Source: Neophaeotheca triangularis (Eukaryota). Taken from it: DNA of 61,503 nucleotides. The notes beneath the pieces are model-generated. The model searched no databases and was not told where the DNA came from. It saw only the letters and a list, made by a program, of their open reading frames with translations. A program made the translations under genes and the position numbers. Location: the NCBI GenBank assembly GCA_054600435.1, contig BAAIJX010000034.1, forward strand, positions 186,001 through 247,503, read 5' to 3'. Below, piece by piece: positions 1 through 61,503 of this stretch (its first letter is position 1; each line of letters begins with the position of its first letter).

Positions 1-488
1 CTGGGCTTGGGCTTTGGGATGAGCTTAGACCGCGCTTCGGCAGCCCGACTTGAAGCGACTGCTGCGGATTGTCCATAGCTGTCGTTGTTTGTAACGCTCC
101 GCCTATGTAATGCTGCCGCAGCCGCCGCCTGGTGAGAGGGAGATTTGGAGCGTTCTCTCACGTCCCGCTGCGGTGGCCGGAGACTGGGTGTAGTTCTCGT
201 TCCTAGGAAGGCAGAGGAGCCCGGTCTCGCTCCAGCTGGGGTTCGTTTCGCCGGTACCTCCCGTTGATCAGGAGAATTGTTGACATACCCACTCTTCGGG
301 CTCTGTGTCATCCCGACTCTTGCTGCCGCTGCAAGAGCGCCATTGTTATTATTCCCTACCAGTATAGCCTTTGACTGTGGGCGAGCAAATGCCAACGCGG
401 CGCCAGCGAGAGCGGCATTTCTATTCGAAGCCGCAGTATCTTGGCCGACATTCGACGGGGCTCGTGACGGAGCTCGCGGGCCCGTCAT
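1..488 (-). CDS. N-terminal part of a probable IRS4/TAX4-like (increased rDNA silencing) protein, truncated by the window edge
   Basis: Manual translation from ATG at 488 is open to base 1: MTGPRAPSRAPSNVGQDTAASNRNAALAGAALAFARP...NNGALAAAARVG...RSKSPSHQAAAAAA. The AALxGAxLAF / GALAAA / SPS pattern resembles filamentous-fungal Irs4 N-termini. The diagnostic EH domain would lie outside the window. Confidence 0.55.
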   Translation of the reverse strand, partial: MTGPRAPSRAPSNVGQDTAASNRNAALAGAALAFARPQSKAILVGNNNNGALAAAARVGMTQSPKSGYVNNSPDQREVPAKRTPAGARPGSSAFLGTRTTPSLRPPQRDVRERSKSPSHQAAAAAALHRRSVTNNDSYGQSAAVASSRAAEARSKLIPKPKP

Positions 489-570
489 GGCATGGACAGA
501 GGTTGTTGGTGAGACCTGTACATCGTCCCAGCTAAACGAGCGAGGGCTGAGACGATGGTGTTTGTGGGGG

Positions 571-594
571 AAGAAGAAGAAGAAGAAGAAGAAG
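571..594 (+). repeat. (AAG)n microsatellite
   Basis: aagaagaaga agaagaagaa gaag in the intergenic region between the IRS4-like gene and LIG4. Confidence 0.9.
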
Positions 595-696
595 AGAGGC
601 TTCTGTAGAGGAACGGGTGAAGTCGAGTCGTTGTCAGCAAGACAGCCCTAACAAACGACCCCGGGGCTGAAGATGAGGCTGAACCGGGCGTCTGGA

Positions 697-710
697 ACGC
701 GTCCCACGTG
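697..710. promoter_or_regulatory. MCB element (ACGCGT) plus adjacent E-box (CACGTG) upstream of LIG4
   Basis: ACGCGT at 697-702 and CACGTG at 705-710, ~240 bp upstream of a DNA-repair gene. Confidence 0.35.
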
Positions 711-938
711 ACGGCGTGTCAGCAGTCTTGGCAATTCTGCTGCCTAAGTCTGCGTTACGAGGTATGACCGCCGCACTCGCATACCTACCTCCTTACTGTA
801 GGTTTTGTAATATACCTTTACCAAGAAACCAATGAACTTTCACTCTCACTTTTTGCCGTCGCTGTTGCTGTGTTTCATCGTTGATTTCGCTACTGGCGTG
901 CAAGCTAAATAATCTCTACCACAAACTGCAACTTCAAC

Positions 939-3884
939 ATGGCAGACAGCAACGGCGACATCGAAATGCGGGATAGTGAAGCTATTCGAGAAGAGCACAT
1001 GATGTATGGTCATGGTGCAATGACTGAAAAGGAGCTCGATGAGAAGTACCCGCAAAGACCGCACATCCACTCCAAAACGCTCCCTTTCCATGAACTGCTC
1101 TTCACCCTTTTCAACCCCTTGAACGACAATAAAAAGAAACCGACAGGTCCGACTGTAGCTCGCAAGAAGATAGGTCCTCATGGCACTCGCTCGGCTCCTC
1201 ATGATATTCGCAGACAAATCATCATCAGATTCATCGCCAGATGGCGGAAAGATGTGGGCAACGACATATACCCAGCGTTTCGTCTCATCACGCCTGAAAA
1301 GGATCGAGATCGCGGCATGTACGGTCTTAAAGAGCTTACTCTGGGCAAAATCCTCGTCAAAGTCATGAAGATTGACAAGAACAGCGACGATGCTTATATG
1401 CTGCTGCATTGGAAGTTACCGGGCGCCAAATCGTCGAGTACAATGGCTGGCGATTTTGCAGGCCGCTGTTACGAAGTTATATCCAAACGCCCGATGCGCA
1501 CAAACCCCGGCGACATGTCGATTGCAGAGGTCAACGAACTTCTGGATCGCCTTTCTGTCGCTCAGAAGGAAGAGAACCAACGGCCAATCATCGAAGAATT
1601 CTACAAACGCATGAATGCTGAGGAGCTTATGTGGCTCATCCGCATGATCTTGCGACAGATGAAAATCGGCGCAACAGAGAAGACGATATTCGATCTTTGG
1701 CACAAGGACGCCGATAATCTCTTCAACATCTCCAGCAGTCTGCGTCGAGTGTGCTGGGAGTTGTACGATCCTGACTTTAGACTGGAGGGCGACAATTGCG
1801 GCATCAACCTCATGCAGTGTTTTCAGCCTCAACTTGCCGCTTTCCAGATGCGTTCGCTGGACAAGGCAGTCGCAAGGATGAATCCGACAGAAGACGATCC
1901 CCACTTTTGGATTGAAGACAAGCTCGACGGTGAGAGGATGCAGCTGCACATGATCGAGGATGCCGAGATGCCTGGGGGTATGCGCTTTTCTTTCTGGTCT
2001 CGCAAAGCAAAAAATTACAGCTACCTGTACGGGGAATCTTTTGAAGACGAAAAGTCCTCGCTCACCCGCCATCTCCGTGATGCTTTCAACGATGGAGTCC
2101 ACAACATCATACTCGACGGAGAGATGATTACCTGGGACCCGCAAATTGATAAAATGGTACCTTTCGGTCACTTGAAGACGGCAGCGTTATCTGAGCAGGA
2201 GGATCCCTTCAGCGGCACAGGCACAAGACCGCTTTTCAGAGTCTTTGACTGTCTTTACCTCAATGACGTGGCACTGACAAAGTACACTCTCCGCAAGCGC
2301 TACGAAGCTTTGACAACAGCTGTCAACTCGGTTCACCGTCGATTCGAGATTCACGAGCATACCGACGGAAAGACAGCTGCCGACATCGAGCCTATTTTGA
2401 GGCAAGTCATCGCAGACGGCGCTGAAGGCCTAGTCCTCAAAAACCCGCGTTCTGAATACAGGCTCAACGAGCGCAACGACGACTGGATCAAGGTCAAACC
2501 CGAATACATGACTGAGTTCGGCGAGGAGCTAGACTGTGTAGTAATTGGCGGCTTCTACGGATCAGGCAAACGCGGTGGCGGCCTCTCAAGTTTCCTCTGC
2601 GGCCTCCGCGTCGATCAACCGCTCGTGGATGCAGGAGCTAACCCGATGAAATGCTACTCCTTCTTCAAAGTCGGCGGCGGCTTCAGCGCTTCCGACTACG
2701 CCGAGATCCGCCACCGCACCGAAGGGAAATGGACAGACTGGGACCCGAGCAAGCCGCCCACCCACCTAATAGAACTGGGAGGGGGCGAACGCCAAATCGA
2801 GCGCCCCGACGTGTGGATCCGGCCTGATGATTCGGTCGTCCTCTCCGTCAAAGCCGCCAGCGTGACAAGCACCACCGACTACCGCACGGGCAAAACCCTC
2901 CGCTTCCCTCGGTTCAAAAAGTTGCGCACGGACAAAGACTGGCAATCCGCACTCAGCGTGCAAGGTTTCGAAGCCCTGCGCCGCCAAGCTGAAGAGGAGC
3001 GCGAAGAGAAGAGTTTCAAAATCGACGACGCGCGACGTAAACGCAACACGCGCGTTTCCAAGAAGAAGAAGATTGTCGTCCAGGGTCAAGAGGAAGAGCT
3101 CAAGACGCCTTACGCGGGGCCCGTGACCAAGGTTTTTGAGGGCATGCGTTTCTTCATCATGACTGAGTCGCTGAAGCCTATTAAGAAGTCCAAAGCCGAA
3201 ATCGAGCAGCTCGTCAAAGGCAATGGCGGTACCGTGGTGGCTTCGGAAAGGGACGAGAGTACTGTTGTCGTCGCGGATCGGAATCTCGTCAAAGTTGCTT
3301 CCCTGACTAAGCGGGATGAGCGTACCATTGTGCGGCCGAGTTGGCTGTTGGATTGCGTTGGGCAGGGGGAAAGGGATGTGGGACGCCCGGCTTTTTTGCT
3401 GCCTTTTGAGCCGCGACATATTTTTCACACGCGCTCGGAGGATGAGGGAAGGTTTGAGGGAAATGTAGATGAGTTTGGGGATAGTTTTGCAAGGGATGTG
3501 GCTTTAGGAGAGTTGGAGGGGTTATTCGAGGGCATGAGTGGTACGCCTGTCGAGGCGGGGGGGTTGTTGGATCAGTTTGTCGAGCACGGCAGGGATTTGG
3601 ATGAATTGCCTGGGTGGCTTTTTTGGGGTTTGAGGGTATATTTCCAGGAGAAAGGAGAGAGCGCGCGGGACGCAGCTACTCTTGTGCGTTTTGCTGGTGG
3701 CGAGGTGGCTGATTCGCCGGACGACGGGGCTATCACGCATGTGGTTTGCGGTGCAGATGGCGTGCGAGGCGTCAGGGAGAGTCTGATGGACAGAAAGCAG
3801 CAGCCCAGAATCGTGAGCGCGGAATGGGTGAGACAATGCTGGAAGGAAAAGACAAGACTGGATGAGGAGGGGTTTGCCCTATGA
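939..3884 (+). CDS. LIG4: DNA ligase IV (NHEJ), intronless, 981 aa
   Basis: Motif I WIEDKLDGERMQLH, ILDGEM, EGLVLK, WIKVKPEY, GSGKRGG, TLRFPRF, and two C-terminal BRCT-like regions (IVRPSWLLDC; IVSAEWVRQC). Confidence 0.97.
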   Translation: MADSNGDIEMRDSEAIREEHMMYGHGAMTEKELDEKYPQRPHIHSKTLPFHELLFTLFNPLNDNKKKPTGPTVARKKIGPHGTRSAPHDIRRQIIIRFIARWRKDVGNDIYPAFRLITPEKDRDRGMYGLKELTLGKILVKVMKIDKNSDDAYMLLHWKLPGAKSSSTMAGDFAGRCYEVISKRPMRTNPGDMSIAEVNELLDRLSVAQKEENQRPIIEEFYKRMNAEELMWLIRMILRQMKIGATEKTIFDLWHKDADNLFNISSSLRRVCWELYDPDFRLEGDNCGINLMQCFQPQLAAFQMRSLDKAVARMNPTEDDPHFWIEDKLDGERMQLHMIEDAEMPGGMRFSFWSRKAKNYSYLYGESFEDEKSSLTRHLRDAFNDGVHNIILDGEMITWDPQIDKMVPFGHLKTAALSEQEDPFSGTGTRPLFRVFDCLYLNDVALTKYTLRKRYEALTTAVNSVHRRFEIHEHTDGKTAADIEPILRQVIADGAEGLVLKNPRSEYRLNERNDDWIKVKPEYMTEFGEELDCVVIGGFYGSGKRGGGLSSFLCGLRVDQPLVDAGANPMKCYSFFKVGGGFSASDYAEIRHRTEGKWTDWDPSKPPTHLIELGGGERQIERPDVWIRPDDSVVLSVKAASVTSTTDYRTGKTLRFPRFKKLRTDKDWQSALSVQGFEALRRQAEEEREEKSFKIDDARRKRNTRVSKKKKIVVQGQEEELKTPYAGPVTKVFEGMRFFIMTESLKPIKKSKAEIEQLVKGNGGTVVASERDESTVVVADRNLVKVASLTKRDERTIVRPSWLLDCVGQGERDVGRPAFLLPFEPRHIFHTRSEDEGRFEGNVDEFGDSFARDVALGELEGLFEGMSGTPVEAGGLLDQFVEHGRDLDELPGWLFWGLRVYFQEKGESARDAATLVRFAGGEVADSPDDGAITHVVCGADGVRGVRESLMDRKQQPRIVSAEWVRQCWKEKTRLDEEGFAL

Positions 3885-3956
3885 CCCTCACCATATGGAG
3901 AAGAAAGAAACAAGTCGAACGACAAGACCATCGTCATTGATGATGCACCCTCCAGC

Positions 3957-5111
3957 TCAACCCTCCCACTCAATCCCAAAAACCCTCAGCGCATTCCCAC
4001 CCATAACCTTATCCCTCGCCTCCGGATCCCCACCGAAAGCCTTCTCAACCGCCTCCTCGTTACTCCTCACACTCTCCCACACCTCCTCCCCACCCAGCGG
4101 CGGAAAAAACGGATGATCAGTACCAAACATGACCCTCTCCACCCCACTAACCCCCACCGCAGCCCCTACACCCACGTCCCCATAAACAACCGCATCGAGG
4201 TAAACATTCCTCCTCAACACATCCCAAACACTCCGCCGCCTACCCTCCCCCAACCACCCTTTAGCTCCCAACGCCCCATCATGCCGAATACAACTCTCGA
4301 TCCTGCCGGCCAAAAACGGCAACGTGCCCCCACTATGCGCCAGCAGCACTTTCAAGTCGGGAAACCGATCCCAGACTCCCGCCAGCAGCATGCGGGTCAC
4401 GGCGACGGTCGTCTCGACGGGGAACCCCAGCGCCAGCGGCAGAACGTGGCCGTACTCGGCCGCCGCGGCTCGCGGGCCGTAGACGTCGGCGGCGGTGCTT
4501 CCGAGCCCGTAGTGCGGGTGCAGGAAGACGAGCTGCCGGTTGCTTTCCAGCTGCTGCCAGATGGCGTCGAGGGCTGGGTCGTCGAGGCCCTTGCCCAAGC
4601 CCGTCGTCCCCATTACCACGCCCCGGATGTGGGGGAGTTGGGGGGAGGCTAGGCGGGAGATTTCGGCGGTGATGGCCGCGGTGGTGGTGGAGGAGAGCGG
4701 GAGGGTGCCGAAGGCGTAGAGGCGGTTGCCGGCCGAGGGGTCGGCGCAGAGGCTTTCGATCTCGTCGTTGGTGGTGCGGGTTGTTTCTGCCGCGGTGGCG
4801 GGCGGGAGCCAGTCCAGCCAGGGGTTGGCGAGGGAGAGGATGGAGATGTCGATCGAGTGTGTGTTCATGAAGGCGAGTTTGCTGGTTATGGAGTGGTAGG
4901 TTTGGCCTATGGGGCGACCTGGCGGGGTTGGGGGGGAGTTGTTGTTGCTCGTCGCGCTGCTGTCGGCTTCCGAGGGCAGGATTATCAGTCTTTCGTCTGC
5001 CGTTGGGTCGGTCGGGTGGGGGCGGATGTAGGGGACTGTGGTGCGGGAGCGGAGGAGGGACATGTAGGAGGGCGGGTAGATGTGGGTGTGGACGTCGACG
5101 GTGGGTGGCAT
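3957..5111 (-). CDS. Isoorotate (uracil-5-carboxylate) decarboxylase, amidohydrolase-2 family
   Basis: VDVHTHIYPP metal-binding motif, SILSLANPWLD, VFLHPHYGL, HVLPLALGFPVETT, LAHSGGTLPFLAGRI, FGTDHPFFPP. Matches fungal IDCase as recalled, and is divergent from T7H. Confidence 0.92.
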   Translation of the reverse strand: MPPTVDVHTHIYPPSYMSLLRSRTTVPYIRPHPTDPTADERLIILPSEADSSATSNNNSPPTPPGRPIGQTYHSITSKLAFMNTHSIDISILSLANPWLDWLPPATAAETTRTTNDEIESLCADPSAGNRLYAFGTLPLSSTTTAAITAEISRLASPQLPHIRGVVMGTTGLGKGLDDPALDAIWQQLESNRQLVFLHPHYGLGSTAADVYGPRAAAAEYGHVLPLALGFPVETTVAVTRMLLAGVWDRFPDLKVLLAHSGGTLPFLAGRIESCIRHDGALGAKGWLGEGRRRSVWDVLRRNVYLDAVVYGDVGVGAAVGVSGVERVMFGTDHPFFPPLGGEEVWESVRSNEEAVEKAFGGDPEARDKVMGGNALRVFGIEWEG

Positions 5112-5318
5112 GGTCGGCGGGCGAGAAGGTATTGGGTGCTGTAGAGGCTTTGGATGGTTGCTGGAGTCTTTCGGGAATCCAATGGCTTGCTGATGGCAGG
5201 GTGAATCGGTGCAATGTTTACCTTGTCGGGTCGTCGCTTTCTAATGTAAATGAGAGAACAGACAAGAGGAAGTGAAGAGAAGAGCGATCAACCGTGTCTA
5301 CATGTGCATTTCAAAACA

Positions 5319-5430
5319 TTTATCTTCGCAACTCGCCGATCCCCCACTTTGGATGCATGTGTTGTATGATAAAGCTATCAGTAGAATGCAGCTGCCGTAA
5401 GGTTTGCGGGGCTCCTTATCTTTATTATCT
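5319..5430. promoter_or_regulatory. Cluster of GATA (HGATAR) sites and CreA-like SYGGRG sites in the shared IDCase/T7H promoter
   Basis: GATA cores at ~5319-5325 (rev), 5367-5372, 5375-5380 (rev), 5415-5421 (rev), 5425-5430 (rev). GCGGGG at 5406-5411 and CCCCAC at 5342-5347. Confidence 0.4.
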
Positions 5431-5563
5431 TTAGGACGGGGAGCTTCAAAAAAGCTACCAGGGGCGGTTGTTTGATTCTGTGCTCACCTTTTCTTACTAC
5501 CTGGTGTCTACCTACCATAGAAGAAAAGTCATACGAAGCACTTCAAGCCTCTTTCGAGCAAAA

Positions 5564-6667
5564 ATGCAGCCCGAAGCAATCAGTACCGCGGTGGCCTCGG
5601 AGGATCTCGAAATCCCCCTAATCGACTTCCAAGCCTTCCTCACCGGTGACGAGGCCACCAAAAGGTTAACAGCACAAGCAATCCTCAGTGGGTTTCGCAA
5701 AGCCGGCTTCGTCTACCTACGTAACCACGGCATTCCCAAACCCAGCGTGACTTCAACTTTCGCGCAATCGGCGGCTTTCTTCGCCAGACCGCAATGGCAA
5801 AAGGACCAGCTCTCGTGGACGACACCGGAAGCGAATAGAGGCTACGTTAGCCAAGGCAGGGAGAAAGTCACGGACCTACAGGACGCAGACGACATTGAAG
5901 CGCTGCGGGCAGCGGAAGGCGCCGACCTGAAGGAATCGCTCGAAATCGGGCGCGAGAACGAACCCGGGCATGCAAACTCCTGGCCGGATGGCTTTGATGC
6001 CCAAGGCGTAGTTTTCAAGCGGCAGATGCAGGATTTCTTCACGCAGTGCAAAGACGTGCACGTCCTCGTCATGCGCGCTATAGCCGTGGGGTTAGGGATC
6101 GAGGAAAGCTGGTTCGACGGCTACTGCGACGGCGGCGACAATACGTTGCGCTTACTGCACTACCCTGCCGTACGGGCGGACTCGTGGACAAAGAAGCCCG
6201 GACAGGTTCGAGCGGGCGCACACACGGATTATGGGTCGATTACGCTGCTGTTCCAGGACATGGCGGGGGGGTTGCAGGTGCAGTCGCCGAGGGGCGAGTT
6301 TGTCGACGCGACGCCGATTGAGGATACGATTGTGGTGAATGCTGGGGATTTGTTGGCGAGGTGGTCGAACGATCTTGTCAAGTCGACGAAGCATCGGGTG
6401 GTGGAGCCCGGGAGGCCGGCGGTCGGGGACTGGTATCCGGCCAGGTATTCGATTGCGTATTTTTGTAATCCCAACTTTGATCGCTTTATCGATGCTATTC
6501 CTGGGACTGTTGGGCAGGGGGAGGTGAAGAGGTATGAGGGGGTTAACAGGTGAGTTTCAGCTTGTGTTTGAGAGGGAGTTTACCTATACGTTTTGAAGTG
6601 CGCGGGATTGCTGACCGTTGGCAACAGTGGCGAGTATCTCGTCCAACGACTTAGCGCGACATACTAA
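5564..6667 (+). CDS. Thymine 7-hydroxylase (thymine dioxygenase), 2OG-Fe(II) oxygenase; exons 5564-6549, 6628-6667
   Basis: IPLIDF, WTTPEANRGY, KESLEIGRE, RAGAHTDYGSITLLFQD (HxD), STKHRVVEP, RYSIAYFCNPN. A GTGAGT..GCTGAC..CAG intron at 6550-6627 restores the C-terminus NSGEYLVQRLSATY*, like Neurospora T7H. Confidence 0.93.
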
Positions 6668-6716
6668 GACCAGACGGCTTGATTTTGTGGAGGCTGAAGG
6701 GCGGGTGAAGTGGTTT

Positions 6717-6742
6717 TGAATGAATGAATGAATGAATGAATG
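6717..6742 (+). repeat. (TGAA)n microsatellite
   Basis: tgaatgaatgaatgaatgaatgaatg downstream of T7H. Confidence 0.85.
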
Positions 6743-8697
6743 GATCTATTGGTTAAATTGGCTAACAACCACCTATTACATTGATGAAGCAGCGGCTGGC
6801 ATCCTTTATTTCATTTTCACATGCTCGAGAATGGACTACTACCTAGATAGTACCAAGGCACTGCCCCGCCTCCCCCCGCGTTTCTACCAAAGTTGCAACC
6901 GCCGATAACGGCCCCGTCCGTTGGAATTTTTGCACTGTGTTCCAAAGCCGATGATAGCCAGACATGGAGCCAAATTAAGGGGGAAGTTTACGACGAGTGC
7001 GCGTACTGGACGGTACCTAGAGTGATGAAAACGAGACGTACATGATAATAATAACTACATCTACCAGTCATCAGGACAGTCATCAGCACGTGTCAAGATG
7101 TGTCTGTCGTGCTTTATGAATACTACTAGTAGGTATTCACCGATTTTGTTGAGCCAAGGAGATGCTCGATCAATGTCCACGTTAGGTACCTCCTCGGAAT
7201 GGAATCGAAGGGACCAGACCTTTCTCCTTTCTCCACGTAACGCCCGTGTTGGATTGTGGAGATGGATGGATTGTTCGGGGAACTAGAAGGCCACATGACA
7301 TGGACGAGAATTGAGAGTAGTACACAGTGTGACAGTTAACCTAGGTAGTGAGGCGTCACAGTGTGGTGATGATGGACGCCGTCATCGGAGAGACTGTCCA
7401 GGATATCATGTCCCTTTGTAGCTACTTACCTACCTTACCTAGGTAGAAAACCTGACTTGTCTAGCCCTTACAAGATGATTACGACACAACGACGCAAAAG
7501 AAAATACAAAAAAAAAAAAGAGGGCACGTGTAGCTCGATTGATTAACTAATTGATCCGACACCGGCTACGACTGTCGTTCTAGGTCTAGCGCGTGTGTTT
7601 TGAGAAAGCCGCGTACGAATCTATTCGGACGTCGTCGAAGCCATATAGGCCTACCCACCTAGGTAGTAGTATACTTATTACGGAGGCTAGGTAGGAGGTA
7701 GAGTTTCCTCTCTCGATCAATACTTCCGCCGCCGGACTACCTAGGAATAATTTACTACTGTACTACTGTCCGACTGTGATGAGACGCCGTGGACCGTAGT
7801 CCCGGTGGAGTCCTGGACCGGGACTCTTCGAGTCTTGCCCCGGAGGTACTCCGCAAAAAGGTACTCAAATCCCCGATGCTACCTGGCTACATACCTACAT
7901 ACCTAGCTAGCCTACTTGTAGTATCTGCATCTTAAGAGGGCAAAAACTCTAGCCAAGCTCCCCTACCGGAACAAGACGTGTAACTGTAGGTAAGGTCTAG
8001 GAAAAAAGGAGCATTTTGTTATTGAAATTTCGAGACCTTCTAGACTGCTTGAATAATGTATTTCATTGATATTATTCCATTGATATTCGAGTCATCCGTT
8101 TATTATTACGCCATCATATCCACCCCGTGTTCGCTTCAAAAACGTCGGGTGGTTGAGTCTGCGCGCCCTACCTAAGTATGTCGCTGCAGACTCTTCCGGA
8201 CCTTCCATTGCCCGCATTCATCATTAGGTATTGAATTAGGTATTTGTTACCACCTGATTATTACTACTAGAGGTACCTTCCCGTGTTACTATTTACTTAC
8301 CGCTATTGCTGCTCTTGTTGATTTTGTTGACTTCCATGTGTCCACCTTGATCACTACTTTACCTTACCTACCTTATTACCTCCACCTTACATACCTTCCT
8401 TACCTTAGTACTCCTCGAGGTACCTCCATCTCCTACCATCACTCTGCCTTTCCTTGTCTCTTCCACCAACAGGCAATGTTTGCTGCTCTCAATCTCTACA
8501 AATCCCATCTGAACCAGCACCGAACAAACTCTTGACAGGAAGAGAAAGAGACAAAGAAGAGAGAGAGAAAGAGAGAGAGATAGAGAGAGCTTGTTATTAC
8601 CCCGCCATTTGCGCCGTCGCCTATTTAAACAATCGCTAGAGAGCGGAAAACTCGCCAATTTTGCTGCAAACCTGGAAATCCCCAGAAAATCTGCACA

Positions 8698-10266
8698 ATG
8701 CCCGCCTACAACGTCAGCCGCCTTCTGGGCATTGATTTCCCAGGTCGTCGGACATCCCCGCCAGGCGAGCGCGCCATCAAATCCGCCCCCGTCAGCACCG
8801 CCAACAGCAGATCGCAAACTCCCACCGGAATCAAAGAAGTTCATCAGCGCCAAAACATGCCCGAACACATCAAGCGACCCAGCCTGGTCTTGGGCAAGAA
8901 ACACGGCTCCGACAAGTCGTCGCGGAGGAACTCCAAAGAGCGTTCGCCTTCAAAGGACAAACATGCAAAGCCAAAGGATCCCGGGCAGGTGAATAACGGC
9001 AAGCCCGTGTCCATGGAGTTGGTCATGGAGAGCCCGCCTGCTCTTTTGATCGATCCGCCGCAGCAGTCGTCCGGCGCAATCATTTCGGGGAGACTGCAAA
9101 TCACCCCGAAACACGGCGACGTCAAGATGGAAAGTATTGCCATGTTCCTAGAATGCACCACCTCGACAAAACGCCCAGTAGTCGATCGATGCCGCGCATG
9201 CACCACCCAAATCAACGATCTCTTCCACTGGAACTTCCTCACCAAACCCAGCGTCTTCCCGCTCGCCGAAGGCAAGCAAGACCTCCCCTTCTCCCACATG
9301 ATCCCCGGCCACCTGCCCGTAACAACGCACGGCTGGATCGGCAGCATCGACTACTCGCTCCACGTCCGCGGCCGCACCAGCGACGGCCGAGAAACCGAAT
9401 TCCGACGCCCGCTCGTCGTGCGTCGCGCTCTCCGCCCGGGCAACGATAAAAACAGCGTCCGCGTCTTCCCACCTACCAACCTCACCCTCCACGTCAGCCT
9501 CCCTTCCTCCATTCACCCCATCGGCGACTTCCCCGTCCAGTGCCGCATGACAGGCATCACGACCAAAAATGCCGACACGCAAACCCGCTGGCGCTTGCGC
9601 AAACTCACCTGGCGCGTCGAAGAGGAGGAAACTAGCATCTCGCCGGCGTGCGAGAAACACGGCGCCAAGCTGGGCGGCGCGGGCAAAGGCATCCAACACA
9701 GCCACACACGCGAGCTCGGGTCGGAAGAGCTCAAAAACGGCTGGAAAACCGATTTCAACGACGGCATCGGCGGCGGACAAGTCGAGGGCGAGTTCCTAGC
9801 ATCTCTCAATGCCACCAATGCCCAACTCCCCGCCCAATGCGACGTCGAAGCCGCCAACGGGCTTAAAATCTCCCACCACCTGATCCTCGAACTCGTCATC
9901 GCCGAAGAATGGGCCCCGAACAAGAAACCCCACTCGGCAACACCCACAGGCGCCGCCCGCGTTCTCCGGACCCAATTCAACCTCAACCTCACCGAGCGCG
10001 CGGGCTTGGGTATCGCCTGGGACGACGAGATGCCCCCACTGTACGAGGATGTGGAGAAGAGCCCACCGGGGTATTTGGGGGGAGCGGGTCCGCGCGCTGC
10101 CGACGCTTCCACTGCCAATGGACCTCCTCCGCCGCTTTTTGATGCCGTTTCTGCAGGTAGCAGACATCATCGAAGGCAGCCCAGTGGCGGCGATACGACG
10201 AGTATTATGGATTACGAGGGGGATGACTTGCACGAGGATATCGAGGCTTTGCAGTTGGATCGGTGA
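8698..10266 (+). CDS. LDB19: Arrestin-related trafficking adaptor, LDB19/ART1 family
   Basis: MESPP..SSGAIISG, LPFSHMIPGHLP, SVRVFPPTNL, RWRLRKLTWRVEE, GAARVLRTQF, ERAGLGIAWDDEMPPLY and PPGY PY motifs. Confidence 0.88.
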   Translation: MPAYNVSRLLGIDFPGRRTSPPGERAIKSAPVSTANSRSQTPTGIKEVHQRQNMPEHIKRPSLVLGKKHGSDKSSRRNSKERSPSKDKHAKPKDPGQVNNGKPVSMELVMESPPALLIDPPQQSSGAIISGRLQITPKHGDVKMESIAMFLECTTSTKRPVVDRCRACTTQINDLFHWNFLTKPSVFPLAEGKQDLPFSHMIPGHLPVTTHGWIGSIDYSLHVRGRTSDGRETEFRRPLVVRRALRPGNDKNSVRVFPPTNLTLHVSLPSSIHPIGDFPVQCRMTGITTKNADTQTRWRLRKLTWRVEEEETSISPACEKHGAKLGGAGKGIQHSHTRELGSEELKNGWKTDFNDGIGGGQVEGEFLASLNATNAQLPAQCDVEAANGLKISHHLILELVIAEEWAPNKKPHSATPTGAARVLRTQFNLNLTERAGLGIAWDDEMPPLYEDVEKSPPGYLGGAGPRAADASTANGPPPPLFDAVSAGSRHHRRQPSGGDTTSIMDYEGDDLHEDIEALQLDR

Positions 10267-10889
10267 TAACACATCACATTGTATGGACGAGAAGCAGGGC
10301 AGAGAAGACGCACGACCGAGACGTTTGCCGCTCTTTTGGTCATCTCTATCCTTTCCTACGACTCGGCGACCGCTTCCATACGACCCATCTTGTGCCATTC
10401 TCCGCTCCTTGTCCCCGACCGGGAACGTACCCTAACCCTCTTTCGCACAAATTTCCGCGGATGTTTCTCTGCCCTTTTTTTTCCCCCGTTCGAACTCTAC
10501 ACAACCGGAAAACGAAACTTGGGCGGCCGTCAGCGACTCCCTTGCTCAAATCTATTGGCTTGCTATTGTCTCTCCGCGTGGCCAGGTATACGGAACTTTT
10601 ACTGCCTGAAACTTTTTTTCTCCGGTTCACTAGCGAGGCGTCTGGCGAGGTTTCTCCATTGCTGGAATTCATATCTTTTTAAATTGGCGTGTGTGCTTGC
10701 TTGCTTTTTGGGATAGATTTTGTTTTTGTCTTGGGTTACATACAAGTGGGAGAAGGGGGGGGGTCTGGTCCGATGATGAATTTTTGCGTCGTATGTCGTT
10801 TTAGTATTTTGATACCTTCTATTACCTATCAAGGACGTTCTTGTGCTTTTCTCTTTTCTGTTTTCTTTTTGTTTTTCTCTCCTCTCCAT

Positions 10890-11340
10890 TTTTTCACTAG
10901 ACTTTATCTAGGTAGGTAGTTTAGAGAGAGGGGGTTTTTTCTCTCTCCTTTTTTACTGGATTTTGTTTAGGTAGGTAGGTTGTGCTCTCTTCTTTTTTTT
11001 TCCCTCCCTTTTTTACTGGATTTTGTTTAGGTAGGTAGGTTGTGCTCTCTTCTTTTTTTTTCCCTCCCTTTTTTACTGGATTTTGTTTAGGTAGGTAGGT
11101 TGCGCTTCTTTTTTTAATACTTTCTTCCTATTTTACTAGACTTTGTTTAGGTAGGTCGTGCTTTTCTTTTTTTTTTTCTCCCTATTTTACTATACTTTGT
11201 TTAGGTAGGTAGGTCGTGCTATTTTTCTTTTTTTCTCCCTATTTTACGAGACTTTGGTTAGGTAGGTGGGTTGTACACCTTTTTTCTTTTCCTTTTTTAC
11301 TAGATTTTATTTAGGTAGGTCGTGCTTTTTTTTTCCCCCT
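10890..11340 (+). repeat. Degenerate ~55-60 bp T-rich minisatellite, about 8 copies
   Basis: Core TTTTACT(G/A)GA(T/C)TTTGTTTAGGTAGGTAGGT(T/C)GTGCT recurs; the 60-mers starting at 10981 and 11041 are identical. Confidence 0.9.
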
Positions 11341-11599
11341 CCATACTGGTATGATACCTAGTTAGGTACGTTTTATAGCCTCTTGAACCTCTTTTTGTTC
11401 TAATGCTTTTCCTTTGGAGATGTATAGCTAATCGCTAATGGCGGGTTTAGTCTTTTTGGGCTGTTATGTACGTACTTTCTCTTTTTCCTTTGTTTTTCTT
11501 TCTTTTTTCTTAGGCGTTCTTTCGAGGAGAGCTATTCTCGTGGTGAAGTCATTGTAGTTTGGCAATTCAAAAAGCTATTCTCGCCGTCAAGTTATAATA

Positions 11600-12427
11600 A
11601 CTACCGGAGCGCGCACACATCATTATCCCGGCTAGTGAAAGAGCATGGTTTGGTAGCAATGTAATGACTCAATACGCTCCAAACCAACTGGGTCGGGACG
11701 CCTTGGACTCGGAATACAATGCTATCCTACTCCGGGAAGACGTGCACACACTGTGGGACAGGCTGCATTTCAGCATCGTGCTCAAAGGCGGCAACCAAAG
11801 CGGAGGAGGAATTGACTGGAACCTGGCCGTGCACGTGCACGACTATGTCTCGGTTAGCGTGCATCAAAACTACCATAACACACTCCTGCACCAGGTCAAT
11901 GGTGTTTCTCCAGAATACCTCTTTGCTCGCTTTGCTTGGGATATCTTTCCGCACCTCTGTGGGTTCATGCGCGGTCAACAGGCCCGCTAGTTGGCGGTGC
12001 GGACCGAAGACGGGTCGGCGCAGTTCAGACAATTCACAGTACAAGAATGCGCTAGGATGTGTGAGGGTCAGGGGAGAGGCTGCAGTATTAGGTCGAGTCA
12101 AAGGCATAGAAGTGTTACAGGAGCTAAGTGTGCGGACGTTTTGGCCGAAAGGTCTGACTTAGGGGTCTCGGAACTTTCAGCAGAAGAATCGCAGCAGTCT
12201 GTGGAGGACGAATACAGGCAGTGAGAGGAACGAAGGGTATGAGGAGTATCGAGTCTTGCAAGAAGAGGGAGACGAGGATAGGGAGGGGGGTAAGAAACGA
12301 ACGAGAGGAGTGCTGTGAGACTCGACGAGAGGAGATTTCCTTAGAAGAGATAGCAGAGATCGTGGAGCGAGAGGAGCGGCGTGCGAAGCGTATGAGAGAA
12401 TGGGACGGGCTAGCGGAAGGCGAGTAG
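11600..12427 (+). pseudogene. Fungal HNH (HNH_2-type) endonuclease-domain gene relic
   Basis: ERAHIIIPASERAWFGSNVM..NAILLREDVHTLWDRLHFSIV..AVHVH..YHNTLL..GVSPEYLFARFAWDIF. In-frame TAG at 11988-11990, later frame breaks, no intact 5' end. Confidence 0.75.
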
Positions 12428-13175
12428 GAAGTCAGAAAAGGGAAAGCCCTTGGGCAGGAAGCGCTGCCTGGCTGGGCATTTTCCCGACGAAGTTTTGTAG
12501 ACGAGGACGTCGGAAGAGGCCGCAAAAGGCTGCGTAGTCAGTGCTAGGTATAACTGTTCCATGCTTATAGCAACAATGGAGCAGTTGATGTCGCATTTTC
12601 GTGCGCCAACTCCGGGCTACTAAGCTTACGGGTATCCTCATACTAGATAATCATGACCGCGCCTGAGGCATAGATGGTGCCTTTTTTATCTTTTGTCTTC
12701 ACCCCGTAATGGTCTTGTAATAATGGAAATGGAAGTCTCGCCATCCATGTTTATATTATTACTAATATTATATGAATCGAAAGGGGTCTAGCTGCTCTGT
12801 CCCAAGCTCTTACCCCGGCGGCCGGTCCCTTGCTGTGCTTGCGGCTTGCGGCTTGCGGCTTCACAAGCGAACCAGCACGTGCTTGCGACTTCACCCAAAC
12901 CTCACTCACCCGCTTGTCACCTACCTACCTGTCACCAAACCCGTGCCGCAGCGCAAGCAAGCAATCCATTGGAAGCAAGCAATCAGTCGACGACCAACAC
13001 CGCCGACGACCTCCTTCACACCTCGCAGCTCTATTGATCAGCAGCTACACCCATACCCCCCGACCAATGATAGCGCATCCGTCCCTACACTCGATACCAC
13101 GATAGCCACACGGCACCCGCGCCCATGCCCACGCCCTAAACCGAAGCATCTCCGCCGACCTGCCTCGTCGTCAAC

Positions 13176-15195
13176 ATGACTTTCTGCACCAACTTCTTCG
13201 CCAGCTGCTGCGGCAGTAGAAAGACCGCAGATGACCAGACCGTATTGGCGGATACTGAGCGCGAGGCAGTGGCCGACCTGCTCAACTATCTGGAAAATGT
13301 AATTCTCTCCCACCGCGATTGCCTCCTCAAGGACTCTTTGCACCAGCTTCGCCTGACCTACTTCGCCGCCAACGTCTATCATGATGACATCCTTGCTAAC
13401 AGACGTCAACCACAGAGAGCTGAAACCGACTTCTTCTCAGGCGACCCCCTGAATGCGCTGAGCACGCTCGTATACAGCCAGAACATTGATTTGCAGAGGA
13501 GTGCCAGTTTGACGTTTGCCGAAATCACTGAAAGGGGTATGTTCAGGACTACAGTATAATATAGGCGGGGGAAAACGCGTGCTGACTTCTCGCTGTAGAT
13601 GTGCGACCCGTCGATCGCCCCACCCTCGAACCCATCCTTTTCCTCTTGGAAAGTGCGGATATAGAAGTGCAGAGAGCCGCATCAGCTGCTCTGGGTAACC
13701 TCGCAGTGGATGGTGAGTCTGATCCCAACGTTCTACTCTACTCAGACAGTGCGCTAACACTCTTGCAGCACAAAACAAAGTCCTCATAGTCTCCCTTGGC
13801 GGCCTCCAACCCCTCATTCGTCAAATGAATTCATCCAACGTCGAAGTCCAATGCAACGCTGTAGGCTGCATCACCAACCTTGCAACCCACGAAGAGAACA
13901 AAGCACGCATCGCCCGCTCAGGCGCGCTTGCGCCTTTGACAAAACTAGCAAAGAGCAAGGACATGCGCGTGCAAAGAAATGCAACAGGTGCGCTTTTGAA
14001 CATGACACATTCCGATGACAACAGACAACAACTGGTTGCGGCTGGAGCTATACCCGTTCTAGTGAGCCTTCTTAGCAGCCAGGATACCGATGTGCAGTAT
14101 TACTGCACCACAGCCCTCAGCAATATCGCGGTGGACTCTTCCAACCGAAAGAGACTGGCGCAGAGCGAGACGAAGCTCGTCCAGAGTTTGGTGGCGCTCA
14201 TGAAAGGGCAGGCACCGAAAGTACAGTGCCAGGCTGCTCTTGCTTTGCGCAATCTTGCAAGCGATGAGAAGTATCAACTAGAGATCGTTCGCGCTGGGGG
14301 CCTGCCTCCTCTCCTTGAGCTGTTGAAGTCATCTTACCTACCTCTCATACTCTCGGCCGTGGCTTGCATCCGCAACATCTCGATCCATCCAATGAATGAG
14401 TCTCCAATCATTGACGCCGGGTTCCTGAAACCGCTTGTCGACCTACTCGGATCTACAGACAACGAAGAAATCCAATGTCACGCCATCTCCACCCTCCGAA
14501 ACCTAGCAGCGAGCTCGGATCGCAACAAGCAACTGGTACTCGAAGCGGGCGCAGTGCAAAAATGCAAAGAGCTCGTGCTTCAAGTACCACTAAGCGTGCA
14601 ATCAGAAATGACCGCCGCCATCGCCGTCCTCGCACTCTCCGACGACCTGAAACCTCACCTCCTTCGCCTTGGTGTCTTCGACTGTCTCATTCCCCTCACC
14701 GAGAGCGAGAGCATCGAAGTCCAAGGCAACAGCGCCGCCGCTCTGGGCAATCTCAGCAGTAAAGGTACGTTTCCTCAAACTTCATCACCCCCGTAATTCA
14801 TGCTGATGCTACCTTTCACAGTACGCGACTACACCCTCTTCCTGTCCAGCTGGGACGCCCCCTCCGGCGGCATCCACGGCTATCTCAACCGCTTCCTCGC
14901 TTCCGGCGACCCGACGTTCCAGCACATCGCCATCTGGACGCTCCTCCAACTGCTCGAATCCGGCAACGATGCCTTACTTGCGACCATCAACCGCTCCGAG
15001 GATGTTATGAAAATGGTCAGCGAAATCAGCGAAAAGGATGTTCAAGATGAAGGGAGTGATGTCGAGGGGAGTGAGGATGGGGAGGCGGAGGTTGTGGCGT
15101 TGGCGAAGAGGTGTCTGGAGATTGGAGAGGGGAGTGGAGGGAATGCCGGGAGGAGTGAGGGTGGTGCTCCTGCTGCGAATGCGAGCTCGGGTTAG
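13176..15195 (+). CDS. VAC8: Vacuolar armadillo-repeat protein Vac8; exons 13176-13298, 13416-13536, 13599-13712, 13769-14764, 14822-15195
   Basis: [64 protein letters not shown] and further ARM repeats; four GT-AG introns with CTRAY branch sites keep the frame. Confidence 0.96.
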
Positions 15196-15998
15196 GTGGC
15201 TGAGAGGCGCGATAGCGGGTTTGGGGGAGATGTGAGGGGCTTTTGAGATACTAAGAGCTCTGCAAGATGGCACGACATGGGGAGAGTCATGGTGGCAGTG
15301 GATGGTGGCGGATATTATTCCCCTCTTACTTTTTTCTGTTGTTGTTACATTACATGCGAAGGCGTTCTGAGGCGTCTGACCGAGAGCGTTTCTTTGGTTT
15401 AGACTCTAGCGAAGAGGGGGTTTTTTTAATCGAAGCGGGCATGCGTTTGAGCGAGGCTATGGAGAGTTCTTAGAGTAGTATGCATGCTTGTTGATGAGGA
15501 GTTTGTATACCTTGTATTCTCGATTCCAAACTTGTCATACCTTCGTACCTTCCAATTGATATGTAGGTAGGTAGGTACTAGTATTGAAAGAGGGCTGCCA
15601 GTTGGTATTAGGTTCAGGTATGCCCCTCAGGCCCTACCTTACTCTCCGGTCCACGCCCACGGTTGGGTTTTAAGCTTAAATTGTGTAAGATTTGAAGGCG
15701 GAAGCTACGGAAACGGCCAACAACAACGGCGTACTTGGCACGATCAACAACAACCCAAGGTACCTCACCTCCTCCTTTTGCGAAGCTGAGAACCTTAAGA
15801 GACGATTGCAGACGACGACCCACGCTCCTTTTCCGCGACGCTTTTAAACATATCGCAGCTTCATTCTACCTAACACTGTAACTGGACCATCTCCCACCGC
15901 AGCATCTTCGCTTCGCAGCCGGCATTAGGAAAAGATTTTTTTTCCCTTCACGACAGAAAGAGCTGGTTTTATAGGGGCAGTCTTCGAGAATAAGCAAT

Positions 15999-17606
15999 AT
16001 GGCTGGCGACGACTTCCCTCCGCTGGCTTCGCCGCATGCCTACACGAAACGCACAACCAGTTCCACCAGTCTGGGTGGGCCCAACACCATGCGCCGGCGA
16101 AAAAGTAGTACTTTGGGCGAAATGAGAGGTGATACTGGTGCGGGTTCTTTGGCGACGCTGAATAGCTCGGATGTTTCTCCGCCCGTTAGTGTATGTGGTA
16201 TACATTTGAGAGAAGCAGCCGTATGATATGACATGGCATACGGTGCTGACAACCTTCTAGAGAACACCAACCCCGGGGAACAGCAAAGAACGGCGCTCCA
16301 AACGTAGACGCGCCAAAAACCTCTTCAACCGCTGGAAGCGCTACAGCCTCAAACACACCTGGGTGACCCCACTAGTCCTGGTCCTGCTCATCCTCGCTGC
16401 TTATTACATCTCCCCGGGCGAGCACAACCCCCTACACAGCGCCATCTTCCTTTCCTACGCCAACCCCTCGCTGGCCGAACAAACGTCCACCCTTCCCGCC
16501 TCCCTAGGTCCCGTAACCCAATACGGCAAAGGCGGCCGCGACTTCGCCTTCATCGCCTTTTACACCATCGTCCTCTCCTTCACCCGAGAGTTCGCCATGC
16601 AACGCCTGATCCGCCCGCTGGCCCTGCGCTGGCGCATCCGCAACCGCACCAAACAAGCCCGCTTCATGGAGCAGTTCTACACGGCCCTCTACTTCGTCAT
16701 CTTCGGCCCTTTCGGCCTGTACGTCATGTCACGCACACCGGTTTGGTACTTCAACACGGCGGGCATGTACGCGGGCTTCCCGCACAGAGCGCACGAGGGG
16801 TTGTTCAAGGCTTATTACTTGCTGCAGGCGAGCTACTGGGCGCAGCAGGGCTTGGTGCTGCTGCTGCAGTTGGAGAAACCGCGAAAAGACCATAAAGAGC
16901 TGATGTTGCACCATGTCGTCACGCTGGCGCTGATTTGGTGTAGCTACCGTTTCCACTTCACTTATATGGGGATCCCTGTCTTTGTCGCGCACGACATTAG
17001 CGACTTCTTCCTAGCCGTGAGTCCTGGGCCCTCCCAAACAAACCAAACTCCAAGCCAATGCTGAACTAACATCCTCCCTTCCCCCGTATCTAGACCTCCA
17101 AAGTCCTCAACTACATTGACCACCCCCTAGTCGCGCCCTACTTCGCCTCCTTCGCCCTTGTCTGGGCCTACTTACGCCACTATCAATGCCTACGCATCCT
17201 CCTCTCCATTACCAACGAATTCGCCACCGTCGGCAGTTTTACGCTCAACTGGGAAACCCAACAGTACAAGTGCTGGATCAGCCAGTACATAACTTTCGCT
17301 CTTTTGGCAGTCTTACAGCTCGTGAATCTCTTTTGGTTTTTCTTGATCTTGAGGATTGGATGGCGGTTTTTGAGGGCTAGTGAGCTGGCGGATGAGCGCA
17401 GTGAGTATGAGGAGGATACGGCCGAGGAGACTGGAGGTGTTGGGGTTGAGGCCAAGGAGGGGCTGGAGAAGGTTGATGGGGGCGTTGTGCCTGGGGGCAA
17501 GGAGGTTGAGGGCGGTATGCCGAGTTTGAGGGTTAATGGGGTTGTTGTTACGGAGGGGGAGGGGGGTGAGGTGGACGAGCAGGGGCAGGGGGTGAGGAAG
17601 AGGTAG
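15999..17606 (+). CDS. LAC1: Ceramide synthase (sphingosine N-acyltransferase), LAG1/LAC1 family; exons 15999-16184, 16261-17016, 17094-17606
   Basis: ARFMEQ, Lag1 motif RKDHKELMLHHVVTLALI..HFTYMG..HDISDFFLATSK, YLRHY, and acidic DERSEYEED tail; introns are canonical and in phase. Confidence 0.92.
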
Positions 17607-17788
17607 TGTGGGGGATTTTCGCTGTTGGCTTTCTCCCGGATGGTTTGAGGGGGCTGCGTTTGCTGCGTTTTGAGCGTGGGGCGTTTTTTTTTTCCATACG
17701 GTCAGGAGATGGCCTGGTAGCGTCTGGTTCGGGGACGCTGCTGCTGGTCTACTGGAGGGGTTCGCAGATGGGTAGGCTGGTAGGTATA

Positions 17789-18384
17789 CAGTACTAGTCG
17801 CAAAGTCTATGACCGTGCACCCGCGTTGTTTTAAACGCGCTTCAACCTTTGAACTTCATCGTAGTACTATTGATGCTACGACAACTTCTACTAGCTTAGA
17901 TTGATGCCCCTAATAATAGGGGCTATGAACTATCTACTAAGAAAAAGTCTAAGATATTTAATCGGTATTTAGTAGGGTGACGCGTAAACCAAATTTCGCG
18001 GTCCCTAGAGCTCCTACGTTCGATATCTACGAACTCCGGCCTAACTTTAACAAGAACGCGGGGTCGAGAATTAACGATAACTTGAAGCTCTAGAAGAGGT
18101 ATTACCAGAGGCATAGAGCCCAATCCTAGATTCTACCGTAAAAGCAGTAGTTAAAAGTATGCTAAGGCGGATTTAGGTAGTCATCGACGTAGACACTAGT
18201 TAGCAAACGAGATACTAGGGTTACTTTGTATATACCAATTCAATCCCTACGGTCTAGCTTTGCACTAAATCAATTTACAAATCGTTTAAATCAATATTGA
18301 TAAAGTTATAAGGCTTCAAGGAACAGGGGTCATTCTTAAGTTTTGCTAAGAATAGCGACCGGTCAGACTTCGCGACACGCAGTG
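17789..18384 (+). mobile_element. Internally deleted, RIPed Tc1/mariner-like element
   Basis: TA followed by CAGTACTAGTCGCAAAGTCTATGACCG (17789-17815) has an imperfect inverted copy CGGTCAGACTTCGCGACACGCAGTG (18360-18384). The interior reads YELSTKKKSKIFNRYLVG*RVNQISRSLEL (Tc1 HTH-like) and is TpA-rich. Confidence 0.5.
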
Positions 18385-18445
18385 CCCGGCTGTCCCAGAG
18401 TTTTAATCATTATATTTTATTTTTCGTCGATTCTGCCACCACACA

Positions 18446-18543
18446 GGCGTTGTAGCAAAGTGGTCTAATGCGTCTGACTCGAATGGACTTCCATCAGACA
18501 TCAGATCCCTTCGGGGGCGTAGGTTCGAGTCCTGCCAACGTCG
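18446..18543 (+). tRNA. tRNA-Ser(CGA) with 16-nt intron (18484-18499)
   Basis: Acceptor stem GGCGTTG/CAACGTC, A-box TAGCAAAGTGG, anticodon stem TCTGA/TCAGA with loop CT-CGA-A, long variable arm, GGTTCGAGTCC B-box, oligo-T terminator ~10 nt downstream. Confidence 0.95.
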
Positions 18544-18689
18544 CGCTTGCGATTTTTTTGCCAAGTGGTTCAGGGGTCGATTTTGCACTTTTCTTTTTGT
18601 CTTGTTATTTGCCTGAGCTCTATCGGGTAGTACCTCGGCGGGTAAGAAAGTCTGTACATCTTGGCATAGCTTCAGCAATGGTATAGTAT

Positions 18690-19295
18690 TTTGATAAGGT
18701 GTTATGCAGTCAATTTATAAGCTATCTTTATATCTATTGCTATAGGGTAGTTGTAAGTGCTTTAATCTATATACTAGGCCTTTATAGTAGCTTATTAAGA
18801 CCTTCTAAGGAACTGTATTGTTAAATGTTTCTAATCTCTACTATACTCTCCTTATCTCCGCTTCTACCTCTTACTATGTTACTCTCATTATATTACTTAT
18901 AGTAAAGCGATATTACTTAAATTCCTTCTTCTACTCTTTATAAAGGTACTTAATAGGGTAGAGGTTGTATAAGTCAGCTAGCTAGTTTATAAGTTCAATG
19001 CCTTATTACTTACTAATCTTAGGTTAGATTAGTACTCTAGCCTTGTAGTGTAGTAACACGTTGTCTTTAGTAATGAGTACCCTCTTAGCTAGATTTAGAG
19101 CTTATAGTTGCTAGATATAGGGGAATAAGAGGTCCTAGTAGATCTTAAAGGTATAGAAGATTAAATCTAGTCTAAGGTGGTCTAATTAGCCCGTATTATA
19201 GGCTTATGTTTAAAGACCCTTTATAGCGTAAGTAGGTGTTTTTTATGCCTAGACTTAGCCACCACAAGGCAGATAGACTCCCAGCCTCGTCTAGT
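18690..19295. other. AT/TpA-rich RIP-degraded tract of unidentified origin
   Basis: Strong TA/TAG/CTA enrichment and CA/TG depletion by eye; no ORFs. Confidence 0.7.
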
Positions 19296-19793
19296 TAGCA
19301 CTTGAGAGCCTTTGCGGCGGCACCTCGCTCGAGGTTGGCTTTAATCACGACTGGACATCGCCGGGAACTTCCTGAAGGCTGTAGGCACCGGTCAAGGTAC
19401 ACCGTATAATGAATTCGTATCGCCTTACGGAGGCACCTGCCGCTTTCATCTCTTCCCTCGCGCTTTTGAGAGCAGCTCGTGTCCCGTAACCAGGACTTAG
19501 GAATTGTTTGTCGAATGGGAAAAAGAAGCTTATCAGAAATCGTTTTTGCCTTGGTGCAGGGGATTGCCTCACGTTGTCGAAACAGACCACACGTCCTAGG
19601 CATAGTGGTTTAAAGAGCGAGCACAATAATTCTTGCGATTCAACGAGGCTTCTCTTGGTTTCGACATTTGTCGGCAGCAAACTTGGAACGCGAGACAAAG
19701 ACCTGGTACTAACATAGCGGAGAATCAGCGATGATAAGTTATTGAAACGTTCGCGCTTTACCGACCAAACCTCACAACACATCGCACACGACC

Positions 19794-22226
19794 ATGGGCC
19801 TCAAACGCAAAGCGTCTGAGGACACTGCGGCGGATGCTGACCAGACAGAGAAGAAGACCAAGCAAACCGACAACGACAATGAGATAGAGCGCATCTATCA
19901 GCTGGGAAAGGCCTGGAGTATTGCGAACGAAGCGCAGAGGGATCCAAACGCGAAAGGCAGGGGTGGCAATGACGCTTCCAAAAGGGCTCGAGACCAGATT
20001 TGGGAAGAGACGCTCGCCCAGCATCTTGCGCGAGCACCTCCATTTCTTGATGCGTTGCAAAAGACCTCCGATTTCCGCTTCTTCCAGATTGGTTTGAAGT
20101 TTGTCGCCAGCGTGCATCTCCCGGGCAGGTGGGTTGATTACAAGAATTGGGGGGTAAGTTAACCTTGAATTGAGAATCAGAAAATCCTTTATCTGACAGT
20201 TCGAAGTCTTGGAACACTGGCTGGTGGAAGAAGCACCGCACTACTCGTTCTGACAGGGTGTTGAACCGAGCTATCGAGATCGTGGAAGGCAGCATCGAGG
20301 TTGACCCCATCTCAATGAACAAGACCTTCGTGGAAGCCCCTTTAGACACGAAAGAAGCGCACCAGATGAGAGTGCACACGTTCCAGTATCAGAGGTTGCG
20401 CAAGGATATGGTAGGAGTTATTCAAGCGGCTGATCAACATCAATATCTCTTGCTCAAGGGTATGACGAGGGAGCAGCTTACCGCGGGTGAAATGTCAGAG
20501 CTTACCCAGCTGGAGGACACCAAAACCGAGCTTCGCAGCACCCTTCGTTCATGCACAGTAGAGGGCGCCGGCCGTGCCATCATAGACGAACTGCTCATGG
20601 CGAGCGGAGCGTCTATGCCGTCTTTTCTCTTGAGTACGACGACTTCGCTGGGGGGTAGTGGGGCTCAGGAAGAGAGGAGTGAGCCTGCACTGTCGACGCC
20701 TGCCGCAGGCCCCTCCAAAACCCAACCAAAACTTGAACTTCCGTCTTTCAACGAAGACTCAAGCCACGACGACGACATGTTACTCAAGGGTGATGCCGTT
20801 TCACCGCAGCATCGTGGAGCGCAGCCAGCGGCGAAGGAAGAACAAGGACCTTCGAATGTCGACGACAGCATGACGAACGAAAATAAAATTGCCAAAATCA
20901 ATGCCGACTCGCCTTTCAAGATTCACATGTACGAACCAGAGCAGGCCAATCTTCCAGAAGTTGTGAGAATCGTCACACCGGGTGAGAAAAGCGGCAGAGC
21001 GAAAAATATGGATCCAAAGAAGCCTTCACCGGAGCTCAAGCGCCCAGATGAGCTCGGGACACTAGACCGCGCAGTGACAAAGGCTCTGCAAGAGAGCGGA
21101 AACGACGTCGACGAGACACGATTCAAGAGGAACTTCCAAACATTTGGTGGGATTGAGAACCGTCCTCAAGCTGCAGCCAATCCTACAAGCAAAGCTCGCT
21201 ACTGGATATCTCGGCGTGGAGACAACTTCCTCATGATGATCTACGACAATCTCTACCACATTAAAGCTCTCACGACAGACCTCGTGGATTTGCAGCTGCT
21301 GCGGGAAGAAGTCACCGACCTAGAAGTTAATGCATGTCTTCGACGCATGTGGGCTTTGGCTGCGCTCATGTATGGAGCAGTCTCGGAGGGAGCCGTTTGG
21401 TTGACAGTGATGGACGCTTTGCTTGAGGATTTGGCGGACCTTATCAAAGGTTCTGTCATACCGAAGCACAACACGGCGAGAATGCAAAACTTCGCCAGTT
21501 CCTGAGCCAAGGTCCTGGGCGCAACTCTCGCACTGAGCTTTCGTCAGAAGACATAGCTCGTCTCGAAAACGCCGACCGTGCACGAGGAATTTTTGGTGAG
21601 ATTGCTCGATTCTTCCGGGGTACCATCATGCTCGCATACTCTTGCACTTCCTGGGGAGGTTCCGGACGCGACAAGTACGCCGAGAATTGGTATCAAAACT
21701 TGGTCTGGTTTTCGGGGACATGTCACTTTCGCTCTTGCGGGGAGGCGCTGAAGATTCACGTGCTTCAAAACCCCGACAAGAAGTCGAAAGCAAAGGCGGA
21801 GGAAGAGCCAGAAGGTGACGAGGAGTCAGATGGTGACGGCGAGGAGCAAGATGAGTCGACTGCAGTTTCTTCCACCAAAGGCAAAAAGGGCGCTCATGGG
21901 TCGCGCAAGGATATCCGCGCAACCAGCAAATTCAACCTCACTGTGGCCGTGGAAGATTCCCGTGTTGGCTCGCGCGCTGAGAGGTAAGATGTTTCTGCGT
22001 CTTCCACGGCGGCCCCCAAAACTCACTGACATCCTTTAGGGAACACATCTCCACGAACCGCCCTGACACGTACTGGTGCCTCTACAACTTGCTTGCCACA
22101 ACACGCTGGCATTCTGGGTTCGGTCCGTTCTTCCTCTACTTCGCGCATCTCGAGCACTCGGTCTGCAAAGCCATGAGAGGGAAGGACACGTTCATCGCGT
22201 CGACCCTCCCGGAGAATGAGTCTTGA
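19794..22226 (+). CDS. Uncharacterised ~757-aa protein (gene A); exons 19794-20153, 20207-21497, 21548-21983, 22040-22226 (second intron weak, a frameshift is the alternative)
   Basis: Introns: GTAAGT..CTGAC..AAG (20154-20206), GTTCCT..CTGAG..CAG (21498-21547, non-consensus), GTAAGA..CTGAC..TAG (21984-22039). The spliced product aligns motif by motif with gene B. Confidence 0.65.
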
Positions 22227-24024
22227 TACTTCAGGGTCTTCTACACTGCAGCAGCGCCGAGATCTTCAGTTCAACTTCTTTCTGGTGCATTGGCGTCAAT
22301 TTCGGCTTGCGTTCTCCTTTCGATGTTTTGCATGGATTCAGCGGCACCCTTGTGCAACCACCTTCGCTTGTCAGCTGGACATCAACAGCGGGCCTCCTTG
22401 GACAAGTTGCTGGCTCCCTCGGCTTTGATGGCTCTAATCGCGCTTCGGTGATGGTCGGTGTCTTCGATGCGGTGTTTGGACCTTGTCAACTTGTCAAACC
22501 TCTTTGGATTGAATTTTTGTAAGGCTTTCGCCTTAGTACGGGCTCTTTCTCAAACTGCTCTCATACTTCTTTGGCCAGACTTGCGCGGGCCCTGTCTTAG
22601 ACAGAGCGCGGGCAGTTTGGTCACGGGAGGCCTTGAGATGTGGTGTGGGAAAGCTGCCTGTGCTTTCTGTACAACAGCTTGAAACTGATCAATGCAATCT
22701 TGCCATAAACAATTCGTTCCTTCTCACTTCCAGACCCTTTTATGCCTTGCATCGGATACTGAATTGGTAAGTAAGTACGCGGTGTCTTCGAGATCATCGG
22801 GTGTAGCGTTGGTCTGGACACTGACCCAGGCTCCCTGAAGGCCAACCTCATCAATGATGACTGTCGTGGCGAAGTATGGGTGCGAACGGCTTAGTCTTGC
22901 ACCATTGTCCATCTCGTCTACGCATGGTCCTAACCCTAGAGGAGTGTTGAAGGACCAAAGGGATATATTCTCGATGAAAGGCAGCTCTGTCTTGTCAGGG
23001 GGCTTCCATTGCCTTCGAACCTGCCCGCAATGAACGTCAAAGCGTCACCTTCTCGAGCTAGAGTATAGACGGAGTAAGCAGACTAGTAGATGAAGACAGA
23101 CGAACGGGAGTGTAATATGTTATGTACGTAAGACGAGGCGAAGACAATTTCAAGTTATTCGAAAAAGAACTATCTACTAGTTATAGAAAATAAGAAGAGA
23201 TGCATGTGTGCTGGTGCCTTAGGCATGAATTCCCTCTATCACATGTCCCCCCAACCCACAACATAGGTAACGTAGCAGAAAGTAACGTCATCTTATGTAT
23301 CTTGCCTTATACAATTTCTAGGTCAATATTACACTGTGCTTACTAAGATTGAATCGAGCGACGCCTTGCGGCTCACCTATTGAAAATACCTTTCCCTAAA
23401 GACGAAGCACGGGTAGTAAGGCTGGTATGCTACTGAATATTTCACTCGGATCTAGACGGTCCCTGGCCCCACGGTTGTTGCTCCAGCGTTCTCGCCAAAG
23501 ATCCAAGTTTTTGTGAAAGGGGACCTGCTCTGAGTCAGAAATGCTGTCAATGCATCCAAGAATGTTCATGAGTCGGGTTGAAATCGATTGAAAGCTATCT
23601 AGGGTTGCAACAAACTTCCTAGCAACAAAAGCAAGCCCGACGCAAAGTTCGGCCCTGAAGCAACAACGGTAATGGTCGTGGCGGCAGAAACACAGCCTGT
23701 CTTTCGACGAACCAGTCCGAAGCAAAGTTCGGCCTCAGAGGCATTGTTGGCCCCAAAAATTCAAGCAGAGAGACCGAGAAAAAGCCAAATCCGAAAATGA
23801 TGATCGTGGCAAAAACGAGCCATGATCAGGCGAGAGCAGAGACGTAAAACCTCGAGCGACAACGACCGAGAGCGAGACAGTAAGGCCAGGAGAATGAGAG
23901 GTCGAATGACAGATCGAATGACAGTCTCGACGAGAGCCCGAAAGACCGAAAGAACGAGAAGACGCTTTAGCAATGCGCTACAAACACTAGCATGGCGGTC
24001 CTCGTGTGTACTAGCAGGGCCGGT

Positions 24025-26404
24025 CTAGGCGAAGCCAACAATGGACCTCTTTCCCCTGGCAGCCTTGCAGCCTTCTTCGTGGGCATGGAAAAGGTGTCCG
24101 TAGTAGAAGATGATCACCACCAACAGGGGCGTGACGGCGTAGCACAAGACGATTTCAGAGGGACAACAATAGCAGTCCAGCCGATTGTTGGATATAAAGC
24201 GGCGTACAGTCCTCCGGCCAACACGAGCATCACGTGTTCCGACAGAGAATGTCGAGCGGATGCCCTTGATCTTCGTCATCTTTGTGGGGTTTGGCAGGAG
24301 AACGTTGCAGTCATCGTAAGCGCAACGGGGATTGTACGACCACATCAATTTGTACCACTCGAGCAGTGACTTCTCGGTCGAGTTTTGTTTGGGGCAGCGT
24401 ATCATGACTGCGCTGACGGCTGTGCCACGGACAAATTTGGAGAGCTCCTCGAACACATTCTTGACCTGAATCCATCGAAATTCTAGTCAGAGTCATTTGG
24501 TTAGTCAAGATCCCAGGGAACGCTTCAGCGAGGTTCGACTTGCCATCTTCGTTGTCTCGATTCTTCTTCTTCTCGGCTGCGAGTTGCTTGGTGAGGCATG
24601 TACGCCAGAGATGGCGCAGGATGAAGTCAGAGCACAGGATCCAAGGCAAGGGGTCTGAGCTGCTCTGGATACAAGCAATCACCTTCGCCATCGAGTTTTC
24701 GGCTCCCATAGGGGAAAGCAGCACCTCTTGCGAGTTGTTGTCGGGTAGCAGGTACGCAAGGGCCTGGAAAAGCTTACGTACGTGCCACCAATTGTCGCGC
24801 AACCCGTGTTGACTGTAGCCTTGCTGGTTGTGAATCTCCTTCATTGCCATCTTGGAATCGCGCTCTGCCATGGTGCTGAGCAACTCGTAGCAATGGGAGC
24901 GTAATTTCGAGTACTTGGCGGCATCACTGTGCGGTGATAGTCGGAGCGAAGCTCGTGCGACTGCGAGTGACTTTTCGATGATGGTATCGACATCTGGGGC
25001 TGGATCTTCTGGTACCGAGCCTGTTGTGTGAGAAACTTTCTGGGCCGGCTCAAACTGCTTGTTCGACAGAATGCGACCTTTTGTGAACCCCGTAGAGCGA
25101 CGCCATACGTGCTTCACCCTGCCGCCGACCTTGCGCCTATGATGCGGCGGAGGCTCGTCGCTAAGAATGTTAGCATCACAGTCCCAGTGACTGGCAATAA
25201 CCTTGTCACGAGGATCGATTTACCTTATCTCGTCTGCTGCTGCGTCTGCGCCAAAGTCCGGCATCTCTATACCCAAAGCCTCGAAGTTTGCTTGCTCCAG
25301 GGTGAACGGGCCTGTGGCCGGTGCACTCCAGCATGGGTACGTTATCGGGCGTTCTTGGGCGTCGAAAAAGTCGTGCAGCCATTCGACACGGGCCTTGTTG
25401 TTGACAACCGTGGCGCTAGACCCTCCCTGCGACTGAGATGCGCCGGTAATTTCTCCCGGGAGTGTTGGAACCGTCGATTGATCCTCCTGTTCTTCGTCGT
25501 CGTCGGGCTCCTCCACGTCTGAGTCCTCTCCATCGTCAGACTCGGAGGGTAAGGCTGCAAGGTCAGTGTACGCTACATCGGAGGCAGTCGCTCGAGAAAT
25601 GTGCTCTTTCTCATCTTCCGTCAAGTCGCCAAGAGGAGTCATGTCTTTGCTTTCGGAAAAGAGATCGGACAGAAGAGCAAGGCACGGTCCGCCGAAACGG
25701 TCAATGGCGTTGTTGGAAGTTTTTGGCCCGACAGTGGCTCGATACCCTTCCAACAGCGCGGCCGTTTGTGGTAGCTTTTGAAGGACAGGTCCTAGAGAGC
25801 TGGCCGCTCTCATGAGCCGATCGCAGTTGACGTCGACATCTTTCTCCTGCTGCACAAGCTGTAGAAGGCTGAGGAGATGGCGATCCACCTTCACCACATC
25901 CGCAAACTCGCAAGGGACACTGCGCGTTTTGAGATCGATGTTCGCACGAGTACTTGAAAGCGCATTCTCCACCTGGGTGTTTGCCATGGCCACAATTTCG
26001 CCTTGACGCTTTTGAAAAAAGTCCTGATATCCCATGAAAAAGTTGTCGTGTGCCTCATAGAACCCCCGAAGGTACCATCCTGACAGCCAGTCGATGTCCA
26101 GGTGGACTTTGATCGGCGGCAAAGCTGTGATTCCTACTTCGCTCTCCAGGTAAAGCCGATGGAATGAATGCGTTTGGGCCAAGGCCGTTGCGATTGTCTG
26201 AATCCATTCGTCGGTGAGCGAGCCGTCGTTAGGATCTCCGGACTGCCAGGCATGTTCTTTGTACAGGTCCTTGATGGCTGCGTGGGCCGCAAGTCTCTGC
26301 TCGTCGGTCGGTACGTCGAACGATTGTTTGTCATCAGCATCGTGGAGTTTGTCGAGCTTGACCGTTTCCCAGGCCGGGCGTATGCCTGCGAAGGGATCCC
26401 GCAT
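24025..26404 (-). CDS. Uncharacterised 751-aa protein (gene B); exons 26404-25224, 25160-24544, 24482-24025
   Basis: Three ORF-track segments are joined in frame by a GTAAAT..GCTAAC..TAG intron (25223-25161) and a GC-AG intron GCAAGT..ACTAAC..TAG (24543-24483). Total 2256 nt with no internal stop. Confidence 0.8.
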
Positions 26405-27374
26405 CGCGAGATTTGGTGGGTGGTGTATCTCTGGTTGGTTGAAGAATGTGCTTAGAAGTTGGGTTCTAGATAATGAGTTGGGTTCTGATGCTGTGGAAAC
26501 ATTTTTTCAGGAGTAGCCTGAGATTCCTTACATATGCAGCATTCTAACTATCCAAGAACTTCGTAGCAACATTTAAGGCCACACTGGTTAGCAGCCTTTG
26601 TTTCATGATTGCTAGTGTTGGGAAAAACAATAAGTCGATCTCAGATACATCCGTAAGTCACCATTCACAATGTCAGAGAGAACGCACTCAAAGTGCGAAT
26701 GAACTGTGTCTCAAGGCTATTTGCGAGCTACTCGATAGCAGCGCATAGCTCTCAAAGAACACAAAGGCCAAAGGGGAAGGTTAGCAAACCATCTTTCTCT
26801 AGGTAATTGCCATTCTGATCATTGATGAGGAGGTCGACAGGGCGCGGTCCGGCCTTTGAATGAAACTGAACGAACAATGCCCAACTTCATCACTATAAGA
26901 AGCGTTAGCGGCTTCGAGCCTTTGCAAGACCGAGTCTCGCAGGGCAAAACGCATTGACCACTTTGCTACAACGCCCATAGTGGTGGCAAGTATGAGATAA
27001 CAACATATATTTATATAGAAATTTGGGACAGTAACGTACGTCCAAGGCGCGCTTTAAAACCAAGGGAATTGTATAAGCCCCTCTCACTTTTCTGTATCTT
27101 TTCTTCCCTGTCTTAACATTCCCCAATTCTGGTAATATTTGGAGAAGCGGAAATTAATTCGAAAAAGCAAGTTCTATTCATGGACTTTCATAGGTACAAT
27201 TAGATGACAAGCTCCCCGCAATAACGAACGCCAAAGCGTCACCATCTCGAGCTTCCTCCGCGCAAATCCCGACCAGAGTCGTCGATGCTTTATAACAACA
27301 ACTTTTGCTGTCCAACGACCTATCGATCGCAAACGCATTGCAGACTACAGTAATACCAGGGAAACGGTTCCACC

Positions 27375-27902
27375 ATGGCACATCCACAATCCCCTCAACG
27401 ACAACCAACCCCCAGCGAAACCGCAGACTACACCAAAACCATCCACAACGCCTCGCTCGCCCTGGTCGTGGTCTGCCCGCTTGTAGCACTTCTCCCGCCC
27501 CGAAAACTCGACTTCTTCACCCTGGGCCTTGCGGGAACAACACTGTACTCAGCCAACTACCTAATCGCAGAGCGAAGCGGAAAAGGCATCTATCAGCATC
27601 TAAGCTACAGACGGACAGCCAATCAAGCCCCCCGACCGACGACTAGTAGGCCGGACGACGAAAGCGTTGGTGCGGTCGTCGATGCCGAGCTGCGCCACTT
27701 GAAGGAGGAAAGTCGCCGGGGAGCTGTACATGAGGGTTTGGCTGAGCGAATCACAGAGGAGACTAAGAGGAAAGGGGGCTGGGTGCAGGAGAGAGCGGCC
27801 GAGGAAACGGATGCGTTGGATGTGGGAAAGGGATATGGGGATATTATTATGGATCAGATTTGGGAGGTTGTGAATTGGGGCAAGCCTAAAGAGGATGATT
27901 GA
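27375..27902 (+). CDS. Conserved fungal hypothetical membrane protein, 175 aa
   Basis: Hydrophobic LVVVCPLVALLPPRKLDFFTLGL segment and C-terminal GKGYGDIIMDQIWEVVNWG motif, typical of a conserved Pezizomycotina family of unknown function. Confidence 0.75.
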   Translation: MAHPQSPQRQPTPSETADYTKTIHNASLALVVVCPLVALLPPRKLDFFTLGLAGTTLYSANYLIAERSGKGIYQHLSYRRTANQAPRPTTSRPDDESVGAVVDAELRHLKEESRRGAVHEGLAERITEETKRKGGWVQERAAEETDALDVGKGYGDIIMDQIWEVVNWGKPKEDD

Positions 27903-29009
27903 GCTTGATTGACGATGCTTGAGGATGAGGGAGTTTGCGAGGTCGAACTTTTGCCCACGGTTTCCTCGGACGATATGGCGCGATCGCTTAGCCTGTGGAA
28001 TTCTTGTCTTCGCTGATGGATACTCTGAACATTGAGGCCTTGGTCTTGAGCTAAGCAATAGCGGAGCAACCAGGAAAACGCGATTTGCTGATCGTAAACG
28101 ATGACACTCGGGGATTCGACTTTTCGAACGACATGGCGCCTGTGATAGAGAGGATCTCCTCGGGAGTCTCAATCTATCGCGAACTCTCTCGTAAAGTGAG
28201 GCGCATCCGTTGTCTCCCGAGTAATCGAAGACGAACTCAACAAGGGCGGCACCAAAAGGATTCGAAAATCATCACGCTCCCCATGAACCGACAATCCGGC
28301 GGGCGACATCTGATAACACTGGCTAGTCGCCGAGGACATGACGAAAGACCTCAAGCCCCTGCAAAGCTCAGGGGGTCACCTAAAGCAAAGGCGAATTTCG
28401 GGTCTTGAGCTCGAACCATAGAGACCTTAATATCTTCCCGTCACTATCCCGCGAGACAAAGAACTGCACAATGTAGAGATCAACGTCAACCACTCATATA
28501 GACATAGACATAGGCTAGGGGAGTTCGCAAGAGTCGTTGCTCCGGTCAAGAGAAGCCAACTTAGGCTAGCGTTGTCATGCATTTCACTCGAACATGATAC
28601 TGCACGAGCAGCCTCCCTCGTTAACAGGACAGTACAACGTGGAACCTCAAAAAATGATCTGCCAGTTCCTTTCCGCTATATAACAGCATCCGGAAAAGCC
28701 CCAGTCACAGCGTAAAAGCCATGTAGCTTTTGCACAAGCTCGCGCATGCCTTCGGGTGCTGCAAGTATGGCAAGAAGATGTGGCGGAAACAGTAATATTG
28801 TAGGGAGCAGATGCTGGACATATGGTATAGGAGGGGCTTACGTGCGATTGACACTCGATTGGAGGTGTCGGGGAGGTTTTTCAAAGTTCAAACTTATGCT
28901 AAGTAGAACTTGGGGGAATGTGCCGTGGTCGTGGTAGTGCCAGAGGTGTGCCACGGTGGAGCTCTTAGGTCATGGTTTCGGAGCTCCGGAAGTCGGTCAT
29001 CCAGTGAAT

Positions 29010-29385
29010 CCCTGTAGCTTGGCAATATCAATAATTGTCGCTGTTGCTCGTCGAGGTGCTCGTCAAGGTATGAGAGCTGCACCTAACTACCTTCCATCAT
29101 GGCTCTGTCTGGACGCCGTCGGTTGCTGCTCCTGTCTGCCATTCAACGTCGTCGTCGCCGTCGGTTATTCGAACTCTTGGAGTCGACAAAAGCACCAAAA
29201 TACCACCGATTTGGCCGTGAACCAAAGCCCTATGCATACCGTCAGTGGAGGTTAGAAGAGTGATTAAATGAACAAGGTGTCATCGACCAGGTGCGGTTTA
29301 CTCAGGACGAGTTACAGAGGCTGATTATGCTCTTGGAGATCGCCAGTATCGAGTACAGATGTCGCAACAACCCTGCTCCTGAGTG
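29010..29385 (+). mobile_element. Possible 5' fragment of a PIF/Harbinger-like transposase
   Basis: RRRRRLFELLE..YRQWRLEE*LNEQGVIDQVRFTQDELQRLIMLLEIASIEYRCRNNPAPE resembles the RF..EI..L...L..I.Y..R...PE N-terminal region of fungal DDE_Tnp_4 proteins. Truncated, with an internal stop. Confidence 0.35.
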
Positions 29386-29848
29386 TTAGGTTCTAAAACG
29401 GCTGGCAGATTGTGGTGGTTTATAGGCTCGAAGCCGGTTGATTTGGTTGACAGATGGTCGCTGTGGGTCTGCATGAATAGAATTCTTCATGGCGAGAGGT
29501 AAACCCAAGACAAATACAAGAAGCGTATAGATTGGAACCTAGGTGCTGCAGTCTTCACATCAAGGACGAATATTACACTACATCATTCCATATTGCTGTC
29601 TGCTGATTCACACATGCTGAACGTTAAGCGATACTCTCACATACTGGGACATGTCAGTATTCGTGCAACGGATGCATTGCATTGATATTGGTAAAGTACT
29701 TTGCCTGCTCGGGTCTTAACACTACTCCTCCTATCGCAGTCTCCTCATATCTTTTCTGTCCTTTATGATGCCCTTGCACGCACGACAAAAGTGTTCCTGT
29801 CACCAAAGAGGCGATTGAAACGGTCATTCTGAGCTGACAAAACTCTCC

Positions 29849-31491
29849 CTACTTCCACATGTTTGGGTAAGGTTCAACCGCTGGGTTCATTCGAGGCGAG
29901 TTCGCACGAGGAGCAGCCCAAATGGAGTCCTCCAGACCGCGGCCACGGACCGGCTTGGCGGCGGTTGAGGTGCCTTTGGCAGCGGATGAAGTCGGAGTCG
30001 GATCACCCATGGGGTTTTCGGAACGAGTGTTGGTGGCAGATGCTCTCGCCATGGCTTGACGGAGCGGGTTCGGCTGCTGAGGGGCCATCGGAGTCGCTGG
30101 GTACGTAGTGAATGGAGCGGCGGCAGGGTTGCGGCCTCTGATAGGAGCCACCTGATTGACGAGATGAGCAGCTGCAGGGGCGCGGCCTCTGGATGGGGTG
30201 CCGCCACGAGATTTGTTGCCCTGAGGTACGAAGAAATTAGCATGTGCACCATTGATCTGCAGCCATGTTTTCACTCACTCCACGAGTAGCACCAGATTGG
30301 AAATCTATAGCCGCGGCTAACTGTTCTTTGGTATAGATGGTCGGCAGGGGTGCAAGGTTGCTGACCACAGCTCCAGGAACTCTTACCTCACTGTTGGGAG
30401 CACGCTGGGGCGTGGGTCCAGGAGTCGTAACGACTTGCTTGGAGGGCGACTTGGAAGTGGTGGCGGTGCTCGTGGGGCGACGCGCTTCGGACTTCTTGAA
30501 AGGCGAAGGGTAGTCGAAATCATCGTACTCGTCGTCTGATGGCTTATCGTCGTCTTTGGGCGCCCATCGAGATGCAGCGAGACCATTTTGCGGTTTTGCG
30601 GCTTTCTTGACGGTGGATGCAGCTGAAATGGTGGTTAGCAGTCAGTCGTGCATAAGGTTAGCGCGTTGAAAAAACTCACCTGGGGTTGTAGAGACGAGCT
30701 TGCTGGCAGAAGCCGTGCCGTTTGAGGTCTCTTTGCCGGTGATGGTAGTAGCAGGGACGATCTTGGTGGCAGTGCCGTTCGAATCCTCTTTGACGTCGAG
30801 GGAAGCGAAAGGCGCAAACTCTTTGGCAGAGACCTTAGAGTTCTCTTTGCCGAGTGCAGAAGCAGTCGCAATCTTCCGAGCAGGGTGAGAGAACGTCGCG
30901 TTCTCATTCTGGTTAGGGAATGCCTTATCGGCGGAGGTCAGGACGGCGCCTGCCCGAGCTTTGGCGGTGTCCGCGGCTCTGAGCCTCTCTTCGATCTCCT
31001 CGGAGTAACCATTGAGCTGGTCAGTCTTCACGGTCAGCTTCTCCATGTACTCAGTGAGCTCTTCAAGCTGCTGATTTACATCTTTGTCCGCGAAGGAAAC
31101 CTTGCCGAACATGACCTGTTAGGAGATGGTTAGATATGCAGACTCTTGATTGTGTCAATTGCAGCTTGGAACATACCTCGATCCCCTTGTCGCTGGCATA
31201 GTCGAGTAGAAGCTTGGACGCTTGGTGGATGAAGTTGCGCGACTTCTCATGGCTGGCACGCGTGTCGCCCTCGATGGTGTTCAAGCGGGAGTGGAGGTAG
31301 TCCATGTCCTTTTTGATGTCGGCGACTTGGGTGGTGAAGCTGTTGAAAAGCTTCTCTGAGCCTACAGCAGTAGCCTCATGCTGGTGGATCTGCTGGAGAG
31401 TGGTGTCAGGGATGGAATTGTTCGGCCCGGCCTGGAGTTGGCGCATGATTTGATCCTTCTCCGACGGGTAGCGCGGCTTGAAGGCCGACAT
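29849..31491 (-). CDS. Uncharacterised coiled-coil/low-complexity protein with two GLxxS(R/I)WA motifs; exons 31491-31177, 31115-30680, 30622-30279, 30220-29849
   Basis: Canonical in-phase introns 31176-31116, 30679-30623, 30278-30221. Product starts MSAFKPRYPSEK and contains NGLAASRWAP and RGLEDSIWAAP. Confidence 0.78.
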
Positions 31492-33275
31492 GGCGGTGGT
31501 GGCGGTTGTGGAGGAGTTGCGGGCGACAGGTGAGAGGTTGTAAGGAGGGTGAAGGTGACGGAAAGCTGACCGAAGAAGTAGAATCGCGTAGGTGTGAACT
31601 TGATTATGCGCGGTGCGTGTCAGTGGAAGGTGACGAAAACAAGCCAAAGCTTTGTCGCGGCAAGAGCGCGCTGTTTGTTGACGTACGCGGCACCTGCCGG
31701 GCTGACCGAAGGGGAAGGCACGACATTGAGACTCCCGCCAAGCCATCTGGCCTAGGCGGAATTCAGAAGTCCTGGATCTCTTTTACCAGGTGTCACTTAC
31801 GGTCCTGACCTGGAGGATCGAACAGAAATGCTGCGCGTGCAGTACCAGCACTAGGCTTCGACCCTTCAATTGACAACACTCCCCTGCAGCGATTGGGTAG
31901 CAAACGAACAGCGGTCGCAACGACCCGATGTGGTTCATCAAGCCCTAGCAATATGCCGAGCAGCAACACCTCCCAGGCGATCACTCTCCCTACCTTCCGG
32001 CGAATAGTCGAGATCAAGCATAGGATGGCCTTTACACTCGAACCACTGACTATCCCGGTTCAAGGGGTTCCGGCCACGAGGGGTGAGTAGCCGCCAACAC
32101 AACGCTCGACCGGATGGAATGTCAAAGGTAAGGCCAGCGCCTCTCAGTACACCAGGAATACACGGAACGCAACGTCGGAGGAGGCATAGCCTCTTGCTCC
32201 CGAAAGGAGATTGTTCCTTGCCATCCCGAATCGTAGGAAAGGCTCGCGGTGATCTCTCAGCAGCAAAGAGCATCGGTCCAATCATTTCTGCTACATCTTC
32301 TTGTCACTCCGCGCTGCTCAAATCGAGAGGTGGCATCATCTCGCGGCCAACTGTTTGCTTTCTTGACGGCGCCGGCGAAAGTTTCTGCTCGCCTTGGGTT
32401 TTGTCCAGGCAGAGGTAGAACTAGGCGTAACATAGACCGAGTCCTGGCGGATGCTGGCCATCTCTAAGAAATGGGTCTGTATACAATGCTAGGCACTCTT
32501 GGAGACTTGTGGATTAGTCGGGATAGAATGGAGGTTGAAAAAGAATACGCCGGAAGGGATTGAAGACATGGCTCGTTGAGCGACCTGCCGCATCAAAGGC
32601 GGACATACTCGGGATGCATGGCTCAGAAAAGTCCTCCGGCGGCCTTCACAATCGCATTGTTCCGCCCACTACAAAGGGGCGGCGCTGTACTTAACTTGAC
32701 CACCTACCGATGGCATGGACCTGATGGAACCGAGATGAATTACCGAGAGAAAAGAGCGCTTCTCTTTCGATCGATCGAGTTTTCTAGTATGCAACGACTG
32801 GCGCGAGGAAGCCATGGCGAGGATTTTCCATGCAGTGAAGCTTCCTTTGAAGATGCGGCCAGATAGCGTAGGGCACCAACGGCTCTCAGAACTAATGTAT
32901 CGATGGTGCCCTGGAAACGCCTGTCGGTCACTGAGTGTAGGTAAGACAGATCGAAAGCTCACTAGTCGGGGCTCGATATGCAACGAAGCTTCACCAAATT
33001 GGAGACTCACAAAGGTAGTTGCAGAACACCAGAAAGCCCAAAGTAAGTCAACGGCTAGAAGCCGGAGGTTGAACATGTTGCTTGCGGTGGATGCTCCCGC
33101 GTCATGCACTATGCAGCAGTACCTTGGGCGTAATGATTGGGCACTGGATGGTGGCAGCTTGGTCAGACTAGACTTCCTTGTAGCCGTGATAATTAAGGGT
33201 CCCAGCCTTGGGGGCCAATATGGTAGGATGTACTTGCCTTTGTGGACTGTATTAGAGTGTATCTAACCATACGGT

Positions 33276-33713
33276 ACGCGTCGTAGCATACCGCTATTGG
33301 ACAATGCTCACAGTAATTGTAATCAGTCAGGACACGAACGAGTACTACAGCCTTGTCTGGCGTAGGGGAATACCTTCGACGCGTTCGCACTAATACTTGA
33401 GAGCAATGTGAGATGCGAGTTACCAGCCTACTTAGCCTCGTTGGAACGACAACAACACACGAAAGTCGCGCGAATTCTCGGATGTTGATCAAGTCCTACC
33501 CAAGCACTGTTCAATGTCTTTAGCGACGTTTCCAAGAGTGCATCGTGATTGGGTAGTGCCTTGAAAGTCGTAAGATGGGAGCAGCTCAAGGACATGAAGT
33601 CGGACAAAGCGTCCGTAATTTGCCGACAAGGCAGCGGGGGACCCACCCCAGCCTCTCGCTCGTTCTTGCCAAAACAAAGCGCGCTTTCGCGTGACGTCGC
33701 TTGGCAGTCGCGT
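33276..33713. promoter_or_regulatory. MCB/SCB-like cell-cycle elements upstream of RNR2
   Basis: ACGCGT at 33276-33281 and 33379-33384, TTTCGCG at 33685-33691, TCGCGT at 33708-33713. Confidence 0.5.
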
Positions 33714-33856
33714 CTCGTGTTGTACTTTAAACCTCGACTTTCTCCTCCGGACATCAACACCACCACCTCTCTCTTCCAACACCAGCATCAATCCCTCGCC
33801 ATCAAACACTTCTCCAGTCCATTCCAGCCTATCCAGCATACTTCCCTTTCGCCGAT

Positions 33857-35240
33857 ATGAGCGTGCAAACCACTCCCTCGAAGAAGGTTAGTCTATGACG
33901 CTGCCGCCACGCTTCGAAGAACCACCTACTGACACGCTTTCTTAGGCCGCATCCGCCCTTGACAACTTCAAGATGGAGTCGCCCGCGAAGAAAGAGAACA
34001 TTGATACCGTTGCCGACAAGGAGAACGTCCTCGACGCGCGTTACCAGTCGGACGAGGTCGCCATCCCCATCAAGGGTATCCCAATGGTCGAGGAGACGAA
34101 AGAGGAGGTCGCGTCTACTGGGGTAGCACCTACAATCAAGGCTTCCGAGGCGGAGGAGCCTTTGCTACAAGAGAACCCGAACCGATTCGTGCTCTTCCCC
34201 ATCAAGTACCACGAGGTAAGTCTTCATCGACGCGTCGAGACGCGTAAAGCACCCTGAAACACGAACACGCGCTAACGCTCAGATAGATCTGGCAAATGTA
34301 CAAGAAGGCCGAAGCATCCTTCTGGACAGCAGAAGAGATTGATCTGTCCAAGGACCTCCACGACTGGAACAAGAGACTTAGTGATGACGAGCGTTTCTTT
34401 GTTTCCCACGTCCTCGCCTTCTTCGCTGCATCTGATGGTATTGTCAATGAGAACCTGGTCGAGCGCTTCAGCGGCGAGGTGCAAATCCCCGAAGCTCGCT
34501 GCTTCTACGGCTTCCAGATCATGATGGAGAACATCCACTCCGAAACATACTCCCTGCTCATCGACACATACATCAGCGAGTCGGCGCAGCGCAAATACCT
34601 CTTCAATGCCATTGACAACATCCCCTGCATCCGCAAGAAGGCTGACTGGGCTCTCCGCTGGATCAGCGACAAGAACAGCACCTTTGCTTGCCGTCTCATC
34701 GCCTTCGCTGCCGTGGAGGGCATCTTCTTTTCCGGCTCCTTCGCTGCCATCTTCTGGCTCAAGAAGCGTGGTCTGATGCCTGGCCTTACTTTCTCCAACG
34801 AGCTCATTTCCCGCGACGAGGGCATGCATACTGACTTCGCCTGCCTGCTCTTCTCCCACCTCAACAACAAGCCAAGCAAGGAGCTCGTCGAGTCCATCAT
34901 CACCGAGGCCGTCGGCATTGAGCAAGAATTCTTGACCGACGCCCTCCCCTGCGCGCTCCTCGGCATGAACTCCAAGCTCATGTGCCAGTACATCGAGTTT
35001 GTCGCCGATCGCCTCCTTCTCGCACTTGGAAACAACAAGTTCTACAACTCCACCAACCCCTTCGACTTCATGGAGAACATCTCGCTTGGCGGCAAGACTA
35101 ACTTCTTCGAGAAGCGTGTTGGTGACTACCAAAAGGCCGGTGTCATGGAGGCTCAAAAGAAGGCGCAAGACAAGCACGACGGTGTCACCGCAGCGCCCGC
35201 CAACATGACTGGTGACTTCGCTTTCGACGAGGACTTTTAG
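33857..35240 (+). CDS. RNR2: Ribonucleoside-diphosphate reductase small subunit; exons 33857-33886, 33946-34215, 34287-35240
   Basis: [81 protein letters not shown]-terminal FAFDEDF. Confidence 0.98.
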
Positions 35241-36050
35241 ATTAAACGCATTGATGTTACCGGCACGAATGGGATGGGATGCTATGGAATGTACTATTGG
35301 GCTAGGCTACGGACGGATGTTGGCGTTCATGGTGAAGGGTCTGCGTGGCATCGCGAGGATGATACCTTCTCAAGTACTTCGAATATCTGGTTTGGCGCGG
35401 CATGTAAACGGCGTTGGGGTGCAGTCAAACCGATGATATTATACATGTGGATAGCGTATGCTTGCAATCGTACGAAAATTTATTCAATTGTTCAACAAAC
35501 CAACTGTCATGCTTTGTGTTGCGTCGGGCCTGTGTAACCACGAAATCCAGATCTGATCAAGCGAAGCCGAAGCCTTGGACGGACTCGAGCTTGTCCGAGT
35601 TGTGACGTTGATCCTGCAGGAACGTTTGGCTTGCTCTCACCCGGTGGAGGTCAGCCGGAATGTTGGTTTGTCTGCTTACATCTTCCTCCTACGGGGTCAT
35701 CTGGAATCAATAACAAACGCAGCAACCTTCGACAAAGACGGCGGGTCCAACTTCTGCATCCGTTCATTCCTACTCCCGACTTCGTTCACCACAACGCCAC
35801 AAATCGCGGATTTCCAATATCTTCACGAGTCCTTTGAGAACCTTCATCGACCGCGCCGACCCGCGAGCTTCCGGAGAATATTACCCACACGTACTAAGGT
35901 ACCCAGTACTCACGCTCGCCGCTTATTACTATCCCTGGCCATACGGTATACCCCTTTGTCTCAAGTGGAAGCGCTCTCTTGCGCCGACCGTGAGACTAGT
36001 CGCGTTGTCAGCCCGCGATATGCCATCACATCTGCCCGGCTTCGTCAAGC

Positions 36051-39000
36051 ATGGCGCAAACAAGGCTACCCGCAATCACGTTGACCGATCCACAAAACGA
36101 AGACTCGGCGCCGAATCTGGCGCAGTCGCCTGTAAAAGAGGATGGAGGTGGCTATAGAGTTGCGACTAGCGCAGCCGGACGACCCGCGACGCCCGTCTCG
36201 ATGAGTGGGAGCAGCATGATGAGCGGTACGTTAGAATCGCAACAGCGCGATCGTGATGTTTGCGCACTTGCAAGGAATTCGCACACTGGTTGTGTTTGTG
36301 CGCAGAAATAAGAGGATGGATGGTACCAAGGACACTCGTTGACAATGGCGACTTCAGGCAGGCCCGACGATTCCTCCAATAGCGTGAGCTCGCCTCTGCG
36401 ACAAGAGAGGTCGTCCCAGAATGCTTCCTCTTTTGCAGCAAACGGTGGAGGCGGCGGCAAGATGGACGGCCAGTTGCAAATGGACCCGCTGACACAAGTA
36501 GGTAGGCTGCGCAATAGACGTACACCGTTTCTAGAAGCTGACGACAACACATAGCAAATCTTTAATCGCACCAGCCAGCCCCAAGGTTCGCTCGCAGCAG
36601 GTCAGCGACCTGCCACACCAGACAGCGCAACGAATCACGATGAGCGGGCGTCGAAAGACAAGAACCCCGCGCCGCCAGTGCAGACACCCAGCCGTAGCGA
36701 AACCCACCGCGCCGATGGCACAGATCCCATCACGGCGCAAAAGGATCTCAAAAAGGGCGTCAAGGCGGTTTCTTTCCTCAGTCGGCTGATGGGCAACAAA
36801 AAACAGCATCGCGAGCAGGCTGAGCAGCCCCCCTCTGTCGAAGAGGAATCCGCTCTCAGCGATCATCGCCCCGAAGGCAATGATGCCCAAGTGTTCGCGC
36901 ATTCTGTCGACAACATGGGCTACAACCCGCGACATCCGCAACCGCCTGCGTACATCAAGGTGCGCACGAAGAACAAAATCCGGCCGGACTTCGATCGCTT
37001 GTTCTTGGCGCAGGAGTTGGGTGGTCCCGGTAACGGGGGAAAGGAGAGCTTCAGCAAGCCGGAGAGGAGAGATAGTAGTGCCAACAAACTCCGGCGGAAG
37101 AGCAGTTTGCCAAACACAGACACTCGCACCGTGTGGGCGATGGAGTTTAGCAAAGATGGCAAGTATCTGGCCTCGGCAGGAGGAGATGGAGTTCTCAGAG
37201 TTTGGGCCGTATTGTCCACACCTGAGGACAGGCAGAAGCACGAGTCGCTGGAGGCGCGGGAGACGACAAACGGGCAAGACACAGAGCGTTTGAATGCGCC
37301 TGTCTTCCAGTCGGCGCCTTGGAGGGAGTTCGCGGGACATACCTCGACTATACTGGATGTGAGCTGGAGCAAGAACAACTTTTTGCTTTCCAGCTCCATG
37401 GATAAGACTGTGCGGTTGTGGCATGTGACGCGCCCGGAGTGTCTACTGACGTTCAAGCATAACGACTATGTACCTTCGATCGCATTTCATCCCAAGGACG
37501 ACCGTTTCTTTCTAGCCGGCTCCCTCGACTCGAAACTCAGACTCTGGAGTATCCCGGAGAAATCCGTGGCCTTTTCGACTCAGCTGCCGGATATGATCAC
37601 GGCAGTCGCTTTCACGCCTGATGGGAAGTCGATAGTAGCGGGCTGCTTGAGTGGATTGTGTATGTTTTACGAAACCGAGGGCTTGAGATATCAGACGCAG
37701 ATCCATGTTCGTTCGACGCGAGGGCAGAATGCAAAGGGGTCCAAGATAACGGGAATACATGCTTACAACGATTCTGTCACCGGCGATGTGAAGCTCCTCG
37801 TCACGAGCAACGATTCTCGCATACGAGTTTACAACTTTCGCGACAAGAGCCTCGAGCTTAAGCTGAGAGGGAACTTAAATACTTCTTCGCAGATCCGCGC
37901 TACTCTCAGCGATGATGGACGATATATTGCTTGTGGTAGCGAGGACCATAGGACTCACATCTGGTCGCCCTTTGAGCCGACTCTCGCGCCCGCAACCGAC
38001 GGCCGAGAGAAGAAGCCTATGGAGTGTTTCGAGACTAGCGACACCATCGCAACAGCAGTTTGTTTCGCACCTACCAAGACGAAGCTCTGCCTAAGCCGAG
38101 CAGATGATCCTCTATATGACCTCTGCAACCCTCCCCCAGTGACTCTACGCAGTAGAGCCGAGCGCGCCGAGTCCCGAGCCAGTTCCTCTAAGCCCCCAAC
38201 GGAGAATGGCAGCGTTCTACATACCCCCGCAGACTCGGAGTTCAAAGTCCCGGCTCGACCAAACCGCGCAGCAGCGCGCGAAGAGGAAATCTCAGCAACA
38301 TGGGTTCAACGTGCCGCCCACCGCAACGGCAACATCATCGTCACAGCCGACTACAATGGCCTAATCAAGGTCTTCCGCCAAGATTGCGCGTGGTCAAAAC
38401 GCCGACTCGATACCGACGACCGCGCAAGTAGTATCTTCTCCAAACGCGGTGGGGGCTCTACCAAAGCGAACGGCCGACCCGGCAGCCTGGCGACAAAGAA
38501 TAGCTCCCGCAGTCTCCACGAGCGCGAAGGTCGAGCAAGCACTTCCACCCAACCGCCTAGCGAACGCATCATGACCTGGCGTCAGGGCGTCGCAAGCACT
38601 CCTAGCGTCGCTGAAACCGGCGCAGAGGGTGGTACCAAAGCTAGCAGCCGCAGCATCTCGCCCCGCAAATCTCTCGGCGCGCTGAGTAAAACTGACGCCT
38701 CCAGCCTCCGTAACCAAGTTCCAGCATCATCTACAGCAGGGACCGAGCACCACACCCCGGCCCAAAACCCCGCCAACACCAATAGCGAGCCCAAGCAGCA
38801 ACAACAGCACCAGTCCCAACCACCTCAAGATCCCCAAGAAAATTACGGTGCTTTCCGCACCGAGCCCGAAGACTCCAACCCCCTAATGATGCATGGCGGC
38901 GCCAGCTATCTTTACTGGAACACGCAGGAGTGGAAGCAGCGGCAAGCGCAATTCGAGGAGCAGAAACATCCCGCGCCTTTACGACCGCCCGGCCCCAATT

Positions 39001-39215
39001 CTGGCGCGAGTTCGTACGCCGCTACGGAGTTGTCGCAGTTGTCTCTTGAGCGCGCTGCCAAGGAGAAAGGGGCTCTGGGCAGGGGTGACAGTTTTGCTAG
39101 TCGCCTGAGTGATGAGGTGAGGGACCGAGATGGAAGGGGTGATAGGGAGGAGGCGGGGGGTGGTGACAGTGGAAGTGAGGGTGAGGATCGATTCGAGGAG
39201 GCTAGAGAGAGGTGA
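36051..39215 (+). CDS. WD40 repeat protein of the WDR44 / yeast Dgr2-Laf1 family; exons 36051-36225, 36358-36497, 36555-39215
   Basis: DPLTQQIFNRT, FDRLFLAQEL, VWAMEFSKDGKYLASAG, GHTSTILDVSWSKNNFLLSSSMDKTVRLWH, FHPKDDRFFLAGSLDSKLRLWSI, LLVTSNDSRIRVY; canonical introns 36226-36357 and 36498-36554. Confidence 0.9.
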
Positions 39216-39798
39216 GTTGGTTTTCTAGGTAGGGGTCTGGCGTTCTTGGGAAGGTGGTTTGGGTTAAGGGTCCTGGATATGTGGGTACACGGGTTGGTTC
39301 AAGGCTCTTTCTTGTGGCATTCGTTGGCCGTGGTCGGGGCTGGAGGGTCACAGAACTGGGCGGGAGGCGAATTGCGTAGATCTGAAGTATCAAGACCTAT
39401 ACTGCTGTCATTCGACAGATATCCTGCGCTAGATGCAACGCTCGCCGTCCGTTGCGGCTTAACGCAAGACACGCTTTGTCAGTCTTTTACTCGTCTGCTT
39501 ATGCCGCGCAAGTTTGGCTAATTGTCATCCTAAAAGACGTCCCCTAGTCTGCTCTGCCCTTCCTTTTGATAGATCCTGAATTGTCTTCAATTCAAGTATG
39601 GTGTCGTTGTTGCTGACAAAGGGTTAGGGTTTGGTTTGGTCCTTGGATGCGCTACGCTAGCGGCTGGCTGCAGCGAGGGCGACGGCGAAATCTTGGCGAG
39701 AGGCTTTCGAACCTCCGAACTTTTTTGATCTTATCGCATAGCTTTTGTAGCTTGCACATTGCATTTGCCAACGGTTTCGATATCCACCAAACTGCACC

Positions 39799-41095
39799 AT
39801 GGCCAAAGGCAGCAAGCTCAAGTCTATGCTGGATAATTACAAAGGTGTAGACCACAAGCTTGAAAAACAGAGAAAGCAGGAAAAGGAAGCGGAGAAGCGC
39901 AAGCGCAGTCGCAAGCAGAGCGATGTCGATCTCGATGCTCTCGAGGCCGCAGTAGCTGGCGTGGAGAAAGGGGAGGCTGCTAAAGCCAAGGCGAACGGCG
40001 GAAAGCAGAAGAAGAAGGAAGCCGCTGCCGCAGAGGCCGCAGAGAAGCTTGCAAAGACCACGGACGGGGAAGCTGGAGGCTGGGAAACGGACGAAAGTAG
40101 TGATGCTGAAGAGGAAGATGGTGGTGTAGATTTCGAGGGCATAGACGACTCAGACTCGGATTCAGATGAAGAGCAGGACCTGCAAAACAGCTCCGACGAC
40201 GAAGAGGGCGAGGATGAGGACGACATACCGCTTTCGGATATTGAATCATTGGCCTCCGAAGACAAGGGCGATGTGATTCCTCACCAACGTCTCACAATCA
40301 ACAACACAGCTGCGCTCGAGCGATCTCTCAAGTCATTTGCTCTGCCCAAATCGCTACCCTTCTCTGCCACGCAAGCAGTCCTCGCGTCAGAGCCCACCAA
40401 GATCACCGACGCCGAAGACGACTTGAGCCGCGAATCCGCTTTCCTCGAGCAAGCACTCAATGCCGCCAAGGAGGCGCGGTCGAAGCTCAGCAGCGAGGGT
40501 GTGCCTTTCAGCCGACCAAACGATTACTTTGCCGAAATGGTCAAGTCAGAGGAACAGATGGGCAAGGTGCGGGCGAAGATGGTCGATGAGGCTGCGAGGA
40601 AGAAGGCGAGCTCAGACGCCAGGAGACAGAGGGATCTCAAGAAGTTTGGCAAGCAAGTGCAAGTCGCGAAGATGCAGGAGAGAGACAAGGCCAAGAGGGA
40701 GACGCTAGACAAGATTAACTTGTTGAAGAGGAGTAAGTTTTTTACCTACTTCAGCGCTGATCATGTTGCTTCTAGAGTAGTTTTGCTAATATATTCCAAC
40801 AGAACGACAAGGCGCCGACGTCGGCGCGGCAAACGAGAACGACATGTTCGACATTGGGCTCGAAGAGGAAACGGAGAAGCCCGGTGAGGACCGTCGTCGC
40901 GCTTCCAAGGGCGATCGCGAAGCCGGCGGCCGTAACAGCAAGCGTCAGAAGAAGGACGACAAGTTTGGCTTTGGTGGTAAGAAGCGGTTCGCAAAGAGCA
41001 ACGATGCGAAATCCGCGAGCGACATGCGTGGGTTTTCACAAAAGAAGATGAAGGGTAAGCCGAGGCCAGGGAAGAGCAAGAGGGCGAAGGCGTAG
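39799..41095 (+). CDS. EBP2: rRNA-processing protein Ebp2; exons 39799-40732, 40803-41095
   Basis: PHQRLTINNTAAL, DDLSRESAFLEQA, PFSRPNDYFAEMVKS, RDLKKFGKQVQV, KFGFGGKKR, RPGKSKR; GTAAGT..GCTAAT..CAG intron. Confidence 0.96.
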
Positions 41096-41221
41096 ATGTG
41101 TAAATGTATTCGCAAGGGGTTGGGAGTGTGACGGGTATGCTCGATCGCTGCTGGGTGAAAACTTCTTTTTTTCAGCGAGGCGTTTGTGCGAGGAATGGCC
41201 GATGGGCTTCTCAACTGCGTT

Positions 41222-41590
41222 ATGGGAGGTGTATATTGCTATTTGTATCCTTCATGACCCTGCCCCCTTTTCTGAGGAATCTTAACCTGATGTCGACGCT
41301 CGACTTCGCGGATTTGCGCTGCTTGATGTGTGACCTGGAGCGCTCTCCAAGAGATCGACCAAGCCATCAACTCCGACCCCTTGATCCGCTACTCCCTCTA
41401 CGCCCGCCACTGCCACCTTGCCAGCAGCATCGACCGCCGACACCTTGACTCTGGTCTCTTGCAGGAGACGCATGACCGCCTCATGATCACGATTCAAGCA
41501 CTCGATTCGGCGCCGGAGCTCAAAAATGTCGTGGCCGTTCTCGTAGCTTGTGCTATGTCCCTGAGCTACTCACTCACCCCTGTCATGGTC
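41222..41590 (+). pseudogene. Decayed copy 1 of the MGAWG/MYND-finger fungal family
   Basis: YSLYARHC..RRHLDSGLL..VVAVLVACAMSLSYSL aligns with the motifs of neighbouring copies (HSIYAP, HLENGV, VLAISAMSLGCKVP). Confidence 0.5.
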
Positions 41591-41714
41591 CCCGCCGGTA
41601 GCAAGAAAAAAAAAGAAAAAAAAAAAAGGGCAAAGGCAAAAAGAAACTCCCAATGGGAGAAGAAACCACTTAGCAGAACCTGCACCCGAAGGCTGGTTTG
41701 CTTTTGCCAAGTGT

Positions 41715-41822
41715 TATAGAGCTGGGATTCGAACCGCAGTCTTATCTATACCTGGAGAATCTAAGGGGAGTCAGCAAGAGGGGAAGGTCTGTGTGGTTAC
41801 CAGCCATTAGACCATTGTAATT
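41715..41822 (-). pseudogene. tRNA-derived relic (pseudo-tRNA or SINE head)
   Basis: On the minus strand: A-box TGGTCTAATGG (41814-41804), B-box GGTTCGAATCC (41735-41725) with partial T-stem, and long T-runs downstream (~41630-41605). No complete cloverleaf. Confidence 0.5.
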
Positions 41823-42289
41823 AATTCAAGTTTGTTGGGAGGGCGGGCTCATTCCTACGTAGTTGGTTTGCGACAGGTTCAATATATATAGTCTGAATAC
41901 TTCCTCCGTGTAGAAATCCATGGGAACGCCCCTAGCTCTTCAACAGTCTGGACATCCTATGGATACCTCATGCAGCGCGCCGGTCCCCATCTACAAGGAA
42001 GAAGAAAAACACCCTTCCCCGCGCACAAACGGAAGACAAAGGCCGCCTTCACTTCTAGGCTCACTGGAAAGTTCTATGGGCTTCTGGCTTCCAGTGCGTA
42101 ACCCTCCATCCACTCAGGCTTCCGAAGCTTGGACTTCTTCCAACCTTGAGTATAGGACACCTCACGCGCAAGACAGCTGTCTGCCCCTGTTTCCACTTTC
42201 CGACCTTCTTCTCTCTTCTTGCCTACCGGACTTGCACGGTACACACTTTCTTGCTGGGTCAGAGCTACAACTGAAAGGGTGAGACTTAC

Positions 42290-43584
42290 AGCGTCAACTT
42301 CATTCTCGGCTGTACCATGCCTGTCAAGATGCTCCAACAACACGCTACCACCAGACACATCGCCGAGCTCAAGGCACCTCAGCCAAGTAGATGCGTGCGG
42401 CACTGCCAGCCGCAGGCGAATCAATCTCTGCTCCATACTTTGTCGGCATTCCTTACAATTTTCGTTCGAAAACTTTGGACGAAGTTCTCAGCAAGGGAGG
42501 TAGCAAGGACGACTGCGAACTCCCGCCGAACAATGACAAGATATACAACATCGAGTTCTCCCAGCTCCCAAAGGGCGAGCGCCAGAGACGAAGCACCCGA
42601 TGACTGCCAAGGTCTGGTACACCCTCGAGAGATTTGGCAACATCAAGAATGACAAGGTGAGGGGCGATCGTCTTTTCGAAAGCGATGTCTTCTACGACCA
42701 GGTCAATCGACTGAGTGTTGAGCTCGAATCGCTGGAACTTCAGGACGAGCCCTTGGAAGGCAAGAGAACGGAACACTCAATCTATGCTCCGTTGAGCGCA
42801 GACTTGGACGGAGACCGCATGATACTCGAAGTCAGCCTCATGCCACTGCACAAGACGCTGATGGCTGCATTTAACTCCATCAACGAGCTTGGCTGGCCAC
42901 CAAAAAGCATGGCCTTCACCATTGTCGTGCTCGCCATTTCTGCAATGTCGCTAGGCTGCAAAGTGCCGGCTGCAATTCTCAAAGACTTCAAGGACATGGT
43001 CGCTGTAGTGGAACGCTACTGTGACGAGAAAAATATCAGCAACGCCGCCAAAGCGCAATTGTCTGACCTTCCGGAAGACCTACAGAGCTTTCAGGCTGGC
43101 CGCGTATACAACTTCAATGCCAAGCCTCACCCTCGAGCTCGCACGGGTACCTACGCTATCGATCCGGACGATACACCATTCCGCGACTCCTCGATGCCAA
43201 TTCACCTGCGCGTCCGTAGTGACATAAAACTCGCGGCGGAGCTCACGAAGGCCTTCGATTGGGATAAGAACGACGGTGGCATTGGTATTAACAAGCTGGT
43301 AGGCAGATTGGCAAGGCTCTTGGAGAAGACAATAAGCGAGCGACTTCTTGATGGCGTTCTTGAACGCGGCCGTCAAGTACCCAGGGTACGTCTGCAGTCA
43401 CTGCGGCGCAAAAGAGAAAGCGGGGAGGGAGGGGAAGGCCAGGGAAGGAGACGGCCAGGTTACGAGTCAAGCTCTCAAGGCATGTGCTCGGTACCAAAAG
43501 GCCAGATACTGCGGTACCGAGTGTCAAATGAAGCACTGGGAGTTCCACAGGGCTCTCTGCGTCAAGCCCAATAAAATGGCTTGA
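42290..43584 (+). pseudogene. Decayed copies 2 and 3 of the MGAWG/MYND family; copy 3 (42600-43584) ends in a frameshifted MYND zinc finger
   Basis: Copy 2: ILGCTMP..SAK*MRAAL..YNFRSKTLDEVL. Copy 3: RGDRLFESDVFYD..SAMSLGCKVP..AKAQL..YNF, then in another frame CSHCG..LKACARYQKARYCGTECQMKHWEFHRALC (MYND with one Cys replaced by Tyr). Confidence 0.7.
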
Positions 43585-43759
43585 AGGATCAGGTGAATTC
43601 CTGCGGGTCGAGCGAGTCTGCTGAGGGTAGCGAAGAGGCAATGGAGAAGGGTTTTAGTGACTCAAGGAAGATATTGTGAGCGCCGTCTCTGCGAAAAATG
43701 AGGATACTTTAGCATATCATAATCCAGTGCAGCTGTATCTCTTGCCTATAACTTTTTCG

Positions 43760-44430
43760 TCGTAGCCGCTCACCTTGGTAAAGGTTGGAGAAGGGTGAGC
43801 GCCAGATTTGAAACGAAGAGGTGTAATATGAACATACACTCAATCTCTCGATTAGCAATTCCGAATTGGTGGCAAAATCGACTCTATCTGGGGAGCCTGG
43901 CGGTGCCGAAATCGTCCACACGCATCTCGAGAATGGCGTTGGTGAGGAGTTGTACCACACGTACGCCCCTAAGGCTATGAATCCTACGACCATTGACGCA
44001 GTAGACAACTTCGACTATACGTACCCTGTCGCTCTGCTGATGGCGTGCGTGTTCTACCTCGGCTGCCGTACGCTAACACCGCACATGATGCAAAACTTGC
44101 TGGCATGTAGCCGGTTTGTCGGTCTGAGCGACGATGCGCGGGCTCAGATGGATATCGCGTTCACGTTTCTGCCTCGCACTGGCGGGGTTCAGGGCTGGTG
44201 AGGTCTACAATCTCGATTACAAGACCCTAGAGAAGGTACTGGCGGACGTCGCAGCAAGGATGACTTCACACCGCCGGCACCGAAACGAGACTGGCCCATC
44301 AATGCCTCGTCAGGTAGTCCCTCGACAAGGGCTATTCATGAGCGCGGCGTCGAGGATCACGAGCTCGTCGAAAGGGTGTGCTGCGTTCCAAGGGGCATTG
44401 GGGATACCTTGGGATATCATCTTTTCGTAA
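43760..44430 (+). pseudogene. Decayed copy 4 of the MGAWG/MYND family
   Basis: VHTHLENGVGEELY..YPVALLMACVFYLGCRTL..GLSDDARAQMDIAF, then frameshift to YNLDYKTLEKVL. Confidence 0.6.
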
Positions 44431-45007
44431 GCGACTGGTACTTCAAGAAGGTCAATCTTTGGGTGTCGAGCTCGGCTCGCAGAAGTTGTCAAAAGACGAA
44501 GTCTCCAACAGCAAAGAACCTCGCCGTTCCTATGTTTGCCAAGGTGGCAGTGTCGCATAAGCGCTCCGTACCTTCTTGCCTTCCTTCCTGGTGCATGTTG
44601 GTCCCGTCGGCACATTGCATTCGGACAGCTGCAAGTCTTCATCTTTCGCCAGCATAAGTGTCTGGCCGCACGTGATAACGTGACCGCGAATGCTAGCGCG
44701 GCTGACCACGTCTGCCTTAGTGACGTGCGTTATAAACTGCAACGACACCCGCCTAGGTACCTGGGTACCTTACTCTTTCCACCGACTTGTACGCCTGTAT
44801 CTTCCAACAGCTACATCTTCACATCTCCTTACCACCCTCTCTTCTCCTCTGCAGGCAAAGACTCCGAATACTGTATTCAAGTGCATAACAACGCTCCCAT
44901 ACCCTCACCATACCCACTAAAGCGAAGATCAACTCAACGTATGTGCCTCCTCTCTCATCACTATTTGCACCGCTAATCTTACGTAGCTTCACCACATCCT
45001 CGTCAAC

Positions 45008-45125
45008 ATGGGAGCCTGGGGTTTTGGACTGTTCCAGTCCGACAACGACTACGATTGCGTGAAAATATTCGATAAGGCAGCCGGCCTGGACAAGCTGGAA
45101 GAGGAGCAGTGCGGACCAAGCACCG
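45008..45125 (+). pseudogene. 5' stub (copy 5) of the MGAWG/MYND family
   Basis: MGAWGFGLFQSDNDYDCVKIFDKAAGLDKLEEE, then abrupt loss of similarity where the opposite-strand relic begins. Confidence 0.65.
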
Positions 45126-45129
45126 AGGA

Positions 45130-46089
45130 ACCCAAATCTCAGACGGGCCTCGCAATCATTCAAGTCAACGGCTGCCAGTACCAGGGCAGATTCAACGGCG
45201 GCCATGATGATGGCCCCCCCCGCTACACCGTGCCAGAACCTCTGACAACCCGCCTTTGAGTAGCCCGGCCTGGCTGATGACTCGGCAAAACCAACGTGAT
45301 CTCCAGCCGATCGAGTGGTGCGTCTTCGGGAAAGAATATGTCACTAGTGCGCCTGCCGTGGTCGGCATCCTCGACGGGGAGATTAAGGCGCTTGATGTCG
45401 GACAGAATGAGGTGAGGAACCGTCGGGCCCTTAATGCCTTTCCTGCGGCGTCTGCTATGGTCGGTCCGACATGCTATGTGCTCGGTCCATTGCGTGATAG
45501 CGCCAGCAATGGGGCTTCCCTGTTTCGCGTTGGCGGTGATTTGTACGAGGACATCGGGTGGCAAGTCTTTAGGCCGGGTACAAGCAGGTGGGCGGATAGA
45601 CTAGGGATTGTCGTCGAACCACCCCGGCCTCCAAGCTTCTTCCATCAATTGTATAGAGCTCTGCCTTTGACGCAGAGCGGATGCACCGATGACGAGGTTC
45701 GCCCGCACGACGTCGCTGCCAGCGTCGAGCTTTCGGATGAGGTCTTCGGCAGATTTCACGCTCGGATCAGGGTGACCTTTCCATAGTGCTTTGGCCTCCG
45801 TCAAGCGATGAGCGAGGGTGGCGAGAACGGCGACCTTCTCGGTTTTGCTCGCTAATTCTTGGAGCACCGCAGACGCAGCTTCGTGCGGTGGTATGCCACC
45901 GCCTGGCTCGACGAGGGAAGAGAAGATAGAGCGGTCGCGCTGATTTTGGAGAAAGTGACGGGAGAGTACGGATTGCACGTCGACCAAAGAGATACCGTCA
46001 GGAAACCCCGGTAGTCGGACGGTGCGAGGCCTCGGGTGCGCAGAGGTTCTCGAATGCGAGCATGTGATTTCGCCGCTAGCAAATACCAT
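45130..46089 (-). pseudogene. Unidentified gene with in-frame TAG stops
   Basis: ORF-track segments 45601-46284 and 45223-45564 share one frame, separated by a TAG at 45603-45601; a second TAG lies at 45225-45223. Reads as natural protein (PPHEAASAVLQEL..LWKGHPDPSVKSAEDLI). Confidence 0.55.
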
Positions 46090-47013
46090 TAACGCTTCGC
46101 TGCCCCTACCTGCTAAGTTGACGTGGCAGCGTGATTGCAGATTGAAAGAGGTCGCAGCATTAGATGGGAAATCGTAGCTGCGCATTAACGGGCGGTGTAT
46201 AGAGCTTGACGGCGCAATCACACTGCCGGTAATGCTAGTCGTTATAGCCATAAGTCGTCTCATTGTACAGACAAATGGGGGCAAACGAAGGGCGTCTTAA
46301 TAGACGGTCGATGCCCCAGCCTTTACAGCGCACAAGCTTGAGCGCGGATCATGAGAGCTTGTAGCTTTAGGCATAAGGTCGGTAGATCGATCGCTCTCGA
46401 TCGTGAGTGGTGACTCTGAGAGATCACTAACGAACGGGTCTGTGAGAAGAACGAGTCCGATATTAAAGCGGGATGAAGGACGTTCTGGCGGTCGCAGTGG
46501 TATATGTTGACTTCAGAGAGTCGAGACATAGGTTCCTGGAGAGATTGTTTGGCGACCATCCTTTGCTAGTGGACACTCTGGAAGCGATTCTGCCTAAGTT
46601 TGAATTCAGGGTCTTGATCTCTGCTGACGCGGAGCACAAGCTTGATCAACCGTGCGTTGGCACGACAACGGCGCGAGATTGGCTTTCTGCGCGGTGCGGT
46701 ACAGTTGTCGATCACGCTAAAGAGCGGAGAAGAGGTCATGACTACTAAGCGCACCCTGACTTGCACTGCTTAGCACAACTCGCAATTCTCCATGCCGCAA
46801 CCGAGCTACTTGCCCCTCTATCTAGGTTGGCCTATACCGTGACAGTGCGAAGTCGCCTTAGTGATGCTACATCTTCTGCCCTGGAAGCCGCAGGTCCTAG
46901 CATAGCGTCCTGACAGCTGGGGTGTACTGAGCAGGCATATCTAGTGCTTTTCTCATCGCGGTAACCCGTCCCGTCCAGTCCACTGCCACAGCAGGCGTTA
47001 GTGTCCTAGCACA

Positions 47014-49212
47014 ATGGCTGGTCGCAGCGCATCCGACTACGAAGCCTTGCTCCAAGAGCTCGAAGAAGCACGGCAGGGGCAGAAGCGCGCGGAAGGACAA
47101 CAGCGACAGGCGGAAGAGCAACAGCGACAGGCGGAAGAGCAACAGCGACAGGCGGAAGAGCAACAGCGACAGGCGGAAGAAGAACGTGAACAAGCGAGAG
47201 AGCGGACCCGGGAAACGACCTTCGACGAATACATAGCCGCTTGTCATTCGCTACTGTGCGAGCCTTTGCGAGCCGCATGCCCGTCTCGCTCTACGAAAGG
47301 CAGCATTCCTGCGCCAACTGGAAAGTACTGCCCCACCAGGTTTCGCGAATGGACTGATTTTGCCGCTCAGCAAACCGAGGTGTACGACACTGTCCGCAGC
47401 TACTTGCAGCCCACCGAAGTGGATGCACCGCGGCTGTTCTCTCCTCTCCTCGCATTGCAAGACCTTGGACGAAGGCTGTGCTCACGACCCCTCAGCAGTG
47501 AAAAGGACCTGGAAGGAGTGGAGCGTTATGGAAAGGATGTTCATGTCCAAGATATCATCTCTGCGCTCTGTAAAGACCCTCATGCTCGTGAAGAACTGCG
47601 ACTTGGTAACGGCTTTCGCTTCGACAGTCACGCAAACGCCCTGGACGAAGAGGCTGCTGAAGCTCGCGAGAGAGACACAACATCAGGGAAGATGCAACCT
47701 GACCAATTCTGCGTACACCGCTTGGATGGGGATTCGAGCTCGTTGTTGATGACGGTGGAATATAAGCCACCGCACAAGTTGTCCACGCAGAACTTGTGTG
47801 CCGGCCTGCGACCCACGAACTTCTGGGAAGAGGTGGTCAGTTCTGAGGTCATTCCTACGGATGGGACAGAAAGACTCAGATACAACGCGGCACGGCTGAC
47901 CGGAGCTGCGATGGTGCAAGAATATCATGTGATGATACAAGAAGGGTTGGCATACTCCTGTCTATCCACCGGGATAGCGTAGGTTTTTCTCCATGTGCCG
48001 GAAGATGACCCGACCACGTTATACTATCATCTCTGCGTGCCGAACAAAGATGTAGAATCTGTGGGTAAAGGGAGCTTTCTACAGCCCGTGACCGCCGTTG
48101 CCAGGTTGCTGTGCCTCGGTCTGATGAGCTGCGCGACGCCTCTGCGGAGTAACGCATGGCGGAACAGGGCCAAGGATGCTGTACATGTCTGGGAGACAAA
48201 CTTCGAGCACGCACGATCGCAGATACCCGACGAGCAGCTGTACCAGACACCACCAGGTTCGGAATATGTACCCTCATCACCGATTGCATCTCCAGAATAA
48301 GGAGTTCGTCGACGCAACACCCGCTCGCACCCTGCCTGCACACCTTCACCAAGCGTGTTGCTAGACTGAAATGACTCCTCGGACTCCTCAGACTCGGACC
48401 TGAATGTCACCGCACGCCGCCATAAGCGGAACTACAGCCAAATAGCCTCGTCACTACCGCAGCCCAAAGCCCAAGAGGCTATGACATCGCGGCAGACTGG
48501 AGGACATCAAAAAAAGCACGAGGCCTCGACATTCTGTACTCAAAGGTGCTTATTCGGCCTCAAACATGATTTACTCCTGGATGATGTTTGTCCCAACGTC
48601 TCGAAGCATCGCAGGGGTCAACAAACTGACAAACACCTGGTGACACTTGCCGAAATGGTACATAACTTTAAGCAGCAGCTTGACGAGGATGTAGATTCTC
48701 ATTGCGAACCATCTGGGGAGTGCGGTAGGACTGGAGCTCTGTTCAAACTCCATTACGAGTTACACGGATACACGTTTGTCGGTAAAGGGACCACATCGGG
48801 CCTTTGGCACATCGTCTCTCGCGAGGCGAATTTCTACCAGATCCTCAGCAACGCGCAGGGCTCCGCCGTCCCTGTATTTCTCGGAGCCGTCGACATGGCG
48901 TAAAGCTACTTCCTACATGGAGCCGGCGAAATAAAGCACATGCTACTGATGGCGTGGGGAGGAGAGCCTCTCACTCAGTCGAAATGGCAAGATAAGTTCA
49001 GCGCTGTAAAGAAGTCTCACGCCATCATCCGCAAGCTTGGTGTACGTCACGGTGATGTTCGGCCTCCAAACACCTTGTGGAACTCGGAACTGAATCGCGT
49101 ACTCATAATCGACTTCCACAAGTCCCAGTTGACTAAAAGCCATACCGTGGCGCCGAAAAGGAAGCGTGAAATCGTGGACAACCCTGCGAAGCGATCACGT
49201 CTGAATGTTTGA
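47014..49212 (+). pseudogene. Full-length Spok (spore-killer-like) homologue with four premature stops and no frameshift
   Basis: Coiled-coil repeat, TTFDEYIAACH, GKYCPTRFREW, PDQF..VEYKPPHKL (PD-(D/E)xK-like nuclease), FCTQRCLFGL..CPNVSKH cysteine cluster, GALFKL..GYTFVGKGT, QGSAVPVFLG, HMLLMAWGG, HGDVRPPNTLWN..IIDF (kinase). Stops at 47980, 48298, 48367, 48901. Confidence 0.9.
47098..47181 (+). repeat. Four 21-bp tandem units encoding (QQRQAEE)4 in the Spok coiled coil
   Basis: CAACAGCGACAGGCGGAAGA(G/A) x4. Confidence 0.95.
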
Positions 49213-49214
49213 TT

Positions 49215-50270
49215 ACCACGTGCGGTTTGGATGCAATCTCCTTTGAAGTTTTTAAAATGTGCCATCAATCTTGCGCCAATTCTCCTACCCCTCTTAACTT
49301 AGCTTCACGGAAGCTTTTCCCTGTCGACTATATATCTTTGTGGGATGTCGAATCTTACCCAAGTGCATTACGGACAAGATGCGTCCCCATCCATGCCTCT
49401 GTTCTCGACCCAACTGACTCCACTTGACGCTAGGCGATCCAGATCCCCGGACGGCCCTGCCCTGCCGAAGACAGAATCTCTTGGCATCCTGATCCCGTCG
49501 TCTTCTGGCTTGTTCCCCTACGGCTCTGATCTAGTGGTTGAAAAGCTTGGGCCACGCAACTAAACGGAAATAACGCCATGAGGGTTAAGTGAGGAACTTT
49601 CAAGCAGTCCTGCTTATTTGGAATCTCCTTCTCGATGAAGAAGCTAAGAACACTCGTCATCAGAGTGTGGACAGGAAGACTAGTAAGGTCATCGAGAAGC
49701 TGAATGGCGACCTTCCAAAAAATAGGGCAGAGACAACTCGTAAGGAAGCCAGTAAGCAGGGGGCAATGGACGCCTTGAGGCACGAGAAGAAAAAGAGAAA
49801 GTGCGGCAAAAAGCTGATTGAGCAGTACAGAGCTGAGCAGGGCTCTGAATCGATTCTATTAAGCCCTGGAAAGTGAAAGCTCCTCTCGAGCTTCAGGATC
49901 AGAGGGAGCGGGAGGAAGAGCAAGAGCGAGTGGACAAAGGACATAGAGCCCAAGAAAGAGCTCTCGTAAAGGTCAGGAAGGGGCAGGAAGCTCAGAAGGG
50001 GCGTGATCAGAGTGATATAGCCCAAGCTGCTCGTGAGGCAAGAAGAGCATCGAGGACGGCTCAAAGGGAAGCAGCTAAAACAGCTAGAAAGACTTGAAAA
50101 CAGGCCGAGTTAAAGTAACTCAGAATCAGAGACTAGAGGAGAACCAAAGAAGCACAAGGCACCTGAAGAGCATGTAATGATAGAGCAACCTCTAAATGCT
50201 ATAGAGAGACCAAAGCAGCTCATATCGAGATCGGGGAGAACTATCCGGGTAGCATAGCGTCTATTGGACC
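49215..50270 (+). mobile_element. 3' relic of a pogo/Fot1-like DDE transposase
   Basis: PIHASVLD, MDALRHEKKKRKCGKKLIEQYRAEQG..LLSPGKVKA, charged helical tail and SRSGRTIR terminal motif, typical of the C-terminus of fungal pogo-like transposases; frameshifted. Confidence 0.7.
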
Positions 50271-50289
50271 AAGATCGGACTGGTCGTCT

Positions 50290-51150
50290 CGAGGGGTTAG
50301 GTAAGGAGCACAGTTCCGACTAGCGCAAGCGATTGATCCGTTGCAGCGGCCATCTTATCAATCTCGTCGCATAAGCAGTGATGTTTGGCTCAGATTCAGA
50401 CGTACTTGAAGACGAGGTCAGCGAGCGTAGTACTGCTGAAGCAGAGCTCATTATATAGCGCAAGAGTGGACCGATTTGCAAGTTCAACAACGTCGTCTGC
50501 TTCATCAACAGGTCAGACCTCTACCACCAGCGATTCATCGACCTCTGAAAACAGAGCGCCCTTCTAAGGCCTGAGGGCAAACGACAGGCATGTTACTTTG
50601 TCAAGGACACCGAAGCGCGGTCCAACAGCTTCTAGGACTCCGCCGAGAGAGCTATGTACCCACGGCCCGCTGTTAACGCGCCACTTTAGCAGATCCGCAT
50701 AGAGAATGAACGCCGGAGAGCGCAGGAGCCCATGCTATCTACGGTGACGTGCTCAACGATGACAGCTGTAGATTTTTATTCAGCTATACCAATAGATCTT
50801 GTGCCTATAAATCAAGCTACCTTCTTTCTTCAAAGGCTACTTCTTTGAGGCCACGTTGTTCGTCGATCTGGTGAGGACCTCTCGATTACTTCGAGCATAT
50901 TTGCACGCAGTATCCAAATACCATTGACGAGCTCAACACCTCTCAATCTCGCCTTGGTACCAACGTCAGTGACGCATGGTAGAAGCTGAGTAGCTTCTAC
51001 GAGCTGCTCGACGGCAGTCTAGTCTACATAGCGGCCATTGTCCTTCATTCTTGTATGAAATGGCAATGGTCCGAAAGGAGACGACCACAACGTGGAGAAT
51101 GGGTCAAGCCCGCCAGATCCGCCTTTCGCATCCCGCAGGAGGATAGATCA
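50290..51150 (+). mobile_element. hAT (Restless-like) transposase relic
   Basis: RLIRCSGHLINLVA*AVMFG..*RKSGPICKFNNVVCFINRS, FVKDTEARSNSF*DSAERA (TRWNS-like), DAW*KLSSFYELLDGSLVYIAAIVLHSCMKWQW; multiple stops and frameshifts. Confidence 0.8.
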
Positions 51151-51863
51151 TCCTCGAGTTGGGATGAGAGTAGAGATATACTCGCAAGAGGCGCTTGAAG
51201 CTGTTGGTGGCTACTGCTGATGACGTCCTCCAATTCTCATCAGAGCATGTTGCCGCTCATCGGTCTGGATTAGTGCAGTCGAACATCTCAATCTTCACGC
51301 TACCACGAGTTCTAGCGCGAGAGAGCGCAACGTATCTCAGACCGATGGGGCGTACCTTCGATGTGGGTCCTAACACAACATATGCAAGACACATTACTTA
51401 GACTTTCAGCCGTCATGGCATAGCTAAAGGTAACAGTAGACTCGTTACAAAGTCTATCAGCTAAGGGAGACCCCAGAACATCAAGCTATCTCCAGGGGTA
51501 TGCCTGCTCCTCCACAATGCTTGACACAAATCCTTCTTTTGGAATTGTGTACACGATGTCACAATCCATGGACGTCATTGTCAGGTTCGGTTTGATGAGA
51601 CCGCTGATATGGCGTTCGTATACTCAGGGCGTATGCTAGAGTTGCTGCGCTTGATTACTGTACGGGGCGGCAGCGGCTCTCGTCCGGGTCCAAGTCGTCA
51701 GCGATCCAACATTAAGTAGTCTTTGAAGAAGGGCTAAAGTGAAATGAGCTCTTTCCCTGCTAGGCTGGCAAGCAAGCTCAGGGTTGATGTAGTGTATATA
51801 GAGCCATAGTACAGGATTAACCATCCGTAATGTGCCATTGATCTGGGGCAAAAGGTTTTCGAC

Positions 51864-52309
51864 CTATTGACCCAACCAAACAACGAAGACCGTAGTCGTA
51901 GCCACAAGTACACCAAGCGCGGCAACCGCAGGCGCGAGTGCGCCTACCATGCCCAAGCTTGTAAGTGTGGCGAAAATCCCGCCCGCCGGAGTGAAGGCAC
52001 CGTATGCCCAAGCTTGGAAAGCCGCAGCTAGTGAGCCTGGAATATCATCAGCTGTCGTCGGGGTTACGTTTCACGGCACCTACTCACCAGCAGCGACGCC
52101 TGACGGGCCGAAACCGAGACATAGTACCAACGCCACCACAACAGTGAACGTTATCCACCACACAGTGATGAGCAATACGATGTCTTGAGGGCCCGTTAGC
52201 AGATCATATCTATCCACAGCAACTCACGGTCGAGGAGTTCTAGGATGACATACGAGGTTGAGAGATCCATTCTACGAAACTGTGCTCGTAGCTCGAGGAA
52301 AAGCTCCAT
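51864..52309 (-). CDS. Small hydrophobic IFI6/IFI27 (ISG12-motif)-like protein, 116 aa; exons 52309-52228, 52183-52088, 52036-51864
   Basis: Introns GTGAGT..GCTAAC..AAG (52227-52184) and GTGAGT..GCTGAT..CAG (52087-52037) give MELFLELRAQ..VLCLGFGPSGVAAGSLAAAFQAWAYGAFTPAGGIFATLTSLGMVG..VVWLGQ* with no internal stop. Not in the ORF track. Confidence 0.78.
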
Positions 52310-54488
52310 GCTGGGTTTCTCTCTGAGAGAAAGGTATGTGCTCCTGCAGTGATATTTGGTGCATCCATGAACTTCCAGTCAGCGAGTAAGATGTTTATTG
52401 GGGCCATACTGCTTGTGCGAAAGTGAATTTATTCACGTTAAAATCATGTAGGAGCAGTTGGAAAAATGAATGGGAAGTAGCAAAGCCAGGAAGAGGTTAT
52501 GGGGGTTGCATGCATTTGTATAGAGGGTGTAGGCATTATTTGTACTTCCAAACAACTATGCGTGTCGGAGCTGGAAGGGCGGCCTCGCAGGCCTGAGCTG
52601 CGCTCTTACATCTATATAGGACGTAACTCTTTGCGTGCATGAGCCGAACACCCTATGGATAGGCCAATCTGTAACATTTAATTCGCTGACTGCCACGGTG
52701 CGCTCGACTTCCAGTCTCGAAGTGGAAGAATGCAGTACAATGCGTTTTCAAGTATGTGCATGCGTGACGTGTCTCAACCACTTTTCAAAGTACGCGACAG
52801 AATGTAGGCTATACAGGCAAGCGTTCATGCACGTTTGGCCAAGATTTTCACGGGTCATCTTGTCAGGTACATGCGTTCTAGACAATACTTCTCGCTGCAC
52901 GGCAAATTAGCGTAAGCCACCTCTTGGCACTCCGGAAGTAGGCTGTAGACCAGCATGCAAGTCTTCATGTCGAGTACAGTAGCATGGGCTGTCGCTGTGA
53001 TCGAACACTGCAAATTCTCACGGCGATCTTAGCTTGTCATCCCCCTATACAGATTTACGATCACCTGGATTCATCATGAGAGCACGTGACAGAACTTTCG
53101 AGGAGATAGGATCGTACATCGTTGTAAGACTGTCACTTAGAGACATACTGGGAACGCGATCTACCTTCTTGATCAGAGTACGAAAATGCTCACTACAGCT
53201 GTCCTAGAAGAGGTTCACAATTGGATGTAGCACAAACTAGAGAGCTGACTCGATGCTCTCTAGACGGAAAGTACTAGAAATAGCTAGAAGTCTAGTGTGA
53301 TCGAATGCGCGGTTAATTTTGTACGGTTAGCTCATGATTCCGCTAGAATATTTGAAGAAGTATGCACATTGTTACTAGTTGCGTATAGTAGATCTTTATC
53401 TGGTAATACTAATGAAGCGGTAGACCGTTAGGTGTGGATTTACCGTCTACCACTATAGCGCACATAAGTAGTAATTGTACCTAACGCAACTACGTACCTA
53501 CATACTACTACTATTTAGCCTAAATTTGTTATAAATGGCTAGAAGGACTAGTATCCTAGCTTTAACGGCCTACCCTATAAGTAACGTCTTAATATAATAG
53601 TAAGGAAGAACTAGAGGTTATCGGCCTAGTACTATTATAGTAACTCCTATACTAGACTGGTTTTAGCCTAAGGGCCTTATGTGCTTACGGTACTTACTTT
53701 GTCATCACCTCCTCTATATACTTACACCTCCCTAACACTAGCACTTACATCTTAGATAGATAGATAACATACACAATAGATTCTAACTAACTAAATTAGC
53801 CCCTACTATTATGGGTTCCTCTAGCTTCCCCGTACTTCTAGAACCTAGGGCATGATGATTCGGCCTCTTAGCGTTTAGCCTCATTTTAAGGCTTCCTCCT
53901 ATAGGAAGCCTCTTCTCTTCCTTTCACTCCTTAGTGTATTATCCTTATCAAATGGGAACTCTATTAATCAGCTCGATCTTAGGCTTGTCTATAATAAGAA
54001 CATAGTATACACTTTAAGTTACCTATTAGAATGCTTTAGAAGACCTAAGTACTAACTAACATAGTCCTATGTATAGCTTATAGTATTTTTGTAAGATTTA
54101 GCTAGTATAGGGTAATCATTAGGAAGATTTTCATAGAAGCTAGCTATTACGGGCTAAACGCATGTACGTGGAATAATAGAGAACGCTCTATTAGAAGATC
54201 ACCTTAGTAGAATAGAGTAGGAAGTATTACGTGACTAGGAACGATTAATGTACTTAGCGGGATCTAGTAAATAGAGTAGATAGAGTAAATAGAGTAGTAG
54301 AGTAAGGAAAGACATATAAGTAGACACTTATTACATTATAGTTAGGAGCTTTATGCTCAACTTAGAATATAAACCCTATTATATCCTTTACCTCTACAAC
54401 CTAAATTAACTTAACGTGTAAGATATTCCTTTACCGTAGTAATAGAACAAGGAACTATAACAAAATACTATAATTAGATTACCTTAAG

Positions 54489-54731
54489 CCAAACAAATTT
54501 TAGTGAGGATTTAGGGGCTAAAAGCTAATAGGCATAGTAATTTATTTAAAAGAAGTGACTTAATTTATAATATAATCACTACTTAAATACTTCTAAAATT
54601 CTTACTGTTAATTTTTAAAGGAAGAATAAGTTTAAAACTATACTGCTAAACAAAACTACCTCTTATTACTTAAAAAACAAGTGCTATCCCTATCGGATTT
54701 TAGCCCCTAATTCTCACTAGAATTTATTTAA
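54489..54731. mobile_element. MITE-like element (~240 bp) with ~55-bp imperfect terminal inverted repeats
   Basis: Left CCAAACAAATTTTAGTGAGGATTTAGGGGCTAAAAGCTAATAGGCATAG versus reverse complement of right TTAAATAAATTCTAGTGAGAATTAGGGGCTAAAATCCGATAGGGATAG; AT-rich non-coding interior. Confidence 0.7.
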
Positions 54732-55134
54732 GTGCGGCATTTCTATTATAGTATTAGTGTTAGCGAGTGTTAGACGCCCCTAGTGTTAGGATCTCGGACT
54801 AGAGGTAAAGCTTTAGATCGAGTGTAGAGGAAGCTTCGAGCTACTCCTTAGGCGTTATAGTAAGAATAAATCATTCGCTAGAGACGCACTAAAGCTAGCC
54901 GCGGAAATTAGGACAATAAAGAAGAACCTTATGCTTAACATTTATATAATTCAACATTATCATCAATTGGGTTAACGATCCTAATCACGGTATACGACGA
55001 ACCTACATGCTAGCTAAAGTCGGTCTTCGGCGCTTAAACTACCCATACTTACTTCGCGAACGGACGACTCTCCGCCTACACTAGAGAACATCGCACGCGT
55101 TATAGCGGCGGCACCGAGTAACTGCCGACCGCAT

Positions 55135-56300
55135 ATAGCGCCTCTAAGGTCGCATTCCTCGCCTTAGGCCTACCTATGTTCGTAAACGCCATAAATGCCT
55201 CGTCGCGCTCTAGTAGCAGCTATACCTAGGTATAGTTTAGCGTGTTAGTACTAGACGTAAACATCTCCGTACTATTCATAGAAGTAGCATCATAATCGAA
55301 AGCCGCGTAGGTATGCTTTTCCTATAACGTAGCCACATTATTAGGGTATGAATGTAGTATTTAGAAACTCGAGGGGCTAAGAATCGGAGTTTGCCGACCC
55401 TAGTAGCCGTTAAGGTGTAGTTAGAGGAAGGTAGCGAAGGAAGACATGTCGTAGTGAACGCTAGCGCCTAGCTAGAGGGCTTTAGGGTTGTCGCCATGTA
55501 GTGCGTCTAGTATTATAGGTATAGGATCTCTACCTTACGCTACCGGCTCGCTATACGGCTATAGGTTATTGACCGTAGCCCTCGACGGTTCAGGCTACAC
55601 GCTAAACCTATAACGAGGCATTACGAGTCTATCGAAAAGGGCTTACATTATGGCTTACTAAGTTTGAGCCGTTTATTCTTCTAACATAGCCGCGAGGACT
55701 ACGTAGCCTACGACGCTATACTACTATGTAGATCTAGGTGTGCTAACCGGCGGATTAGATAGTGTGTCTATAGTAAAGCGATAGCGCTAATCCGTCGGCG
55801 AAGTTATGTCCTGATGGAATGTCGTCTACTAGTCGCCGTACTCGGATAGGTCGGTACTAGGCATAATGCCGGCGAAATCGGTTAGAAGTATTCTGACCGT
55901 AGCGTTAGAGTATTACTCGTAAATCGAGGACAAGCCGAATACATCGCTAACGGTAGTGTTCCAGTCTATTATGCCTTCTTTAATTACCGTTACCGTTAAG
56001 ATAGCTGTAAGCGACCTAGTAATGCCTCCGAGGTGGAATATATCACTATTCTAGGTAGTAACATCATCCCCTTGTTTATGTATACTAGTCATGGTAGAAG
56101 TTAGGCTTCCGAGTCTAACGTTTCCTATCGTAAGCGCCGGGACGTTATATCGTTAGCGTATAGTCTATAAAGCCGTAGATACTAGAACGGTAGTCTATGA
56201 CATACTTGATACGGCCGGAGAACTAGGTGTCGTTGTCGATAAGGCTGTTAATCTGTTTGTGACTATTAGTCCGGCTAATGTCTATGAAATCTCGTCATGC
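55135..56300 (-). pseudogene. RIP-inactivated beta-lactamase/serine hydrolase (class C-like) family gene
   Basis: IR*RYNVPALTIG..DIFHLGGITRSLTA..EGIIDWNTTVSDVF..YSVVGYVVLAAMLEE..LFDRLVM..GDNPKAL..LHLNG..SF*ILH..STNTLNY..ERDEAFMAFTN, with many TAG/TAA stops. End coordinates approximate. Confidence 0.75.
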
Positions 56301-57128
56301 GTTACATGCCCTATCGGTTCATCGTTACGTTTCGAAGAGACACTAACGCCTACCCTAACCCTAATAGATGCTAGTAGTACTACTACACCTACTAACCACT
56401 ATATCCGTTTCTTCTTCCATGAGCGTTTTTGGTGTGATAGGCCTATACGACACTAATCTACATCTAGTTGAATAGCTATGTTTTACTAGACTAAGTATTT
56501 CTTGTTGTCATGATTAGGTACGTTCCGCACTTAGGGTCCAAGGTGACTTTGTTCCTTAGCGAAATACGGTGGATTGACTTCAAGTGTGCTATACGACATT
56601 ATTAGGTCTACTAGGTTCGATGTAAGGACGGTCGTGAAGTCGAGCCCTCTCATAGTAGTAGAAAGAATAGTATGAGCGCGATATGTACATCAAACGAGGG
56701 ATAGGAGCGATGTTTCCCTATACTAGGAACTAGACAATGCCTTTATACGAGAATAGCTATACTTTTGTGAGGCTAAGTCGTGTAAGCCGTGTTGTTATTA
56801 TTAACTTTATTGTCGTCATCTCTACCTCCTCTAAAAAGTAGAACTAAGCGACGTGGCTTGCTTATAGCGTAGTCTCGAATAGAGCGTTATCGCTCTAAAC
56901 ATACATACTAATAGACAAGCATTAGGACAGTATCCACTTACTAATACACACAAATAGGACGTATAGATCGAACCGTCCTACATAAGGGCACGATGTAGAA
57001 GTTTAAACGTTCGAGATAGTCGGTACAATACAGATCAGCGTTCAGTCGATAATGTAGACATTAATGCTAAGGACTCTAAACATGAAACCTAGAATGTAGT
57101 ATAGTATGTCAGTAAGATATGTCGTGTA

Positions 57129-57900
57129 TGTTCCTTCGCCGATAATAGCGTGGCTGTGTAACGCGTAAAGAACACTAAAAGATTAGATAGATCGTAGTGA
57201 TAGTCTAAATGTTCAAATCGACCTACTACTTGATACGATCTGTTACCTCACGTATACTCACGAGATGACCGTTAGTCCTCTATCTTTTCCGTTACTTCGC
57301 TACATTAGGGCGTATGTCTATCTAACGAGCTGTCTTACTATAGTCCGATAAAGCACTAGTGAGTATAGAATGGCGGAACCGTACGTTGACTTTAACTAGC
57401 GTCATCTTACTATGCTAATACGTTGTACGGCGACGTATACTCGATAGTGTTTACTAGCTTGCTATTGTCGCCGTCTACACGACAAACATAGAGCCGACTA
57501 GGCTGTATTCGACCTAGTGACATGCTCCTATTAGTCTCGTCCGTGACCTTTTCGTTTAAGGCATTCGCCTGACTTTTAGACCGAAAACCTTAGCCTAGCC
57601 GAAGCCCTTCGCTAGTCGAAGTTACTTTTTACGGCGCCTTAGCGATGTCTACATCATGTCGGTCTTGACCTTAACGCTCTACACCTTTTAGGCCTTGCTT
57701 ACGGCTGTTAAATTACCCTTATAGCGATCTATTGAGATCTTAGACTACTATTAAGAGGGAAATAATAGCGGAGCGGTTTCCCCTATATATAGTAAGGAGC
57801 TACGGATAGTACTATATAGTGCCGCTCGATGAGCAGGTAAGTCGGTACACTCGCCTAATCCGAAAATTGCCGTCGGAGGATATGTAGCGATAAACTCGAT
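57129..57900 (-). pseudogene. Second, heavily RIPed and internally deleted Spok relic
   Basis: ECTDLPAHRAALYSTIRSSL..APLLF, GLKGVER*GQDRH, LRLG*GFRSKSQANALNE..RIQPSRLYVCRVDGDNSKLVNTIEYTSPYNV, FYTH*CFIGL, PNVAK*RKR*RTNGHLV, LHSHAIIGEGT. All are colinear with the 47014-49212 copy. Confidence 0.8.
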
Positions 57901-59479
57901 AGTGTCCCTTTACTTTAAACCCCTAAATCTAGCCTAACCCTACTAAGATTCATAGTAACTAAGCTAGTACTACTACTCCTATTACTACTACTTCTTCTCT
58001 ACTATTATATGTCTTGAAAACTTACTTAACTACTATTTAAAGGTCATCTAGGTACGCTAGAGTAACTCTAGGGCTTATAGTCTTACTCTTTCTACCTAGT
58101 ACCTTTCCTAATAATAGGCTCCTAGTACTACTAAGCCTCTATCCTCTTATAACTACTAGTATAGATCTAGTAGTTAGGCTATACTAGTAATACCTTTATG
58201 AAGTAGGTAGGTTAAGGCATAAGTTTATAGCAAACTAGGTAGCTAATAGATAGTAGGTAGATATAAGAGGGATTTCCCTTTGTCCTCTTTACGAGGGACG
58301 TACGTGATCCGCACGTGATACGCTCGGCTATTACAGCTATATATTAGCTATACTAGGCGCATGCTAGATTCGAGTTCCTTAAGAGATACTATATATATAA
58401 ATAGTAGACACACTTCTATCTCACGCTACTAGTTAGTATTATGCTATGTATATTCTACATTAGACAATGTACCCTTATAGTAGAACCCCCCTCCTAGGTA
58501 TAACATCATGGAGCTTTAGCTACTATAATTAGTAGATTTAGTATAATAATACTACATTACATAGCGCTCTAGAGTGTTAGTAGTAAGAATAGAGCGGTAC
58601 CCACGACATAGTATAGTATTACTACGTTAGGACTCTAGGTAAAGGGGACGGTACTAGCTAGTACACTCCTACTCCTACTAGCGTTTATAACATTAGTGAT
58701 ATCGGTTCCCCCTATAGAACTAAATACATTAATGATTTTATTAGCCATGGCTAGGTCCACGACATTATACGCATGTACATTTAGAAGCGTTTACCGACTT
58801 CTGTATTTCTAGTAGTTCCTATAGTAGTATAGGTAAATGAAGTTCCTAAGACTCTAGTATCTAGGAAACTAGTGTAAGAGTACGGGTTGTGGTCTTCCCT
58901 AAAGAGATAGGACTAATGACGATACTTAGAGGATAGGTTGTCGATGTCTAGGGCGAGTAGTAGACTATTATTAGTAAACTAAAACGTCCTCATTTATAAT
59001 CTGACTCGACGTTCTCTAAGCGCTTAACTAGCTTCTTACATAAATTGACTATGTTTAATAAAGCATTAAAGTCTTTATTTAGGAATATTCTCTTAACTTA
59101 GTCTAGGAATATGTTATATAAGGTCTTTAATACTTAGTTGTTAAGCATGTTATGTAGAGTATTGTTTATAGGGATCGTGATACTAGGTACATGTACCTAA
59201 TGTAATGATCTAGAGAATATTCCTATAGCCCGGCTAATGTTAATAAACTTCTATAAGGATTACTATAGAGGAGGCAGCCTAAGTACTTAGCTTCTATATC
59301 AGCCGTTTAGGCTAGCATAGTTATATAAACTAGCGATTAGTCTTTAAGTTAACTAAGCTTTTAGCTAAGAGGTACTATACTAGAGCTTTATCATATTAGT
59401 ATTAGCCGACTTCATTATCTAGCTCCTCTATGTTCCTTATATAGGCTCTCCTTATAGTATCCCTTAATATTTAAACTAA

Positions 59480-59617
59480 TTTTAGGTAGGATTTAGTAAA
59501 TAGAGCTTATATTTTTTCTACTTTCTCTCTTATGTTTTATTTCAATGCTTTTATTCTTAAATCCGATTATAGGTAGGATTTAGTATATAGAGCTTACATA
59601 CTTTCTACTATCTCTCG
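59480..59617 (+). repeat. ~50-bp imperfect direct repeat
   Basis: TAGGTAGGATTTAGTA(A/T)ATAGAGCTTA..TTTCTACT(T/A)TCTCTC occurs at ~59483 and ~59570. Confidence 0.7.
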
Positions 59618-61503
59618 TGCGTTTGTTTTAGCCTAATAGAGACGATTCTAGATATTTTAGTACATTTTGATATGTAACATGAATCCCGTCTCGTCTATTA
59701 CTCATAAAGACGATAATGACTAGGCGTTATCCTCTACTCTCCCTAGTCATCGAATAGGAAACTAGTAAGATATAATGTTTATGACCTTATATTATAAGAG
59801 CACTATATTCGAACTAATAACTACATATAAGATCTAGAGGATTTGTTAGGAAGGACTAACAAATATAGAATAGGATAAGGTAGGGTTAGAAGATAGGAAG
59901 GAGAAATGAGTGTAACTTTAAGATAGAGACCTTTGGCTTATACTTTTAGCGCCTTAATTATAGATCGTCTACGCTTATATAGTTATTAGCTTGACTATCT
60001 TGCTACTATCCGCTAGGCTAGATTCTACATCTTACTAATACGTTCCCTAGCCTTACCTATTAAGGGAAGTATTTTGGTTTTACCTATTATTAGTACTAGA
60101 GTTAATGTTAGCTACATAACCTCTTTTAATTAGGCATCTAGTAGCTACATATAAAACTTCCTTCATTAATACCTTTTGTTTACATTTTAGATATCTACAT
60201 AATGCAAACTAGGTAAGGTAAAGTATATAGGATTCTACTATAGAAAGAGATGACTAGTTCTAGTCGTTTTATTAGGTACGACTATAGCTTTAAGAGTACT
60301 AAGCCGCACTCGAAAACTAAGATATATATAGGACCTACTATAGGTTATTACTATAGCAAAAAGCCTCTAGATCATATTTAAGATATGCTATACTAAGTAG
60401 ACACTTCTATTTTAGCTGTTATAGTAAAACAAGTGTAGAAAAGATTAGGTAGTAATAGACATAGTCGTATATATAAGAAAGTAAAGGCTTTAGTAGTTAC
60501 TATTTTGAACGAGGAGAGGAATAGGCTTTACTTAGATATTTGTAGATACGATTGAAAAACTGAGTAAAAGAGAAGCCTAGTATATAGATAGTACCTTCAT
60601 AACTCTCTAGGAATCTCGAATAATGACTAGTCTAAGTTCTTCGAGCTATTATTAGAGGCTTAAGCGAATAAGTCTAATGTAAAAAGACTCTATAATAAGC
60701 ATTATAAGACTACCTAGCTCCTATAAACTAAAAAGTACAACTTATAACTAGAGTAGGACAATATAGTATAGTTATATAAGCAGCTTACTAATCTTAATGA
60801 GAGGATAAAAGAACGGTATAGTGCTATTAAGGAAGTTAGTAAAGTTGAAGAAATAGATTCGAGACACTTCCAAGAGATAGTTAAGAGGTAGTCTATATAA
60901 CTAGATTAACTAGTAGAAAAGCTATAGATACTTTAGTAGCATTTCGACAAATCTATAGAAGTAGATAACGGCCAATGCTCGACATCCTGTTCTTAGTATT
61001 CGTACCTTATTATTCTATCGACAAACTAGTAGCTACTAACATTATTAAAGACTAAATCCAATAGTACATCCCTTTATTAGTATCATAAAAGATTTACCTA
61101 AAGCTATATATCCTAGAACATATGTTAAGTTACTAATTAGAACTCGACTTATATGTATAGCTAACTCCCTACCTATACCTTACTAAATAACGACATATAG
61201 ATATAGCTGTATTATAAGAGTGATAATAATGTTACTTCGCTTCTAAAAATATCTTAGACTCTACTAGAATCCTATAGAGACTTGTTTCTCGAATCCTTTA
61301 AGATTAGAGATCTAGATATTCTCGAAGAGCTAACATTAACATAGGGAATAGGGGCGTAAGACAAATAGGGGTATGAGATAGTAATTTAGACTATTCAACA
61401 TTCAAAAATCTATATCTTAATAGTTATATGCTCAAATTACTTTAAATTAAAAAGAATAATACATAAGTCTATACTATTTAGTAGGATAGGTTCTAATTAT
61501 ATA

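Follow-up and report, generated by a model that had tools for sequence, protein, structure and literature searches.

A recently inactivated full-length Spok-family pseudogene with four in-frame stop codons and no RIP signature of its own

No single-gene meiotic drivers of fungi are better understood than the Spok genes, which are now also tied to the maintenance of Starships and of accessory chromosomes. In Podospora, the single-gene spore killers SPOK1–4 (Spok2, Spok3 and Spok4 of P. anserina and Spok1 of P. comata) consist, in order, of an N-terminal repeat or coiled coil, a PD-(D/E)XK region with a catalytic lysine, a Cys/His cluster and a kinase with a catalytic aspartate. In such a protein the PD-(D/E)XK-like nuclease would be the ‘poison’ and the Kdo-like kinase the ‘antidote’. 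Some of the Fusarium homologues (FuSpoks) act as toxin and antidote in yeast (PMC12693581), and a spok gene has been described that stabilises a dispensable chromosome (bioRxiv 2026.10.04.756499). Pseudogenised copies, including SpokPsi1, are reported to exist in many genomes (PMC6660238, PMC8092012, PMC12693581), and the death of Spok genes is less documented than their spread. Among the matches listed by a literature search for Spok in Dothideomycetes, none was, by its title, a study of the family in this class.

We analysed a stretch of 61,503 nucleotides (the window, to which all coordinates refer) and found a locus with the part order of the Podospora proteins which, judged from its sequence, is an inactivated copy of a single-gene toxin–antidote element of the Spok type. 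Its parts are as follows.

46344–47013, plus strand: upstream region common to relatives (promoter or 5′ UTR of the Spok unit), from blastn
47014–49212, plus strand: Spok-family pseudogene, 732 codons with four internal stops, then a terminal TGA
47089–47180, plus strand: 21-bp tandem repeat, 4.4 copies with 97% matches, encoding the heptad AEEQQRQ
47701–47766, plus strand: PD-(D/E)XK-type motif D230 ... E249-x-K251, from conservation in 116 sequences
48535–48636, plus strand: Cys/His cluster C508-x3-C512-x13-C526-x5-H532-x8-H541, from column conservation
48784–49116, plus strand: kinase core K591, E604, H679-G-D681, N686, I699-D700-F701, from motifs and weak profile matches

The first-pass annotation had described 732 codons in a single frame with four nonsense codons and no frameshift. 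This observation was confirmed by translation, by tblastn with the intact homologue P0003 and by a family HMM; the interpretation placed upon it is partly supported. P0003 aligned as one segment (47014–49209, 81% identity), and the sequence is colinear with intact homologues and free of frameshifts. Four in-frame stops interrupt the Spok reading frame, and the locus is therefore a pseudogene member of the family. Over 2601 bases spanning the stretch there were no differences in the contigs of two sequencing runs, one of them at ∼130x depth; both runs are possible sources of the window and are not independent of it. In runs X3–X20 the words of the window were present at a share of only 0.05–0.11, and almost none of them occurred in the other runs of the isolate's study, which does not prove absence there. 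We considered whether the contigs of X3 and X4 could be alleles of the pseudogene and rejected this, as they are diverged family members.

Homology extends upstream of the coding region. By blastn, the relative locus L001 aligned to 46707–49170 at 82%, and L005 aligned to 46344–46580 (85%) and 46616–46686 (83%). At the other end, the homology of the Spok unit to all compared loci stops at the stop codon. No terminal repeats flanking the unit were found in a repeat search of 41–61.5 kb.

A homologue search returned 508 relatives, and PF27653 (SPOK2_N, by its Atlas name) was present in 118 of the best 120. A family HMM, built from 115 PF27653 relatives with the window excluded, scored the read-through protein at 1141 bits over positions 1–741 in one stretch; the family assignment thus runs through this HMM and through PF27653 as scored on the relatives rather than on the read-through protein itself. 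The closest relative is 83% identical to the read-through. No Podospora protein was among the best 120 matches, and the best 120 from a second search, seeded with P0064 of Fusarium albosuccineum, came from Aspergillus, Penicillium and Fusarium, with none from Podospora. A Pfam scan of the read-through and two intact relatives with a set lacking the SPOK2_N model gave only low-complexity Pinin and weak Kdo and Pkinase matches. Given the HMM score, the PF27653 relatives and the conservation of the catalytic columns, the earlier description of a full-length pseudogenised Spok-family member is upheld.

The four modules named in that description (repeat coiled coil, nuclease, Cys cluster and kinase) appear to be present at the level of motifs. 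The N-terminal repeat differs in length between homologues, and the 21-bp repeat appears to be the counterpart of the variable coiled-coil repeat that SPOK3 is described as having at its N terminus (PMC6660238). In the 116 sequences K251 is invariant and D230 and E249 are at least 90% conserved; C512, C526, H532 and H541 are likewise invariant, with C508 at least 90% conserved. The kinase residues K591, E604, D681, N686 and D700 all fall on invariant or at least 90% conserved columns. The kinase region matched Kdo at E 5.7e-4 (19.8 bits, under the cut-off of 21.3), and a profile comparison with PDB kinases gave a match at the catalytic loop (Cdc7, E 1.4e-4). The likeness to the Podospora proteins is drawn through the SPOK2_N domain of relatives 81–83% identical to the read-through and through published motif descriptions rather than by direct alignment, and on this basis the spacings are close. 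The nuclease aspartate and lysine are 21 residues apart both here (D230–K251) and in SPOK3 (219–240; PMC6660238), and the distance from the nuclease lysine to the catalytic aspartate of the kinase is 430 residues, compared with 427 in SPOK3 (K240, D667). The last spacer of the Cys/His cluster is x8 rather than the x7 of the published C-x3-C-x13-C-x5-H-x7-H, and the published QxxxY motif is represented by QEGLAY (309–314).

The best matches of a neighbouring DNA ligase 4 were from Meristemomyces, Oleoguttula, Vermiconidia and Hortaea (69–70%), which places the host in the Mycosphaerellales and bears out the earlier suggestion of a Dothideomycete. One flank of the pseudogene consists of ordinary housekeeping genes. 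The pseudogene itself sits on the margin of an island that transposons and RIP have degraded, and an older Spok relic lies in the same island.

53001–61503, no strand assigned: AT-rich block with a strong CpA-specific RIP signature (GC 37%, dinucleotide indices)
57199–57863, minus strand: second Spok relic, degraded and internally deleted (tblastn, HMM, purine/pyrimidine alignment)

The relic was hit by tblastn with residues 148–263 of P0003 (E 6e-19) and matched HMM positions 136–249 (i-E 4e-15) followed directly by positions 503–537 (i-E 0.035). Its purine/pyrimidine identity to the pseudogene is 82.7% over 450 nt, with a score of 100 compared with 30 or less for 10 shuffles. Plain ORF scans of 41–61.5 kb for Pfam families gave zf-MYND only. 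No Pfam family was found in three read-through frames of 49.9–52.9 kb, a region that, from its motifs, we take to resemble a hAT transposase. There was no Starship captain (DUF3435) among the ORFs scanned, which were those outside the RIP block, and no Starship boundary was identified in the window.

We compared the four stops with the codons found at the same positions in relatives.

47980–47982, plus strand: stop 1, TAG, residue 323, within the nuclease domain; relatives have CTG, CTT or CTA (Leu)
48298–48300, plus strand: stop 2, TAA, residue 429, in a variable linker; relatives have CAA or GAA/GAG
48367–48369, plus strand: stop 3, TGA, residue 452, in a variable linker; relatives have CGA, CGG or CTG
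48901–48903, plus strand: stop 4, TAA, residue 630, in the kinase domain; CAA in all five of the loci covering the site

The middle base of the first stop is T in all of the X3 depth and in 146.5 of the 168.9 of X4 depth, and TAG 323 would need a T>A transversion from the leucine codon of the family. At the third stop, the CGA, CGG and CTG codons of the relatives indicate that TGA arose at a CpG site. Every X3 and X4 contig at the site of stop 4 has C. Four point substitutions would thus account for the stops: C>T transitions at two CAA codons and at one CGA codon, and the single T>A transversion. It had been proposed that three of the stops are compatible with CpA>TpA changes. From the pseudogene's own sequence alone this formally holds, but against the relatives only the two TAA codons are clean CAA>TAA changes.

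RIP is usually recognised by a TpA/ApT ratio of ∼0.89 and a (CpA+TpG)/(ApC+GpT) ratio of ∼1.03 as thresholds. In the AT-rich block these indices are 1.70 and 0.49, with a CRI of +1.21 and odds ratios of 0.51 for CpA, 1.55 for TpA and 1.12 for CpG. The pseudogene ORF, with values of 0.67 and 1.17, a CRI of −0.50 and CpA odds of 1.15, matches core genes. The 3.8 kb separating the gene from the block has a CRI of −0.36 and is not RIPped; leakage of RIP from the block was rejected on these grounds. The 21-bp repeat retains 12 CpA and has no TpA, so the earlier remark that these CAA/CAG-rich repeats are untouched was correct. Private GC>AT transitions lie in CpA/TpG context in 16 of 75 cases in the pseudogene, compared with 12 of 60 in an intact control relative, and a further 25 of the 75 are in CpG context. 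Finally, no second copy of at least 80% nucleotide identity was present in the contigs of the isolate run (X2), which contained only the window's own pieces. With no RIP composition, private transitions as in the control, one stop at a CpG, one transversion and no such partner in that run, RIP is not supported as the cause of the stops, and neither is the silencing by RIP suggested in the first-pass annotation.

The suggestion that inactivation was recent, by comparison, stood up well: relative to the divergence of the family, the decay is light and young. Among 150 highly conserved columns (at least 95%), the pseudogene departs from the consensus at two, compared with 0–3 departures in 13 of the 14 relatives checked. 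The dN/dS values were 0.175, 0.134 and 0.110 for the pairs of the window with L001, L003 and L005 (WIN-L001, WIN-L003 and WIN-L005), and 0.159 and 0.116 for intact pairs. The end branch of the tree is 0.10 for the pseudogene, 0.11 for its sister and 0.12 in the median. The pseudogene has 159 private substitutions (65 non-synonymous and 94 synonymous), and L001 has 168 (84 of each kind). The few departures at conserved columns, dN/dS values like those of intact pairs and a branch that is not long together argue that the inactivation is young. The remaining family-defining residues are intact, which argues for purifying selection on the gene until recently.

We therefore favour, with a probability of roughly 65%, a Spok-type copy that was constrained until recently and was killed by point stops that carry no RIP signature. 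The stops would be ordinary spontaneous mutations that accumulated once selection on the driver was lost, and the stop at 323, or an earlier silencing, probably preceded those downstream. In Podospora, truncation of Spok3 after residue 490 leaves a lethal toxin that has lost its antidote, and a lone stop at 429, 452 or 630 would therefore be expected to give a self-poisoning allele. The product that can now be translated is a 322-residue N-terminal fragment holding the coiled coil, domain 1 and most of the nuclease domain.

The pattern of damage does not sit perfectly with ordinary decay. Random neutral decay would be expected to give fewer nonsense codons than four in a copy with no frameshift and almost no further change at its conserved columns; a rough Poisson estimate gives a joint probability of ∼0.02 for three further stops together with two or fewer conserved-column changes. 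Light RIP would produce such a pattern if the Spok unit was transiently duplicated and acquired a few C>T and G>A changes, the nonsense codons among them, over one or a few sexual cycles before the partner was lost or degraded. CpA-specific RIP has clearly acted in this genome, 3.8 kb from the gene and on another Spok-family sequence in the window, and relatives carry the family in multiple copies (248 pieces from X3, 198 from X4). Two of the stops are clean CAA>TAA changes, which about a dozen RIP-type changes would account for, and the damage is nonsense-rich, indel-free and missense-poor, with 17% of the CpA/TpG sites left in the ORF (53 of 312) yielding a stop under such a change, compared with ∼4% of random substitutions. 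There is also a modest excess of GC>AT over AT>GC private transitions (75:43, compared with 60:56 in L001). Against this stand the core-like indices of the ORF, the survival of every CpA in the repeat, a CpA/TpG share of private transitions no different from the control, and the un-RIPped DNA up to the block. In addition, the TGA arose at a CpG, a dinucleotide that is undepleted in the RIP block, and the TAG requires a transversion. No partner of at least 80% identity remains in the isolate-run contigs, and the relic, at 17% transversions from the pseudogene, is too divergent to have been a recent one. On balance we regard light RIP as unlikely. RIP-like nonsense codons beside a RIP block are not in themselves evidence of RIP unless a compositional or comparative signature accompanies them.

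A different account of the excess nonsense is that the stops are not random. The toxin–antidote layout may force an ordered disarmament that has to begin with the stop at 323, since stops at 429, 452 or 630 alone would leave poison without antidote. The pattern may in that case be the outcome of recurrent selection against leaky products of a vegetatively toxic nuclease. An independent relative (L002) has two stops among 10 private changes, and its intact sisters have three private changes each. If true, the locus would be a snapshot of a host lineage killing a driver, although we consider this improbable. It is more doubtful still that the 322-residue ORF (47014–47979) is expressed and functional, as a weak nuclease or as a coiled-coil partner interfering with incoming Spok proteins. 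Its start codon, its coiled-coil repeat and the residues D230, E249 and K251 are preserved, as is the conserved region upstream, and dimerisation has been predicted for the SPOK3 coiled coil (PMC6660238). However, toxicity was lost in a Spok3 allele with a stop at residue 282 (PMC6660238), the only RNA run contained 0.05 of the words, and conservation 3′ of the first stop equals that on the 5′ side, so that nothing points to selection acting on the fragment alone. Least credible is a gene that still functions, with its stops edited (A-to-I), read through, intronic or the result of sequencing errors. False stops from nanopore errors are reported for Fusarium Spoks (PMC12693581), but here the contigs at ∼130x match the window exactly, and the alignment is colinear across every stop, which argues against introns. 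Premature stops are restored by editing in the sexual tissue of Sordariomycetes such as Fusarium and Neurospora (PMC11156358, PMC10776026). However, only one stop is UAG and an edited UAA would become UGA, still a stop; the editing also disfavours a G at −1, the situation in UGA (PMC11156358). The A of the TAG is paired in local folds, and hairpin loops hold one of the four stops compared with 40 of 68 background TA sites. The residues of relatives at the four stops are Leu, Gln/Glu, Arg/Gln and Gln, not Trp. Editing was not found in the Eurotiomycete and the Leotiomycete that were examined, and the review makes no mention of Dothideomycetes (PMC11156358). Rescue by A-to-I editing is thus very unlikely.

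Pseudogenised Spoks are already known, and the favoured reading, a copy silenced by point stops, makes this locus an expected kind of pseudogene, the product of ordinary decay in a selfish family. Like the Podospora SPOKs, it has an intronless coding region, an upstream region conserved among copies and an association with transposons; unlike them, it resides in a Dothideomycetes host, in a clade where drive is putative only, and the copy is broken. The FuSpoks, found on accessory chromosomes and in Starships, belong to the same Pfam family and have the same conserved catalytic residues, and the Fusarium relative P0064 is ∼50% identical to the read-through. The present locus differs from them in its housekeeping genes on one side and in having no Starship captain or boundary identified in the window. 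In its state it resembles SpokPsi1 of P. anserina, with which it shares premature stops and a degraded, transposon-bearing region. SpokPsi1 is without its 5′ end and carries an inserted DNA transposon, whereas the pseudogene described here is full-length with only four point changes and has thus decayed less far; the late stage is what the 57.2–57.9 kb relic resembles. Two stages in the decay of the family thus lie side by side in a Dothideomycete, one a full-length copy with four point stops and the other a RIP-riddled, internally deleted relic.

The focal gene reads in a single frame (47014-49212, + strand) for 732 codons and a terminal TGA, with four internal stop codons:

47980-47982, + strand: TAG at residue 323, inside the nuclease domain
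48298-48300, + strand: TAA at residue 429
48367-48369, + strand: TGA at residue 452
48901-48903, + strand: TAA at residue 630

The homologous protein P0003 aligned to the window in one tblastn segment (47014-49209, 81% identity), colinear from its first to its last residue, and an HMM of the family, trained on 115 homologues but not on the window sequence, gave a single match covering positions 1-741 (1141 bits). This colinearity with intact homologues means that there is no frameshift and that the stops are not hidden introns. Translation, tblastn and the HMM thus bear out the first-pass annotation in its count of codons and stops and in its lack of a frameshift. The same holds for its statement that the 21-bp repeats were untouched: the tandem array at 47089-47180 (4.4 copies, 97% matches), which encodes the heptad AEEQQRQ, contains 12 CpA and no TpA. 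Contigs from two public runs, one at ∼130x depth, matched the window without a difference over 2601 bases, although both may be the window's own source and are then not independent of it. These identical contigs argue against assembly error as the origin of the stops.

The gene had been identified as a Spok homologue, and this was right. The read-through protein has 508 relatives, and PF27653 (SPOK2_N, Pfam 38.1) is present in 118 of the best 120 of these. Our local Pfam scans gave only weak Kdo and Pkinase matches (e.g. Kdo, E 5.7e-4, under the cut-off), because the release scanned did not include PF27653. The closest of the matches listed are metagenome proteins with 81-83% identity, followed by Hortaea werneckii (73%, 56% and 54%); the listed homologues from Aspergillus, Penicillium, Talaromyces, Onygenales and Fusarium are ∼50% identical. 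A quick maximum-likelihood analysis of 42 selected rows placed the window protein as sister to the homologue P0002 (SH-aLRT 97), inside a clade of 21 metagenome and Hortaea rows that has full support and is separate from the Eurotiomycete/Fusarium clade. In an alignment of 116 sequences, the columns of the nuclease residues D230, E249 and K251, the cluster C508-x3-C512-x13-C526-x5-H532-x8-H541 and the kinase residues K591, E604, H679-G-D681, N686 and D700 are all either invariant or conserved at 90% or more. When a profile made from 15 members of the family was compared with solved protein kinases, the match was confined to the catalytic-loop/DFG region (Cdc7, E 1.4e-4).

The stops aside, the sequence of the focal copy looks like that of a working gene. 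Conservation was scored on an alignment of 115 of the best 120 hits, five being left out for length. Of 150 columns conserved at 95% or more, the window departs at two, K287R (shared with P0002) and P576L; 13 of the 14 relatives checked depart at 0-3 of the same columns, and the homologue P0021 at 14. Pairwise dN/dS with the window was 0.175, 0.134 and 0.110 for the related loci L001, L003 and L005, compared with 0.159 and 0.116 for pairs of intact loci. In the 42-row tree, the terminal branch is 0.10 for the window, 0.11 for its sister and 0.12 at the median. At sites where L001 and L003 agree, we counted 159 private substitutions in the window (65 non-synonymous, 94 synonymous) and 168 in the intact locus L001 (84 of each). 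Taken together, these values lead us to infer a neutral phase that was short compared with the distance separating the window from its closest known relatives (dS about 0.6), a relative measure and not a date in years. The light, recent inactivation originally proposed is therefore supported. No intact allele was found among the public runs; those sharing large amounts of sequence match the window exactly, and the rest contain diverged members of the family. Two of the latter, X3 (from another organism) and X4 (a straw metagenome), contain 248 and 198 family contig pieces, respectively, with 80-99% likeness to window 46800-49400; their homology runs from ∼190 bp upstream of the ATG to the stop codon.

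The surroundings of the gene include:

909-3881: DNA ligase 4
34287-35237: ribonucleotide reductase small chain
39751-40884: Ebp2
53001-61503: AT-rich block (GC 37%) with a strong CpA-specific RIP signature
57199-57863, - strand: second Spok relic, inside the RIP block

The first 41 kb hold ordinary housekeeping genes, which also include an amidohydrolase, a 2OG-Fe(II) oxygenase, an LDB19 arrestin, an Arm-repeat protein, a TLC-domain (TRAM/LAG1/CLN8) protein and a WD40 protein (window 1-41000); the Spok locus therefore lies where core genes give way to a repeat island. The best named matches of DNA ligase 4 are Meristemomyces (70%) and Oleoguttula, Vermiconidia and Hortaea (69-70%), with one further sequence at 84%. 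These are Mycosphaerellales/Teratosphaeriaceae-type Dothideomycetes, in support of the suspected Dothideomycete host. The interval from the core genes to the Spok unit contains a cluster of ORFs (42.5-46.3 kb) whose only Pfam match is a zf-MYND finger (43336-43581, + strand, E 8.8e-9). The window and L001-L006 are homologous over the coding region and 0.3-0.7 kb of upstream sequence, as far as the stop codon; the flanks differ among loci. Directly downstream of the intact L001 gene is a retroelement (RVT_1 and RNase_H; L001:4272-6754, - strand), another example of the family adjoining a transposon. Downstream of the focal gene, ∼3.8 kb are of normal composition (CRI about -0.36). They include a stop- and frameshift-ridden stretch (∼50200-52500, + strand) that may be a degraded hAT transposase, given motifs typical of the fungal enzymes such as RCSGHLINLV, GPICKFNNVV and VYIAAIVLH; Pfam gave no match on its three read-through frames.

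The RIP block begins abruptly at ∼53.0 kb, extends to the window end and contains no ORF of at least 130 codons. Its odds ratios (CpA 0.51, TpA 1.55, CpG 1.12) demonstrate that RIP in this genome is CpA-specific. The relic within it was detected by tblastn with P0003 (E 6e-19) and by the family HMM, which matched positions 136-249 (i-E 4e-15) and then directly 503-537, or by a wider estimate about 503-566, indicating an internal deletion of roughly 250 codons. Relic and focal gene share 82.7% purine/pyrimidine identity over 450 nt (score 100 versus at most 30 in 10 shuffles) and 54% identity in full letters. With 17% transversion divergence, the relic is an old, divergent paralogue and not a recent duplicate.

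RIP is usually recognized by thresholds on dinucleotide indices; it requires a similar duplicate and can leak into flanking sequence. By composition, the focal ORF is indistinguishable from the core genes, with odds ratios of 1.15 for CpA and 0.60 for TpA.

RIP indices by region (TpA/ApT; (CpA+TpG)/(ApC+GpT); composite RIP index, CRI)
Spok ORF: 0.67; 1.17; -0.50
Core, 1-41 kb: 0.79; 1.15; -0.35
RIP block, 53.0-61.5 kb: 1.70; 0.49; +1.21

The origins of the stops were read from the codons of six related loci. The five loci that cover codon 630 all have CAA there; at codon 429 the loci have CAA or GAA/GAG, at codon 452 CGA, CGG or CTG, and at codon 323 CTG, CTT or CTA. From the 40 of 883 differing places that were listed, which among the stops take in codons 323 and 630, the middle base of codon 323 is T in 220.2 of 220.2 (X3) and 146.5 of 168.9 (X4) depth units, and the first base of codon 630 is C in all X3 and X4 contigs covering it. 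Of the three stops previously read as compatible with CpA>TpA, two are therefore clean; the TGA is a CpG transition, and the TAG needs a T>A transversion. Among private GC>AT transitions, 16 of 75 in the window lie in CpA/TpG context and 25 at CpG, compared with 12 and 20 of 60 in the intact control L001. The one-third share at CpG in both suggests CpG hypermutability independent of RIP. The 3.8 kb between gene and block, which show no RIP signature, speak against leakage, and no second piece of at least 80% likeness was found in the isolate run, where the focal gene is the only copy seen. Silencing by RIP, as first proposed, is thus not supported by the indices, the CpA share, the stop origins or the search for a partner. 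A very light episode of about a dozen changes, invisible to composition indices, would account for two of the four stops and would agree with the somewhat higher GC>AT to AT>GC ratio in the window (75:43 versus 60:56 in L001). RIP-type changes would create a stop at 53 of the 312 CpA/TpG sites still present in the ORF (17%), versus ∼4% for random substitutions there. Set against the control-like CpA share, the other two stops and the lack of a partner of at least 80% likeness in the isolate run, we consider such an episode unlikely. That A-to-I editing of the mRNA in the sexual stage removes the stops is very unlikely. UAG is present at only one stop; edited UAA would become UGA, still a stop, and a G at -1 is disfavoured, as far as the excerpted text of PMC11156358 goes. 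Local fold predictions place the A of the TAG in a base pair and one of the four stops in a hairpin loop, versus 40 of 68 background TA sites. Relatives have no Trp at the stop positions.

Four stops, no indel and almost no conserved-column damage amount to more nonsense than would be expected from simple neutral decay. A rough Poisson estimate gives a joint probability of ∼0.02, at best ∼0.1 on the stop count alone. The pattern may partly reflect ascertainment, as an unaided reader will recognize a pseudogene only while it stays in frame. A metagenome pseudogene relative (L002:795-3014), 99.4% identical to the intact L003 and L004, has two stops (GAA>TAA and CAA>TAA) among 10 private changes; its intact sisters have three changes each. 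According to the portions of PMC6660238 and PMC12693581 drawn on here, truncation of Podospora Spok3 after residue 490 leaves a lethal toxin lacking its antidote, and toxicity was lost when a stop arose spontaneously at residue 282. By analogy, an expressed allele carrying just a stop at 429, 452 or 630 would be toxic to its carrier, so that stop 323 or an earlier silencing should have come first. Stop 323 is the one incompatible with a simple RIP transition. The only product that could be made today is a putative 322-residue N-terminal fragment.

Among the papers listed by a literature search, none is by its title a study of the Spok family in Dothideomycetes. In the published description of Podospora SPOK3, as far as it was available (Vogan et al. 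2019, PMC6660238), an N-terminal coiled coil corresponding to a variable nucleotide repeat is followed by a PD-(D/E)XK motif at 219-240, with K240 needed for killing, a C-x3-C-x13-C-x5-H-x7-H cluster and a kinase whose D667 is needed for resistance. By that description, the D-to-K spacing is 21 in both proteins (D230-K251 in the window) and the distance from K to the kinase D is 430 in the window compared with 427 in SPOK3, whereas the last Cys/His spacer is one residue longer in the window (x8 versus x7). The sources, in the parts consulted, place the pseudogene SpokPsi1 in a degraded Spok block (PMC6660238, PMC8092012) and state that pseudogenized copies "exist in many genomes" of Fusarium (PMC12693581). 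Spok pseudogenes are already documented, and the window adds an early-stage one next to a late-stage relic.
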